IMG/VR virus record: IMGVR_UViG_3300031998_000008 | Coordinates: 1-64,000 of that record | Direction: 5' to 3' (one strand) | DNA from: a virus | Lineage: Duplodnaviria > Caudoviricetes | Length of the DNA stretch: 64,000 nucleotides | In this document: positions 1 through 64,000 of the stretch, piece by piece | How the letters are laid out: every line of letters begins with the position of its first letter | How positions within the stretch are numbered: the first letter of the stretch is position 1 | The notes under the pieces: generated by a model | What the model was told of the DNA's origin: nothing | Database searches by the model: none | What the model saw: the letters and a program-made list of their open reading frames with translations, nothing else | Position numbers and translations under genes: made by a program

Positions 1-4
1 TTAT

Positions 5-33
5 CAAACGTGTGAATTCAAAACACACGTTTG
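5..33. terminator. Hairpin CAAACGTGTG-9nt-CACACGTTTG, possible + strand intrinsic terminator
   Basis: Perfect 10-bp inverted repeat followed by a T-rich tract. Confidence 0.5.
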
Positions 34-81
34 TTTATTTTTTACATCATGGCACAATTCCACCACCTAAATATTAAAAAT

Positions 82-107
82 AAAACGCACATAAAGTGCG
101 TTTTTTT
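82..107. terminator. Hairpin AAAACGCAC-ATAAA-GTGCGTTTT, likely bidirectional terminator
   Basis: 9-bp inverted repeat flanked by A and T tracts, downstream of the 143..1180 gene. Confidence 0.6.
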
Positions 108-114
108 ATATAGG

Positions 115-135
115 TATGTGCGGATTCCGCACATA
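115..135. promoter_or_regulatory. Tight hairpin TATGTGCGG-ATT-CCGCACATA, candidate DGR target-recognition stem-loop
   Basis: Perfect 9-bp stem with 3-nt loop, 7 nt after the stop codon of the lectin-fold gene, no U-tract. Confidence 0.55.
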
Positions 136-142
136 TATTAAA

Positions 143-1180
143 TTAAAAACTGAAAGGAGAAACAACCACCTTAGCAAACGGCCTCACATAGAGGGAGTAG
201 GACTTATAACGGTAGTCGACATAGCCACTGTCCATAGACACATACCTCGCATGAGCATCAGAGTACTCAGAAGAGGACCAATAAAAGTCAGCGACAAAAG
301 CATGACCGCCAGTAAGCCCTGTTAATGAACTATTTATAGCACCTTTTCTTGGGACAACATAAGCCAATTCTCCACATGCAGGTAAATACCATTGAAGACC
401 GTTGTCATTTGTTTGGTGATAATTAAAACAATCAATTGCAGCCGTATAATATGTAAGTTCTGAATTTTTTAATATCTCTGTATTCTCAATGCCATTGAAA
501 TCAAGTAATGCATTATGCTCATTCGGATAAAAATAATCTTCGTATTTCGAACCATCATTTGCATACGGAGATGGTATATACCTTCCAGCATAATCTCCAT
601 CAACTATTGCTGTTGACCAATATGCAGTACCTGTATCACTATTACATGTAACAGCAGTAAATGAATCAGAAGGTAAAAACGCATAATCAGTAAGACTTGT
701 TGTTCCACCATCTGTGTTGTCATACTTAGTAACCATATTAAGATTTTTAAGTTCAGGAATATTCAAAGAAGTTCCTTGCTTATCTATTGACCATTGTCTT
801 GTTCCAATATCGCTCAACGCACATATTCTAACAGTTCCATCATTCAAATGGTCAGAAGGCACAACAACAACACCAACAGGATATTTTGTTCCGGTAAGAG
901 CATTATAATCAGATTTTGAACAAAGCTTTATATTTGTACCATCGTAATAACAAACCCACCCAGCTTTTATATCTCTCATTGAAATATGCTCAGGTGATAA
1001 AATGCTATCAGAATTATAATGAATACTTGGTTTTACACTACTAACAGTACCGGCTGAATCATAAGGAAACGTATCATGATATTCATTTTTCACCAATGAA
1101 ACATTCGGTGAATACATGTTATTACCATGTGCAAATGCATCATATTCGGATTTTTCATTAAATTTTTTAAGATATTTCAT
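143..1180 (-). CDS. C-type lectin fold (DUF1566/Lcl-like) protein, putative DGR target
   Basis: C-terminal WYLPACGEL...YWSSSE...YVRPF signature; start taken at MKYLKKFNE (1180), alternative ATG at 1204. Confidence 0.8.
   Translation of the reverse strand: MKYLKKFNEKSEYDAFAHGNNMYSPNVSLVKNEYHDTFPYDSAGTVSSVKPSIHYNSDSILSPEHISMRDIKAGWVCYYDGTNIKLCSKSDYNALTGTKYPVGVVVVPSDHLNDGTVRICALSDIGTRQWSIDKQGTSLNIPELKNLNMVTKYDNTDGGTTSLTDYAFLPSDSFTAVTCNSDTGTAYWSTAIVDGDYAGRYIPSPYANDGSKYEDYFYPNEHNALLDFNGIENTEILKNSELTYYTAAIDCFNYHQTNDNGLQWYLPACGELAYVVPRKGAINSSLTGLTGGHAFVADFYWSSSEYSDAHARYVSMDSGYVDYRYKSYSLYVRPFAKVVVSPFSF
146..319 (-). repeat. Putative DGR variable repeat (VR) and 3' flank
   Basis: 58 consecutive codons with no A at position 3; NNY codons at positions where a DGR template would carry AAY; higher GC than the rest of the gene. 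No template repeat seen in window. Confidence 0.7.
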
Positions 1181-1212
1181 AATAAATATTTTTTTTAAAA
1201 ACATTATATATT

Positions 1213-1221
1213 ATAAATAGT
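1213..1221 (-). promoter_or_regulatory. ACTATTTAT putative late-promoter motif
   Basis: Same 9-mer sits just upstream of several gene starts. Confidence 0.55.
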
Positions 1222-1230
1222 CTTAAAAGC

Positions 1231-1260
1231 AAAAAGGCCATACTCTCGTATGACCTTTTT
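1231..1260 (-). terminator. Intrinsic terminator after dnaK
   Basis: AAAAAGGCCATA...TATGACCTTTTT inverted repeat with A/T tracts. Confidence 0.65.
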
Positions 1261-1281
1261 ACTTTGAAGCGTATGTTATTG

Positions 1282-3171
1282 TTATTTACCCGCAAACGGG
1301 TTGTTTTTGAATGTATCAGTGAATCCACTAATGTCAAATGGATTTGGACCTTGCTGTCCACCTTGTGCTTGCTGAGCCGATTTATACATTTCTTCAGCAA
1401 TAGGATTCCAAAGTGTTTCAAGTTCCTTTTTCTTTTCTTCAACTTTATCCAAATCACCGTTTTTGACTTCTTCATGCAAAGAATCAATCATTTTCTTGAT
1501 TTCTTCTTTTTGTTCATCTGTTATCTTATCTGAAGGCATTTCTTTCATTGATTTTTCAATCCAGAACCCAAATGCATCGGCCTCATTCAATTTATCCGCT
1601 TTTTCTTTTGCTTTTTTATCTTCATCAGCATGTTCCTCAGCTTCTTTTTTCATTCTTTCAATGTCTTCATCACTCAATGATGATTTTGATTCGATTTTTA
1701 TGTGTTGTTCTTTCCCTGTAGCCTTATCGGTTGCAGAAACAGACATAATTCCATTTGAATCAATATCAAAAGTAACTTCAATTTGCGGAACATTTCTTGG
1801 AGCCGGCATAATTCCATCAAGAGTGAACATTCCAATAATCTTATTGTCACGTATCATTGGTCTATTACCATGACCAACAATAATAGTAACAGCTGGTTGA
1901 TTGTCTTCAGCAGTAGTGAAAATTTGGCTTCTCTTACATGGAATAGTAGTATTAGCCTCAATAATTGGGGCCATAACACCACCCATTGTTTCAATACCCA
2001 AAGTCAAAGGAGTGACATCAAGCAAAAGAATATCTTGCTTATCGCCACTAAGAATAGAGCCTTGAACGGCAGCACCAAGTGCAACAACCTCATCAACATT
2101 AACGTTCTTAATCAATGGTATATTGAATGCCTTTGTCAATTCATCTTGAACCTTAGGAATTCTTGTTGAACCACCAACCAAAAGAATACCAGTAATGTCA
2201 TTTGTTGAAATTCCTGCTTTCTTGATTGCTTCTTTACCAAGGTTAATAACCTTTTCAATTTCTTTGTCAATGAGTTGTTCAAACTTAGCTTTTGTCAAAC
2301 TCATTACTAAGTGTTTTGGCTGACCGTTTTCTGCTGTAATATAAGGAAGATTTATTTCAGTTGATGTTGAGTTTGAAAGTTCAATCTTTGCTTTTTCGGC
2401 TGCTTCGATAATTCTCTGCATTGCCATTGAATCTTTACTCAAGTCAACACCCTCTTTATCCTTGAAATCATTTACAATGTAATCTGAAACAAGTTTATCA
2501 AGGTCACTACCTCCACAGTAAACATCGCCATTTGAAGCCTTAATTTCAACAACATTATCTGAAATATCAGCAATTGAGAAATCAAGGGTTGAACCACCAT
2601 AGTCAACGACCATGTAAATTCCGCCTTTTTCCATGTCAATATTTGAAGCTAAAATAGCGGCAGTTGGTTCTGCAACAATTCTTCTAACATTAAGACCTGC
2701 AATTTCGCCGGCTTTCTTAGTTGCTTCACGTTGTGCATCATTAAAATATGCAGGAACCGTGATAACTGCATCTGTAACAGTTTCACCAAGATAATTCTCG
2801 GCAGTTGCTTTCATCTTGCTAAGAATCATTGCGGATAATTCCTCAGGAGTATATTCCCTGTCATTGATTTTAACTCTTGGCTGACCGTTTACGTTTACCA
2901 CATCATATTGAACATGTTTTATGTTGTCTTTAATTTCATCATAGGTTCCACCCATGAAACGTTTAATAAGTACAACAGTACCCTTTGGATTTGTAACTGC
3001 TTGTCTTTTAGCAGCATCACCTACTTTTCTCTCGCCATCTTTTGAAAAAGAAATAACTGATGGGGTTGTTCTATGACCCTCATCATTAACAATAATTGTC
3101 GGTTGATTACCTTCCATGATAGCAACCTCTGACAAAGTGCTACCAAGGTCAATACCTATAATTTTTCCCAT
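1282..3171 (-). CDS. dnaK: Hsp70 chaperone DnaK (phage-encoded, divergent)
   Basis: GIDLG, TTPSV, AVITVPAYFNDAQR, EPTAA, GGSTRIP, DVTPLTLGIET, PQIEVTFDID motifs. Confidence 0.97.
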   Translation of the reverse strand: MGKIIGIDLGSTLSEVAIMEGNQPTIIVNDEGHRTTPSVISFSKDGERKVGDAAKRQAVTNPKGTVVLIKRFMGGTYDEIKDNIKHVQYDVVNVNGQPRVKINDREYTPEELSAMILSKMKATAENYLGETVTDAVITVPAYFNDAQREATKKAGEIAGLNVRRIVAEPTAAILASNIDMEKGGIYMVVDYGGSTLDFSIADISDNVVEIKASNGDVYCGGSDLDKLVSDYIVNDFKDKEGVDLSKDSMAMQRIIEAAEKAKIELSNSTSTEINLPYITAENGQPKHLVMSLTKAKFEQLIDKEIEKVINLGKEAIKKAGISTNDITGILLVGGSTRIPKVQDELTKAFNIPLIKNVNVDEVVALGAAVQGSILSGDKQDILLLDVTPLTLGIETMGGVMAPIIEANTTIPCKRSQIFTTAEDNQPAVTIIVGHGNRPMIRDNKIIGMFTLDGIMPAPRNVPQIEVTFDIDSNGIMSVSATDKATGKEQHIKIESKSSLSDEDIERMKKEAEEHADEDKKAKEKADKLNEADAFGFWIEKSMKEMPSDKITDEQKEEIKKMIDSLHEEVKNGDLDKVEEKKKELETLWNPIAEEMYKSAQQAQGGQQGPNPFDISGFTDTFKNNPFAGK

Positions 3172-3224
3172 ACTTGTTTTAATTTTTAAAAATTATAAAT
3201 TTTTAACGACAAAAGTCAATAGTT

Positions 3225-3419
3225 TTACACTTCCATCTCTTGTCTGTCGTATTCACAATAAGGGATGTCTTCGTCTTCGTATCCGTCATTTTTCCATTCG
3301 TCATACTCCCAATCAACTTCATGCTTCATAAAGTCAATTGCATCCTTGTATTCGTTCAATGACATTATATGGTAATAATCGCCTGAGTCTGTTTTTAGAA
3401 AATAAGAATATACTTTCAT
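3225..3419 (-). CDS. Small acidic hypothetical protein
   Basis: 64-aa ORF in operon-like spacing. Confidence 0.6.
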   Translation of the reverse strand: MKVYSYFLKTDSGDYYHIMSLNEYKDAIDFMKHEVDWEYDEWKNDGYEDEDIPYCEYDRQEMEV

Positions 3420-3434
3420 TTAATTGATTTTTAT

Positions 3435-3890
3435 TTACTTATTTAAGCACTCTTTAACAATAGTGCTAATGGTTTTTCCATCTGAGCGGCTACCAAGTTC
3501 AGCAATTGCCAATTTCATAACATTACCCATATCTTTGATTGAACTTGCTCCAACCTCACAGATTATGCTTTTAACAATTGCCTCAACTTCTTCATTTGTT
3601 GCTTGTTTTGGCAAATATTCACTAATGATATTCTTTTCGCCCAATTCCTTGTTGGCTAAATCTTCCCTACCATTTGCCAAATAAATTTCAGCAGTTTCTT
3701 CTCTTTCCTTGCACATCTTCTGCATGATTTTCAATACAGAATCATCGTTGAATTCATCTTCTTTGAACCCAGGTGCCGTTTTTGCTTTCATGATTTCTGC
3801 CTTAACAAGTCTTAAAGTCTCAACTTTAACTGTGTTTTTTTCCTTTGTAGCGGCAAGCAAGTCGCTTTGAATTAATTCCTCTAATTTCAT
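3435..3890 (-). CDS. GatB/YqeY domain protein
   Basis: GREDLANKE..EYLPKQ..GASSIKDMGNVM..DGKTIS; start at MKLEEL. Confidence 0.9.
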   Translation of the reverse strand: MKLEELIQSDLLAATKEKNTVKVETLRLVKAEIMKAKTAPGFKEDEFNDDSVLKIMQKMCKEREETAEIYLANGREDLANKELGEKNIISEYLPKQATNEEVEAIVKSIICEVGASSIKDMGNVMKLAIAELGSRSDGKTISTIVKECLNK

Positions 3891-3944
3891 AACGATATAA
3901 TATTTGTTAAATACTAACATACAAAAAAAATATTTTAAAACAAA

Positions 3945-4154
3945 TTACCATAAATCGTAATCTGTAATATTTTTTTCTTCACCACATAAATTACATCTAA
4001 TCATAACACCAGTTCCAATTGATGATGGCGTAAAACAGTAAGTTATATGCCCTCCAATAGTTGTTGGATGTTTTCTTGCGCATTCCAAATGTTTTTCTTC
4101 AAATGCCTCGGAATCTTTTATTTCATTTTCACTAAGTTTGAATTCGGTTATCAT
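3945..4154 (-). CDS. Small hypothetical protein with CxxC
   Basis: FTPSSIGTGVMIRCNLCG; 4-nt overlap with upstream ORF. Confidence 0.7.
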   Translation of the reverse strand: MITEFKLSENEIKDSEAFEEKHLECARKHPTTIGGHITYCFTPSSIGTGVMIRCNLCGEEKNITDYDLW

Positions 4155-4594
4155 TTTTCGTATCTATCTTTATAATCAATCAAGTTTGACACACATTTTT
4201 CGAATTCAGAATCAAACTCTTCTTTTGTTATTATCTTTATTTTGCTTATTTCTTGTATAAGGTTGTCAATATCCATGGATGATATTTGAAGTTCGTACCA
4301 ACATGACCAATAGAAGTTTGTTGCATCATCATATCCAGTAAACTCACCATCAAATCCATGCCCAACTATGGAATATGCATATTCGACTCCATATTTTGAC
4401 CGATAAAATTTATCATCTGTCACATAGTTTACATGCACAAAATGTGTTGTTTCGTATGTGTCTGTATATTTTATATATTTATCTTCAAGATTAAGGTTTA
4501 GGCTTTCAAGTTTTTTCTTTTTTATTTCATCGTTAATTTTGCTAATCCTATCACGTAATTCTTTTTGCTCCTTTTCTAATTCTTCTATTGTCAT
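4151..4594 (-). CDS. Hypothetical protein with N-terminal coiled coil
   Basis: 147-aa ORF in same-strand operon. Confidence 0.7.
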   Translation of the reverse strand: MTIEELEKEQKELRDRISKINDEIKKKKLESLNLNLEDKYIKYTDTYETTHFVHVNYVTDDKFYRSKYGVEYAYSIVGHGFDGEFTGYDDATNFYWSCWYELQISSMDIDNLIQEISKIKIITKEEFDSEFEKCVSNLIDYKDRYEK

Positions 4595-5393
4595 TATTCT
4601 TTAATATTATTGTTTTATTATATATTCTATTCCAAATACTTGTTTTATAATCAATTTTAATTTCTGAATTTCCTGTTGTCGTTAGATACGTAACATCTTC
4701 AAGTTTTATATCATCAAGGCCATGGTGATTTATATTAACGTAAGCCAATGCACAAATCAAAGAGTCACATGCATCGAAATTCTCCTTTTTAAGCTCACCC
4801 TTTTTATTATAGACCCATTCAATTTCTCCATCATGGTATAGTTCGTTTACCATGTTCATCATTACTGTTTTCTTGTCAACATCAAATGGATATGAGCCAA
4901 ATAAAACGGCTTTATTCTCTTCAATAGCCTTTTTAACGTGTTTCAACGGGTATTCTTCACCTTTTTTATTGTATTTTCTGATTGATACGAGTTCCGGAAA
5001 TGAATATAACCTGGCATCGTATGATGATATAAAGTTAGGAACTACTTCAAGTACCCTATAAATCGCTTCTGAAATCATTCCATTAAATCTAAGCAATGTA
5101 GCAACAGTATTAACATTGTTTGATGATAACAATGGCTCTTCAATAACAACATCTGTTATGTCGAAATTTTCCAATATTTCAGGCAAGAATTGGTCTTCAA
5201 ATATTTGTTTCTTCAAGAACAATGATTCTATGCCTTTTATTTTGCTTGGGACCTTTGGCGTTTTATGCCCTATATAAAGCAATTCAGGCTTGTCACTATC
5301 TCCATTGTCTTTAACAACAGAAACACCTATGCAAGCGGTACTTATGTCTAATCCAAGTATGATTCTTGGGTATATGTTTTCTTGATTTTCCAT
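4551..5393 (-). CDS. RuvC-like Holliday junction resolvase
   Basis: ILGLDIST, VVIEEP and ENFDACDS acidic motifs; start re-placed at MENQENIY because the longer call is antisense to 5494..5892. Confidence 0.8.
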   Translation of the reverse strand: MENQENIYPRIILGLDISTACIGVSVVKDNGDSDKPELLYIGHKTPKVPSKIKGIESLFLKKQIFEDQFLPEILENFDITDVVIEEPLLSSNNVNTVATLLRFNGMISEAIYRVLEVVPNFISSYDARLYSFPELVSIRKYNKKGEEYPLKHVKKAIEENKAVLFGSYPFDVDKKTVMMNMVNELYHDGEIEWVYNKKGELKKENFDACDSLICALAYVNINHHGLDDIKLEDVTYLTTTGNSEIKIDYKTSIWNRIYNKTIILKNNDNRRIRKGAKRIT

Positions 5394-5493
5394 TAATATT
5401 ATAATTTTAATTAAAAATAGTGAAAATACTTCTTTTTGTAAATAAAATTTGGTATTTAAGCATATTTTTTGTATATAAATAAAAAAATAGTAC

Positions 5494-5892
5494 ATGTCAC
5501 ATAGCATATCAATAAACGATAAATTATATAGTGAGATAAAAGAATATTGCGATTTAAATAAAATTAAGGTTTCTTCTTTTTGTGAAGAAATGTTAAAAAA
5601 AGCCTTGAATGAGGCAAAATATGGTGATATTCCTTTTGGCCGTATAGGGGGTGAGCAGATAAATGAGCGCAAAAATGAGCAGATAAATGAGCCAAATGAA
5701 AGTTCTTCATCCAACAATGCGGTTGAGCCTGTTGAAAAAGAACCTCAATATCTATCTCCATTAGCAGCAGAGTATAAAAAAGAAACGCCTATAATTGACA
5801 AGGAAAAAGCCCAAAAGATTACTGACATGGCAATTAATGGGATAAACCATGAAAAAAATAAAAAACCGAGAAAAACAAGAGTTTTAAATTAA
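5494..5892 (+). CDS. Hypothetical protein with possible N-terminal ribbon-helix-helix DNA-binding motif
   Basis: MSHSISINDKLYSEIKEYCDLNKIKVSSFCEEML strand-helix-helix pattern. Confidence 0.55.
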   Translation: MSHSISINDKLYSEIKEYCDLNKIKVSSFCEEMLKKALNEAKYGDIPFGRIGGEQINERKNEQINEPNESSSSNNAVEPVEKEPQYLSPLAAEYKKETPIIDKEKAQKITDMAINGINHEKNKKPRKTRVLN

Positions 5893-8264
5893 TGAATAAG
5901 AAAATTGACATTGGCCAAAATGCAAAAGTTTGTATTGTTTGGCACGTACCGGCAACCGACTATTCAAAGGAAAAGGAAAAGAGCATCATTTCATTGATGG
6001 CAAAGAAGTATGGTATTTCTCCTAAGAATATTAAGGTTGAGCCAAAATATATCACTAATGGCGTTAGTGGCGTTATGGTTCCTGAATCTGTACAAAACAT
6101 AAACGACCCAAAGTTTATGCAGGAACTTTTCAAAATTTATATTGCAGAAAATAAAATAGAAGACATTGACTTCAATGAAATCATTAAGATTGACAGCCAA
6201 ATTAATTCACTTATTGATTTCACACTATATAACAAAGCAAAGAGTTATTCAATCAAATGGGTAAAGTGGGGCAACTTTCTTTCATACGGTCCTGATAACT
6301 TCTTTGATTTTACAAAATTACATGGATTGGTGTTGTTGAATGGTGAACCGGCAAATAAAAGTGGTAAATCTACATTTGCATATGACATTTTGCACTTCTT
6401 ATTGTTTGGAAAAACTAACACAGATAAGGCCAAGACCTTAGGAGAATTGTTTAACAATTATCTACCTGATGAAAGGGTTCTAACTGTTGAAGGATGCATC
6501 AATATTGATGGTGAAGACTATATAATCAAAAGAACTTTAACAAGGCCCGCTTCAGGAAAGAAAACAAAGACACCAACAAATAAAGTTGAATACTACAGAG
6601 TATTTGCTGATGGTAGCGAAGAATTGCTTTCAGATGAAAATCTGCAAGGAACGTCTGCAAAGGAAACAAGTGCTATTATTAAAGAGGCCCTTGGTAATGA
6701 AAGTGATTTTGATTTAATTATTAGTGCTAATGCAAAGGACCTTGATAGTCTTATTTCATTGACAGAAACAGAGAAAGGAAGACTTCTTTCAAGATGGATT
6801 GGATTGTCTGTTATTGAAGATAAAGATGTTAAGGCAAGGGAAAAGTGGAACAAGGAAATTTCAATTGGCCGTTATTCTGACATGTACAACAAAGTACAAT
6901 TGGAGGAAGATATTGAAAAATTAAATGAACAAAAAGTATCATTATCAGAGGATATTGAAAAGCATAAAAAGGTTATAGAAGAGTGCGACAAGAAGATTGA
7001 AGAATTTAACAAAACAAGAGATATTTTATTGTCTTCAAAGCAACAAGTGGACCCAAATTTACTTCAAGTAAATGTTACTACACTTCAAGCAAAGATTAAC
7101 ACACTTATTGAAACGGGAAAGAAAAAGGGCGAAGACCTTAAATATTTTGAATCTGAATTGAAAAAATATACGGATGTTGAGTTTTCTGAGGAAGAATATA
7201 AGAAATTAACAGATGAAAAATCAGAATTAGTATCAAAAACATCATCACTCAGGACAAACATAACCAATTTAAAAGATATGAATGTTAAATTGGAAAAGGC
7301 TGAATATTGTCCTACATGTAAGAGAAAACTTGACAATGTTGATAATTCAGGTGTTATTGCCGAAAACAAAAAGAAAATAGAAGAATACACACAGGAAGGT
7401 ATTGCGGCAAAGAAGAGACTTGATGAAGTTGAAAAGTTAATTGCTGACATAGACGCAAAGAGAAAACAGTCACAGGAAAAATCAAAACTTGAACTTAAAA
7501 TTGCAACTATTAAATCAGACATAGCGAACATGAGGGCCGATTATAAGGAGCAAGACCAACTATTGAAAGATGTTAATAAGAGCAAGGATACAATTACTAA
7601 GAATGGAGAGATTGATGCTCAGGTAAATGTTATTAACACAAACATTAGAACTGAGGATTCAATCAAGCGTTCTTCAACGACAACAATTTTCGACAATGAA
7701 AAGGAAATTTCAAGAATTACAGAAACAATTGCGCAAAAAAATAGTTTTATTGTTAAAATTGATGAAGAAAGAAAGACTGAAAAATATTGGAAGCTCTATT
7801 TACAAATGATTGGTAAGGATGGAATTAGTAAAATGGTTCTTAGAAATACACTTCCAATTATCAATGCAGAACTTAATAGGCTTCTCAGTGATGTCTCTGA
7901 CTTTGAAATAGAAATCACAATGAACGAGAAAAGCGATATTGATTTCTTACTAATTAGAGATGATATTAAGACAAGACTTTCAGCTGCTTCTGGACTTGAA
8001 AAAACTCAGGCATCATTGGCATTACGTGTTGTTCTTGGCAGATTGTCTAAATTATCAAAGCCACCGTTTATTCTTCTTGATGAAGTCTTAGGTACTGTTG
8101 CAAAAGAAAACTATGATGACATGAAAAAACTTTATGACAAGATTACTGAATATTATGACTTTATTTTGCACATAACGCATTTAACTGAGATTGTTGATTG
8201 GCATAATTGTGTTGTTACAGTTAAAAAGGAAAACAATATTTCAAGTATTAAGTCAAGTTATTAA
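5892..8264 (+). CDS. SbcC/Rad50/T4 gp46-like recombination ATPase
   Basis: Walker A NKSGKST, zinc hook CPTC in coiled coil, ASGLEK signature, Walker B ILLDE, H-loop HITH. Confidence 0.92.
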   Translation: MNKKIDIGQNAKVCIVWHVPATDYSKEKEKSIISLMAKKYGISPKNIKVEPKYITNGVSGVMVPESVQNINDPKFMQELFKIYIAENKIEDIDFNEIIKIDSQINSLIDFTLYNKAKSYSIKWVKWGNFLSYGPDNFFDFTKLHGLVLLNGEPANKSGKSTFAYDILHFLLFGKTNTDKAKTLGELFNNYLPDERVLTVEGCINIDGEDYIIKRTLTRPASGKKTKTPTNKVEYYRVFADGSEELLSDENLQGTSAKETSAIIKEALGNESDFDLIISANAKDLDSLISLTETEKGRLLSRWIGLSVIEDKDVKAREKWNKEISIGRYSDMYNKVQLEEDIEKLNEQKVSLSEDIEKHKKVIEECDKKIEEFNKTRDILLSSKQQVDPNLLQVNVTTLQAKINTLIETGKKKGEDLKYFESELKKYTDVEFSEEEYKKLTDEKSELVSKTSSLRTNITNLKDMNVKLEKAEYCPTCKRKLDNVDNSGVIAENKKKIEEYTQEGIAAKKRLDEVEKLIADIDAKRKQSQEKSKLELKIATIKSDIANMRADYKEQDQLLKDVNKSKDTITKNGEIDAQVNVINTNIRTEDSIKRSSTTTIFDNEKEISRITETIAQKNSFIVKIDEERKTEKYWKLYLQMIGKDGISKMVLRNTLPIINAELNRLLSDVSDFEIEITMNEKSDIDFLLIRDDIKTRLSAASGLEKTQASLALRVVLGRLSKLSKPPFILLDEVLGTVAKENYDDMKKLYDKITEYYDFILHITHLTEIVDWHNCVVTVKKENNISSIKSSY

Positions 8265-8287
8265 TAAAGGGTATTTTTGATGAATGA

Positions 8288-9004
8288 ATGCGTAAGAAAA
8301 AGAAAAAAATCAATGATTTTGAGAGAAGTTCAATTGATTATTTTAAGGAGATAAATAACCTATCTCCATTATCAAGAGAAGAAGAGTATTCTTTGTGGGA
8401 GAAGTACAAAAAAAATAATGACTTGTCAGCACGTGACAAAATTATCAAATCAAATTTGAAGTTTGTAGCAAGCGTAGCAAAACCATATATCGGAATGGGA
8501 CTATCTTATTCCGATTTAATTGCTGAAGGAAACCTTGGTCTTATAAAGGCCCTTGATAAGTTTGACTATGAAAAGGGCTATAAGACTATAAGTTATTCTG
8601 TTTGGTGGATTAGACAGACAATATTGGAAGCATTGAACAAAAGAAACATAATCAAAGGCGATGAATTGGCTCCGTCTGAAAAGTTCGATGATGAAAACAA
8701 CACTGATACTGATGGCGAAGAAATTGTTTCAGAAAAATACATTGATACTTTCAATTTTGATAATCTAAAGAGAAACGATGAATCTTCAGTCGTAAAAGAT
8801 TTGATGGATTCATTGAATGAAAGGGAGAAAAAAGTTATCTCATCATACTTCGGCCTTGATTCAAAAGATGAAATGACGCTTGAGGAAATAGGGAATGAGA
8901 TGGGACTTACAAAGGAACGTATTAGACAAATAAAAGAGGGCGCTCTTAAAAAGTTGAGAACTGAAGCGCTTAAAAATTCAATAACATCAGAAACATTCAA
9001 ATAA
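8288..9004 (+). CDS. RNA polymerase sigma70-family factor (regions 1.2, 2, 4)
   Basis: NLKFVASVAK, DLIAEGNLGLIKALDKFD, WWIRQ, MTLEEIG..LTKERIRQI. Confidence 0.93.
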   Translation: MRKKKKKINDFERSSIDYFKEINNLSPLSREEEYSLWEKYKKNNDLSARDKIIKSNLKFVASVAKPYIGMGLSYSDLIAEGNLGLIKALDKFDYEKGYKTISYSVWWIRQTILEALNKRNIIKGDELAPSEKFDDENNTDTDGEEIVSEKYIDTFNFDNLKRNDESSVVKDLMDSLNEREKKVISSYFGLDSKDEMTLEEIGNEMGLTKERIRQIKEGALKKLRTEALKNSITSETFK

Positions 9005-9030
9005 AGGCGGTGATTATCACCGTCTTTTTT
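9003..9030 (+). terminator. Intrinsic terminator after sigma gene
   Basis: AAAGGCGGTGAT/ATCACCGTCTTTTTT stem plus U-tract. Confidence 0.75.
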
Positions 9031-9082
9031 GTTGATAATATTTCTTTTATCATTATATTTATGATAAATAAATGTAATTTTT

Positions 9083-9559
9083 ATGGCAAAACAGACGAAA
9101 AAGACAGAGGCAGAAAGCAAGCCTAAGAAAGCAAAAGATATAAAGGAAACACCTGAAAAGATAGAAGAACAAATTGAGAAGCAAATTGAAGAACAAGAAA
9201 ATACTGAAAATATTCAGGACATTTCTGAAATCAAGACAGATGTTAATCAAATAGAATCTTCAATCGAAGATGTTGATGTTAATCTTGAAACAAAAAACAT
9301 TGAGGATGAGATTGATGAATCAATCCAAAAGACAGTTGATGAATTAAAGGAAACAACTGACAAGATAAATGATTTTGAAAAATCACAAAAGGAATTCAAT
9401 GAAAACATTCAAAAGCATCCTGAGCAAGCAAAAGAGATTATCGAAAAAGAAATCAAACGCACTGAAAATCTAAAGAAGGATGTTGAAAAAATAATAAATT
9501 CCAACAAAAAGAACATAAGCATGACTTCTTGGTGGAATGGTATGGGTTATGACATGTAA
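9083..9559 (+). CDS. Acidic coiled-coil hypothetical protein
   Basis: E/K-rich heptads with aromatic C-terminal tail SWWNGMGYDM. Confidence 0.75.
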   Translation: MAKQTKKTEAESKPKKAKDIKETPEKIEEQIEKQIEEQENTENIQDISEIKTDVNQIESSIEDVDVNLETKNIEDEIDESIQKTVDELKETTDKINDFEKSQKEFNENIQKHPEQAKEIIEKEIKRTENLKKDVEKIINSNKKNISMTSWWNGMGYDM

Positions 9560-9561
9560 TT

Positions 9562-10098
9562 ATGGCAGAAAAGAAAATTGTTGGCTTCCAAGCAAAAGAA
9601 GAAGATTTCACAAGAAAAATGCTTGATAAAATAAGAAGCCTTGAAGAATCTACAAAACAGAACAAACAATCACTTAATGAAGAGGTTGAAAAAGGTGATG
9701 TTGCTGCTGATGGTATTGCAATAACAGATGACCCGATTTTTGGTCAAAATACATTAACAAATCAAATCCAACAATTCAGAACATCTGTTGAAAGCGGTGC
9801 TCAGTTCTCAAAGCCTGACAATGGTAATGTAAGTGAATCTCCACTTATTTATATGCCAAATGAAAATAACTTGATATTCAGTGGCGTAATTCCATGTTTG
9901 AACAACCTTAAATTCCAATTTAAATTAAGAACAAACACAGGCGATGGTTGTTTCTTAACAACAAACGGATTGGTTCTTAATGACAAGAACCTTGAAATTC
10001 TTAACAAGTTGTATGGATTCTATCAAAATTGGAAAGAACAATGGAATATGGAATCATCAACACTTGAACAAATGGCAAACAATATTAAAGAATCATAA
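9562..10098 (+). CDS. Hypothetical protein, possibly head-associated
   Basis: 178-aa ORF with SLNEE motif after an N-terminal leader. Confidence 0.7.
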   Translation: MAEKKIVGFQAKEEDFTRKMLDKIRSLEESTKQNKQSLNEEVEKGDVAADGIAITDDPIFGQNTLTNQIQQFRTSVESGAQFSKPDNGNVSESPLIYMPNENNLIFSGVIPCLNNLKFQFKLRTNTGDGCFLTTNGLVLNDKNLEILNKLYGFYQNWKEQWNMESSTLEQMANNIKES

Positions 10099-10121
10099 GA
10101 ATAATACAAGTTATTATAACC

Positions 10122-10150
10122 AAAAGTCAGCCTTAATTGGTTGGCTTTTT
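10122..10150 (+). terminator. Intrinsic terminator
   Basis: AAAAGTCAGCC-TTAATT-GGTTGGCTTTTT. Confidence 0.6.
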
Positions 10151-10160
10151 GTTTATTTAT

Positions 10161-10169
10161 ACTATTTAT
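10161..10169 (+). promoter_or_regulatory. ACTATTTAT putative late-promoter motif
   Basis: 24 nt upstream of ATG at 10194. Confidence 0.6.
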
Positions 10170-10193
10170 ATGTGAATAAATATACGGCTTAAT

Positions 10194-10442
10194 ATGTCAA
10201 AGAAGGTTATAATAAGTGAAGAAATGATGCAAACGCTCATTGCAAACCAAATTCTTGAGGAAAATGGTATAAACAAGAGTGATATTGTTTCTGCCGTTAA
10301 AGATGCTCTTAAAAATGACAACAGCATCAAAAACGACATGGAAAAGAAAGTACGTGCATTGGTTGCTTCATCAGTTAATACTTTGTTCAGAACATTATGG
10401 CAACGCCGTAATTTTTACGAAGACGAAATCAAAAGAGGGTAA
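10194..10442 (+). CDS. Small hypothetical protein
   Basis: KKVIISEE N-terminus resembling processed head proteins. Confidence 0.7.
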   Translation: MSKKVIISEEMMQTLIANQILEENGINKSDIVSAVKDALKNDNSIKNDMEKKVRALVASSVNTLFRTLWQRRNFYEDEIKRG

Positions 10443-10443
10443 T

Positions 10444-11520
10444 ATGAGTGATAAAGAAATGACACGTTATGCTTTCATATCTCATATGGAAGACTACATG
10501 AAGAAATTGTTAAAAGACCCATTAAAGGCCGATACTGATGATTTCTTGCATGGCTTTGGTATTGACGGCCCATCTGCTCTTAAAATGCTTATAACAAAAA
10601 CAGACCCCAATGATGATTACAGCGCAGTTGTCATAAGAAGTGAAAGAATAAAAGACAACGGTTATGATGAAGACGGAAAACGTAACAAAGACAGTTTTGA
10701 AGTAAAATATAAAATACCAAGAAAAGATTTTAAGAAAAAACTTAGAAATCTTTATGTTAATTTGTTTGAGCAAAATTTTGCAATGCCTAAAAAACTGGAC
10801 GAAGGCGCATGGGGCTATGGCATTTTGGATAGCGATAGCGCACTTGATATTCAAACTTCATTTGCCAAAATTTGTTTGAATGTTTTATGTAGTAAAGTTT
10901 TAAACGTTGAAAAACAGACAACTTATGATTATCAAGGGTTGTGGGCTAATGTTGGCGTGTTGGTTGATTTCTTGAAAAAATATAAAGACAATGAAATCCA
11001 ATTAACAGATGAATACACATACGCAATAAATGTTGTTAAAAAGGCTTTGTACATACTTTATAACGATGAAAATTGTGTATCAGCATGGTCAGAACCTGAT
11101 AAATTTAAATCAAGCCTCAAAAAAATTTATAAAGAGGTTTCTCTTTTGGAATACCAAAAGGATATTATGAATATTGATGGCCAAGAAACAACCCCACCAA
11201 TAAGGCCGGTTGTTCCGACAACTTCATTAAATGAAGACGGTGAGGGTGGTGCTGTTGGAGGTGGTGCTATGGATGGAATTGCAGGTGCTACATCAACAAG
11301 TTCAAGTGGCCAATACACAGTTCCTGTTTTCGGTAAACCAATAAAGAGAAAAAGTTTATATTTAACACAAGAACAAGTTGACTACATAAAAGAGGCAACT
11401 GCAACAAGCAATGTTGGCAATTACCAATATGATGTTCCTATGGGCTCTGATAATGATTTTTATAAAGAAACATTGGACCATAAAGATATAATGAAAAAAA
11501 GTTTTGAAGAGAACAAATGA
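10444..11520 (+). CDS. Multi-segment protein with internal DUF4259-like domain
   Basis: Start re-placed at MSDKEM, 1 nt after previous stop; internal GAWGYGILDSDSALD motif; Gly-rich tail. Confidence 0.7.
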   Translation: MSDKEMTRYAFISHMEDYMKKLLKDPLKADTDDFLHGFGIDGPSALKMLITKTDPNDDYSAVVIRSERIKDNGYDEDGKRNKDSFEVKYKIPRKDFKKKLRNLYVNLFEQNFAMPKKLDEGAWGYGILDSDSALDIQTSFAKICLNVLCSKVLNVEKQTTYDYQGLWANVGVLVDFLKKYKDNEIQLTDEYTYAINVVKKALYILYNDENCVSAWSEPDKFKSSLKKIYKEVSLLEYQKDIMNIDGQETTPPIRPVVPTTSLNEDGEGGAVGGGAMDGIAGATSTSSSGQYTVPVFGKPIKRKSLYLTQEQVDYIKEATATSNVGNYQYDVPMGSDNDFYKETLDHKDIMKKSFEENK

Positions 11521-11714
11521 ATTCATCCTTAGACAGATATAACAACGGTTTTGACCCGCAAGCAGTAAAAGACATAAACGCATTAAATGAAAAAATTAAA
11601 AAGGAACAAGACCCTGAAGAATTGGAAAAACTTTTAATGCAAAGAATGTGTCGTGGGTTTGATATAAACGCAGGTGCTATGGGCCGTGTAAGGGGTGGAT
11701 ATTATCCTTACTAA
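11517..11714 (+). CDS. Small hypothetical protein
   Basis: ATGA-coupled to upstream gene. Confidence 0.65.
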   Translation: MNSSLDRYNNGFDPQAVKDINALNEKIKKEQDPEELEKLLMQRMCRGFDINAGAMGRVRGGYYPY

Positions 11715-11737
11715 TTAGAAAATAAAATAAAAATAAT

Positions 11738-12622
11738 ATGGAAAAGACATTTAAAGTGAGCGATTTAAAGAGGCTTATTTCTGAGAGTTCAAATGAGTTC
11801 AAGCCGGTTCTTGGACCAAATGTTGAAAAGGATAATAAGTCAAACAACGGCAAGGCTTACGATGATGCCAAAAAAATGGCTAAAGACTTCGATGGTGGCC
11901 TTGGAAAAGAGGTTGGCGGTCAACGTGCAAAGTACGAAAAAACCGATGCCAACAGAACAACTTTAGATTATACACCTGAAAACGCTAATGATTCTTATAG
12001 AAAAAGAGTAAAAGCACAAGCAGAAGGATATACATCTGAGGCTGAAAAAAATAATGGAATAGAAAAAGCTGCTGATTTTTCAGATAACGAAAACATCTAC
12101 AATGGGATTAAGAAATCAGGACAAGAATTGCATGATGACGAAGAAAGCATGAAGAAATCAGGGCTTCAGGCAAGAGAATGGCCTGACAAAGTTTTTGACA
12201 AAGAGGAAATGTATGAAAGCAAAGATGGTTTCGATATGAGACAAATGATTGATAGAATATCAAGTTTTGAATCAGGTCAAAAGCCAATCAATGAGCGCAA
12301 AAACATAAAAACTGTTTATTTTAAAAAGACAGAATTTTTAACTGAGGGCCATATGCTTTCAAGAATACCTGATGAATTCAAAAACGAAGGTAATACATTC
12401 AAGATGAAAGATAAAACAGGTAACGAATACTTGGTTGAATGGAGAGATAATAAGGGTGTTGTTATCGAACACAACAACAAACAAGGTTTCAATGAATCAA
12501 TCAACAGAATGAAAGACCTTTATTCATATTCATCAGAAGACACAAGAACAACATTAAACTCAAGGCTGAACGAAGACAACGACTTTAATTCAACTTTGAA
12601 TAACGCAAGAAAAATAAAATAA
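11738..12622 (+). CDS. Hypothetical, probably virion/head-associated protein
   Basis: 294-aa ORF with LISE, INE and LNE motifs. Confidence 0.7.
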   Translation: MEKTFKVSDLKRLISESSNEFKPVLGPNVEKDNKSNNGKAYDDAKKMAKDFDGGLGKEVGGQRAKYEKTDANRTTLDYTPENANDSYRKRVKAQAEGYTSEAEKNNGIEKAADFSDNENIYNGIKKSGQELHDDEESMKKSGLQAREWPDKVFDKEEMYESKDGFDMRQMIDRISSFESGQKPINERKNIKTVYFKKTEFLTEGHMLSRIPDEFKNEGNTFKMKDKTGNEYLVEWRDNKGVVIEHNNKQGFNESINRMKDLYSYSSEDTRTTLNSRLNEDNDFNSTLNNARKIK

Positions 12623-12642
12623 AAAAGAAAGGGTTGGATTAA

Positions 12643-13335
12643 ATGGAAAACAATAAGAAAATTGAACAAGTAAACACTACTTTATCATGGGTTGAAAAAA
12701 CATTTGGATTTATAAAGAAAATGGGTTTTCAAAATTTACTAATAACACTAATGATGATTTTTGTTGTCTCTGTTGTTGGCCAGCTTGTTTTTAATCCTGA
12801 GGGACTTGTTAAAAAGTATGAAAGAATTGTAAGCGAACAGCATACAGAATCTGTTATAAAGAGGATGAATAACGAACCTGCAATTAGAGAAAACCTTATA
12901 AAATTAAAAGCAGAATTAAATGCTGACAGGGTTTACGTTTTGGAAACCCATAATGGAGGCGCTAATTTAGCAGGATTACCATTTTTATATGTTGATTTGA
13001 CTTATGCAGAGCCTAAGAGTGCTTATCAATGGCTTGAAAGTGAATATAAGAATGTAAGACTTTCAAGATACCCATGGGCTACTGAACTTTATCAAAAGAA
13101 TTTTTACTCTGAAAATATTGATTATTTGGAACAATTGGACCCTGAATTATATTACAGGCTGAAAAATGAAAATGTAGAATATATGGCAGCTATAATGATG
13201 TATGGAAGTTATAATCCTTCAGGAGTTTTAGGCGTGGTTTATACATCAAAGGACAGCATTCCAAAAAGAGAAGAAATTCAAAGAATATTGATGAAATACA
13301 GTACTGTTTTAGCAGCATTGTTTAACAATGAGTAG
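12643..13335 (+). CDS. Single-TM protein with GAF-like C-terminal domain (holin T-like architecture)
   Basis: Hydrophobic LLITLMMIFVVSVVGQLVF, then LNADRVYVLETHNG...GVLGVVY. Confidence 0.5.
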   Translation: MENNKKIEQVNTTLSWVEKTFGFIKKMGFQNLLITLMMIFVVSVVGQLVFNPEGLVKKYERIVSEQHTESVIKRMNNEPAIRENLIKLKAELNADRVYVLETHNGGANLAGLPFLYVDLTYAEPKSAYQWLESEYKNVRLSRYPWATELYQKNFYSENIDYLEQLDPELYYRLKNENVEYMAAIMMYGSYNPSGVLGVVYTSKDSIPKREEIQRILMKYSTVLAALFNNE

Positions 13336-13356
13336 AAACAATAAAATATAACGAAG

Positions 13357-13383
13357 AAAGGCCGCTTCAAAAGCGGCTTTTTT
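13357..13383 (+). terminator. Intrinsic terminator
   Basis: AAAGGCCGCTT-CAA-AAGCGGCTTTTTT. Confidence 0.7.
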
Positions 13384-13384
13384 A

Positions 13385-13413
13385 TTGATTTTATAAATCA
13401 GTAAAGTTATATT
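13385..13413 (+). promoter_or_regulatory. sigma70-like promoter TTGATT-17-TATATT
   Basis: Same architecture as promoters at 46339, 47636 and 52158. Confidence 0.55.
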
Positions 13414-13428
13414 AAATAAAAAATCGTA

Positions 13429-13902
13429 ATGGATATTAAAGATAGAATTAAAAAAATATCACAATATTTTAAGGGAATGCAGGTAACAAATACTGACGAT
13501 GGTACACAAGTTATATATGTTATTGTTGCATTTCCTCATGGATGGATAATTGATGATGAATTAGAAAAGAAATTCGATATTTCAATAATGCAAAACGGTG
13601 GCGAGTATTATTTCTGCACCGATATAGATTCAGGGGAACAAAAATTATTTGATGCAATAGATTATAATATTGACAAAATGAAAGAAGCAATTGAACGTGC
13701 TCAACTTCTTTCAAGAAAAACAACTGAATTAAAAAGACTTTTTGAAGACGAAAATATAACAATAGAAGAACTTAGAACGCTTGAATTTAAATATGATAAG
13801 AGTTTTCCTGAAACAATAACTGCAATAACAATGACAAAAAGTTCAAAAAAAGACAAAGAAGAAAAGAATAAGGAAGAAAAAACAGAAGTAGATGATGAGT
13901 AA
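13429..13902 (+). CDS. Hypothetical protein
   Basis: 157-aa ORF downstream of promoter. Confidence 0.75.
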   Translation: MDIKDRIKKISQYFKGMQVTNTDDGTQVIYVIVAFPHGWIIDDELEKKFDISIMQNGGEYYFCTDIDSGEQKLFDAIDYNIDKMKEAIERAQLLSRKTTELKRLFEDENITIEELRTLEFKYDKSFPETITAITMTKSSKKDKEEKNKEEKTEVDDE

Positions 13903-14299
13903 TTGGATGATTTTGTTCTTGTATTGCATAGTTGTTTATGGATTTTCAAACATGATGGTGTTTGGAAGTGGCCCGTTTAGGATATTTGAACATATTAGAA
14001 ATTTAACAGATAGAATATCAGAGCATTTTGGTTCAATGTTCAAATGCATGATGTGCTTTCCTGCTAATTTAGGATGGGTTTTAAGCTTAATTGATTGGTT
14101 TGCAATAAAAGAAATTGCATTTACTCCTTTCAATATACTACTTATAGGTACAAATATGTGGTGGCTTGCTTTGATTTTAGACTGTTTCTTTACTTCTGGC
14201 GTTGTCTGGTTGATACATAATTTTGAAAGTTTCTTTGAAAATTTAAGCAATGGCCAACAGATAATTGATAATAATGAAGATGAAATAGAGGTACATTAA
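13892..14299 (+). CDS. Membrane protein with CxxC (DUF1360-like)
   Basis: About three hydrophobic segments and MFKCMMCFP. Confidence 0.6.
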   Translation: MMSNWMILFLYCIVVYGFSNMMVFGSGPFRIFEHIRNLTDRISEHFGSMFKCMMCFPANLGWVLSLIDWFAIKEIAFTPFNILLIGTNMWWLALILDCFFTSGVVWLIHNFESFFENLSNGQQIIDNNEDEIEVH

Positions 14300-14300
14300 A

Positions 14301-14564
14301 ATGGATTTTTTCACTAAAAAGGAATTGAATGGTCTTAAAGGCGACTTGAAAGCAAGCGAAATTGCGTTACGTGCTGATAAAGAACAATTTAAAAAGAAAT
14401 TAGTTGAAAAATATGGAAAAGAAATGGATTCCGTATTTAATACTCAACCAATACCCGCACAAATTGAACCAACTGTGCATGATATACAAAATGAAAAAGA
14501 AAAAGATGCTAAAGAAAAGATACAAAAAAAACAATCATTTTTAAAACGTTTATTTTCAATATGA
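14301..14564 (+). CDS. Hypothetical protein
   Basis: 87-aa ORF with amphipathic C-terminus SFLKRLFSI. Confidence 0.7.
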   Translation: MDFFTKKELNGLKGDLKASEIALRADKEQFKKKLVEKYGKEMDSVFNTQPIPAQIEPTVHDIQNEKEKDAKEKIQKKQSFLKRLFSI

Positions 14565-14989
14565 AAATAATTAAGCAATTTACAATAGGTTCAAATGTTT
14601 TTTTTAAAAACTTTACTGATTATTTTTCAAAAGACATTGATGAATTAATTATTTGTGATGAATTAATTGATAATAAAAAATGTCTAAATATGAAAATAAA
14701 AAATAAAGACATATTTCTTTATAAGCAAATGAAAAAACAAGAAATGATTGAATTTGATTTAAATTCAAATGTTAATATGAAAGCAGGAAAATATCTTGTT
14801 CCAGAATTTGCTAATTATATTGGACTAACAATTGAAGATTTAAAAGTATTTAAAAACATGTTTGAAAATATTGATAATAAGCATTTTTATGAAAAATTAA
14901 TATTTAACTTCTATATACAAAATAATAGTTTCTCACTAACAAAAAATCAGTTAGATGAAGCATACAAAGAATACTTAAAACATAAATAA
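14561..14989 (+). CDS. Possible minimal nucleotidyltransferase (Pol-beta fold)
   Basis: N-terminal IGS...KDID motif; ATGA-coupled; very low GC. Confidence 0.45.
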   Translation: MKIIKQFTIGSNVFFKNFTDYFSKDIDELIICDELIDNKKCLNMKIKNKDIFLYKQMKKQEMIEFDLNSNVNMKAGKYLVPEFANYIGLTIEDLKVFKNMFENIDNKHFYEKLIFNFYIQNNSFSLTKNQLDEAYKEYLKHK

Positions 14990-14995
14990 GCCACG

Positions 14996-16204
14996 TTATT
15001 GCTTTACATCGTTTATGTAAAGGCCATCCTTTTTAATTTCCAATTTACCACTTCCATCGGCATTTGAAAGAAGAATGTTTCCATTTATAATTGAAATTGA
15101 AGAACCGCTTTTATCTAAATACTTAAATCCGTTACTTGCCAATGTAAGTCCAACATTTGAATCACCAACTTTCAATTTATTTCCGAATGATAAAATCTTT
15201 ACATCATATTCTTCATTACCAATTCTTGAAATTATATCAAAAGTACCATCATCATTGTCAATTGTTTCGGTTTCAAGTATATACGTATCTTCATCAATTG
15301 CCATTCCCCTTGATGCTGAAAAGACTTCAGTCTCATTAACAGCCTCTTCTTCTCTTATTGATTTATTTGCAGCAACACGGTCAACTTTTGTATTTATTAC
15401 ATTAACATCAGTTGTTAAATTATCTAGTTTTTCATTTGTAGCCCTAATTTCGTCATCAACATTTCTGCCTATTGCTTCTATTCTTTCACTTTGGCTACTA
15501 ACATCGCCTCTAATTTGTTCAACATTGTTTGCACTTATTTTAACCTTTTCATTTACTGAATTTTCAAATTCACGCATTCTTGTTCCATTAACAAGTTCTT
15601 GTAAACTTGAAACAGGTATATCTCTATTTATTTCACTTAAAACGCTATCCTTAACGCCATTTGAAATAGCATCCAATCTACTGTTAATTATATTATTAGT
15701 GTTGTTTGAAAGTTCATTTTTAGTTGAATCTATTTTTGTTTCAACAGCACCACTGAATACATTTATCTTTTCATTAGTTGCGGCTTTAAAATTGTTCAAT
15801 TCAGTTTTAACACTTACAGTTGCGGCAGAAACTTCCTTTGTGATATATGTCTTTAACTTTTCAAGAACGGTATCATCAATATCTGAATTTCCTGAGTTAA
15901 CTGGCCCACTTCCGTCTTTTCCTGTTAACATTACATAAGACTTTCCACCATTGTTTCCATGGTAATAATCAGTATAATCACCTTCAATGTATTTTCCGAA
16001 AGTGTCATGTATTAAATTACTAAGTGCGTTAAACTTTTCCGAATATGTTGCCTCATCCCATGACGAAATTTCACCAACAATTTGTTCTAATTTATTAGGT
16101 TCAACTATTCTATTGGTTATACATGGGCCATTAGTTTCAACGGTCCATAAATATCCATATTTATTATCACTAACTTTCCAACTAAAAACAGTAGTTACTC
16201 CCAT
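14996..16204 (-). CDS. Coiled-coil virion/tail-associated protein
   Basis: Long heptad region and beta-rich C-terminus; last gene of structural block. Confidence 0.6.
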   Translation of the reverse strand: MGVTTVFSWKVSDNKYGYLWTVETNGPCITNRIVEPNKLEQIVGEISSWDEATYSEKFNALSNLIHDTFGKYIEGDYTDYYHGNNGGKSYVMLTGKDGSGPVNSGNSDIDDTVLEKLKTYITKEVSAATVSVKTELNNFKAATNEKINVFSGAVETKIDSTKNELSNNTNNIINSRLDAISNGVKDSVLSEINRDIPVSSLQELVNGTRMREFENSVNEKVKISANNVEQIRGDVSSQSERIEAIGRNVDDEIRATNEKLDNLTTDVNVINTKVDRVAANKSIREEEAVNETEVFSASRGMAIDEDTYILETETIDNDDGTFDIISRIGNEEYDVKILSFGNKLKVGDSNVGLTLASNGFKYLDKSGSSISIINGNILLSNADGSGKLEIKKDGLYINDVKQ

Positions 16205-16223
16205 TTATTTAAATTTTAATTTA

Positions 16224-19200
16224 TTATTTTTCAATAAAATATGTTGAATTGTCATCAAGTATAACACCATCGGCAACAATAGTATCTGTAATAACATTTG
16301 GAGTTGTGCCAAATGAGTCTGATGCTGATGGAACATGTGAATTTGAACCACCAACAAACTCATATCCTAATATTGCTGTTGAAGGTATCATTTCATTCAA
16401 ATACTTAAATACAACGTCTCTCAAATAGTCTTCAAAGTATGTGTTACCATTCGTTTTAATTTCAATTATTAAATTCTTAACATTAACAATTGAGAATGCA
16501 GCAGCCTCTGTGTTATGTGTAGGACTTGATGTATTTTCAGAATTAATAAAATGTCCATACGGGCCATTTTTTGTATCACCGTCTAATGAATCTTGGGTAT
16601 TTGAGCCGCCAACAGCACTTTCTGAGCCCTGTATTTCTTCATCTGAATCATCTCCATCACTTTCTTCATTTGGTGCTTTAAATACTATTTCAGTTTCGTT
16701 ACCATTATTTTCATGTTCATAGAAATAATAGCACTTTTTGTTATCTTCAATTAAATCACCAATAGAAAATCCAGAAGAACAAATGGCATTATAATCAGTT
16801 GAATATTCTTTTTTCATGTATTCAAAAACGCCATCATCAACTTGTGTACCAAATAATCTATTCAGTTTTTCTATGTAACTATCACCGTTATCATATTTTC
16901 CATATCCGCAATGTGGATTATTTCCTTTAACATCAAGATTTAATGACTCAAGATACAAAACTTTTAATCCATCAAGTGTTGTAGGGTTTACGCCATTAAA
17001 TTCTGAATTTAATATATTTTTCCAGCCATAGCATGAGTATAAATCATTGTTAACAAACCCAACATGTGTTGATAAAGCAGGGTTATATAATATAAAATAA
17101 TGTGAATAATCTCTGTTACTTACACTAATATTTGTGTTTGTGCCTGGCTGTGTTGAACTTGACGCACCTCTTTCGTCTGACTGCTGAGTTTGTTGATTTT
17201 GTTCTTCTTGATGACTTGGTACTATTATAGAACTATTATAATCACTTTCAGCAGAATATGTCGTATAAACACTTGTTATATCAGTAACATAACAAATCAT
17301 ACCTTCATAAATTACGTTATTTGACAATGATGTTAATTCATCTATGTCATTTACATACATCATGTAAGGGGCTGTTTCACTCCATAAATCAAGACAAAAA
17401 TTTGAATATGTGTCATGTATTACAGTTGCACTTGTTATGTTTAAATTTATTTTTTTATCATGTATTCTACCCCAACCACCTTTTTCTTGGAAGTATATGT
17501 CATTAATATAATATGACATGTTATTAACCCAAGGTATCAAATAATAATCTTGTTCTGTCGGATTTTCCATTGCGGGTGAAACAACAGCAACAGGATAGCC
17601 ATCCATGAAATTACTGTTTTCATCTCCATAAAGATACTCACCAGTGAAACTTCTAAGTCTTGACATTTGGGCATATTTTGGAAAATTATGAGCAACCCTA
17701 ATGTATTCATGTATTTTATAGTCACCAACATTTGACAATGTTTCGCCTGATTCTTTATACGTATAACCAAACATCCCTAACATTGATTCAATACTACGTC
17801 TTGTACCCTTTTCAGAACTAATATATTCTTTACTGAGGGCCATTCTTCTCATAAATTCACCGTTTATTTCATTAACTGACATTGCAGAAACGCCGCTAAA
17901 ACAATCTTCTGAACTAATGTCTTGGTTTTGGTTTGTTTTTTGTAACTTATTAATTGATTTTGCTTCATATCCGCCAAGTTCAACAACATCAGATAAGAAA
18001 TAGTCTGGAAGATTATTAACTCCATCATAAGTTATTGAATTTATATACTTGATGCCATCAGCGTATCTTTTTATATCATCATACAACCTACCATGGACCC
18101 TTAACATTGCTTTCATCCTTGAAAAGTCAATATCCGACATATCAATCTCATCATCGCCTGATAATCTCCTAAATGTATAATCCAAATTCTTTATTGATTC
18201 ATGGGTTAACATTCTCCAAATATTATCTGAATCATATTCATCGTAATATTCAGCAATGTCTAATAATGAACTTAAATACCCGCCAAAAACGCCACTTGAT
18301 ACATCAGGAACATCATCTACTATTGTTGGCCATATGAATGTTTTGTATTCATAATAATGTTTACCTTCACTTATGTATGGTCTTTCTAAAACAGCCCTAT
18401 ATATAGGCTTACTATTTCTATTCAACAGAACTTTTTCAAAATCATCTATTGAAGCCCAAAACTTATCAAAAAATTCTTTTTTAGGCTTAATTATAACTCT
18501 TCCATTTTGTGTTGTTGCTGTAGTCAAAAGATGTTTTTCACCATTACCGTCAAGATATATTTCAAATCTTGTGCCATTTATAAGAATGTGGCCAATTATT
18601 GAATCCAAACAATCGCCTCTTAAATCAACAGCAAAAGTAACATCACCGCCATTTGCTGTTTCATAATTCATATAACTTGCGCCAAGAACTCTCAATGGGT
18701 TATCAATATTATCAATTGAACACCCAACAGGGGACCAAAAATCAATGTTAAATTCATTTGACACCATGTAATATTGCGTATTACCAATCTTAATTTTTGG
18801 TGCGATATTTAACGGATAATGATAAAGCCCTCCTGGGTATCTCATTACAATATCATTAACAGTTGCTTTAATAAGTTCTACAGCAGAACCATAATAAGCA
18901 AAATCTTTTATTGATTTGTAATTACCTTTTAGTTTAATTTCGCCATCGCTTGCTTTTTTTACCTCAGGTAAATTAGTAAGTGTCCAAACGTTACCGCTTG
19001 AATTTTCAACTTGTGTAAACCATCCCCTAGAATGCTTTCTTTTTCCGTTATTGCTTCCTCCTATTCTAAATTTAAAATTAGAATCTGAAAATAAAGCAAC
19101 TTCTTCATTGAAGATTCCATCATCTCTGATTATTGTAACGTGGTCGTTTTCATATATAGTACCATTGGGAACCGTCATATGCTTGGCTCTCAATGTATAT

Positions 19201-19238
19201 ATTGACTTACTTTTTATTAAATCATCTTTTCTTGACAT
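16224..19238 (-). CDS. Baseplate/tail structural protein
   Basis: KGTRRSIESMLGMFG resembles the P2 gpI-type baseplate wedge motif; gene context. Confidence 0.55.
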   Translation of the reverse strand: MSRKDDLIKSKSIYTLRAKHMTVPNGTIYENDHVTIIRDDGIFNEEVALFSDSNFKFRIGGSNNGKRKHSRGWFTQVENSSGNVWTLTNLPEVKKASDGEIKLKGNYKSIKDFAYYGSAVELIKATVNDIVMRYPGGLYHYPLNIAPKIKIGNTQYYMVSNEFNIDFWSPVGCSIDNIDNPLRVLGASYMNYETANGGDVTFAVDLRGDCLDSIIGHILINGTRFEIYLDGNGEKHLLTTATTQNGRVIIKPKKEFFDKFWASIDDFEKVLLNRNSKPIYRAVLERPYISEGKHYYEYKTFIWPTIVDDVPDVSSGVFGGYLSSLLDIAEYYDEYDSDNIWRMLTHESIKNLDYTFRRLSGDDEIDMSDIDFSRMKAMLRVHGRLYDDIKRYADGIKYINSITYDGVNNLPDYFLSDVVELGGYEAKSINKLQKTNQNQDISSEDCFSGVSAMSVNEINGEFMRRMALSKEYISSEKGTRRSIESMLGMFGYTYKESGETLSNVGDYKIHEYIRVAHNFPKYAQMSRLRSFTGEYLYGDENSNFMDGYPVAVVSPAMENPTEQDYYLIPWVNNMSYYINDIYFQEKGGWGRIHDKKINLNITSATVIHDTYSNFCLDLWSETAPYMMYVNDIDELTSLSNNVIYEGMICYVTDITSVYTTYSAESDYNSSIIVPSHQEEQNQQTQQSDERGASSSTQPGTNTNISVSNRDYSHYFILYNPALSTHVGFVNNDLYSCYGWKNILNSEFNGVNPTTLDGLKVLYLESLNLDVKGNNPHCGYGKYDNGDSYIEKLNRLFGTQVDDGVFEYMKKEYSTDYNAICSSGFSIGDLIEDNKKCYYFYEHENNGNETEIVFKAPNEESDGDDSDEEIQGSESAVGGSNTQDSLDGDTKNGPYGHFINSENTSSPTHNTEAAAFSIVNVKNLIIEIKTNGNTYFEDYLRDVVFKYLNEMIPSTAILGYEFVGGSNSHVPSASDSFGTTPNVITDTIVADGVILDDNSTYFIEK

Positions 19239-19239
19239 A

Positions 19240-20097
19240 TTACATTATATTTTCGTAATCTTGACCGTGGTCTATGTTATCTTTCTTTTTCTTAATATTA
19301 TATAATGGATTACCAAGTCTATCTTTAAGTACATAATACTCAGATTGATGGTATATTTCATGCTTCTCATTATAAGTTGTGATAAGTCCATTATCCCTAT
19401 CATTTGCTTGGTCTCCTTCGAGCATGTATGAAATAGTGTCAGCGTCATGGTCAACCATTTCAATTTCAATTAATTTAGGACTAAATTTTGTATTAACAAT
19501 CTTAACTTCAAGGCCAGGTTCACCAATATATGGATTTGCATTTGCCTTGAATGTTGGAGCAGAAGATGGACTTACAGTACAGAAAACAAGATTACTGCTA
19601 CTATCAGTTAAATTGTATCTTGTTGTTTTTGGGTATCCATCACCAGTGTTTACAATAACAGGCTCACACCTATTGCATGATTTAATAAGCCTTGAAACCC
19701 CATTCCCATAGTCAATTCTGTATCCGGTTAAGTCTGTCAGACCATTTAACTCGCCACTATTAATGTTAATAACAACGCCTTTTACGCTTGGATAAGCAGC
19801 AAGAACACTAACATCAACTATAGTTGCAGAACATTCTTTAGGCTTAATATAGACACTATAGATTCCCTTTTTGTTAAAATATTTCAAAGGCAATTTTAAA
19901 TTATAAAGACCAACTATACTTGTCTCATCATCATCCCTAACACTATGAGATAAACATTCACTTGGGTCCAAATCTTTATACCCAAGAAAATTGTCATCAC
20001 TCTCACCTCTTGATGGCTTGTATTGATAGCATATTGCAACATCAATTTCCGGATTTATATTAGCAGGTCTTATTGACCCAAAAACTCCTGTACTCAT
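19240..20097 (-). CDS. Structural hypothetical protein
   Basis: 285-aa beta-rich ORF in tail operon. Confidence 0.6.
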   Translation of the reverse strand: MSTGVFGSIRPANINPEIDVAICYQYKPSRGESDDNFLGYKDLDPSECLSHSVRDDDETSIVGLYNLKLPLKYFNKKGIYSVYIKPKECSATIVDVSVLAAYPSVKGVVININSGELNGLTDLTGYRIDYGNGVSRLIKSCNRCEPVIVNTGDGYPKTTRYNLTDSSSNLVFCTVSPSSAPTFKANANPYIGEPGLEVKIVNTKFSPKLIEIEMVDHDADTISYMLEGDQANDRDNGLITTYNEKHEIYHQSEYYVLKDRLGNPLYNIKKKKDNIDHGQDYENIM

Positions 20098-20102
20098 TTA
20101 TA

Positions 20103-22676
20103 TTATAAATTAAAATAATTATTCCCATAATTTTGTAAATCTTCAAATGTATTGCATTCAGACAACTTGAAATGACTTTCCCATGCGGCAGCATTACCTC
20201 TGTTAAATGTAATATCAACATCAATCTTAGGATATTCAATCAAATTGTCATAACTGTCATCAGTATATAAATAGGCTCTTAATGAACTTTCAGGTGTCCA
20301 TTGCGTTCCAATTTCCATACCTGTTATTTTTGATTGAACATAATTTCTGCTTGCATTAAAGTCTTCACTATAAGCACTTTCCTCATCAGAAGATATTTTT
20401 TCATATAGAACTTGTGCTTTATAATATCCATCAATAACAACATCAGCAAACACATTTCCGTAATAATGGTATGTATCAACATAATGTATTCCACTTGTTT
20501 CTATTGGTTCACCTTCAGTTGCACCGATAACATACTCAATAACCTTAGTGTTATCATCAACTATAGTTACGTTTGTTATTTTATCATATTTGACAGTTCC
20601 TGAAAATTCACCATCATATGATTCGATATTTCTTTTTTCAAGCGTCATCGGAAACTTTAACGGTTTCGGATGTGTTTTTGAATTTATTGAATTATTATTT
20701 ATACCAGTATATCCATTATCATATTTTATCATATAATAATATTCCTTACCTGTTGAATTATCCTCAACGGCATCTGGTACGCATGATAAAAGAAGTAAGT
20801 TTCTGTATTTCCCATTGGTTGAAAAATCGCCATCTTCACCATCACCGCACTCAATTCCTTGTGCATTAGTAGTATAGCATTCGCACCACCTATAAAATTT
20901 AGATATTGACTTATTATAATTTGTTATCGCTGAAACAGTTTTTAATGTACCATCTAAAGAATATGTTGTACTACTAAAACTATTTGTTTCGGTAATAGTT
21001 GTACTTGAGCCAATTTCTTTTATTCCAACAACCTGATATGCGCCATTTGCATTTGGTAACAATTCATGCTGTTGAATGCTGTTCTCGGACTCGTTAATGT
21101 TTATTGTCTTAACGAGATTCCATTCATCATTACCAACTTTTGAGTAGAAATTAACGCTTCCACTACTGCAATTTATTATTTCATCAACAGAAGAATTTCC
21201 TTGATAAAACTTACATTTGAATAATTTTCCACCATTTGGGAACTCTTCAAAAACCCCATAAATATCATCAGAAATATAATAAAATCCACGTGAATATAAA
21301 GTTGTTAATTTAGATTCAACCGTAATGCCTGAGTCAGTGAAATCAACAAATGTTGGAGTTAACGCTGATTCTATTCTATTATTTTTGCCATTTTCATATT
21401 CAATTGTTGCATCAACAAGTTCACCGTCAACACCAACTGAATATTCATATGGAACATAACTATATTCATTATAAAATTCATCAATGAACGCTAAATCAAT
21501 ATCTATATTTGGAACCGCAAAATCAAAATATACAAATGTTTGATTTTCAGGTATCGTTGGCAATTCTATAAACTTTGGCGTAATGTTTTCTAAAAATGTT
21601 TTGAAATTATCGCCACCACGCTTTTCCCACTCACGTTGTAAATCATCATTTGAATCAAGGTATTCTGAATTGTTATTGAACCATGTTAAATAGTTCATAT
21701 AATTCAAATAAAAAACGGCATTTGGGACTTTACTACCATTTATAAGTTCACCATTATATTTTTCAGGAATTAACACTTTTCCTAAAATATATTTTTCAAA
21801 ATCATATATAAACTTTAAAGACAATGGTTCTTCGTAATTTGGGTCTAAAACATATTTTTCCCATCTTTGTGACGGTGAATAATTTGTGCATTCAGGCCAA
21901 TTTTCTTCCCACCATGAATTCCAATATTTCTCATAGTTTAAATAATCAGGATATTTGTTAATTGCAAAAATCCTATCATTGTCACCCAATGTAAACAGAA
22001 CGCCATTATAAGATGAAACATCATCAATATTACCACTTCCAATAACAAAATAATTCATTTTTTCAACGAAATTTTTGTCATCGTCAGATAAATCTTCAAA
22101 ATCAACAAGACTGTTTTCTGTTATTGTCTTGTACCTAATTGTATTACTTTTTTCATATTCATATATACCATTACCAAATTCAGATAACAATGAAAAATCA
22201 ACAAGAATACATTCATACATTAATTTATCGTTTGTTGTATCAACTTGCCACAATGAAGATTCTACTATTGTAGATTCTGTTGTTGATGAACTTGATATTC
22301 CACAATTATTCATTTGGTCACTTGGTGATGAACAATTTACATGAGTTACATTTTCATAGTCATAAGGAATTCTTTTTAGTATTTTACCTTCTTTTACGAA
22401 CTCATTAACATCATTATACCATCTTAAAACATCAAGATACTTTAATCTTGAAATTTCGGTGTTTTTTCTCGTGTTTAAGCCAGTTTCTGTATCCATATAA
22501 TATTCTGAGCGGTTTAATACAAAATCGCACGGAAATGACCCATAATTGCTTTCTGATGATATTGTTGTTACATGTTTTATTTCAACATCATCCGTATCCT
22601 TAGAAATATATGGAGTAATACCGTTTCTATGGCTGATTAATTTATCAAAGCATATTTTTTTTCTTATGGTTTCCAT
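20103..22676 (-). CDS. Large structural hypothetical protein
   Basis: 857 aa, N/Y/D-rich, tightly packed operon. Confidence 0.6.
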   Translation of the reverse strand: METIRKKICFDKLISHRNGITPYISKDTDDVEIKHVTTISSESNYGSFPCDFVLNRSEYYMDTETGLNTRKNTEISRLKYLDVLRWYNDVNEFVKEGKILKRIPYDYENVTHVNCSSPSDQMNNCGISSSSTTESTIVESSLWQVDTTNDKLMYECILVDFSLLSEFGNGIYEYEKSNTIRYKTITENSLVDFEDLSDDDKNFVEKMNYFVIGSGNIDDVSSYNGVLFTLGDNDRIFAINKYPDYLNYEKYWNSWWEENWPECTNYSPSQRWEKYVLDPNYEEPLSLKFIYDFEKYILGKVLIPEKYNGELINGSKVPNAVFYLNYMNYLTWFNNNSEYLDSNDDLQREWEKRGGDNFKTFLENITPKFIELPTIPENQTFVYFDFAVPNIDIDLAFIDEFYNEYSYVPYEYSVGVDGELVDATIEYENGKNNRIESALTPTFVDFTDSGITVESKLTTLYSRGFYYISDDIYGVFEEFPNGGKLFKCKFYQGNSSVDEIINCSSGSVNFYSKVGNDEWNLVKTININESENSIQQHELLPNANGAYQVVGIKEIGSSTTITETNSFSSTTYSLDGTLKTVSAITNYNKSISKFYRWCECYTTNAQGIECGDGEDGDFSTNGKYRNLLLLSCVPDAVEDNSTGKEYYYMIKYDNGYTGINNNSINSKTHPKPLKFPMTLEKRNIESYDGEFSGTVKYDKITNVTIVDDNTKVIEYVIGATEGEPIETSGIHYVDTYHYYGNVFADVVIDGYYKAQVLYEKISSDEESAYSEDFNASRNYVQSKITGMEIGTQWTPESSLRAYLYTDDSYDNLIEYPKIDVDITFNRGNAAAWESHFKLSECNTFEDLQNYGNNYFNL

Positions 22677-22681
22677 TTGAA

Positions 22682-24574
22682 TTATCCTTCTAACTCTAAT
22701 TTAGGCTCAAACAAACACAACTTCAAATCACCGCTACCATCATACTCAGCGCCATCTATTGTGTAAATGTATTTTTCGTTGTATTTTTTTATTTTTATTG
22801 GTATAAAAAGATTTTCTATAAAGTTTTCAACTGTAAGAGGCTCATTTGGCATGATAATCATTGGAAATGTTTTACCATTACCCGCATGGTTAAATTCAAC
22901 TTTCATATAAATAGTTTTTTCAGTATTTCCCTCAGGTATATCATCGGAAAATAAATAAATATTGAACCCCTCTGAACATCTTTCTTTGTCATATTCATTT
23001 GTTATTGTAAGCGTAGTATCAAGCCTACATCCAACGTCATTGTTTTCACAAAAAACAACCTTTACATTGTCATTTCCTTCAGCGACTTCATTTATTATAA
23101 CTTCATCGCCATCAAGATTATCTTCCATGAATGCACGTTGCTTTAAAAATTTACAGAATAATGCCGTACTGTCAAGGAATACAGTTGAATAATACAACAA
23201 CTTTTGTTCTATTGGGTCATTTGAATTATAAAATGAAAATCTGAAAAATGATTTACTGACTTTACTCTTCCTATAGAAAATATCGTTGTCTGTGAAATTA
23301 AGGAATCCAATTAAATCAGATATTGTCCTGCAACTACTATTCGTAAAGGCACTAACAGGACCGCCAGTAAACCCATTCCAATAAACGTCATAGTTGTTAT
23401 CCGTATCAATATACCACCCATCATAGTATAAATTACCTGACGTTGCAAGTGTATTTGTATTATTGTCAGGGTCAACATAAACCCTTTTCCTGAAATGGTT
23501 ATATATTGTGATTGAAGTTATTGGAATATATCTGTCATTATTTTCTTTTTCATATGGAGAATATTTAACACGCTCCATATCAATAAATTCAGGAATTAAT
23601 GATTCTTCAATTTTTTTAGCAAACGTATCACTAAAATAATCTTCAACTCCTAAATTAGATTCGTTTGCATCATATGATAAGCCAAGACTAACAGAATAAT
23701 ATGACCTGTCAATGTAAAATTTATTTATGTTTACACCATCATCAACATATTTTACAGTAGTTGTGTTATGGAATGAATCAAACCATTTATCACCATAAAA
23801 ATGTATATGCTTTATCGGATTACCATGCGAATCAAGTTCTATTGGTTCACCTTTAGGGCCCTTTTCTATCGTGTAATAGTAAAATGGATTATACTTAAAT
23901 TCTATGTATGCCGCTTCTTTGCATTCAATCTCATTAAAATCTGTTAATATGAAGTCATTTGTGCTTTCACTGTCAGGAAAAAAGTTATAATGCCTTGTTT
24001 CAACATAATCATATCCCTTTCCACAAGTATCATCTTTTTCAATATCACCAATACAATCGCTTTTGACAAATTCAGATGTTAAAGATGAATTATTGGATGG
24101 TATTCCCATATCAACCCTATACTTGTTTAATGGATATATTCCAGTGTATGTGGCCAATAAATTTCCATTTATATCCTTAAAGTAAACTTCTTGGTCTGAT
24201 GCCGCATCTAAATCTTGTCCAAACAAATAATGTCTTGTCTTACATGATATTATGTAATATGAATTGTTTTCATTATATTTTAAATTGAAAAATTGGCCTG
24301 TTAAGTTTATTCTAACAACGCCAGGCAATGTTGCGTGTATTATGTGATTTGAATCTTCGTATTTAACAACAGAAAAATCGGTAAATGTAGTGTTTCCGTT
24401 ATTAACACACATTACGGACCTATTAAAATATATATAATCTCCCTCTTCGATAAAATAACAAGTTTTATCGTTTAATTTGATTACAAGTTCACCGTCTTTT
24501 TCAATAACGTATTCATAATCTAAATCATCAAACCCATAAACAGGTGTCCTGCGGTTTATTTTAACAGTTTCCAT
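22682..24574 (-). CDS. Structural hypothetical protein
   Basis: 630 aa in tail operon. Confidence 0.6.
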   Translation of the reverse strand: METVKINRRTPVYGFDDLDYEYVIEKDGELVIKLNDKTCYFIEEGDYIYFNRSVMCVNNGNTTFTDFSVVKYEDSNHIIHATLPGVVRINLTGQFFNLKYNENNSYYIISCKTRHYLFGQDLDAASDQEVYFKDINGNLLATYTGIYPLNKYRVDMGIPSNNSSLTSEFVKSDCIGDIEKDDTCGKGYDYVETRHYNFFPDSESTNDFILTDFNEIECKEAAYIEFKYNPFYYYTIEKGPKGEPIELDSHGNPIKHIHFYGDKWFDSFHNTTTVKYVDDGVNINKFYIDRSYYSVSLGLSYDANESNLGVEDYFSDTFAKKIEESLIPEFIDMERVKYSPYEKENNDRYIPITSITIYNHFRKRVYVDPDNNTNTLATSGNLYYDGWYIDTDNNYDVYWNGFTGGPVSAFTNSSCRTISDLIGFLNFTDNDIFYRKSKVSKSFFRFSFYNSNDPIEQKLLYYSTVFLDSTALFCKFLKQRAFMEDNLDGDEVIINEVAEGNDNVKVVFCENNDVGCRLDTTLTITNEYDKERCSEGFNIYLFSDDIPEGNTEKTIYMKVEFNHAGNGKTFPMIIMPNEPLTVENFIENLFIPIKIKKYNEKYIYTIDGAEYDGSGDLKLCLFEPKLELEG

Positions 24575-24575
24575 A

Positions 24576-27503
24576 TTAGTAACAAGTGTTTAAATCATTA
24601 TCAAATACAAAATCATTAATACTCAAATCAACCTTATCAGAACCATAGATGACATATCTTGTCATTGGATTTGAAACAAATTGCTGAGTTTCCTTGAACA
24701 AAGGATAACTAAGGCCATAGTCACCATATGGGTCCTGTCTTCTCAAAAAGAAATTAATGTTTTTCTGTACATAAATACAACCATTTGAGAAAGGTAATTT
24801 AGTTAAATCGTTATTATTATCCAATTCAGAAGTCTTTAATATCGGCCTCCATGAAAATTCTTTTGTGCTAAGGCATAATTTAGCATAAACAGGAACACTG
24901 TCTTTTGTCCAAAACATGAAAAATCTTCTTTCAGCATTATCAGGACCAAAATATTCAACATGATTCAAAATATCCATGCCATCAAAGCAATCATCATTGA
25001 AATATATCGTCAAATACATGTCTTTAAATGATTTTATAACACCCCAATAAACATCTTGTGTTAGTTTATCATACATTGCAACATAATCGCCACTAATAAA
25101 GCCATAATCAGCAGGAACTTTAACTTTCAAAACACAACCCTCAACGCCTTCAACAAAGTGTACTGAATATGTATCTCCACTTGTTGGTGGCGCTGTTGCC
25201 TTAGCACCGCCATTGCTATCCCCACCTTCATCACCAGTATCAGGTTCATAATAATCATATATATATTTCTTGCCAATGAGTGTATCAACTCCATTTACAC
25301 TTTTGTAAATGTATATTACATTTTGACCAGTTAACTTATATTCACTGTAGTTTATGTAATCAGCCAATGAATGATTTACTTCTCCGTAGTCTTTTAATTT
25401 AATTTTTGAATGCGGATTGTAATAATATCCTTCAGGGTGAATATTAGCATACATCAAATAATCACAAGTTGCTGATGTAATATCAACATCATGTAATCCA
25501 TTTATTGTGTCATTGCAATAATACGTTCTAACATCGAAATGTCTTCCAAGGTTAACATCATCATAATCATCATAAGAAACAATATCTTGGTACATATCCC
25601 TAAATTTTAAATCAAATTTTTCACGTTGAGCCGTATTAAACCTATGGAATATATTACCAATTACGTTTGTTTGATATTCATAATTGTCAAATTCAACAAT
25701 GTCGCCATAAAATTCATCATTGTCAATTGTAATACCACTTTCAATAAACTTAGGCATCCCCCTCAAAATGGTTTCTCCCCAAGCAGAAAATGTATTACTA
25801 GCCTGAATGTTGTTTTCACAAACGCCACTATCCATGTTATGTAAATAATGTATGTTATAATCGAAAGGCTCTTCATTTATATCAACACCACTAAAATCTA
25901 TTCCACTTGTCAATTCACCAAAACAATGTGAAAATTCAACAGTTTCTCCTGTTAGAACTTTATCATCATACCATTCTGTATTTCCAGCATTTCTTTTTAT
26001 TGCAGTGAAATAAACTTCAGAAATCTCTCTTCCATTTTCATCTATTATTCCACATAAATCAACATTGTCTGTGAAAATTATTTGGGTTATATCATCACCA
26101 TATATGTTTTTAGCAAATGCAGCCTTATTAGCATCGTTTATTAAAGATTCACCATTTATATTCTTTAATTTTTTGAATTTTCTTGCATAATAAGATGCTT
26201 CACAACCATTTGTTGACTTTTTATAATAACACCCGAAAGCAGCAAAAAACTTATATATTGACTTTATATCATCATATTTAACTGAAAATATTCTATCTTT
26301 GTTCTTGCCATTTAAGTCACCTGTAGAATATACCCTAACTTCTTTTTGGTACAATTGAAATTCAAGGTCATCATCTGTGTATTCAGGTATTTCATTTTCG
26401 TTTGTTGGATGTATAACATATTCAGGATTATCAAAATCAGGCAAAGTACCATCTTTGAACATATAATAGTAAAAATTAACATATGACCCATTTGTAAAAC
26501 TATGTCTAAACAATGAACTACATTGAAGCAATTTAACGCCGCTTGCATTTGTTACATTCTTTATTTTTGCTTGTATTTCACCGTTTTTACCGCCACATAT
26601 TGTGTTTATCAAGTCAAAATCCTTTCCGTAAGGATATGTTATGCAATAATCCCAATTATTTTCCAATCTACGCCTATACTTGTTGTATTTTGGTATGAAT
26701 GAGAAAAGACTTCTATCAGGATAAAAATCAATGAATTCACATGGCTTGTTATTTGCAAGCATTTCGTTTATTGTTACATCAGTGTTGTCTGAATTTGGTA
26801 TATCTATTGTTCCTGGGTTTGTAAAGCCCCACCACCCATCAGATTCTTTACATTTAGAATAGAATGCATTTTTTATATTGTCCAAAGAATCAGTACCATA
26901 TATATGCATTTCATGTGTTGCTCCAGAACCATTAGTATAGTTTATTCCAAGATTTTCCTTTATGACATTGCCATTATTATCTCTTAAATAATCACCGATT
27001 GTGTTATAAACTTTATATTCCTCTGAACCTTCTTTATAATTTGTTTTGTTTATGTGTACAAATATTTTCTTTCTAAGCATGTGATTATTGAATATATCAA
27101 CACCACAATGATAAACAAATTTACCATTTTCAGGATGTGAATATTCAGTATCCCTTATTGCATGCCTGTATGTTATAGGATTATAGGTATTAATAGCACT
27201 TGGAGCGTATTGACTTTTTTCCAAACTTGTAAAATTTAAGCAAACAGCAGAATCAGACCCCTCATTAACAACGATTTCTGAAATTGAGTTGAAAAGAACG
27301 TTTGAACATACAGGATTAACATCTAAAATAACCCTATATGTACAACATTCATCTCTTTCCTTGACATATTGCTCGTAAATTGAAAAATCATCAACAAGAC
27401 TTTCATCAGGTAAAAGTCTGTTTTTTGCTTCCAATTCAATGTCAAAATAATTTTCAACATTATTTGACAATACACTTCTATTTTCTTCTAAAAATATTTT
27501 CAT
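24576..27503 (-). CDS. Large structural hypothetical protein
   Basis: 975 aa in tail operon. Confidence 0.6.
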   Translation of the reverse strand: MKIFLEENRSVLSNNVENYFDIELEAKNRLLPDESLVDDFSIYEQYVKERDECCTYRVILDVNPVCSNVLFNSISEIVVNEGSDSAVCLNFTSLEKSQYAPSAINTYNPITYRHAIRDTEYSHPENGKFVYHCGVDIFNNHMLRKKIFVHINKTNYKEGSEEYKVYNTIGDYLRDNNGNVIKENLGINYTNGSGATHEMHIYGTDSLDNIKNAFYSKCKESDGWWGFTNPGTIDIPNSDNTDVTINEMLANNKPCEFIDFYPDRSLFSFIPKYNKYRRRLENNWDYCITYPYGKDFDLINTICGGKNGEIQAKIKNVTNASGVKLLQCSSLFRHSFTNGSYVNFYYYMFKDGTLPDFDNPEYVIHPTNENEIPEYTDDDLEFQLYQKEVRVYSTGDLNGKNKDRIFSVKYDDIKSIYKFFAAFGCYYKKSTNGCEASYYARKFKKLKNINGESLINDANKAAFAKNIYGDDITQIIFTDNVDLCGIIDENGREISEVYFTAIKRNAGNTEWYDDKVLTGETVEFSHCFGELTSGIDFSGVDINEEPFDYNIHYLHNMDSGVCENNIQASNTFSAWGETILRGMPKFIESGITIDNDEFYGDIVEFDNYEYQTNVIGNIFHRFNTAQREKFDLKFRDMYQDIVSYDDYDDVNLGRHFDVRTYYCNDTINGLHDVDITSATCDYLMYANIHPEGYYYNPHSKIKLKDYGEVNHSLADYINYSEYKLTGQNVIYIYKSVNGVDTLIGKKYIYDYYEPDTGDEGGDSNGGAKATAPPTSGDTYSVHFVEGVEGCVLKVKVPADYGFISGDYVAMYDKLTQDVYWGVIKSFKDMYLTIYFNDDCFDGMDILNHVEYFGPDNAERRFFMFWTKDSVPVYAKLCLSTKEFSWRPILKTSELDNNNDLTKLPFSNGCIYVQKNINFFLRRQDPYGDYGLSYPLFKETQQFVSNPMTRYVIYGSDKVDLSINDFVFDNDLNTCY

Positions 27504-27524
27504 ATAAAAAGCGCATCTTAATTA

Positions 27525-30500
27525 TTATATTACCAAAAATTGAGTATCTATTATATAATCGTTTAATGGCGAATTTTCAGGTATTTCTATTTCACAAGTA
27601 TCAAAATTTGCATGTATTTGTTGATGACAATCATTAGCATTTGAGAACCATTTGCTATATACATATTCTTGTCCATAAAAGAACAACGGATAACTAACAT
27701 CATAAGATATACCAGGAGCCATGTTATAAGTGTTGCATTGGAAACATACATGTTGCCCATAATCACCTTCTCCGCACAAATATACATTCAACCCCTCTTG
27801 TTGTGAATAACTTGGGAAATTATCACTTGATATTCTCAATGTGTACCCATATGGCTCATAGTCACGTTTTAAATCTTCAAATTCATTTTGAGTAAGATAC
27901 CTACTTTGTTCAAACTTCAAATGTAAATGTGGAGAATTAACAATACCTTTTTGTATTATTTTTATAACTTTTGTATCACGAATTCCACCATAATAAGATT
28001 CAACAATTAAATTGCATGTCCTATCATATGCCAAATTGTTCTCAGTTACATTTATTTGAAGATTAATAGGTACTCCAACATACCCAATTTCATCACCAAT
28101 ATCACCATAACTAGGTGTTCCATTGTTATTTATAATATAATAGCACCACCCACCATTATTTTCAACATGTATTCTAACTGTGCATGGACTTGTTACTGTT
28201 ATAAATGCATTCATTAAATGTGAACCTTTCCCAAAATTATATTCAATGTTACCACTATAGTAATTATAATTTGCTGGTTCAATTGTTATTGTGTAATCTC
28301 CTGCATCTCCATAGAACAAATGTCTAAATGGGTTTGGATATACTTTATAAACATATGACAAACTTTCATTATCCTCATCACTCATTATTGTTTTAACCCC
28401 AATACCAAAGAATTTTAAGTCATAAAAACTATCAATAGGAAGTCTATCAACGTTCTCTATAGGATAAAGTTTTCTTTTAGTCATCATTCTTTGAATAAAA
28501 CTCTTGAAATTAGGGCCATAGTAATTTGTACCATAAGCGACAATTGGATGCTGATTATCACCATTTAAAACTTGGTAATTCAATACAGGCCTAAATGGAA
28601 ATACAATACTATAATAGTCTTCGTTTCCTGAGCCGGATTCATTATCATAAACATCAAATTCAACGCCACCATTTATTTGCCCCAATATTACATTTATACC
28701 ATGTGGATGTGATATATCACCGAATTCAACGCCGCCTTCAGACGGGTCTTTTATTGAAACAAGTTTATTATCAAAAACTATATTATTTCCATACACGTCT
28801 TTGTATTCATAATAAAGTATAAATCTTCCATTGTCATTAGGAACTAAAGTTATTTTAACAAATACATTTGTGTACCAAATCGAATCATGTATTGAAACAT
28901 CTTCGATAAATCTACATAAAACAACATAAGTAATATTATTGTTAGTTGTATCATCATTTGTATTATATGCATATTTCTTATCAGTATAATCATCAGGAAT
29001 AATAAGAAAATCAATAGGGTCTTTACTTCCATAACACCCTAAATAATATGTAATACCAGAATCAGAACCGCCATCACCATAAACATCAAAAATTTTATTT
29101 TCATCAGAATCATACCTATAATACAAATTGTTATAAAAACTATATGTTTCATTTACACGTATTGTTTTTGCTAATCCTGAAACCAAAGCCATTGGGTATC
29201 CTTCCTTAACGCCAAAATATACATTGTTGTATAAAATAGTACCATTTGTACACTCAGGGACACTTTCATAATGACTACAATCGTGAATGCGGTCAATATT
29301 ATTTGATAGTGTTATATTGTACGTATCAGAACTTAAAACATGTAAATCACAATCTCTTGAATACACTTGTATCGAATCAAAATCTTTATCATATGTAATT
29401 CCATTGTGTATTTTAAGCAATTCATTATTAAGCATATTTCTGTTAATAACGGAATATACAGGCGTATCATAATTCTCATTTATATTAACATCAAAATCGC
29501 CATAAATTCTAACACTAAAATCACCAAAGAACGGTCTCTTCATAACAGGATAGATAAATGTTGGATAAATAACGCCATAATTTGCGAACCCATCAAAATC
29601 AATTCTGTTTTTTAAATCATCAAGGCCATTATATGTCAAGAATAATAAATTACCATATGGTAATGGCTTAAATATACAACCATATCCTTCATGAAAATAA
29701 TTTGTAATTAATATAACACCATTTGCCCTGTTGTAAGTGCCACGATATTCACCACAAACATCAGTATCTTTATAAGCCTGTGCGCAATATTGATGTGTAC
29801 AATTTGTTTCAACACCAGTTCTTAGGTTTTCATTATTTACGATATTGCAATAATCAGCACCATATGTTGTCTTTAATGTTCTTGTATCATCCAAATACAT
29901 ACCACTTGGTATTTCTAAATAATCTTCTGAACAATACATTCTATCATCATTACCAACAACAATCATTCCTGAATTACTTGGTTGCTGCGCTGGCCCCCAT
30001 AGTACCTTTCTGCTACCACCAGTTGGATATACATGACTATCAAAGGAATTTAAATTACTTTCCTTAAAGAACATTACCCTGTAGAACCATTTATTTTCAT
30101 CATCCACGTGATTTTCAGCACCAATATCTTCATTGTTTCTGTCAAACCAAAAATCTTCTGACATATGTTGCATGTGGTCATTATAGTATTCATCTTCATC
30201 ATATCTTAAACATGATTTGTTATAAACAATAGAGCCACTACTATATCCAATCCTAAGGTCTATATCACTATTGTCTTTAAATGTTACCGTTTCAATTTTA
30301 AATGAATTCATTTCTCCACCTTTGCATCTCCACATAACATATAAATCATAGTCTGTATTTATATCTTCACCATATGCTAAATGCCCAAGGTCATCAATAT
30401 ATTCATAACTTCCAACAGGTTCATCACCCAAATATAGCATGAATTGATATTCAATACTTTCTTCTGTTTCATACAAACAAGAGAAATTTTCAATTAAAGC

Positions 30501-33500
30501 AAAGCCACCATTATATATTGAATTATTTCCAACTATTGGAGATTCTATTGGCTTAGTAAAGTTTACTGTTGTTAAATCATATCTAAATAAATCATTACCA
30601 ATGCTAATAAACTCACTTAATTCAATGTCATCATCATCCATCACAGTTACCTTGTATCTACCAAATGGAAAGTTATATGGGTTCCCATTTTCATCAGGAT
30701 AAAAGAAAGATTCCATATTCAATATAGGAATTTCATTTTCATCTGATTGAACATCAATTCTCATAAAAAGGCCATTTGTTACACCTTCAACTTGAACATA
30801 TTGATATGGTGTTGATAATCCTTCCGTTATAATGTGCAAATTTCCAGTTGCCTCACAGAAATTAATTTCACTTGCCAATATAAGTCTTGGTATGTTTTTA
30901 AATTTAATTTCATCACATTCTGCATAGAATTGTTTATTAAACTCATCAAGAGCAGTAGCACCTTGTTTAAGACCAAAATAGAAATAATAACTATTTTCAT
31001 ATTGAGGTAAATAATATTTTGTTACATTTTTATCTGTTTCTGAAATTAAGAATTTCTTTTTAACATCATTAAATGTAAAATTGCCATATTCAAGTCCAAA
31101 CCTATAAGTGTAATAATCAAGACTTGTTAGTTCTCTTGTCCTTGTTTGCGTATTTCCGGTTTCTTCTTGGTCGTTTTCAGGATTCAGAATACTTTTAAGA
31201 ATACCGAATACACTTAAATCTTCATCAACAACAGGTATGTTTTCGTTATACGGCCATTTATTACGGATAATAGAAGGTGTATAAGAATGGTGTAAATAAT
31301 CACCAAAAATAACATCACTAAATGACCCGTCAAAATTTATTGGTTGAACAAACTCAAAATCATAGAACTTATAACCTGTTTTCAAATTTCTTTTAGTTGC
31401 TATAAGTTTCTTTTTATTAAGAGTTGCAAACATAGCCCTAAAGTCATTATCTGATATTTCATCGCCAGAAATAAATCCACTTGGAACTGTATATGTATAT
31501 TTAAGACCATTTTCATCAACAGACCTAACTTCTTCATGCCTTTGTGACATATTTGTACCAATTTCACATATTCTTGAAAGATTCAAACAAGACTTTAAGT
31601 TTGTTTGTGAATTAACACAAGTAAGGCCAAGAAAATGTCCACCAGGATAATACATTCTTTCTTTAACTACTTGTCCCTGTCCCGGACCAGTCCAATCCCA
31701 TGATATACCGGCGGCTTCAGTTAAAGCAATTGTATCGTTTTCAGTCATACTGCCATCACCAAAGAATGAATTATCTCTAATATCATAATTTCCTGAGTTT
31801 TGATAATATTCAATTTCTTGTCTTAATGGCCCATTTTTGCCATTAGTTATGTCAATTTCTTGTATTCCGTGGTTCATTGTATCACCACTGTGATTAACAT
31901 CAACACCTTGGTTTGTACTACTACCAACACAAATAGTTTTTTCATCTGTTGCATATAACGGGCCGTTTGTATCCATATTTGTAAATGCAAGATTTGTCGG
32001 CATTATATATGTTGTACTTGTTAAATGTGTAAATGTTTTTGGAATACCATTTAAGTCACAATCATTGAATGTTCCAAGCAATATTATATCAGTCGCATAA
32101 AGATTAGTTTTTCTATTTAAAGTATCTGATTCTTTACTAAATTCGCATGGTTTTAAATAGTAAACTTTTTGCCCCTTTAGAGTTGTTCCTTCATGACATA
32201 TTCCACCATTTACCTTACCAAAAACAGGAGAAATTTTAAATCCTGATTTTTTATGAAAATTATTACCTTTTACGATTTTTGTAGTTAAAATACTAGCATT
32301 TGATGCACTACTTGTTGCAGACATAGTATTAATAGGACTATCAACTTTAGATATTATTCTATATCCGTTTACCGTGTCTTCTCTATATCCTATAGCACAT
32401 TGTTGAACGTATTTTCTACTGTTACGAAAAATTTTAGTATCATCCATACATCCTTTTATCTTTTCCTTTGCCCAAGTAATCCACAAAAATCTTACTTTTT
32501 TCTTCATGAATCTAACCCATCTTGGATTGTATATAACACCATTAATCCAATCGTTATAAAAATCAAAATTAATAACATTATATTCCATTGCAAGATTCAT
32601 TTCAATACAAGGTAATAGATAATCTGTTTTTGTTGTTAAACAATGTGTTTCATCTGTTGGGTCTGCATTTTGGTCATCTATTGAATGTGAATCATCAGCA
32701 TCTATTCCATCTTTAGGATTTCCATTCTCATCTTTCTCATATTCATTACCGTTTTCATCCTCATTAAGAACATAATATATTGTTTGTTTCATTATATTGT
32801 AAGTATAACCAGTTGGTACATTACCAGTGTCATCAGGTGTTTCTCCTGGCGGCGTATCACCTTCAGAGCCCTCATTTCCATCACAATTTATTTGAGATTG
32901 GCATTCTACTTTAACACTCTTTAATAACGTGTTAACTACTTCAAAATCAGGCATTGGCGCAAAAAACCAATTTTCTAAATCTGGGCATAAGCCATCTTTT
33001 AAAACGACAAGTTTAAGTTTTTTAATAAAATCAACTAAACTAGGAAACAAACATTTCCACCCAAATTTCCAATTCCAAGGCCACCAACTATCACAAAAAC
33101 TAAACCAATAATATCTAACAGTCGCAATTGATGCGATGATTCGTCCTAAAGCAGCAATTACAAAATTAATTATTTTAGTAACAAAAATAAAAGTTTTTAT
33201 TATGACACACATAATTGTAAACATAAGAGGCAACTTGATTCTTATGTTGTTATATGGCATTGGGCTATTAGGACCAAATTTATTACAATGCTTAATTCCT
33301 GAGAATTTTTCTTTTCTCCAATTGTTGTTCTTTTGAATTCTTGGAATATATGATTTTACAGAATATACATTGTTCCAATATAAATCTCTGAATGATTCAT
33401 CTTTTGTATATGAACCAAACTCATAGTCGTAGTTTTCTTTATAATCTTTTGGGTTGTGAGGAACCAAAACCTTTGCCCTAAAGAAGTTGTCAGGATTATC

Positions 33501-34604
33501 TTCAGAATCTTCCATTGATATTCTGAATCTAACAGAGGCTCTTGTTGGAATACCTTTATCTGGATTGTCAGTTGGAACCATATTTCCATATTCATCAGTA
33601 ACCATATAATCAAGATTCATTGGTATTTGATAGCACCAAACACCATTTGCATTGATAAGTTTGTTACCTTTAATTTGAAATTCTTCAACAGAGCCACCAG
33701 GAGTTTTTCTAATCATTTCTATTTTACCTTCTCCTGTTACAAGTTCATCCATATATCCCATTGCATCTGTTGGAACACATTTCTTTGAGAACCCGTTAGA
33801 GTTGTTATCACTAACGATTGAACCCATGAATACACATGTTGGTTCAAATTTGAAATTAACATCTATATCACATCTTGTAAGGCCAATAGTTTCACCAAGG
33901 TCACTATTACCCCAAAATGGATTTACGTTTACAACTTGGTCCTGTGAGAATATCTGACTAAGGTTGTTATAGTCAGTACCACCTTTAAACTTTGTAGGTG
34001 TTTCAAATTGTTCAATTGTATATCCTTTATAAACGAAATCTCTTGGCTTTTGTGATAATATTCCACAATCAGATAAATCCAAATCCATGTGAATTGTATG
34101 AGCACCAGTTGGTACGCCACAAATCATATAGTCACCTGCATTGTTTGTTTTTGTTGTGTATGTATAATAATGGTCAAAAACTTCCAAAATTACATCATTA
34201 TCAAGAGCATATCTTTTAGTTGGGAATGTACCAACAACTTGGTGACACCCATCAACACGCTCATTAGGTAAAAGATTATATCTAACGCCATTTTTATCTT
34301 TTCCAATGCTTGAATTAAATGGATAGATACTTCCAACATCAGTTCCGTTTGCCAAGTCTGCTTCTATGAATATGCTAACCTTTGCATTAGGAATACCAAA
34401 TCCATTATTTGCAATGACACGCCCAACCACAACGCCATAATTTGAGTTGTGCAATTGGTATGCATCTTTACTCTTGATATTAACTGAAAGGACTTCAAAT
34501 GTATCGTAATCCTGAATCAAGTCAGCATTTACTGTAATGTATTCTTGTTTGTTCTCACTACCTACATTGGTCCTTATTCTATATGATTTATTTGCTTCTG
34601 ACAT
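27525..34604 (-). CDS. Giant tail/baseplate protein: N-terminal carboxypeptidase-regulatory-like beta sandwich, internal hydrophobic segment, C-terminal BACON-like domain
   Basis: VVGRVIANNGFGIPNAKVSI and TKTNNAGDYMICGVPTG; long hydrophobic stretch; GW...INVTEN..DRTCNL..IIQKG. Confidence 0.6.
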   Translation of the reverse strand: MSEANKSYRIRTNVGSENKQEYITVNADLIQDYDTFEVLSVNIKSKDAYQLHNSNYGVVVGRVIANNGFGIPNAKVSIFIEADLANGTDVGSIYPFNSSIGKDKNGVRYNLLPNERVDGCHQVVGTFPTKRYALDNDVILEVFDHYYTYTTKTNNAGDYMICGVPTGAHTIHMDLDLSDCGILSQKPRDFVYKGYTIEQFETPTKFKGGTDYNNLSQIFSQDQVVNVNPFWGNSDLGETIGLTRCDIDVNFKFEPTCVFMGSIVSDNNSNGFSKKCVPTDAMGYMDELVTGEGKIEMIRKTPGGSVEEFQIKGNKLINANGVWCYQIPMNLDYMVTDEYGNMVPTDNPDKGIPTRASVRFRISMEDSEDNPDNFFRAKVLVPHNPKDYKENYDYEFGSYTKDESFRDLYWNNVYSVKSYIPRIQKNNNWRKEKFSGIKHCNKFGPNSPMPYNNIRIKLPLMFTIMCVIIKTFIFVTKIINFVIAALGRIIASIATVRYYWFSFCDSWWPWNWKFGWKCLFPSLVDFIKKLKLVVLKDGLCPDLENWFFAPMPDFEVVNTLLKSVKVECQSQINCDGNEGSEGDTPPGETPDDTGNVPTGYTYNIMKQTIYYVLNEDENGNEYEKDENGNPKDGIDADDSHSIDDQNADPTDETHCLTTKTDYLLPCIEMNLAMEYNVINFDFYNDWINGVIYNPRWVRFMKKKVRFLWITWAKEKIKGCMDDTKIFRNSRKYVQQCAIGYREDTVNGYRIISKVDSPINTMSATSSASNASILTTKIVKGNNFHKKSGFKISPVFGKVNGGICHEGTTLKGQKVYYLKPCEFSKESDTLNRKTNLYATDIILLGTFNDCDLNGIPKTFTHLTSTTYIMPTNLAFTNMDTNGPLYATDEKTICVGSSTNQGVDVNHSGDTMNHGIQEIDITNGKNGPLRQEIEYYQNSGNYDIRDNSFFGDGSMTENDTIALTEAAGISWDWTGPGQGQVVKERMYYPGGHFLGLTCVNSQTNLKSCLNLSRICEIGTNMSQRHEEVRSVDENGLKYTYTVPSGFISGDEISDNDFRAMFATLNKKKLIATKRNLKTGYKFYDFEFVQPINFDGSFSDVIFGDYLHHSYTPSIIRNKWPYNENIPVVDEDLSVFGILKSILNPENDQEETGNTQTRTRELTSLDYYTYRFGLEYGNFTFNDVKKKFLISETDKNVTKYYLPQYENSYYFYFGLKQGATALDEFNKQFYAECDEIKFKNIPRLILASEINFCEATGNLHIITEGLSTPYQYVQVEGVTNGLFMRIDVQSDENEIPILNMESFFYPDENGNPYNFPFGRYKVTVMDDDDIELSEFISIGNDLFRYDLTTVNFTKPIESPIVGNNSIYNGGFALIENFSCLYETEESIEYQFMLYLGDEPVGSYEYIDDLGHLAYGEDINTDYDLYVMWRCKGGEMNSFKIETVTFKDNSDIDLRIGYSSGSIVYNKSCLRYDEDEYYNDHMQHMSEDFWFDRNNEDIGAENHVDDENKWFYRVMFFKESNLNSFDSHVYPTGGSRKVLWGPAQQPSNSGMIVVGNDDRMYCSEDYLEIPSGMYLDDTRTLKTTYGADYCNIVNNENLRTGVETNCTHQYCAQAYKDTDVCGEYRGTYNRANGVILITNYFHEGYGCIFKPLPYGNLLFLTYNGLDDLKNRIDFDGFANYGVIYPTFIYPVMKRPFFGDFSVRIYGDFDVNINENYDTPVYSVINRNMLNNELLKIHNGITYDKDFDSIQVYSRDCDLHVLSSDTYNITLSNNIDRIHDCSHYESVPECTNGTILYNNVYFGVKEGYPMALVSGLAKTIRVNETYSFYNNLYYRYDSDENKIFDVYGDGGSDSGITYYLGCYGSKDPIDFLIIPDDYTDKKYAYNTNDDTTNNNITYVVLCRFIEDVSIHDSIWYTNVFVKITLVPNDNGRFILYYEYKDVYGNNIVFDNKLVSIKDPSEGGVEFGDISHPHGINVILGQINGGVEFDVYDNESGSGNEDYYSIVFPFRPVLNYQVLNGDNQHPIVAYGTNYYGPNFKSFIQRMMTKRKLYPIENVDRLPIDSFYDLKFFGIGVKTIMSDEDNESLSYVYKVYPNPFRHLFYGDAGDYTITIEPANYNYYSGNIEYNFGKGSHLMNAFITVTSPCTVRIHVENNGGWCYYIINNNGTPSYGDIGDEIGYVGVPINLQINVTENNLAYDRTCNLIVESYYGGIRDTKVIKIIQKGIVNSPHLHLKFEQSRYLTQNEFEDLKRDYEPYGYTLRISSDNFPSYSQQEGLNVYLCGEGDYGQHVCFQCNTYNMAPGISYDVSYPLFFYGQEYVYSKWFSNANDCHQQIHANFDTCEIEIPENSPLNDYIIDTQFLVI

Positions 34605-34607
34605 ATT

Positions 34608-34847
34608 TTATTGTGCTATTTTGAAAGTTTTCTTTATGTTAATTGGTTTCTTTGAAAACAAGTGTTTTATGATTAAAAATGCCCCAAAAATAGGAACTAT
34701 CGGTATCATAAGGATAATGAGTAATAAATTCTTTATGCCGCCAAAGAAAGTTTCACGAATATGAGTTGCCTTACTTTTAGGCTGATTATCTCCGTATTTT
34801 CTTTGAAGATAAGATATTTGTTGATTAGTTTTACATCCACATCCCAT
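34608..34847 (-). CDS. Small membrane protein (MGCGCK N-terminus)
   Basis: One strong TM helix; late-type motif just upstream. Confidence 0.7.
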   Translation of the reverse strand: MGCGCKTNQQISYLQRKYGDNQPKSKATHIRETFFGGIKNLLLIILMIPIVPIFGAFLIIKHLFSKKPINIKKTFKIAQ

Positions 34848-34866
34848 TTGTCTAATATTGTCTTTA

Positions 34867-34875
34867 ATAAATAGT
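34867..34875 (-). promoter_or_regulatory. ACTATTTAT putative late-promoter motif
   Basis: About 20 nt upstream of ATG 34847, heading the 20-kb structural operon. Confidence 0.6.
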
Positions 34876-34920
34876 TATTCTTACTTTTTATAATATAAAA
34901 AAAGTGGCATAAATATAAAC

Positions 34921-34948
34921 AAAAAAGAGCGGTAAAACTGCCGCTCTT
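34921..34948 (-). terminator. Intrinsic terminator after baseplate wedge gene
   Basis: AAGAGCGG...CCGCTCTT stem with U-tract on minus strand. Confidence 0.7.
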
Positions 34949-34971
34949 CCTTTATCATATACGAGTTTATA

Positions 34972-36906
34972 TTACTTTTCTTTAATTCTAATCCTAATGT
35001 CTTTTTCAGGATATTTAACCTCAAACATACTATCACCGTCACTGTAAAGGATTCCGTCAGTTGCTTCAAGGTCAATTAAATCAGCATTTCCATCACCAAG
35101 ATAAACATTTTCACCATCAAAAGCGTTTGATGCGATTGTTTCTTGACCTATAAGTGTTTGTGAATATCCTTCACCATGTTCATTATACACTCTGAAATTA
35201 ATTAAGTTTATAACGCCATCTGTCTTTGATATTTCCTTTTCGATGTCACCTGTATAGATTTCATCTCCCATGAATTTACTATTAACATCAAGGTAATTCT
35301 TTATGACGTTAATAATGTCTGATATGACAACTGTTTTTTCATAGTTTTTATCAATGATTACGTCAACATCAAATGAAAGGTTAATTATCTTTCCACTTTT
35401 AATTTCAACAAAATCATTAATCATTCTATATCCAGAAAGATAATTCATCATATTGTTTACAAGTGTTATAGGTATAAGGTCGTTTAATTTTCCTTCTCCG
35501 TCAATACCAAGAAGATAAATCATAATTTTATTGTTTTCTTCCATAACACCAACTCTAAATGGCGTTCCGTATTTAGGAGGAAGCCTTAATATTCTATCAA
35601 TATAATCCTTAACTGTTACACACCTGTTTTGAGCGCCTTGATTGTATTTTATCAAATATTTCAATTCACGTTCACTTGGCATATCTTTACCTGATACTGA
35701 AGGAGTTGTATTTTCAACTTTAAGTGTTTGATATATAGCATTTGCAATTTGAGCATCACCCCTAAATTCAGCATTTAAAGATGAAATTTTGTTGATAGCA
35801 CCTGCGGCAACATTACTTGATTTACCGCCTCCTATTCTATACAATATGAACAATGTTGTATCCGCATTAGGCAAAATTCCTAAGTTATTATTATTTAATA
35901 TCCTTGTTATTTGCCATTTTGAGAATGCAGCCATATCATTACCCACATTTGCATATTCAGTTCCATTACCTGAACCAAATATAATCTTCAAATAACCATT
36001 GTCCATATATTCAGTTATGAATTTTCTCCTTATAGGTTTCCACTCACCCTTTGTTATATAGAAAACTGGTTTGTTTTTACCTTCACTATAAGCGGTTCCA
36101 TCTGAACCATAAGTGTACATAACAGGCTTACCGTTATTTTCTTGGTCAAGCCATGCCCAATTTTGTGCAAGATTATCAACTTCATAATATCTATTGTAAG
36201 TTCCAGGACATCCACTTGAATAAAAATCGCCATATGGTGGTGGAGTTACCCTTGTATCAACGCCATTCCATTCCAATATTGATTCAATGTTCATAACACC
36301 TTCAAATGGCAATATAACTTCCATGAATGGATAAATGTCGCTTGCGTGAAGTACCTGTCTATAAACACGTGTTTCACCTGCCGTAACAACAGCAAGTTTT
36401 GAAACTGTATATCCTGTTATTATGCCATTTGTGTTTACCTTTGGAACTATTGTTCTGTTTGTGTTTCCATTTGAATCAAATTGTAATTTAAAATCAACGT
36501 CTTCAAGCAACTCAAATGATTGTGAAGTTGATGCAAATTTTGTACCTCTTTTTACAATTGGTGCTACTGACCATTCAGGTTTGTTAGAACCAACAGGTAA
36601 AACACAACTGATTTTTACCTCAGCCATTGAACCTTTTGGTCCTGGAATCTTAACACCATTATTTCTTGCTATTGCATATAAAGAGCCTTTTTCTTGTGCG
36701 CTGTCAATATTTGTTTCCTGATAAACCCTATCAATGTGATATGACAAATTGTCAGCAACATCAGCTGCCAAATCTATTTGCCATGCAGCAACTGAAGCAT
36801 CGTCATATGATATATTAAAATCAGGATAATATTTCTTAGAAAATTCAATTAAAGCATCCTTGTAATCTTCAAAAGTCCTGTTTAGATATGAAATACCCTT
36901 TTCCAT
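34972..36906 (-). CDS. Baseplate wedge subunit (T4 gp6/BppJ-like)
   Basis: YLNRTFEDYK..LSYHIDR..E..IDSAQE, IIFGSG, YRIGGG..SNV, AQNRCVTVKDY. Confidence 0.88.
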   Translation of the reverse strand: MEKGISYLNRTFEDYKDALIEFSKKYYPDFNISYDDASVAAWQIDLAADVADNLSYHIDRVYQETNIDSAQEKGSLYAIARNNGVKIPGPKGSMAEVKISCVLPVGSNKPEWSVAPIVKRGTKFASTSQSFELLEDVDFKLQFDSNGNTNRTIVPKVNTNGIITGYTVSKLAVVTAGETRVYRQVLHASDIYPFMEVILPFEGVMNIESILEWNGVDTRVTPPPYGDFYSSGCPGTYNRYYEVDNLAQNWAWLDQENNGKPVMYTYGSDGTAYSEGKNKPVFYITKGEWKPIRRKFITEYMDNGYLKIIFGSGNGTEYANVGNDMAAFSKWQITRILNNNNLGILPNADTTLFILYRIGGGKSSNVAAGAINKISSLNAEFRGDAQIANAIYQTLKVENTTPSVSGKDMPSERELKYLIKYNQGAQNRCVTVKDYIDRILRLPPKYGTPFRVGVMEENNKIMIYLLGIDGEGKLNDLIPITLVNNMMNYLSGYRMINDFVEIKSGKIINLSFDVDVIIDKNYEKTVVISDIINVIKNYLDVNSKFMGDEIYTGDIEKEISKTDGVINLINFRVYNEHGEGYSQTLIGQETIASNAFDGENVYLGDGNADLIDLEATDGILYSDGDSMFEVKYPEKDIRIRIKEK

Positions 36907-37295
36907 TATATCTTAACTCCTACTGTTGTTATTTCAGTCTTATTACCAACTTTAACGCCATATTCAACAGTCACGATTATGGCATTTTCGTCATTTTCAT
37001 CTTGGAAAATATTGAAATCTCTAAACTCAACTTCAGGTACATACCTTTTTATTGAACTTGAAATTTCATTTTTTATTTCCGAAATTGAATAATTGTCATT
37101 TGGGCTAAATATGTACTTTATCAAGTCAGTACCAAACTCAGGGTCTCTTAATTTTTGTCCCTTTGGGGTAAATATCACATGTAAAACTTTTGATTTGACG
37201 CATTCAGTCTCATTGTTATTTACATCAAGATAAATGCCATCTTCATTGTTTGAAGAAAACGGATATTTTATTCCATATTTTTGATGTTTAGCCAT
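36906..37295 (-). CDS. Baseplate protein gp25/GPW-like
   Basis: GIKYPF, TPKGQKLRDPEFGTDL..IFSPND, IKRYVPEV. Confidence 0.9.
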   Translation of the reverse strand: MAKHQKYGIKYPFSSNNEDGIYLDVNNNETECVKSKVLHVIFTPKGQKLRDPEFGTDLIKYIFSPNDNYSISEIKNEISSSIKRYVPEVEFRDFNIFQDENDENAIIVTVEYGVKVGNKTEITTVGVKI

Positions 37296-37314
37296 TAAAT
37301 TATGTTTTTCTTAA

Positions 37315-37323
37315 ATAAATAGT
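37315..37323 (-). promoter_or_regulatory. ACTATTTAT putative late-promoter motif
   Basis: About 20 nt upstream of gp25 ATG. Confidence 0.6.
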
Positions 37324-37327
37324 TAAA

Positions 37328-38146
37328 TTAATGTTTTATAAGTTCAATTTTATAAACACCATTATTTAATTCTATAACCGTTGGTTTCCTTACAATTTTA
37401 TTGAAATCAACAGCAACTTTTAGTCTGTCAACATAATGCCAAATTAACTTCATTGCACTTATCATAACATCATTGTCAGACCTTTCAATATCCCTTATTT
37501 TTGTGTTCACATAGAAATATTGATTAGCGTCATTAAAATTAAAATCTTCAATATAATCAATTGAGTTTAATTCAATAAATTGATTTATAACTTCAAGGCC
37601 ACGAGAATTCCTATGTTTCAATAAACACAATGTAATGACTTCATCATTTGGGTATTTTCTTTCCATGAAATCATTAGCGGATTCAATTATTTCATCAACA
37701 AGTGATTTATGGACCAATATAAAGTCACCACGAAAGAATGGAACATGTGTAACAGGAAATATAAGTTTGCCACCATATACTTTATCATTATCAATAAACT
37801 CGCTATTTACAAACAAATCAACTAAGTCAATGTTTATAACAGTTGCTGTGTTTGTGAACAATATATAATCATAATCAACATTTTGCTCATTAAGAAGTAT
37901 AAGACTTTTTAGTGTTTTTTCACCTGTATCATAATATCCATCTTTACTTTTTGTGAAGATGATATGGTTATCATTGTCTATATAATCTTTCTCTGATGAA
38001 TGCATGAATAATATATTAAAATTATCCTTTTCACCATTAAAGATTCTTTTTCCCCAAGTCTCTTTTATGATATTTTCCTCTTCTATATATTGTTCAATAT
38101 CACATGACAATGACAATATCAAAACTTTTTTCTTATCTGTTCCCAT
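37328..38146 (-). CDS. Putative GT-A glycosyltransferase (galactosyltransferase/GT31-like)
   Basis: IKETWG, DGYYDTGEKT, YDYILFTN, PNDEVI pattern. Confidence 0.55.
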   Translation of the reverse strand: MGTDKKKVLILSLSCDIEQYIEEENIIKETWGKRIFNGEKDNFNILFMHSSEKDYIDNDNHIIFTKSKDGYYDTGEKTLKSLILLNEQNVDYDYILFTNTATVINIDLVDLFVNSEFIDNDKVYGGKLIFPVTHVPFFRGDFILVHKSLVDEIIESANDFMERKYPNDEVITLCLLKHRNSRGLEVINQFIELNSIDYIEDFNFNDANQYFYVNTKIRDIERSDNDVMISAMKLIWHYVDRLKVAVDFNKIVRKPTVIELNNGVYKIELIKH

Positions 38147-38155
38147 AAATTAGAA

Positions 38156-40942
38156 TTAGGTGTACATATTATCTTCCATCTTGACATATGGTAACTTATA
38201 AATCTTATCATCGCTGAAGTTATGTTGTAACCATAATGTCCAAATTCTTTCTGACAAGAATCCACCGATTTCTGTTTGCCATTTTACAGCAGCCTCATTA
38301 ACAGGCTCTTTTTCATATCTGATATACTTACCAGTTTCAATGTTATAATTGACATGCTCAATCAATTCTTCCTGAGTATGAATATGCGCCATATCCAAAT
38401 AATGAGTAAGGCAATCAAATAAAAATTCACAATACCTATTATAATCTTCAGATTTCATTATGAATCCATTTGAATAATAAAGATTTTCACCATTCTTTAT
38501 ATATTTGTCATAATCTTTTGCATATTCAGGATGGAAATGCTTAATTGCGACTTCCAATATGTACAAATCATCAATACAATTTGAAAATTTATATCCTTCC
38601 TCAACTGTATTTGCAGGAATGCACATTGGTTGGTCTTTTGTTGGCTTGCTATTTTCAGGATGGTTGAATGGCTCACATGTGATTACATCATATTTATCAA
38701 AGATTTCTTCAAAATTCATGGTTTCATTAACACCTGAAAGCGGCCTTCTATATTGCATTTGACCTTTATAATCAGCATCATTAACATTTTTCCAAATCCA
38801 ATATATTCCCGTGTTTTCGACATAGAAAAAGTTTAGCATTGAAATGTTATCTTCCGTATTGTCTTTCAAGTTGCAAACATTTGTTCCATTTGCAGCTCCA
38901 ACTTGTAAAGGTGTCACAACTTTGTCATCCAAGAATTTGAAATTCTTTCTTGAATAGCACAATGAAAAAATTTGTATATCTTTATTTTTTTCTCCATTAA
39001 ACGGAACAAGATAACTAACATCAACACCCAATGTTTTTTTGAAATATTCAACCTTTTCTTCAGTTACTTCATTTCTCTTGAAGAATAATTCAATAAGTTC
39101 TTTATTTTTAATTGGATTACCATCACAGAATCCCCTTTTAACCTTGTTTGCATATTCTTCAGCAGTTTTTGTTGTAAAATGAAGAAGCCCACCCCTTCTA
39201 AAGTCATAAGGAGCAAATGGTAACTTTGAATCGCATGGAATGCCAAATGAGTTACAGCATCTAATATTATCGTCTATTGGAGTGTGTGGAGTTTGTGCAT
39301 ATGTTATTTTTTCTAATCCCCCTCTAATGATTGATTTTATATGAAATGTATCAGGAATATTATATCCTGTTGATAAATTAACATCCAATGGGATTTTAAA
39401 TCTAGCCAAAACAGGTAAACCATTATCATAAATCATGCCACAATCGCCAAATAAAAGCCAATTCAAGTGAATCATGTCGAAATCTTTGAATGCTTTATCT
39501 GATAAGTATTCTTCAACATTTCTACAATTATTAAGAAACAAAAATTCATCTATATCAAAAAATGCAATCCAATCATATTTATCGCCATATTCAGCATAAC
39601 ATTCATTATATGCTTTAAATTGGCATGGAGTAGTTATATTTCTATAATCTTTTAGAATTACATAGCCACTTTTAATATAATCACCTATTACGGTATTGAA
39701 ATCATCTTCATTATCTCTATTGTTGTCATACAAACAAATATTTGTAAACCCAAAGTTTTTATTATATTCAACGTATTCTCTAATATACTTGTTTTCAAGC
39801 CTTCCAATACAACAAAGAAGAACTTTTAAATCGTTTGCATCTTCAACTTTTTCATTAAAAATCTTTTCAAATGACTTAGCGACTTTATCCCATGTATAAT
39901 TTTCAACACATTTTAATGATGATTCGACTTTTGAAAGCCTATATTTTTCATCCTTTAAGCATCTTATGGCATCTTCCGCTAACACGTCATAAAATTTTTC
40001 AAGATTATCATAATTCATTGGCTCCTTATCATCATCATAAAGTTCAGACCCAACAAATCCATTATAATCCTTTAATGTTGTTGTAAAACATCCCCATCTA
40101 CCTAAAATACATGCATTTTTTGCAAGCGCATTTTCAATGGATGTAACTGAAAAAGTTTCATCGCTTTTATTATACTCGTAATCATATCCATGGTTTGGAT
40201 ATACCCAAATTTTAGATTCGCATTGTCTTCTTACTAATTCACTTTTTGTAAGATTTCCAAGCAAATTTATACCATCTTGATTAAATGATTTTATTTTATA
40301 ACCATTATCCCTGTATGAACATATATCAACTTCAAAATCAGGAACTTCTTCTTTTATTTTTGGAAAAATATTTTCAACGAAAAATCTAACGCCTTTATTA
40401 AATCCACTTGAAAACACCATTTTATTTCTTTTTTCAAGACCATTTAAGCCTTCATACAATTCTTTTTCTACACCATCAAATACCACACATACTTTATTCT
40501 CAGTTATGTTGTATTTTTTCTTAATTATGTTTGCTTGAAAATCGGATTTGCAGAATATTTTTTTAACCCTATCTAAAGTATCAACTTTAATATTGCCAAT
40601 AACATTTATATCATGGCACATAAGAAATATGCTATCACAATTTGTTATCTCTTTTAATGGTTCGGTTGTACGGCTTAAAATAATGTGGTCAAATTGTATT
40701 TCTGAGCAAGTATCTTTAAATGATTGAATTGATTTATATTTTACCGTGTTTTTACCAACTAATATGTCATGCTCGTTTGTTGGATTCCCAAAAACATAAA
40801 CATCATACCCACATTTTGCAAATTCTTCTGACAATTTAATTGCCCATATTTCAGAACTTCCAATTCTTCCTATATTATAGTTGTTTTCATCCCATTTGAA
40901 ATTCATATCAGGGATAAAGCAATAAATACCTAATGTCTTCAT
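38156..40942 (-). CDS. Three-domain glycosyltransferase: GT-B (GT4-like), GT2/GT92-like, DUF4422-like
   Basis: IGSSE..CHD..ETFSVTSIE; EYVEY..GF..LYDNN..WIAFFDIDEFL; PLQVG..DNTEDNIS..ENTGIYWIWKN..YRR..GFLSER. Confidence 0.8.
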   Translation of the reverse strand: MKTLGIYCFIPDMNFKWDENNYNIGRIGSSEIWAIKLSEEFAKCGYDVYVFGNPTNEHDILVGKNTVKYKSIQSFKDTCSEIQFDHIILSRTTEPLKEITNCDSIFLMCHDINVIGNIKVDTLDRVKKIFCKSDFQANIIKKKYNITENKVCVVFDGVEKELYEGLNGLEKRNKMVFSSGFNKGVRFFVENIFPKIKEEVPDFEVDICSYRDNGYKIKSFNQDGINLLGNLTKSELVRRQCESKIWVYPNHGYDYEYNKSDETFSVTSIENALAKNACILGRWGCFTTTLKDYNGFVGSELYDDDKEPMNYDNLEKFYDVLAEDAIRCLKDEKYRLSKVESSLKCVENYTWDKVAKSFEKIFNEKVEDANDLKVLLCCIGRLENKYIREYVEYNKNFGFTNICLYDNNRDNEDDFNTVIGDYIKSGYVILKDYRNITTPCQFKAYNECYAEYGDKYDWIAFFDIDEFLFLNNCRNVEEYLSDKAFKDFDMIHLNWLLFGDCGMIYDNGLPVLARFKIPLDVNLSTGYNIPDTFHIKSIIRGGLEKITYAQTPHTPIDDNIRCCNSFGIPCDSKLPFAPYDFRRGGLLHFTTKTAEEYANKVKRGFCDGNPIKNKELIELFFKRNEVTEEKVEYFKKTLGVDVSYLVPFNGEKNKDIQIFSLCYSRKNFKFLDDKVVTPLQVGAANGTNVCNLKDNTEDNISMLNFFYVENTGIYWIWKNVNDADYKGQMQYRRPLSGVNETMNFEEIFDKYDVITCEPFNHPENSKPTKDQPMCIPANTVEEGYKFSNCIDDLYILEVAIKHFHPEYAKDYDKYIKNGENLYYSNGFIMKSEDYNRYCEFLFDCLTHYLDMAHIHTQEELIEHVNYNIETGKYIRYEKEPVNEAAVKWQTEIGGFLSERIWTLWLQHNFSDDKIYKLPYVKMEDNMYT

Positions 40943-41055
40943 ATATTTTTTTATAAAAATATAGAATATAGAAAATTATAGTAAACACAAAAATAAAAAA
41001 ACACACCTTATTCAAATGTGTATTAAAAATAATATATTACGAAGTAAATTTGCAA

Positions 41056-41206
41056 GAAAGCCCACTACTTTAGTGGTTGTATTAGTTGCACTGCTGACAG
41101 TGCCATTGGATATATCCAATGTGGTTAATAGGTATAACTTATTAACAAATACGTGCTCTTAAAATTGGTTAAGAGCCCAACGATTTCAATCTTTGTAGTA
41201 TGTCAG
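41056..41206. other. Structured non-coding element (five tandem hairpins) with IS200/IS605-like end motifs
   Basis: Five consecutive inverted repeats in 150 bp, no ORF. Confidence 0.45.
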
Positions 41207-41226
41207 ATTTTTATCAAAATATCAAT

Positions 41227-41715
41227 TTATTTCCAAAATTCTTTTGTTACATCAATCAATTTTTCTCTCGTAAAAACCTTATACATCCTTTGATTCGTTG
41301 TTTCTTTATTTAACGGACCAAACTCTTCAATATAAGGGCCAATTTTAATATAATCAAAATTTTCTTTCATATAATCCTTTATTTTTGGTTGTCCTGAATA
41401 AAGGCAAGTGACTATTCTAAATCCATTTGGGTCACTTATAGAGCCAAAACAATATTTTTCTCTAACATGCTGAGATAATTTGCAAAGAGTTTTAACATCA
41501 TTGCCTTCTCCCATGAATATTACACAGTTTATACCCCAATTTTCTTCTATTAGTCTATCAAGTTCTTCTATTGTTAGTTCTTGACCAATATCTTCACGTA
41601 AATCAGGTGTATGACATCCTATGCAATGATTTTGGCAATTTGTTATGTTTATTGCAAGAGACACATGATGTGGCATCTCTTCAAATACTATAGCGTAATC
41701 TTTGTATTTAATCAT
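41227..41715 (-). CDS. nrdG: Anaerobic ribonucleotide reductase activating enzyme
   Basis: CQNHCIGC radical-SAM motif, YIKIGPY..GPL..TTNQR; adjacent to nrdD; start at MIKYKD. Confidence 0.93.
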   Translation of the reverse strand: MIKYKDYAIVFEEMPHHVSLAINITNCQNHCIGCHTPDLREDIGQELTIEELDRLIEENWGINCVIFMGEGNDVKTLCKLSQHVREKYCFGSISDPNGFRIVTCLYSGQPKIKDYMKENFDYIKIGPYIEEFGPLNKETTNQRMYKVFTREKLIDVTKEFWK

Positions 41716-41719
41716 AGAA

Positions 41720-43912
41720 TTAACCTTTATAATAATAACGATGTTCCGCTTCAATTTGTCTTGGCTCAGCAAATGAAGAAATTCTCTTCAAATACCCAAT
41801 AACACGTGTTAAATAATCAAGGTTTGTGCTTCCGCAATGTGGGCATACATCCAAAGTATGCTTGCTAATATATCCACATTCATTACAAACTGTATTTTTA
41901 ACATTAAATGTGAAATAGTTACATCCATTATTTGCAGCAATTTTCATAAATTGCCTATATTGTTCCTTTGAAAGATGCTCTTGAAGATTTGCATGTAAAG
42001 CGCTACCACCATCAAGGTATTTTACATAATCTCTTCCGTGTAAAACGGTCTTTTGTATAATGTTTACTGATTCATCTTCAGGATTATAGAAATATGAACT
42101 ATAAAGATTTCTGTTAGGACTTACCCAATAGCCATCTTTTTTATCCCATCTATAATTCTTAGCAGCCAAATTTTCAGCAGGAACAAATTCAGTATTAAAC
42201 ATACATTCTCTTGTTCTATCTTTTCTATTTGAAATATTGATGGTTTCCAAAATATTATTAACAAATTCTTTATATTCATCATTAACACTTACTTTAATGC
42301 CTAAGAACTCAGCAGCATCAGTAATTCCATTAACGCCAACAGTCAAATATTGCTTTTTCATATCAATAAAGCCAGCTCTATAGACATCAAGCATATTTGC
42401 TTCCAAGAAATCTTTAATTGTATCGTTAAATGATTTTTGGTATTTGTGAACACGTTCAGTAAGTTCCCTTACTTCATTTCTTATATATTCATACAAGGCA
42501 TCTTTATCATATTCAAGGCCCATTTCAACTATATTCTTACCATCTTCCAATGTAACGCCGTATTCATCATCAAAATACTTTCTTGCAGCATCTTGAATCA
42601 ATCTTGGTAAGTTCATTGTCATAACTGATTTAGAACCAGTTGCAACTGAAGCAGTACCCATTGAATATTGGTGTGTTGTGTGATTGTGGTCAGCATCATC
42701 TTCATCTAAATCCTTTAATGAATTACGCAACCTACAGCAACTACTTAATGAATCAGGACTATCGGAAAGATAGCAGAAGAAACTATGACCTTCTGACCAC
42801 ATTTCAGCAGTGAAATCTGCATATTCTTTATCCAAGAAATCATCAGCGCCATCTGTAAGTAATGCCATTGTTTCAACGGGGAATGTGAATGTATATGTCA
42901 ATCTTTCCTTATTGAACCACTTCATAAATCTCTTTTGTAGCCATGAAAGAGTTTCCCATACAGGTTTTGTGTCATCTGGAAATACAAAATCACCAAACAC
43001 ACCTTCGAAATATGGTTTATCAAAATATGAAATATTCCAAAAGACTGTTTGATAGCCACGATTACCTGCCGGCATATTCATACTGTGTACCACTTGTTGG
43101 AATGCATTGTCAATAACATCACCAATAGTTCTTTTCTTTCTACTCAAGTCAACAACTTCATCAACTCTATTAATATAATCTTCGCCATAATCTTTTCTAA
43201 TGAAATAATCCATATACATTAAAAATTCAGGAGTTGCAACAGCACCCATGAATTGTGATGAAATTGAATAAACAAGATTGATAAATTCGCCACAGAATGA
43301 TTTCAAGTCTGTTGGTGCTACTGATTCACCACCAAGGCCCTTTAATCCATCAACAAGGAAAGGATACATTGTTATAGCAACGCAATACGGATAACCAGGT
43401 GTACCACTTTCATCATGCTTATACAGCCTGTGTGATTCCAAATCAGCAATGTATTGTTCTGCAAGTTTCTTGGTGTAATTGTATCTGATTTTATCAAATA
43501 GAATATATCTATTTTGCTTGATATTATCTTCTTTATACAATTCTTGTCCAAGAGTAACAATGTTCTTATTGCTTACATTTGCATTTGAGTCAAATTTTGA
43601 CCCCGTTGCTGCGTTCTTTGCATGGATATATTCCTGAATGAAGTCATTTTTCTTTCTTCTCGGTACAGTGTCGTTGTAACTCCTTGAATATTCCTTTGCA
43701 ACTTTTTTGTTTATGCTCATAAGGGCATCTTCTACCTGTCTTCTAATTTCTTCGGTACTAATATTGTCATAAAGAAAAAGGCTGTTGACGATACTTTCAA
43801 GGATTAAATCATCACATTCTTCGCCAGTAGCCTCATATGCTTTACAAATACCACTCTTAACTTTCTCTCTATCAAATTCTTCTAAAAAATGCTTACTTTT
43901 TCTTACGTTCAT
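41720..43912 (-). CDS. nrdD: Class III anaerobic ribonucleoside-triphosphate reductase with ATP cone
   Basis: N-terminal ATP cone, SSCCRL, EFVPAE, CNECG..CPHCG, glycyl-radical loop RVIGYL. Confidence 0.96.
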   Translation of the reverse strand: MNVRKSKHFLEEFDREKVKSGICKAYEATGEECDDLILESIVNSLFLYDNISTEEIRRQVEDALMSINKKVAKEYSRSYNDTVPRRKKNDFIQEYIHAKNAATGSKFDSNANVSNKNIVTLGQELYKEDNIKQNRYILFDKIRYNYTKKLAEQYIADLESHRLYKHDESGTPGYPYCVAITMYPFLVDGLKGLGGESVAPTDLKSFCGEFINLVYSISSQFMGAVATPEFLMYMDYFIRKDYGEDYINRVDEVVDLSRKKRTIGDVIDNAFQQVVHSMNMPAGNRGYQTVFWNISYFDKPYFEGVFGDFVFPDDTKPVWETLSWLQKRFMKWFNKERLTYTFTFPVETMALLTDGADDFLDKEYADFTAEMWSEGHSFFCYLSDSPDSLSSCCRLRNSLKDLDEDDADHNHTTHQYSMGTASVATGSKSVMTMNLPRLIQDAARKYFDDEYGVTLEDGKNIVEMGLEYDKDALYEYIRNEVRELTERVHKYQKSFNDTIKDFLEANMLDVYRAGFIDMKKQYLTVGVNGITDAAEFLGIKVSVNDEYKEFVNNILETINISNRKDRTRECMFNTEFVPAENLAAKNYRWDKKDGYWVSPNRNLYSSYFYNPEDESVNIIQKTVLHGRDYVKYLDGGSALHANLQEHLSKEQYRQFMKIAANNGCNYFTFNVKNTVCNECGYISKHTLDVCPHCGSTNLDYLTRVIGYLKRISSFAEPRQIEAEHRYYYKG

Positions 43913-43982
43913 AACTAAAATCTTTCTTATTTTAATAAATAAGAGGCTCTTTCATTTTGTTTGAAAAAGCCTCATATTTTTT

Positions 43983-45512
43983 TTAAAATTTATCATTGGG
44001 CTTTATTAAACCAACAAAATTTCCTTCTACAACTTCCTCACTATCAGTCTCTTTACTGACAACTTCATCTTTTTTGGCGTTTATTTCCCTGAACAATTTT
44101 GTTCGTTGTTTTTCCTGAAGGTCGGCGGCTTGTTCCTCCCATGCAAGTGAATCATCAAACTCTTGAACTTCATCACATGAAATTGTACTTGTACCGTTGT
44201 CAAATTTTACATTATTAAATATTTTTCCCGACTTTCCTGAACGATTTTTAAGCACTGAAATTACTGCTTTATTTTTATCAATATCTCCAATTGCCCTTGC
44301 TATTGATAAAATCAACTGAGCAACATGGACTTTTTTTGCTGAGCCACTTGCTTGGTCCATTCTAACAACATCAGGACTGTTCATACTGTCTTTTGTGCCT
44401 TGAGTCGGAATCCATATAGCACAATCAAGGTCATGTGCCATATTTTCCAATTTTCTCATTGTAACACCCTCACGTGTCCATTCTGTATCAGTTGAATATC
44501 CACCCTTTTCAGGAGCAAGACATTCAAAATAGTCAATTGAAATTAAATCAGGTTTGAATCCTGTATTGATTAATCTTCTTACAAATATCTCAATATCACT
44601 TGCACTTTTAGTGCCTGTCTTAAAATGTTTTAACCTAAGATTATTTGTTAAAGCCTCTTTGTCTTTAAAATTGTTAAGCCAATTTTGCACTTCATCCCTG
44701 TCTTGAGTGGAAAGTCTCTTCATTGTTCTAGCTTCCCATCCTGTGATTCTTGAATAGTGCTTTCTTGTTATATCAACATCATCATCCTCGAAATAAATTT
44801 GTAGTACTTTATATCCTTGATGATTATTCATGTCGCATTTATAACCTGCGGCATATGAGCATATTGCTGTTGTAAATGTTGTCTTACCAAAGCCAGCTGG
44901 GGCAATTATAAGTCCAAGTTTACCCTTATCAAGACCACCGCCAAGAACATCATCAAGAACACTAACACCTGTTGGAATTGACACTGTATAATCATTAGCC
45001 AATGCCTTATCCATCATTTCATAGATGTTATAACCAAAATCATCTTCCTGGCCAGCCATTGCAGCTTCATCTAACATCTTTTGGCATTCCTCATACCTAT
45101 CAATGTCACCTTTACCTGCAATTTCAAGAATTTTGTTAGCAACTTTAATGAGATTTTGTTGTTTGAAAAAGCGTAATGCTGTTTCCTTTACAATTGTATA
45201 TCCCTCATAACTTGTCTCAAATTTTAATTTTTTAACAAGTGCATTCCACTCATCTATATCATTTTGGGTTTTTGCCTTTTGATTCAGCAAAAACCCAATG
45301 ACTTCGTATGATGGCATTACATTTTCATTTTTGTAATAGTCCTTTACAGTACCTACAAAAGTTCTAAGTAATGCGTCAGTAAATGCGTTTTGGTCAACAA
45401 TTGACGCTATATCTTCAAAAAATTTAGGTTCTTCTACAAAAATTTTAACAAGTTTGTATTGAAAGTCTAAATCCAAGTAACCTAAGTTACTTTTATCCAA
45501 TTGTTTACCCAC
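43983..45512 (-). CDS. DnaB/gp41-like replicative helicase
   Basis: IPTG..LDDVLGGG, APAGFGKTT, SIDYFE, WIPTQ, KNRSG. Confidence 0.92.
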   Translation of the reverse strand: MGKQLDKSNLGYLDLDFQYKLVKIFVEEPKFFEDIASIVDQNAFTDALLRTFVGTVKDYYKNENVMPSYEVIGFLLNQKAKTQNDIDEWNALVKKLKFETSYEGYTIVKETALRFFKQQNLIKVANKILEIAGKGDIDRYEECQKMLDEAAMAGQEDDFGYNIYEMMDKALANDYTVSIPTGVSVLDDVLGGGLDKGKLGLIIAPAGFGKTTFTTAICSYAAGYKCDMNNHQGYKVLQIYFEDDDVDITRKHYSRITGWEARTMKRLSTQDRDEVQNWLNNFKDKEALTNNLRLKHFKTGTKSASDIEIFVRRLINTGFKPDLISIDYFECLAPEKGGYSTDTEWTREGVTMRKLENMAHDLDCAIWIPTQGTKDSMNSPDVVRMDQASGSAKKVHVAQLILSIARAIGDIDKNKAVISVLKNRSGKSGKIFNNVKFDNGTSTISCDEVQEFDDSLAWEEQAADLQEKQRTKLFREINAKKDEVVSKETDSEEVVEGNFVGLIKPNDKF

Positions 45513-45523
45513 TAATCACATAA

Positions 45524-46285
45524 TTATACCACATTATATAGCAATCTATCTGAGTCGTGATTCCAACAATCGAACAAATCATCAACATCAGTAGTATAAT
45601 CCTTGCTATCAGGATAGCTACATGCGTAGCAAATGTTTTTAATCAAGCCATAAACAAGGTCTGACTTGTCTTTGACCATCATATAGAGCAAATATTGCTC
45701 AAAGGTCAAATGCTCGGTATCCTCCTCAGAGAATTTACCTCTCTTGTTGGATAAGTCAATCTTATCCCTAACGAACTTAGGATAGTAACCATCCCAAGTA
45801 ATGGCACAAACTTCTCTACCGTCCACCTTAAAAGCAAACTTATAGGTTGATTTGTTATCTTCAGCACTTGACTCAGTAAGTTCACCATCATCAAACTTAC
45901 TGCCAAGAGGCTTGACGGTTTTATCTTTACAAAGAACAAAGTCGGTCTCGGTATTACCCTTAACAACAAGGCCCTCACCGATTGTCATTTTTGCAAAGTT
46001 TTCATCCTTTGACACGTATTCCTCCATTTGTTCCTGAGTATCAAAAACTCTTGGAGCGTAAATTGACAAATAAATCTGAGTTTTATCCTTCAGGTCATTG
46101 TCAATGATGGCTGCACACCTTCTAATGGCATTTGTAAGTTCATATGAACGCAAAGCCGTTGGGTTAAAATTATTAATTCTAAAATAACGTTGGCAAATAA
46201 TATTACCATCTGTCGTAAAGACAAATTCGAATCTTTCTTTATAGTCCTTTTGTGATTCGGCGGACTTCTGTTTAAATTCTGCCAT
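45524..46285 (-). CDS. Hypothetical protein in replication cluster
   Basis: 253 aa, own promoter, distinct codon usage. Confidence 0.8.
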   Translation of the reverse strand: MAEFKQKSAESQKDYKERFEFVFTTDGNIICQRYFRINNFNPTALRSYELTNAIRRCAAIIDNDLKDKTQIYLSIYAPRVFDTQEQMEEYVSKDENFAKMTIGEGLVVKGNTETDFVLCKDKTVKPLGSKFDDGELTESSAEDNKSTYKFAFKVDGREVCAITWDGYYPKFVRDKIDLSNKRGKFSEEDTEHLTFEQYLLYMMVKDKSDLVYGLIKNICYACSYPDSKDYTTDVDDLFDCWNHDSDRLLYNVV

Positions 46286-46338
46286 AAATTAAAATTTTAA
46301 AAATTAAAAAAACACTTTTCTAATCAAATTGTACTTAA

Positions 46339-46367
46339 ATTATATAAAATTTCTTTTGATAAAACAA
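46339..46367 (-). promoter_or_regulatory. sigma70-like promoter TTGTTT-17-TATAAT
   Basis: Exact 17-nt spacer upstream of 46285. Confidence 0.6.
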
Positions 46368-46385
46368 ATAAAATTTTATTCATGT

Positions 46386-47618
46386 CTAATTATTTTCATC
46401 TTTAAATTTCTTTTTCTCCCTATCAGACAATTCTTTAAATGGTACAAAAAAATTTGAAAAAGAATTAATATCCATCAAATCTTCTATACCGTCTCGCTTA
46501 ATCATTTCGTATAAATTTTCAAATGAACGGCCTTCAGGGTCCATTGGAGCGTACATCATGGATTCAATATCACCCTCTGCTCGTTTTGTTAGCAATGGGT
46601 GCTTCAAATCAATGATTTTTTCGTTAATTTCATAAAAATCGCCATCATATTGCTTGTTTGAAACGCCATTTACTATGTTTTCATGCCATTTTAACGGTTT
46701 TTTCTTCTCAGCAACACGTTCATCAATCAGTTTTTGGGCTTTTTCCTTTACCTCATCTATAGTTATAGGTCTTTCGGCCATTTCAGGCATCAATTCCATC
46801 AATCTTGCCTCTGAAAGACCCTTTATATTACCTATATTATCAGATGTATCACCACATAGAATCTTTTTTATGAGAACATTTTCAATTGGATAACCCTTAA
46901 TTGACTGAAAATTCTTAACTGAAAGGTATTTTTTAATTCTCCTGTCATAAACTGACACTGTTGGAGTGATTAATTGTGTCAAATCTTGGTCAGAACTGAC
47001 TATAACAATCCTTTCTTCAGGCTTTTTATGTAATGTGTAGTAGGCAATGAAGTCATCACCCTCAGTTTTATTGTCAAAAAGGACCCTAATGAACATTTCT
47101 TCACAATACTGCATGATAATGTTGCGTTCTCTCTCGAAATTTTCATCAACAAGTTCTTTTTTCTTCTTTCTTTCTTCCTTTAGGGCCTTTTCTTCGTCAG
47201 AAAGTGATTCTTCACGCTCTTTTTTCTTATTTTTATTGTAAATTGCCTTTTCCATGCACTTAATTGTCATGTTTAAGCGTTTCCAATAGTCACTTTCTTC
47301 TTCACCATCAATAACATGCTTTGCGTAATTCTTATCCCTATTCGCTTTATACTCATTATATAATTGATACCTCAAAATTCCAGACTCTGAGTCATCAAAA
47401 ACAACATAAACGTATGAATATTGATAATCCCTAAGCATTAACTTGATTTGTAAGAAAAATTGGAATATACCCCCATAGTGAATGCCATCTGCATTAATCT
47501 TTGTGTCAGCCATACATTGGCGCAAAAGGTTATTACCGTCAATTATCAATGTAAAAAACGGTTTTGCAGATAGTTCAGGATGTAATTCTTTTATATTTTG
47601 TCTTACGGGCTGTCCCAT
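46386..47618 (-). CDS. 5'-3' exonuclease/flap endonuclease (T4 RNase H, Pol I N-terminal type)
   Basis: IIDGNNL, VVFD, YKANR, EGDDFIA, SSDQDLTQL, CGDTSDNI. Confidence 0.92.
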   Translation of the reverse strand: MGQPVRQNIKELHPELSAKPFFTLIIDGNNLLRQCMADTKINADGIHYGGIFQFFLQIKLMLRDYQYSYVYVVFDDSESGILRYQLYNEYKANRDKNYAKHVIDGEEESDYWKRLNMTIKCMEKAIYNKNKKKEREESLSDEEKALKEERKKKKELVDENFERERNIIMQYCEEMFIRVLFDNKTEGDDFIAYYTLHKKPEERIVIVSSDQDLTQLITPTVSVYDRRIKKYLSVKNFQSIKGYPIENVLIKKILCGDTSDNIGNIKGLSEARLMELMPEMAERPITIDEVKEKAQKLIDERVAEKKKPLKWHENIVNGVSNKQYDGDFYEINEKIIDLKHPLLTKRAEGDIESMMYAPMDPEGRSFENLYEMIKRDGIEDLMDINSFSNFFVPFKELSDREKKKFKDENN

Positions 47619-47635
47619 TAACTTACTTTTTATAT

Positions 47636-47664
47636 AATATACAAATTTAGATACGAAAAAACAA
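47636..47664 (-). promoter_or_regulatory. sigma70-like promoter TTGTTT-17-TATATT
   Basis: Exact 17-nt spacer upstream of 47618. Confidence 0.6.
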
Positions 47665-47670
47665 CAAATC

Positions 47671-48471
47671 CTACTGAGGATTTTGTGGTATATTGTTCCA
47701 TTTCTTCAAAATCTCAGTGATTATTGGGTTTCTCACAATATCTTCCTCTGTAAATTCCAAAAATCCAACGCCTTCAATGTCTTTTAGAACGTCAAAAGCA
47801 TAATCAAGCCCACATTTATCACCTGATTTCTTAATGTCCTTTCTATCTATTTGCATATTATCACCAAGAAACACCATTTTACTGTTCCTACCGATTCTTG
47901 TAAGTATTAAAAGCATTTCTTGCTTGTTGAAATTTTCTGATTCGTCAATGATTATAATACTGTCATCAAATGTTTTACCTCTCAAAAATGAAGCAGCCTC
48001 TTCAACAACCATGTCGTTCTTCAATAAATTAACAATAATGTCTTTGCTGTTAAAATTACCACTATCATCCAATATTTTTTCAATCGTGAATTCAATTGCA
48101 TCGAAAAACGGCTGCAATTTTTCATCAACAGAGCCAGGAAGTAATCCAAGAGGCATTGATGATGATTCAACATTAGGACAACAAATTATAATTCGTCTAT
48201 AAGGCCCGTTTTTAAGTAAATCCAAGGCTGTTTCAGCTGCTATGTATGATTTTCCCGTCCCTGCGGAACCTTGGCAAAAAACGATTTCTTTTTCCTTTAT
48301 TAAATTATGTAATTCTTTTTGTTTTTGATTTTTACATTTAAGTTTTAATTTAAAGTTTAACAACTTTGAAGGATTTACTTTGGCCTCCTCCTTTTCAGGA
48401 TTCATTTTGGTTTTGATGTACTCAAGTTCATCTTCATCCAATGATTCCACAAGTCTCTTTTTCTTAGCCAT
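47671..48471 (-). CDS. phoH: PhoH-family ATPase
   Basis: GSAGTGKSY, LGLLPG..EK, FLRGKTF, IIDESEN, LTRIG, GD..Q.D, DIVRNP. Confidence 0.93.
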   Translation of the reverse strand: MAKKKRLVESLDEDELEYIKTKMNPEKEEAKVNPSKLLNFKLKLKCKNQKQKELHNLIKEKEIVFCQGSAGTGKSYIAAETALDLLKNGPYRRIIICCPNVESSSMPLGLLPGSVDEKLQPFFDAIEFTIEKILDDSGNFNSKDIIVNLLKNDMVVEEAASFLRGKTFDDSIIIIDESENFNKQEMLLILTRIGRNSKMVFLGDNMQIDRKDIKKSGDKCGLDYAFDVLKDIEGVGFLEFTEEDIVRNPIITEILKKWNNIPQNPQ

Positions 48472-48506
48472 AAAAACAATTTTTTAGAATTATTAATTTA
48501 AATAAG

Positions 48507-48538
48507 AAAAAAGCACTACTATTCACTAGCAGTGCTTT
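48507..48538 (-). terminator. Intrinsic terminator
   Basis: Minus strand AAAGCACTGCTA-GTGAA-TAGTAGTGCTTTTTT. Confidence 0.7.
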
Positions 48539-48590
48539 ATCGTTATTTAGTAATATGTAGTCATACAACTCATATGATATTATTTATATC

Positions 48591-48599
48591 ATAAATAGT
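48591..48599 (-). promoter_or_regulatory. ACTATTTAT putative late-promoter motif
   Basis: Exact copy of recurring motif. Confidence 0.45.
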
Positions 48600-48602
48600 A
48601 CA

Positions 48603-49247
48603 TTACTTCTTAAATTGAATAATACTTGTGATGCTACCTGAACCATGCCATTCACATTCACTATCATCATTAATCAAAATTTCAACAGTCTTGATTTTAT
48701 CAATTAATTCTTTGTTTTCCAATTCAGTTAAATAATCTGAATGTTTATTAAAACATAACAATCCAATTGGGTTTGTTGATAGATTAGTATCATTCGCATG
48801 ATGATGTAAATCTTCAATAATATAGATTCCATCTTCTGAAAGAAGTTCGTTTAGCCAATATAAATTAGTTATTTGATGTTTTTCCTTATGTGAGCCATCA
48901 TCAATTATAATATCAAACTTCATACCATTATTAACCATTTCACTCTTGAACTTGTTAATGTCAACATATGAATCTTGGTCAGCAATATGTATATGTGTAT
49001 TGTAATTTTCAAATGTTTTTGTGTACTCAGCAATATCAATTGCATGTATTTCACAGTCGCCATGGAAAAAGTCATCATACATTCTTAGGCTTCCACCGGC
49101 TTCAACACCGATTTCAAGTATTCTAACATGCCTTTTTTGGTATTTTTCAAAATATCTTTGATAGAACTCAGTATAGGCGTGTTTTTCCCTAAATTCAGTA
49201 CCTTTATCTGTGCCATATTTATTGGCAATCTTCGTTAATACTTCCAT
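48603..49247 (-). CDS. Class I SAM-dependent methyltransferase (sugar O-methyltransferase-like)
   Basis: GTDK, ILEIGV..GGSL, ADQ, FDIIIDDGSH, GIYIIED. Confidence 0.85.
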   Translation of the reverse strand: MEVLTKIANKYGTDKGTEFREKHAYTEFYQRYFEKYQKRHVRILEIGVEAGGSLRMYDDFFHGDCEIHAIDIAEYTKTFENYNTHIHIADQDSYVDINKFKSEMVNNGMKFDIIIDDGSHKEKHQITNLYWLNELLSEDGIYIIEDLHHHANDTNLSTNPIGLLCFNKHSDYLTELENKELIDKIKTVEILINDDSECEWHGSGSITSIIQFKK

Positions 49248-49248
49248 A

Positions 49249-50469
49249 TTATTCTATTTGTTCTGTATCACTTTCCTCGAAATCAACATCTTCTGCACTA
49301 AATTGCATGTCTTTTCCGTTATTTTTAGCAATTTCACTTAATTTTTTCAGAATTTCAGGAATTCTTCTCTTCTTGTATTCTTCTTGAGAATCTTTATCAG
49401 TTCCGATAATTCCGGTATCAGTACAAATAAACTCACCCTCATATGTTACATTGAATGGGCTTGGTAATTGGTTTTTAAGAACCTTAATCTTGGTTTGTGT
49501 ACCATAATTATAAGTAAGGCCCTTTGAAACAGCAGACAATCTCTTAACTGATGATTTTAATTGTCCGCCAAGAAGAATAATAAGTCTTGAACGATAAGTA
49601 ATTGATTTACCACCCTTCATTTCCATGCTCGGTGGAGCAACAGGATTAGTAGTACCATCAAGCCAAATTTTGTTAATCATAACCATTGTATTGGTATATT
49701 TTGCAGAAACTTTTCTTGATGATGGAATTTTATTATCCATAATATCTTGGAATGCGGCAGAAATAGTACCTGCATCGAACATATTGTTACCGACTTTACT
49801 GTTATAAGACTTCAAGCCGCCAATACTACCAACTGAATCCCATAAGAACAAGAATCCTTGGTCAATATCACCATTAGATTGGGCCTCAAGGAATTCATTT
49901 ATTGAATAAACAATGTCTTCAATAACAGCAGAATTTCTCTTTTTACCGCCACGCTTACCTGTTGAATAATCAATATCGCCATATCTTTCCATTAATATAG
50001 CATTATTGAAATATACAAACGGTCCATCATATTCAATAATTCTATTTTCTTTAACAATTGAAATGTCACCAGTTTCAGGGTCAACTACTTCAACATTAAC
50101 ATCACCATAAACAGGTGTTGCATCCATACCCATATCTATAGCATATTGGAAATCAAAGTTGTTCTCAGTATCATAAATAACAGGAACGATTCCTTGCCTT
50201 TGTGCTGATACAATTGCATGGTTTACCAATGTTGATTTACCCGTATTTGGGTGTCCACAAATTGTTGTGACATATCCCTGTGGAAATCCTGGTAATTTTA
50301 TTGCGTCTTGGAATGCCTCAGGCATTAAAATCCAATCAATTGGTTTGTCTGCATTACTTGCATTTTGAATTTCACCCTTTTCAACACTAACGCCAAATCC
50401 CATCTTTGCTTTCAAATCTGAAATCGTGTTCTTCTTTTTAATAGGTGCTTTTTTCTGTGGTTGTGCCAT
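49249..50469 (-). CDS. RecA/UvsX-like recombinase
   Basis: GHPNTGKST Walker A, YDTE, LWDSVGS, MKGG, KVLKNQ. Confidence 0.88.
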   Translation of the reverse strand: MAQPQKKAPIKKKNTISDLKAKMGFGVSVEKGEIQNASNADKPIDWILMPEAFQDAIKLPGFPQGYVTTICGHPNTGKSTLVNHAIVSAQRQGIVPVIYDTENNFDFQYAIDMGMDATPVYGDVNVEVVDPETGDISIVKENRIIEYDGPFVYFNNAILMERYGDIDYSTGKRGGKKRNSAVIEDIVYSINEFLEAQSNGDIDQGFLFLWDSVGSIGGLKSYNSKVGNNMFDAGTISAAFQDIMDNKIPSSRKVSAKYTNTMVMINKIWLDGTTNPVAPPSMEMKGGKSITYRSRLIILLGGQLKSSVKRLSAVSKGLTYNYGTQTKIKVLKNQLPSPFNVTYEGEFICTDTGIIGTDKDSQEEYKKRRIPEILKKLSEIAKNNGKDMQFSAEDVDFEESDTEQIE

Positions 50470-51098
50470 TATAAATCTGTGTTTTCATATAAAGGATTAT
50501 GTGTCTTTTCAAAATAACATCTTCTACACAAAGACACGTATCTATCATCACCTCCAACTTCAATTTGTTCTCCATCGGTGACAACTTCGCCATCCTTATT
50601 TATTCTTGCATTAAATATAGTTTTACTATTACAATAACAGCTTGATTTGATTTCTTCAAAACTGTCAGCTATTTCAAATAATCGTTTTGAACCAGGAAAC
50701 AATTGTGTCCTGAAGTCGGTTCTTAATCCGTAGCATAAAACATTGATTCCGAAATTGTCTGCAATTGCACCCAATTCATCAACTTGCTTTTCAGTCAAGA
50801 ATTGACATTCATCAATCAAAATCCATTTAAGGCCATTTGCTCCGTAGAACAAATCAGCATTAAGGTATTTTGAAATCATTTCATAAAGATTATCGTCAGT
50901 GGAAATACTAACACACTCAATATCACCTATTGCACGTGAATGTATAACATCTTTACCATCCCTATCATCTATTTTACTTTTAAGGACAATAAAAGGTATT
51001 GAATGTACTTTGAAATTATGTGCTGTGGCAATAAGATGTAAACTCTTACCACTACCCATAGCACCGTAATTAAATTTTATCTTACCATGACAACACAT
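50469..51098 (-). CDS. tdk: Thymidine kinase
   Basis: YGAMGSGKS, LIDECQFL, YGLRTDF..LFPGS..L, YVSLCR.C. Confidence 0.96.
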   Translation of the reverse strand: MCCHGKIKFNYGAMGSGKSLHLIATAHNFKVHSIPFIVLKSKIDDRDGKDVIHSRAIGDIECVSISTDDNLYEMISKYLNADLFYGANGLKWILIDECQFLTEKQVDELGAIADNFGINVLCYGLRTDFRTQLFPGSKRLFEIADSFEEIKSSCYCNSKTIFNARINKDGEVVTDGEQIEVGGDDRYVSLCRRCYFEKTHNPLYENTDL

Positions 51099-51101
51099 AT
51101 A

Positions 51102-52088
51102 TTAATAAGGTAAATCATCGTCATTTATTTCCAATGAATTGGCAAATGACTTATTATTGTTTTCGCTTTCTTTAACTTTTTGTTCAGCGTCTTTTATTTC
51201 CTCATTAATTTTAGTTGTGTTAGCGCCATGTTCTTTTTCGTATTCTTCCTTGTCAACCCACATTCCCTTTGATTTATCATACCAAGGAACTCTCATTTGT
51301 GAAACTAAATTAAGATATTCATATGGCTTGCATGTAAAAACTTCTTGCCATTTCTTGTTGTCAAATATCCATTTCTTCATTTGTTCCTCATCTTCTGACA
51401 ATGGGCTTCTATCACCATCATCAATAATGCTTGGTGCTGATTTTTCTGCTGATGTGATTGTTACATTCAAATCACGGCCACTATAAATGTCAAGAATATT
51501 GTTTTCTTTGCCTTTCTTCTTAGCCTCTTCTTCTCTTAACTTGGCCAAATTAAGAATTTGGTTGTACGGGTCAGTTTTGTCCTTTGCTCTGATGTTAAAC
51601 TTCCAGAATTTAACGCCATCGCTTTCCTTTCCACGTTCAATACATCTCACAATAACAGCCTCTTGGCTCTTGAATGCAAGAGATGCTTCTTGTAACGCTT
51701 TTTTCTTAGCAGGGTCTGTTTCTTTTGTTGATTCCAAATAAGCGGTATAGTTCATTTCACAAAATGGACATTTATTGCCATATTTCTCATGGTCAATTCC
51801 TTCCGTCTTATTTAAGCAAATGTAGGATTTATATGGCTTTTCGCCTGGTTTTACCATTTCTTGAGGGACTTTCACGTTGTGAATGTGTATTTTCGCAAAC
51901 GGACTACCTGTTTCCAAGTCCATCGGTAATAACCTTATTGTAAGTGTTTTTTGGTCTTCTCCTTCTGAGAGTCTTACATTTAGGTAGTTTTTTACATCAA
52001 AACCTTCTTTCTTTGGTTTTTGTTCTTCAGTCTTTTCGTTTACAACTGAATCTAAACTAATGTTTGGTAATTCAATTAAGTTACCCAT
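51102..52088 (-). CDS. Single-stranded DNA-binding protein (gp32-like)
   Basis: TIRLLP, H/C..CPFCE Zn site, GVKFW, GRDL, acidic tail DDDLPY. Confidence 0.8.
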   Translation of the reverse strand: MGNLIELPNISLDSVVNEKTEEQKPKKEGFDVKNYLNVRLSEGEDQKTLTIRLLPMDLETGSPFAKIHIHNVKVPQEMVKPGEKPYKSYICLNKTEGIDHEKYGNKCPFCEMNYTAYLESTKETDPAKKKALQEASLAFKSQEAVIVRCIERGKESDGVKFWKFNIRAKDKTDPYNQILNLAKLREEEAKKKGKENNILDIYSGRDLNVTITSAEKSAPSIIDDGDRSPLSEDEEQMKKWIFDNKKWQEVFTCKPYEYLNLVSQMRVPWYDKSKGMWVDKEEYEKEHGANTTKINEEIKDAEQKVKESENNNKSFANSLEINDDDLPY

Positions 52089-52157
52089 AAAATTAAGTAA
52101 ATTTTTTCATAAAATTATTATTTTAAAAGTGTTAATAAATAAAAGTATTTCTTATAT

Positions 52158-52186
52158 AATATACAAAAAATATGCGTAAAAAACAA
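52158..52186 (-). promoter_or_regulatory. sigma70-like promoter TTGTTT-17-TATATT
   Basis: Heads the ssb-tdk-recA-MTase operon. Confidence 0.6.
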
Positions 52187-52216
52187 TTATTGGGCCGCAA
52201 AAAGCAGCCCAATAAT
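52186..52216 (-). terminator. Hairpin, possible terminator
   Basis: ATTATTGGGC..GCCCAATAAT inverted repeat just after stop at 52219. Confidence 0.55.
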
Positions 52217-52218
52217 CA

Positions 52219-53004
52219 TTAATATCCAAATATATCTTTTAATCCAACTTTGTTATTGGCTATATCCTTTGCAATAGAATTATAGTCAACAAAATCGTCT
52301 ATATCTCCTTTTGTTATTTTATATTGTGGGTCATCAGCACCGTTGTTGTCTGAATCATCACTATAGTTTTCAGGAGCATAATTATTCATGTACTCGTTAG
52401 GTGTCATGCTATATGGAGATGATTTAGTTGAACGCATTGTTAATCTTTGCATAGGGGTTGGATTTCTCTTTTCCATTTCGCCTTTAAGACTACCAAGATA
52501 TTGATTTGTGTGTGCATCAATATCGTTAATTCTTTGTTCTATGCTATCAATTGATGACATAAGTCTTTCAAACTTTGATGCTAAAGCATCAACTTTATGT
52601 TCAGTGTCTTCTTGAGCATCTGTTAAATCATCAATTTCAACAACATCATCTTCAGGACCAGGAACACCTTCTCCACCTGCTGCGTTAGGGTCAGCACCCA
52701 TTGCGTTAGGGTCGCCTCCCATACCATCCATAGCAGCGTTTTGGTCAACACCTTGTGGTCCAAAACCTTGTGGCGGTTGAGCACCACCATTAGGGTCAGC
52801 ACCGGCCATTGGGTCAGCACCCATTGCGTTAGGGTCGCCACCGGCCATTGGGTCAGCACCCATTGCGTTAGGGTCGCCGCCATCCATTGGGTCAGCACCC
52901 ATTGCATTTGGGTCGTTTTCATCTTCAACCATTCCGGCTGGTGTTACATACTCAACCAAATGCCTGAAATTACTTCTTATTTCGTTTATATTAGTCTTAG
53001 TCAT
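52219..53004 (-). CDS. Low-complexity Gly/Pro/Asp/Met repeat protein with coiled coil (scaffold-like)
   Basis: DPNAMGADPMAGG repeats followed by heptad region. Confidence 0.75.
   Translation of the reverse strand: MTKTNINEIRSNFRHLVEYVTPAGMVEDENDPNAMGADPMDGGDPNAMGADPMAGGDPNAMGADPMAGADPNGGAQPPQGFGPQGVDQNAAMDGMGGDPNAMGADPNAAGGEGVPGPEDDVVEIDDLTDAQEDTEHKVDALASKFERLMSSIDSIEQRINDIDAHTNQYLGSLKGEMEKRNPTPMQRLTMRSTKSSPYSMTPNEYMNNYAPENYSDDSDNNGADDPQYKITKGDIDDFVDYNSIAKDIANNKVGLKDIFGY
52798..52914 (-). repeat. Three 39-bp tandem repeats encoding DPNAMGADPM(A/D)G(G/A)
   Basis: Near-identical GGGTCAGCACCCATTGCGTTAGGGTCGCC units; a further partial copy near 52681-52720. Confidence 0.9.
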
Positions 53005-53335
53005 TGAGTAATTGCCTATTGTCTTCTGTCAATATTATTTTTGATGATTCGGTTCTTTCAATTAAACCCTTGTCTTTCTTTATAACTTTTGTATCATTCA
53101 AAACGCTTGCTACGTTTTCAGCTGATGCAATTTGTTCTTCTGTCATCATGGCTTTCTTATTTTTTCTACTATTATTTTTTACAGGCTTTTCGCCTTCAAA
53201 ATTTTCCTCGTTTACTACTTTTTCTTCCTCAACAATTGGTTCAACTGACACATTTGGTTCTGAATTTGAATTACTGTAAACCTTTTTGTGTGTCGGCTTT
53301 CCACATTTCTTTACTATAATTTTTATTGAAGACAT
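52997..53335 (-). CDS. Hypothetical protein
   Basis: 112 aa, late-type motif upstream. Confidence 0.7.
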   Translation of the reverse strand: MSSIKIIVKKCGKPTHKKVYSNSNSEPNVSVEPIVEEEKVVNEENFEGEKPVKNNSRKNKKAMMTEEQIASAENVASVLNDTKVIKKDKGLIERTESSKIILTEDNRQLLND

Positions 53336-53351
53336 AATTCACTATTTTAAC

Positions 53352-53360
53352 ATAAATAGT
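53352..53360 (-). promoter_or_regulatory. ACTATTTAT putative late-promoter motif
   Basis: About 17 nt upstream of ATG 53335. Confidence 0.6.
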
Positions 53361-53375
53361 TTCAAAAGAGAAAAA

Positions 53376-53990
53376 CTACGAGTTATTACACTCGTTATCA
53401 TTTGAAAATAAACAAGGTATCAAATAATCATACCCATTAAAAAGAATCCTGACATCCAACGGAATAGAATCTTTGTTTGTGATTACTGTTGTATTACCAT
53501 ATACATTACTCAAGAACATTTTTACATTTTCACCAATATAATTAAGTTCCCTTAACGAAATTCCGTAAACTGTTTTATCGTTATCATAAACATAAACAAT
53601 ACCATTAAAAAGAAACGAAACTATCTTTTTCCCTCCACGGAAAATAATGTTATTAACTAATTGAAAATCAGGTGATAATGTACCATTTATAACAACATTA
53701 ACATACTTATATTGTATTTTCGACTTGAAAATTTCAATAGCATTCTGTATGAAAATTTTAAGCCTTGATTCATATATGTTTCTTTTTTCACGTGGTCCAT
53801 AGGTCCAATAAGTGTTATCATCAATTGACATGTCCAAAATCTTAAAGTTCGGATAATTTTTCTTTGTCAATTCAACACCGACACATAACACAGGGATACC
53901 ATCTATTAAGTCATTTTTGTTGTCAACTACATTGTAAAAAATTTTATCATTAAACAAATTTTTAGTTAAAATATTGGCAATTTTTCTCAT
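53376..53990 (-). CDS. Hypothetical protein
   Basis: 204-aa ORF with TTTG-TATAAT upstream. Confidence 0.75.
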   Translation of the reverse strand: MRKIANILTKNLFNDKIFYNVVDNKNDLIDGIPVLCVGVELTKKNYPNFKILDMSIDDNTYWTYGPREKRNIYESRLKIFIQNAIEIFKSKIQYKYVNVVINGTLSPDFQLVNNIIFRGGKKIVSFLFNGIVYVYDNDKTVYGISLRELNYIGENVKMFLSNVYGNTTVITNKDSIPLDVRILFNGYDYLIPCLFSNDNECNNS

Positions 53991-54030
53991 TGAAAAAGTT
54001 TTTTATTTATTATACAAAAAATTATTTCAT

Positions 54031-54060
54031 AAAAAAAGGCCGTGATTAAATCACGACCTT
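54031..54060 (-). terminator. Intrinsic terminator after tail lysin gene
   Basis: Minus strand AAGGTCGTGATT-T-AATCACGGCCTTTTTTT. Confidence 0.75.
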
Positions 54061-54064
54061 ATTC

Positions 54065-57000
54065 TTATGCAGTTCCTTGCATTCTAAATATATCAATTTC
54101 AGGTGTGTTTAATGCACCATACACATACATCCCATTTTGCTTAAAGTCAGAACACCATCTTGTTCCTGTGTACATGCAAATATGACCAGGATAATCACTG
54201 TCAGTTCCTTTTTTATAAACAGCAATATCACCTTTTTGTGGAACATATCCACCTGCTTGTGAACTTGGTATTGTTGTAATCTTTGTAAACCCGATTGTTG
54301 GAAGGAATGTTGAATATTTATAAGCCCAATCGGGTCTTCCGTGATTACCAGTATAACTATTACTACCATTAGGACTTGTATTAAACCCAACATCTATTGC
54401 AGACCTAACATATGCTGCACAAGCATGTGTTGTTGCTGAATATGAATGTGATTGAATCCATTCGCAAGCGGCATCAATATTATATCCATTAACCGAGCCA
54501 ACATTGTTTTGTGCAGTAGATTCAGTTCCTATAGAATTAATGTAATTAACTATTGCATTAACGTGCATATCAGCAATTGCAGCCAATCCTTCTTCACTTT
54601 CAAGCCATCCTCTACCTGTTTGATATTTTCCGTTTGCATCAGTTGTTTTATATGTACTATCATTGCTCCATGATACATTATTAACTGTATAATCAGCAAA
54701 GAAGTTTTCGGTAAGAATACATGCACAATTTTGTTGTACAGCACCATCTGTACAATTTGGAGTTAACATATAATTGAATAATCCATCACTTTCATATGTA
54801 ACTTTACTAAGCATCCCATCAGGCGCTGTTCTTATTTGGCCATTTCTAACTTTTTGTAACAATTCCTCACCTGCTGCCCTTAAAAATGCAGCAAATCTTC
54901 TGGAATCTTCCCTCTTATATTCATGCGTAGTACAATCAGTCTTATACCACATTACAGGATTACCATTTCTATCGAATTTAAGACTGCCATCTTTGTTTTT
55001 TACTTGATACGTTGTACAACCAGTTGCACGTCCATAAAATACACATAATCTATTTCCACCACACCCATTCCAATGCGGAACAACTGATATAACATTATCA
55101 GAGCCATATTTTGTTACCAAATTTCTAGTTTCAACCATAGAATAGCCCTTTGCGGTTGTGTGTGCTCCTCCTTTATTGCATCTATGTACGTTTTTATTAT
55201 AACTTGTACCGTCTTTAAATGTTTTTGTTCTAAGTCTTGGAATTATATAATTATCAATTAAATTTGTACTCCATGCCCATTCTTTTGATTTTTCAGTATT
55301 TGGCCCATGAGCAGGTGTTATACAAATCAAAGGCTTTTCTCTTGTTATGTTGCTTGGGTCAATATCACTTTCATCAGCACCCGCATTAAAGTTTGGATTA
55401 GGATTTTGATTAACACTTCCAGTTCCTGCTATAGAATTTGCTTCAACATTAGCACCAAGCACAGGTGTATCAGTTGGTGCTTCTGCCGGCTTATCGCTAA
55501 CAAGACTTACAATATCACCATCAGTAAACGGTATCAAATTTCTATTTTGTCTAACCCCAACTATCGTTGTCGTTGCATCACCAGGTGTTATTACATGAGT
55601 TACCTTTTTAATCATGTAAGCGCCTTTCCACAAAGGAACATTGTTCAATTGGAAATACATAGGTGGGAATATTTGCATATCACCCATCATTTCAACAGTA
55701 CACTCATATGCATTGTTTGCATATACCTTATAAATGTCTTGACCATATAATGTAGTTTGTCTTACAGTTTCAGAACCTTTTGCCGCAATTTGGAATGTTG
55801 CATTTAATCCTGCTTCTGTTACACCGTATTGTCCTGTTGATAACTTTATATCCTTAAAATATGATTGATTACCCTTACCAAAAGTTACGCCAAATGCAGG
55901 AACACCATATCCAAAATCGTTATTATCAAATAACGCTCCAACAATCTCATCATCAGTAAAACTAAACCCATCACCATCAGGGGACCATCCATTCATATCA
56001 ATATTGCTTGTTGAAGAATCACCAAGATGTTCGGATGGTTTATATGTATAAAGAAACATATATGTATATGAGTTGTCATCCCATTTTTGACATGATGGTA
56101 TTGGCGTAAAAATAGTTTTTATATCTTCTGTGTTGTTAAACATAAACCTTTGTGGTATAGCTATAAGCATACCACCGCAATCTTGAGCAACTTCTGTTAA
56201 AAATTCATACAATGACCTTGAATTATAATTCATAGTGCCCTCATGCTCATTTATTGCTGCTGAAGGAATGCTTGTTGTAATCCAGTCTGCAACTTTTGTT
56301 AAATTAACCCTTAAATTATATCCAATATCACGGTATAAACTATCCATGTATATGAAATTATCAAGTTCATACAATCCTGAATCACCATCATATATTGTCT
56401 TATTTCCAACATTTCCACCATAACTAAAATCAGAAGACCTTGAACTCCTAGTAGAACGTGCTATTTTCCATGTGTTTTCTCCCTTTGTAGCACCACAAAT
56501 CCATTTATTATATAGTGATTTAAGCGTCATATACGTACTAAGCCTTAAATCTTCACTCTTAAACGGGTCTTCGTTCATTTCCATTTCCGTGAATGCCTTT
56601 CCGATTTCATCATTACTTGCGACTGCTATTTTACCATATACCCTATTCAATTGGTCCATGAAGTTTCTGAATCCGTTTTTAAAATCAGCAACCTCAACAA
56701 CCATATCCTGTCCATAGAAACCGCCATAATAATCAAACACGGTACATACACTTAAAAGAAGTTTCTTTAAAAATCTTTGAAGTTTTTTTGCATTATATAC
56801 ATTATTTGAATCAGACTCAAGGCCAACACTCATCTTAACAAAATTAAGATTCAATGGCTCACCATATACAAGACTGCCATCTTGTCTTGGTAAACGTAAA
56901 TTCAAATCTTCAAGAACATCAAGATTTTCTGAAAACTCAGTTTCTGCCCAATGTTCAAAATATTTTTTCAAATATACCTTTCTTGAATCAGATATGTTGT

Positions 57001-60000
57001 CACTCATTCCAACAAAAGCACTTGGTATTTGTCTATATCCAAATGTACTACCTGATGTATAGTATATAAAAGAAGAAGAGTCTTGTAAGTAAAACGTCTC
57101 ATCACATTTAGGAAGACTAAATGCGCTTACATGCATTTCCTTATTTATTTCATTTTTGTTTTTGTCAATACGAACAAGATACTCAGGAACTGTTCCTCCT
57201 GAAACAAAATCAACGTCCCTATTATACATCCACCAATAAAAAGCACCTTCTTTAAGCAAAGATACTTTTTGTATTACTGTATTTGTTTTGTTTACAAGTC
57301 CACAATCGGGAAAAACTAATGGTATTGTTAATAAGAACAAATAAGCCTTTGCATATATACTTGTTTGAAGATTATATATATCAGTATCAAATAGTCCAAA
57401 ATTGCTATAAATTCCATTATCATCAAAATACTTATGTTCAGCACGTATGGTTTCCATTCTTCTTACTGCTATATTTTCTAAATCCTCATTGCCACCGTTT
57501 CTTATCAATTCTTCTATTTCAGAGTCTGATAATGTATTACCACTATTTTCCCCATCTATGTAAACAAAATAGCTACCAATTGTTGTACGATTACAATTTC
57601 CATTCACTTCATCAGTTATACGTCTAAATGTCTTTGACCCACGTTTAACATCGAAGTCTATATCAAACAATCCTTTTGCATCTTCATCTTCTGTTTCACT
57701 CTTTTCACGAGTAAGTTCAGCACCTATATTGTTCATTAATGTGTTTACATAATCTCTTGTTTCATACAAAACAAATGTACCACCAGGAAGTGGTTTCCCG
57801 ATTTGTAAACTACCCTCTCCACCATAATAAGAACCATGATTTATTGTTGATATGTATCTATTTGTTGATTGTAGATTGCCGTTTGAAAAATCATGTTTTA
57901 GTTCATTTGTTCCATTGAAGCAAAGAGGATAATACTTGAAATGTGTATTATCATCTTCTTGAGCATACTTATATTCTAAGTAGTCAACACCTCTATCAAT
58001 TTCTTTTCCAATCCAAGCACCAATGTTATTTGAAAATGGCATTCCGCCAGTTGCTAATACGCCAATGAATCCACCCCAATACTTACTTGTATCTCTTCTT
58101 TCTGGTCTTGAACAATGAGCAAACAAATTTGAGTTTGTACTTTGTGACCCATCTATTTGCCAAGAACTTCTTATAGGGTTTTTAGCTGATGTTGTTATCT
58201 GTTTTATAAAATCAGTCTTTTCATCGCCAACATTAGCATCATCAGCAAACTTTTTAATAAAATCAACAAAGGTTCTTGAGTGAGTTATACCAACAGCCTT
58301 ATAAAAATTAATTGCTTCAACACGTCCAAAATCACCAGCCTCAGAACTATCAGATGAATCTGTTGATGATACCATATAATAAAACATTCTAAGAGAAAAT
58401 ATTGCATATATGTCACCAATTATTTCATCAATACTTGCATTGTTCTGTATTTTTTTAGCAACGCTAGCATATGGGTTTGGAAAACTACCATTATTTGCAA
58501 TATCATAAACTGTTATTGGTATAAAGTTTTCAACACTTGTTGCAGGACCAGATTGTACTGCATTTACAGTTGTTCCACTTGCTCTATATCCCTCTATTAT
58601 ACGATTTGCCTCTTGTGATTCTTCAAAATATAATTTTGACCCATTTAACAACTCATATACAAATTTTATTTCTTCTAAATTTTCTTCAGGATTTCCTACC
58701 AAAGCACCTTCTTTTCCTGGCCATATTTCCTTTTTTCTTGTTATTGAGTTGTTTTCTTCATCTTTACAATCTTCATAAAATGTTGCAAATGGCGGTAAAT
58801 AATTACCCCTTAGTTTTATACCTTCAGCACCTTCTTTTGGCGTTTCTGTGTCAGTATCACCGTCACCTATACCATATGTTGTTTTTTCTCTTTTTGTTCT
58901 ATCCTTTTCTAATTGGTCTTTTATGACTTCAAGATGTTTAAAATAAACATGCATAAAGGTTTCAAGATGAGCAAATGCCAAATCAAAAATATTTTTTATT
59001 GATGGCCTAAAACCAAGTGCTTGCTCAACCAAAGAATCATGTTCTTTTTTATAGTCTTCGTTGTATTTTACTTTTCTCTTTTCTAAGGCATTTTTTCTAT
59101 CAGTAAGATACCTTATTCCTGTGCTATATTTACTACTTCCTCTATAATGAACATATAATTTAAAAGTTGTCATATTTTCATATGATTTCTTTTCAATACA
59201 ATCACTCAAAAATTTCATCAAAGGTTCACTAAATTCTTGATGTCTTCCATCATCTTGTAATGCCTGTGCAACAACGGCATGTCCGTGTTCATCCTTTGAT
59301 TCATACCATGACCATGTATGTCCATTGTATTTCCATCCACTTTTGTCTTTTGTAAATACATAATAATGCTCACTATCATTAACCCAAGTATCAATAGCAC
59401 CAAAATACCCTTTAATTTTTTCTTGTCCACCAGAAAACTTGTCATCATAAGCACTTAATGCCTCTGAAAACGCAGTTAATTTATCGCCAATTCCACTGTC
59501 ATGAGATGCTATTGTGTTTTCAACACCACATATAAACATGTATGAATATTTTGGGTTTTCTGTATCCTCCTCAAAATATGAAAAATATTTAACGTTATCA
59601 TTAACAAACAAATCATTATAACAATTGATGATATGTGTTAATGCTTCAATATCTTCATCAATATCTTGCATCATTTCATGGGTTTCTGATTGTGCATTTG
59701 CAATGCTTTGTGCGCATTCAACTTCAGCTATTTTCTTAGCCAATTCAGGAAATTTAAGCATTGGTGACTGCATAACCTCATTTCCATTATCATCATACCT
59801 ATAAAAGCAAAATTCATTACTTGCAATTTTTTCTTTCCAATACTTATCACCCTCTTCGGTATATGGGGCAATGGCAAGGCATGTCATTGGTACATCAGCA
59901 AAAAGCCCATACATATGACCTATGAAGTTAACGGTTAAAACAAAGTTACCATTCTTTGAATCAAAATCAATATCTGTTTTATTTACAGCAAGTCTATACG

Positions 60001-60538
60001 TAACACCCTTCCCATAAAATCCTTTTACTTTCAATATAAACAAAGGATATGGCATTGTGAACAATGATTTATATAAATGATATACTTCTCCACGATTCCC
60101 TTCGTTGTAGTATTCTTGTTCTGATGGTTGCATAACAGTAGCACCCCTAACATCAACAAACTTAACAACAACGGTTGGGTGTAACCAAGAATCATATGAT
60201 ATGTTTATTGATTCTATGCCAAGGCATTCTTGAGTGTTGTTCCTTGGGTCAACATTTTGTATATCGGTAAAATTAGTTGTTAAGAAATTATCAGTACCGC
60301 CTAAAAAAGATAACGTACCTGCTGTTGTTGCAAAATGAAGAACTTTTTGCTCATTTGTTTCATTCGCAAAACCACAAGAATATCTATCATTAGTAAACAC
60401 AGTCAAATCAACAGCAATGTTATAGTCATCATAAGGAAAAACTATAGCATCTGAAGTAGGCGTGTTGTTGAATGTCAATGTTGTTGGTTCAAAATATCTT
60501 AACCTACCTAAATTTTTTTCTTCGTTGTTTTCAGCCAT
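54065..60538 (-). CDS. Baseplate hub / tail-associated lysin with Amidase_3-like and CHAP/NlpC-like C-terminal domains
   Basis: Hub-like CTVEMMGDMQIFP.MYFQL..GAYMIKKVTHVI; ITPAHG..E..PHWN..ILTEN; CAAYVRSA..KGDIAVY..GHICMY..W.SDFKQ. Confidence 0.75.
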   Translation of the reverse strand: MAENNEEKNLGRLRYFEPTTLTFNNTPTSDAIVFPYDDYNIAVDLTVFTNDRYSCGFANETNEQKVLHFATTAGTLSFLGGTDNFLTTNFTDIQNVDPRNNTQECLGIESINISYDSWLHPTVVVKFVDVRGATVMQPSEQEYYNEGNRGEVYHLYKSLFTMPYPLFILKVKGFYGKGVTYRLAVNKTDIDFDSKNGNFVLTVNFIGHMYGLFADVPMTCLAIAPYTEEGDKYWKEKIASNEFCFYRYDDNGNEVMQSPMLKFPELAKKIAEVECAQSIANAQSETHEMMQDIDEDIEALTHIINCYNDLFVNDNVKYFSYFEEDTENPKYSYMFICGVENTIASHDSGIGDKLTAFSEALSAYDDKFSGGQEKIKGYFGAIDTWVNDSEHYYVFTKDKSGWKYNGHTWSWYESKDEHGHAVVAQALQDDGRHQEFSEPLMKFLSDCIEKKSYENMTTFKLYVHYRGSSKYSTGIRYLTDRKNALEKRKVKYNEDYKKEHDSLVEQALGFRPSIKNIFDLAFAHLETFMHVYFKHLEVIKDQLEKDRTKREKTTYGIGDGDTDTETPKEGAEGIKLRGNYLPPFATFYEDCKDEENNSITRKKEIWPGKEGALVGNPEENLEEIKFVYELLNGSKLYFEESQEANRIIEGYRASGTTVNAVQSGPATSVENFIPITVYDIANNGSFPNPYASVAKKIQNNASIDEIIGDIYAIFSLRMFYYMVSSTDSSDSSEAGDFGRVEAINFYKAVGITHSRTFVDFIKKFADDANVGDEKTDFIKQITTSAKNPIRSSWQIDGSQSTNSNLFAHCSRPERRDTSKYWGGFIGVLATGGMPFSNNIGAWIGKEIDRGVDYLEYKYAQEDDNTHFKYYPLCFNGTNELKHDFSNGNLQSTNRYISTINHGSYYGGEGSLQIGKPLPGGTFVLYETRDYVNTLMNNIGAELTREKSETEDEDAKGLFDIDFDVKRGSKTFRRITDEVNGNCNRTTIGSYFVYIDGENSGNTLSDSEIEELIRNGGNEDLENIAVRRMETIRAEHKYFDDNGIYSNFGLFDTDIYNLQTSIYAKAYLFLLTIPLVFPDCGLVNKTNTVIQKVSLLKEGAFYWWMYNRDVDFVSGGTVPEYLVRIDKNKNEINKEMHVSAFSLPKCDETFYLQDSSSFIYYTSGSTFGYRQIPSAFVGMSDNISDSRKVYLKKYFEHWAETEFSENLDVLEDLNLRLPRQDGSLVYGEPLNLNFVKMSVGLESDSNNVYNAKKLQRFLKKLLLSVCTVFDYYGGFYGQDMVVEVADFKNGFRNFMDQLNRVYGKIAVASNDEIGKAFTEMEMNEDPFKSEDLRLSTYMTLKSLYNKWICGATKGENTWKIARSTRSSRSSDFSYGGNVGNKTIYDGDSGLYELDNFIYMDSLYRDIGYNLRVNLTKVADWITTSIPSAAINEHEGTMNYNSRSLYEFLTEVAQDCGGMLIAIPQRFMFNNTEDIKTIFTPIPSCQKWDDNSYTYMFLYTYKPSEHLGDSSTSNIDMNGWSPDGDGFSFTDDEIVGALFDNNDFGYGVPAFGVTFGKGNQSYFKDIKLSTGQYGVTEAGLNATFQIAAKGSETVRQTTLYGQDIYKVYANNAYECTVEMMGDMQIFPPMYFQLNNVPLWKGAYMIKKVTHVITPGDATTTIVGVRQNRNLIPFTDGDIVSLVSDKPAEAPTDTPVLGANVEANSIAGTGSVNQNPNPNFNAGADESDIDPSNITREKPLICITPAHGPNTEKSKEWAWSTNLIDNYIIPRLRTKTFKDGTSYNKNVHRCNKGGAHTTAKGYSMVETRNLVTKYGSDNVISVVPHWNGCGGNRLCVFYGRATGCTTYQVKNKDGSLKFDRNGNPVMWYKTDCTTHEYKREDSRRFAAFLRAAGEELLQKVRNGQIRTAPDGMLSKVTYESDGLFNYMLTPNCTDGAVQQNCACILTENFFADYTVNNVSWSNDSTYKTTDANGKYQTGRGWLESEEGLAAIADMHVNAIVNYINSIGTESTAQNNVGSVNGYNIDAACEWIQSHSYSATTHACAAYVRSAIDVGFNTSPNGSNSYTGNHGRPDWAYKYSTFLPTIGFTKITTIPSSQAGGYVPQKGDIAVYKKGTDSDYPGHICMYTGTRWCSDFKQNGMYVYGALNTPEIDIFRMQGTA

Positions 60539-60541
60539 TTA

Positions 60542-60871
60542 TTAACCGTAATATTTCTTATTTTTATCTATTGATTTTTGATAATCAGATAATGACACAT
60601 TCAATGGATATGGTATTCTAAGTTCAACACCGTCAGGTATTCTGAACTCCAATGAGCCATATTTTGCATTTGCTTGCATTATAAGCCATGCATAACTTGA
60701 ACTTCCATAATATTGATATGAAACAAGGTCCAATCTTGTCTTACCCTTTTCATATGTAATAAATTTATCGGTATCTTTCTCAGGTAATTCTCCAAAAGAT
60801 ACAATATCTATTTTGTCGCCGTTTTTAAATTGTGAATATCTATCAAATGCTTCCATATATAATAATACCAA
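60542..60871 (-). CDS. LysM/gpX-like baseplate protein
   Basis: RLDLVSYQYYGS..WLIMQAN..IPDG..LRIP. Confidence 0.8.
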   Translation of the reverse strand: MVLLYMEAFDRYSQFKNGDKIDIVSFGELPEKDTDKFITYEKGKTRLDLVSYQYYGSSSYAWLIMQANAKYGSLEFRIPDGVELRIPYPLNVSLSDYQKSIDKNKKYYG

Positions 60872-60895
60872 TTACAATTATTAAATCAATAAATT

Positions 60896-63800
60896 TTATC
60901 TTTTAAGGCCTGGCGAATAGTTTTTATTTGCTTTTTTATCGTATATAGATGCATTTGCATAATAATTTGATGAAACAGCATTTTGAAGTCTTTCAACAGG
61001 ACCTGTAATATCTTGACCTCCAATAAAATTGAAGTTTATGTTTATATTTGCAAACATTGGCTGAACACCTGCACCTTCAGGATTTAAATCCCATTGGATA
61101 CTGCTGTCGTTTGCGTAGTCTATACTCATTGAAGTAATACAAATCTTCGTATGGAAGAAGTCACCAATTCTTAATATACAATAAGGTGCTCTACCGAATG
61201 ACAAGTTTCCTGCATATTTAACATAATTTGGGCTTGTAGCATCATGCGCTCCTGATGATAAATCTAAAGTTGGCCCCTGTCTTGTACATTGTTGTAAGAA
61301 TGTAAGCCTTGAGTTAAACCCTTCAGGAGTTATTGAATGAAATGCAGGATTAAAATATCTTATTTTTTCTATGATTTTTTCATAAGCAACATCTTTTGTG
61401 TCAGCAAGTTCAGCGAAATAAAGATACTCATTGCCGCATGAATATTCATCTGTTTGCGTTGTTGTAAGAACCGCTTCTGTCATATTAGCTGACGTACCAC
61501 TATTATCACTCTGAACATTATCAAAATTTTGTTCAGAAATAATACGTGTGCCTCTTTCGCTTGGCTCACTGTTTGTTGTTGTTTCTTCATCCCATTTTAT
61601 CCTAAACAACACATAAGAGCAACGTGCTATTTTTGCTTCAAGACTATTAATATCTCTATTTTCAGTGCCAACATCATTCATTGGTATTTCTTTTGGCGGT
61701 AAATCATTAAATTGTTGTAAAGTTATATTACTACAGTTTTCGTTTGTTGCTTTTTTAATTAAATCTCTACGCCTATTACCAAGTTTAACATTGTTATTGG
61801 CAAATCCATGTGAAGAAGCAAATCCTTTTGCCTCAATAACATCTATTTTAATGTTTGTTCCAATTTCGCCAAAAATAGTTCCACCTGATGATTCTGTATT
61901 TTGGATAACTTCATTCAAATGGTCATACCCATTCGTTGCATCAAAGAAACTATATATATCAACAGTTTCATCATTGTTAAATAATGTTTTCTTAATTTGT
62001 GATTTTACATCATTTGATGGTGCATAATTCAAATTAAACAATGACTTATTATGATTCTCATAAACTTGGTTTGGAATGTCGCTATCCTCTTCATTTACCC
62101 ATTCGGTCCCTGAAGTACCCTTTTCATAAGTTTTTAAACTATTAATTGCAACATCAGTTTCATAATCAAAACCAGAAAAATTATTTGGGAAAAATAAAAC
62201 CAAAGCAACTTTTTTAGTTCTTCCTTGATAAGTTGGGTTATTTGGTGTTTTGTCCGGATTTGGATTTTCATTTGGCGTATCTATTCCGTTACCACAAGTA
62301 CCTTCTAATGGTTCACATCCCGCAAAAAATCTAAGTATTTCATTTTCACGTTCATCAGGATTATCAACCTCTTCGTTTCTACCTCTCCACTTGTTTATTA
62401 TTGATGGATGGTCTATTAACAATGTAAAACTAAGTGTACCGCTTCTATCGGTGTTAGTGTATGTATAAATTTGTTCTCCACGCCCAATAAACTTGTTTGC
62501 GTTCCAATCAACGTTAACATTTTCAGTAAACTTTAAATTATACGGTGGAAACCACATTATTCTGCCGCCATTTGGTCCTTGCTGCTCATTTGATAATTCA
62601 TTTTCAATACGAACATCTCTCCATGCTAAGTTTTCAATAGAAAACATGCATTTTTTAACATCATTTTTAATATCCTCATTAGTTTTTGTCTTTCCATGCA
62701 TAGGCGTGATTCTGACAAATCCATTGTCCATAAGAACACTATTATTCCCTAATGTTACAGCACCGTTATTAGGTCTTAAATTAGTTTCTTTATACATGTC
62801 CTGTGTATCAGAAAGACTACTTTTTGTCTTAAATGGACGTATTAATGTGTTTAATTTTCCATATTGATGATGTGCAGTCCAAACACGGCAATAAGGATTT
62901 TCATATCCTGTACTGCTATCAGCATTCCTTTCTGCATTCTTAATTAAAAGATTCCTACCCCTTGACAATCCAAAACTTGATTTTGAAGTAATTAATTCAT
63001 TATCCAAATCAACATTAGATGTGTGGAACCTATTGATTAATGAACCTATTTTTTGATTATAGAATAAACTATTTGTTCTTTGTATTAACTTTGAATATCC
63101 GCTTGCAGATTCCCCAACACTTGGTATGAATGATTTAACATATTTTTCATCAACATTTATTGTTGGTGAACCGCCTTCGTCATGTTCTCTATAATAACGG
63201 TCAATAGTTGAGCCTCCATTACCCTTTGTAACTACACTAATAAAATCACTAATTTTCTCATTTACGCTGAAATATTCAAGTTCACCTTCATTTTCGCTTT
63301 CAGGCCCAATTGCATATGTGTTTTTGTATGAATAATTTGCATTTGCTTCTAAATTAGCAGTTCTGAAATCTTCAGAATTTGCATATATTCCAAATTTTCC
63401 AAGTGTTGACATTGAATATGAAGCATCCATTAGCCTTTCCAAGTCACCATAGTTTCTATTTCCAAGGCCATCACTTAATTCTTGAAATTTCCTATGCTCA
63501 GCAAAATAGTCAAAATCATATCTCAAATTACGCATTCTATACTTATCTCTTTCGTATTCAGCAATTTCTACAATATCTTTAAGTATTTCTTTTGTGTAAT
63601 TTCTATCCCTATGATTTGTTATTATATCAGCCTCACCTTGTGTTTCCATTAAATTTGATGGAACAAGGCCCATGTAATCGTACCTGTTTTCTGAACTTAG
63701 CCCATCATTACCTGTCCATTCGCTAACATTTCTTGTATAGTACATAAGTTCATTTGCATACCCACCATTACTATCTTTTATAAATCCATGGTTTGAATGC

Positions 63801-64000
63801 AATACATATCCATTAATTGAATATTCGTCACCAAAATTTGATGTTTCAGGTATTTTATGTGGATTATATTCACCAAAAATATAACTGTCATAATCAACAG
63901 GAACTATGCTTCTGTAAAAATCGTTTACATCATCTCTAATATTGGTTTCTCTAATTGTTGATTCAAATTTTGTAAATCCTGTCTCAGTAATAAAATTTAG
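60896..64000 (-). CDS. Baseplate/tube-initiator-like protein with inserted OmpA-like domain; 5' end likely beyond window
   Basis: FPPY..ENVNVDW....IGRGEQIYTY...RS..LSF and APYCILRIGD..ITSMSIDY..WD..QPM.AN motifs. The called TTG start at 63802 is preceded by open frame as far as I read it (to about 63900). Confidence 0.65.
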   Translation of the reverse strand, partial: LNFITETGFTKFESTIRETNIRDDVNDFYRSIVPVDYDSYIFGEYNPHKIPETSNFGDEYSINGYVLHSNHGFIKDSNGGYANELMYYTRNVSEWTGNDGLSSENRYDYMGLVPSNLMETQGEADIITNHRDRNYTKEILKDIVEIAEYERDKYRMRNLRYDFDYFAEHRKFQELSDGLGNRNYGDLERLMDASYSMSTLGKFGIYANSEDFRTANLEANANYSYKNTYAIGPESENEGELEYFSVNEKISDFISVVTKGNGGSTIDRYYREHDEGGSPTINVDEKYVKSFIPSVGESASGYSKLIQRTNSLFYNQKIGSLINRFHTSNVDLDNELITSKSSFGLSRGRNLLIKNAERNADSSTGYENPYCRVWTAHHQYGKLNTLIRPFKTKSSLSDTQDMYKETNLRPNNGAVTLGNNSVLMDNGFVRITPMHGKTKTNEDIKNDVKKCMFSIENLAWRDVRIENELSNEQQGPNGGRIMWFPPYNLKFTENVNVDWNANKFIGRGEQIYTYTNTDRSGTLSFTLLIDHPSIINKWRGRNEEVDNPDERENEILRFFAGCEPLEGTCGNGIDTPNENPNPDKTPNNPTYQGRTKKVALVLFFPNNFSGFDYETDVAINSLKTYEKGTSGTEWVNEEDSDIPNQVYENHNKSLFNLNYAPSNDVKSQIKKTLFNNDETVDIYSFFDATNGYDHLNEVIQNTESSGGTIFGEIGTNIKIDVIEAKGFASSHGFANNNVKLGNRRRDLIKKATNENCSNITLQQFNDLPPKEIPMNDVGTENRDINSLEAKIARCSYVLFRIKWDEETTTNSEPSERGTRIISEQNFDNVQSDNSGTSANMTEAVLTTTQTDEYSCGNEYLYFAELADTKDVAYEKIIEKIRYFNPAFHSITPEGFNSRLTFLQQCTRQGPTLDLSSGAHDATSPNYVKYAGNLSFGRAPYCILRIGDFFHTKICITSMSIDYANDSSIQWDLNPEGAGVQPMFANININFNFIGGQDITGPVERLQNAVSSNYYANASIYDKKANKNYSPGLKR

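Follow-up and report, generated by a model that had tools for sequence, protein, structure and literature searches.

A variable repeat at the contig end of a large-phage genome and evidence for the diversity-generating retroelement to which it belongs

The window analysed here is a stretch of 64,000 nucleotides, bases 1-64000 of an incomplete 207,929-bp IMG/VR record (56% complete according to CheckV). At its left end lies a gene on the minus strand, target gene 1 (143..1180), whose last codons are free of third-position adenine and are followed by a hairpin. The original prediction, made from the letters alone, read this gene end as the variable repeat (VR) of a diversity-generating retroelement (DGR), called it an orphan with no reverse transcriptase (RT) or template in 64 kb, and supposed a cassette immediately to the left of the window, at a distant genomic site or provided in trans. 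Two questions follow from this locus: is the gene end a VR, and where is the element that would diversify it?

Composition and fold of target gene 1

Target gene 1 was analysed as an ORF of 345 aa starting at the ATG at position 1180; initiation at another ATG farther upstream (1204) would lengthen it to 353 aa. Third-position adenine was counted separately in the final 58 sense codons (319..146, minus strand) and in the remaining gene. The counts were 0/58 and 90/295 (30.5%) respectively, as had been predicted, and the codons TTA ACA stand immediately upstream of the depleted stretch. The chance of 0/58 is (1-0.305)^58 = 7e-10, a value uncorrected for the post-hoc choice of the stretch. Total adenine in 319..146 was 14% compared with 34% in the remaining gene, and G+C was 47% compared with 32%. 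The window has 42 stop-to-stop frames of 150 codons or more; across them, these 58 codons formed the longest run free of third-position adenine, and the runner-up had 34. This second run lies on the minus strand in a 635-codon frame at about 22685-24589.

The C-terminal part of the protein (about 95 residues) matched the Pfam family Lcl_C (PF07603, formerly DUF1566) at 3.4e-08 and 34.2 bits, where the cut-off is 34.9. A paralogue described below, target 2, scored 35.8 bits and so passed this cut-off. An AlphaFold model of target 1, built on an alignment of 62 homologues, had a mean pLDDT of 86. Pfam and the model together divide the protein into a beta-rich N-terminal body and a C-terminal Lcl_C/DUF1566 domain of the C-type-lectin fold. 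The modelled C-terminal domain was matched by the C-terminal domain of Legionella Lcl (8q4e_A; target-normalised TM-score 0.57, rmsd 2.0 Å over 97 columns, 23% identity), and the entire model by the Bacteroides fimbrial protein 4eps (E 1e-5). These fold matches point to a target 1 that consists of a predicted adhesin-like body with a C-type-lectin-fold domain at its end.

Relatives of target 1 in the databases numbered 207 proteins, many of them on contigs of 330-375 kb and several per contig. When the whole target 1 protein was searched against viral contigs, no relative was returned; related contigs were reached via its protein cluster. The Hsp70 gene of the phage (629 aa, window 1282-3171) adjoins target 1. 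In the JGI assembly L009, Hsp70 (4613-6501) was split by the gene calling into two overlapping parts (344 and 299 aa), and the sole gap between L009 and the window may represent a frameshift in this gene.

Template repeat, reverse transcriptase and accessory gene in sister assemblies

Related assemblies were compared with window positions 1-11,180. To judge by sample labels and run numbers, the metagenomes probably come from rumen or gut. Identity was 99.27% for L004, 99.78% for L009 and 97.2% for L006-L008. Four assemblies (L004, L006, L007 and L010) read past the end of the window, with gene order alike in all of them: Hsp70, target 1, a 74-aa ORF, target 2, a 153-aa gene, approximately 320 bp of non-coding DNA containing a template repeat (TR), and a 411-aa RVT_1 protein. 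TR, accessory gene and RT were located 1.5-2.4 kb beyond the first base of the window in these sister assemblies. The cassette of a DGR usually lies beyond the 3' end of the target gene. The supposition of a cassette just left of the window was borne out; those of a remote cassette or one acting in trans were not supported. From the near-identical assemblies we infer that TR, RT and target 2 are also present in the exact genome of the window.

Target 2 encodes a 346-aa Lcl_C protein with 58% identity to target 1 and carries a second variable repeat, VR2. The 74-aa ORF between the targets (L004:11237-11461) is conserved, overlaps the start of target 2 by 14 nt, and had no family match in Pfam, NCBIfam or PHROGs. 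VR1 and VR2 differ in L004 and L010. In the target 2 genes of L006 (12086-12689; P0132) and L007 (11131-11734; P0136), the last ~250 nt including the VR are the same as in target 1 of the same scaffold. This identity probably results from assembly collapse; gene conversion between the tandem targets is the other explanation.

The TR repeats the 3' end of the target over 167 nt and is situated in non-coding DNA (L004:13252-13418). Its variable codons are AAT or AAC and it encodes ...ADNYWSSSEYSDANARNVNMNNGNVNNNYKSNSNYVRPF.... A template of the form N-N-N-N-K-N-N-N-N-Y-V-R-P had been predicted; this proved partly right, the actual TR reading ...N-V-N-N-N-Y-K-S-N-S-N-Y-V-R-P. In the window, 167 nt on the minus strand (136..302) are homologous to this TR in an ungapped alignment and constitute VR1. 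The segment originally proposed was therefore a VR, with its left edge placed about 17 nt too far out, the homology beginning at 302 and not at 319. The mutable part of VR1 occupies 192..288 (minus), measured from the first to the last adenine position seen varying, and the TR has 12 AAY codons here. The remaining 3' part (136..191, minus) is invariant. Its position corresponds to the IMH and it includes the stop codon TAA (145-143).

VR1 of the window and TR differed at 20 positions, 17 of them TR adenines and 3 of them fixed differences at the 3' end; the TR used in this comparison came from assemblies 97-99.3% identical to the window and not from its own record. A copy differing from the gene end only where the copy has A, as the original prediction had envisaged, was thus found in the sister assemblies (17/17 for the window in the first 150 nt). 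The comparison was extended to 7 distinct VRs, each against the TR of its own lineage: VR1 of the window, L004, L006, L007, L008 and L009, plus VR2 of L004. VR2 of L006 and L007 was excluded, being identical to VR1 and probably a product of assembly collapse. All mismatches in the first 150 nt (106/106) fell on TR adenines, and 27 of the 39 adenines varied. The TRs of L004, L010 and L012 were identical. Between lineages, TRs were either identical or had 2 differences, which lay at non-variable positions.

The same relation was found in a more distant relative, L019, whose target is 49% identical. Here 15/15 VR-TR mismatches were at adenines, and the order target, 151-aa gene, TR, RT describes a single-target DGR. 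In L019 (1-10004) the target is preceded by a row of large genes (618, 841, 285, 1601 and 413 aa) with no Pfam matches; this row could be a tail or baseplate module. In the lineage of the window it is Hsp70 that precedes the targets.

In its 54 codons the TR contains a single third-position adenine (TCA), and the VR of the window has C there. The adenine-purged look of the gene end arises because the TR avoids third-position adenine and because mutagenesis strips many adenines from first and second positions. Third-position adenine depletion together with a hairpin after the stop codon can thus flag a DGR target from raw sequence when the remaining element is missing.

The comparison with TR also bears on a reading without any retroelement, in which local codon bias, a GC-richer horizontally acquired segment or positive selection on a binding loop would account for the gene end. 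The segment does have 47% G+C against 32% in the gene, which is the pattern such a reading would use. It would have to accommodate, however, that 106/106 differences fall on the adenines of a nearby non-coding repeat, that the 17 mismatches of the window would all fall on adenines by chance (39/150) with a probability of about (0.26)^17 = 1e-10, and that a DGR-type RT adjoins this repeat. Its probability is virtually nil. Codon bias and horizontal transfer as causes of the composition shift were rejected on the adenine-specific TR comparison.

The final 56 nt of the VR/TR homology never vary. The three fixed differences between VR and TR lie at 149 (VR T, TR C) and 144-143 (VR AA, TR GG) and were the same in all copies of VR1 and VR2; the stop codon TAA of the VR accordingly reads TGG in the TR. 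By analogy, these fixed 3' differences correspond to the IMH/IMH* distinction of the Bordetella phage element, and their role here is putative.

The RT is encoded by an intact reading frame of 411 aa that starts 24 nt past the TR. RVT_1 was matched at 1.1e-19. The best solved relative was 8ub7_A (3.1e-22), from an entry titled 'Diversity-generating retroelement (DGR) ribonucleoprotein reverse transcriptase' of Bordetella phage (BPP-1); a group II intron maturase was matched at 5e-06. The protein contains the motifs LPIGNLTSQ and YVDD. The motif [I/L/V]GxxxSQ marks the RTs of DGRs. The search for a DGR-clade RT that the original prediction had proposed therefore led, in the sister assemblies, to an adjoining protein that appears from its sequence to be of this type.

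The accessory protein Avd is a basic four-helix-bundle pentamer present in about 74% of DGRs. A search for Avd had also been proposed, and gave a divided result: the 153-aa gene is in the avd position and its product has a weak fold match, but no sequence match. No match to the 153-aa protein was obtained in Pfam, NCBIfam, PHROGs or PDB sequences. A homologue search with the protein returned just 3 clusters, and the model was built on this thin alignment of 3 sequences. The model (pLDDT 68) shows four long helices, and the structures closest to it in fold were all of the Avd family: 2gsc, 2rld, 4dwl (Avd) and the Avd chains B-E of 8ub7, with target-normalised TM-scores of 0.63-0.79 and weak E-values (5.6e-3 at best). 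Typical Avd proteins are basic (Wu et al., PMC5758913); the 153-aa protein, with a pI of 7.5, is not. Its modelled fold makes it a probable, unproven, Avd analogue.

Hairpin, shared repeat unit and the end of the contig

A hairpin or cruciform at 115..135 (minus) begins at the first base past the TR homology. It reads, from 135 to 115, TATGTGCGG-AAT-CCGCACATA, with a 3-nt loop and a stem of 9 perfect pairs, 5 of which are G-C. Folding as ssDNA gave -9.3 kcal/mol (z = -5.7), and 0/200 shuffles were as stable. The predicted perfect 9-bp stem with 3-nt loop was confirmed by this folding, and its predicted place downstream of the VR was likewise correct: the hairpin starts directly after the VR, follows both VR1 and VR2 (in L010, and at the start of contig L012 downstream of VR2), and is absent after the TR. 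At the same place in L019 there is a 7-bp stem with a 3-nt loop GAA, in which pairing is preserved through two compensatory pair changes (C-G to T-A and G-C to A-T).

Folding of window 60-160 gave a second structure at about 75..103 (minus), a stem resembling an intrinsic terminator (AAACGCAC/GTGCGTTT) with a T-run. VR, hairpin, terminator and a further 55 bp together make up a unit of ~310 bp (1..310, minus) that is repeated after target 2. The unit is supported by blastn of the window against L004, L006 and L007, and in L004 corresponds to repeat families D1 and D5. The 55-bp element (window 1-55; L004:11126-11180 and 12595-12649) is 100% identical after both targets. It includes a 9-bp inverted repeat (AAACGTGTG ... 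CACACGTTT) that encloses a 9-nt loop, and both the duplicated unit and the contig end with this element. In L010 the terminator region after each VR (3731-3800 and 5110-5180) is shortened unlike in all other assemblies, probably through path mixing in the repeat.

Only 142 bp separate the stop codon of target 1 from the end of the record. The window record and L008 end at the very last base of the ~310-bp unit, and L005 and L009 end inside it. A 367,140-bp contig encoding the identical protein apparently ends here too, as judged from its gene list. Five assemblies end 55-142 bp from the stop codon. The contigs that stop in or at the repeat comprise three megahit-style contigs, the IMG/VR record and, apparently, the 367-kb contig. 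Sample ERZ27279894 yielded a contig that stops after VR1 and a separate one that starts at the hairpin following VR2.

No TR-like copy and no RVT_1 was found in the 64-kb window or in the whole 207,929-bp record. The absence on which the word orphan was based is therefore real and extends to the whole record; the word itself is inappropriate, since the contig breaks at a repeat. The 7.2 kb that follow target 1 in L004 were also searched for in the 207,929-bp record, and only the gene itself, paralogous similarity and the 55-bp repeat were found.

These results are relevant to a target that is orphaned in truth, with VR1 served by a cassette in the missing 44% of the genome or in trans. Such a target would agree with the lack of TR and RT in the 208-kb record, and other DGRs with remote targets have been described (Wu et al., PMC5758913). 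Yet each assembly that passes through the junction has the cassette 1.5-2.4 kb away, the flanks of the window are 99.3% identical to L004, and the repeat common to target 2 finishes precisely where the window does, as would be expected of an assembly break. We regard a remote or trans-acting cassette as extremely unlikely. On the sequences compared, the apparent orphan is best explained as a repeat-induced assembly break and not as biology: the window would lack the cassette because assembly stopped at the ~310-bp repeat common to the 3' ends of both targets.

VR/TR and VR/VR repeats break metagenomic assemblies and thereby generate apparent orphan targets. For this reason DGRs will be undercounted, above all in large phages, wherever a survey demands that RT and VR share a contig.

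Hypervariability, proposed mechanism and relation to known elements

Clustering of target 1 at 90% identity gave 11 variants from different assemblies. The first ~300 residues were nearly identical, and the variants differed almost only at ~16 positions within aa 306-338. The invariant scaffold around these sites is YWSSSEYS.A.AR.V.M..G.V...YKS.S.YVRPFAKVVVSPFSF. Homologues invariant across this segment would have spoken against a VR; the 11 variants differ precisely there. The target 2 cluster contained 7 variants with the same pattern, 2 of which (L006 and L007) carry the 3' end of target 1 and are probably assembly chimeras.

Window and L009 were compared over 7,696 bp. Of the 17 differences, 16 lay within the 99-nt mutable stretch and a single one in the remaining 7,597 nt, so that the VR exceeds its flanks in rate of change more than 1000-fold. 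To judge from these sequences, there are signs of recent DGR activity, the diversity being seen between samples.

A fossil VR, diversified in the past by a DGR that is now inactive and retaining its adenine depletion as a relic, could draw on this same point, as the evidence of diversity comes from between samples and not from within one population. Against a relic stand the 16/99 VR positions that differ between genomes with 1/7,597 elsewhere, the intact RT frame with YVDD, and a TR that is conserved and still rich in adenine. An inactive element is considered very unlikely.

The preferred reading is of an element with signs of recent activity. Window 136-302 (minus) is almost certainly VR1 of a DGR in a phage of ~370 kb, with the gene order from Hsp70 through target 1, the 74-aa ORF, target 2 (VR2), the 153-aa gene and TR to the RT, a mechanism like that of BPP-1, and a cassette lost from the record to an assembly break. 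The predicted DGR variable repeat in a gene of the C-type-lectin fold is in this respect upheld by the TR comparison, the RT and the Lcl_C fold.

Following the model of Bordetella phage BPP-1, the TR would be transcribed, and RT and accessory protein would copy the TR RNA into cDNA with misincorporation opposite template adenines. The cDNA would then replace VR1 or VR2. It would be directed there by the invariant 3' segment and the hairpin, the latter being present at the VRs only, so that information would flow from TR to VR. The 12 AAY codons of the TR would become NNY codons, which specify 15 amino acids and no stops. This would allow ~15^12 = 1e14 variants of the putative ligand-binding face of the lectin-fold domain.

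Both target proteins are likely determinants of host or ligand recognition.

The closest point of reference is the BPP-1 DGR (mtd - avd - TR - brt). In both elements the VR is at the 3' end of a gene of the C-type-lectin fold, the TR lies between accessory gene and RT, VR-TR differences are adenine-specific with AAY codons at the variable sites, and an invariant 3' segment carries VR-specific bases. Both also have a GC-containing inverted repeat downstream of the VR but none after the TR (PMC3240598), and the BPP-1 RT (8ub7_A) is the closest solved sequence relative of the RT found here. The elements differ in that there are two tandem targets here and one in BPP-1, and that these targets are of the Lcl_C/DUF1566 type and not of the Mtd type. 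Furthermore, the hairpin loop here has 3 nt (AAT) where that of BPP-1 is a 4-nt GRNA loop, the invariant 3' segment is AT-rich where BPP-1 has (GC)14, the accessory protein (153 aa, pI 7.5) has no detectable sequence similarity to Avd, and the genome is that of a phage of ~370 kb.

Retrohoming of BPP-1 requires the hairpin downstream of the VR (Guo et al., PMC3240598). Phage DGR hairpins have GC-rich stems of 7-10 bp and 4-nt GRNA loops, and are located 4-34 bp from the VR (Guo et al., PMC3240598). The stem described here fits this class, but its 3-nt loop (AAT; GAA in L019) and zero spacing differ from it. A role of the present hairpin in retrohoming would be analogous.

The Legionella pneumophila DGR (target LdtA) and targets of 'category d / CLec2' (DUF1566, DUF823, Fib_succ_major) are alike in that the VR overlaps a lectin domain of the DUF1566/Lcl_C type, and in having the target upstream of an accessory gene-TR-RT series (architecture B; Wu et al. 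2018, PMC5758913). In Legionella the element is carried on the chromosome and acts on a surface lipoprotein, whereas the targets here are phage proteins adjoining a phage Hsp70. Multi-target cassettes make up about 15% of DGRs (Wu et al. 2018, PMC5758913). The DGRs of gut Bacteroides phages (Hankyphage; siphoviruses of B. uniformis, PMC8143477) are also phage-borne, diversify putative ligand-binding proteins of the lectin fold and occur in host-associated microbiomes; unlike the ~370 kb genome here, they come mostly from temperate phages with genomes of the usual size. DGRs recorded from gut viromes number in the tens of thousands (PMC8241571).

DUF1566-type lectin targets, two-target cassettes and the order avd-TR-RT were known earlier (Wu et al., PMC5758913; Ye, PMC4159848). 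The mechanism is the known one, and the peculiarities are minor: a large-phage host, a divergent non-basic accessory protein and a hairpin loop of 3 nt. A limited literature search, which is no proof of novelty, found no paper specifically on the DGRs of jumbo phages. The locus adds a two-target DGR with signs of recent activity to a phage lineage of ~370 kb.

A broader proposal would be a DGR sub-lineage that is divergent and confined to phages of ~330-375 kb from animal gut or rumen samples. It would be characterised by a non-basic accessory protein with an Avd-like fold, a hairpin with a 3-nt loop, and a large family of Lcl_C paralogues, some of them far from any RT yet depleted in adenine (L018). 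We consider this rather unlikely. If it were true, one cassette might diversify many dispersed targets. On the same proposal, targets placed beside Hsp70 and sigma-factor genes instead of tail genes might be something other than classical receptor-binding tail fibres.

The L018 gene (10001-10963; P0013) is a distant paralogue, 36% identical, on a 374,316-bp contig of another large phage. No RT was found within 10 kb of it; the genes nearby include a TnpB-like gene and a DNA methylase. It may represent a DGR target, either a remote one or one of the past. Third-position adenine in its last 60 codons was 0.10, compared with 0.37 in the remaining gene.
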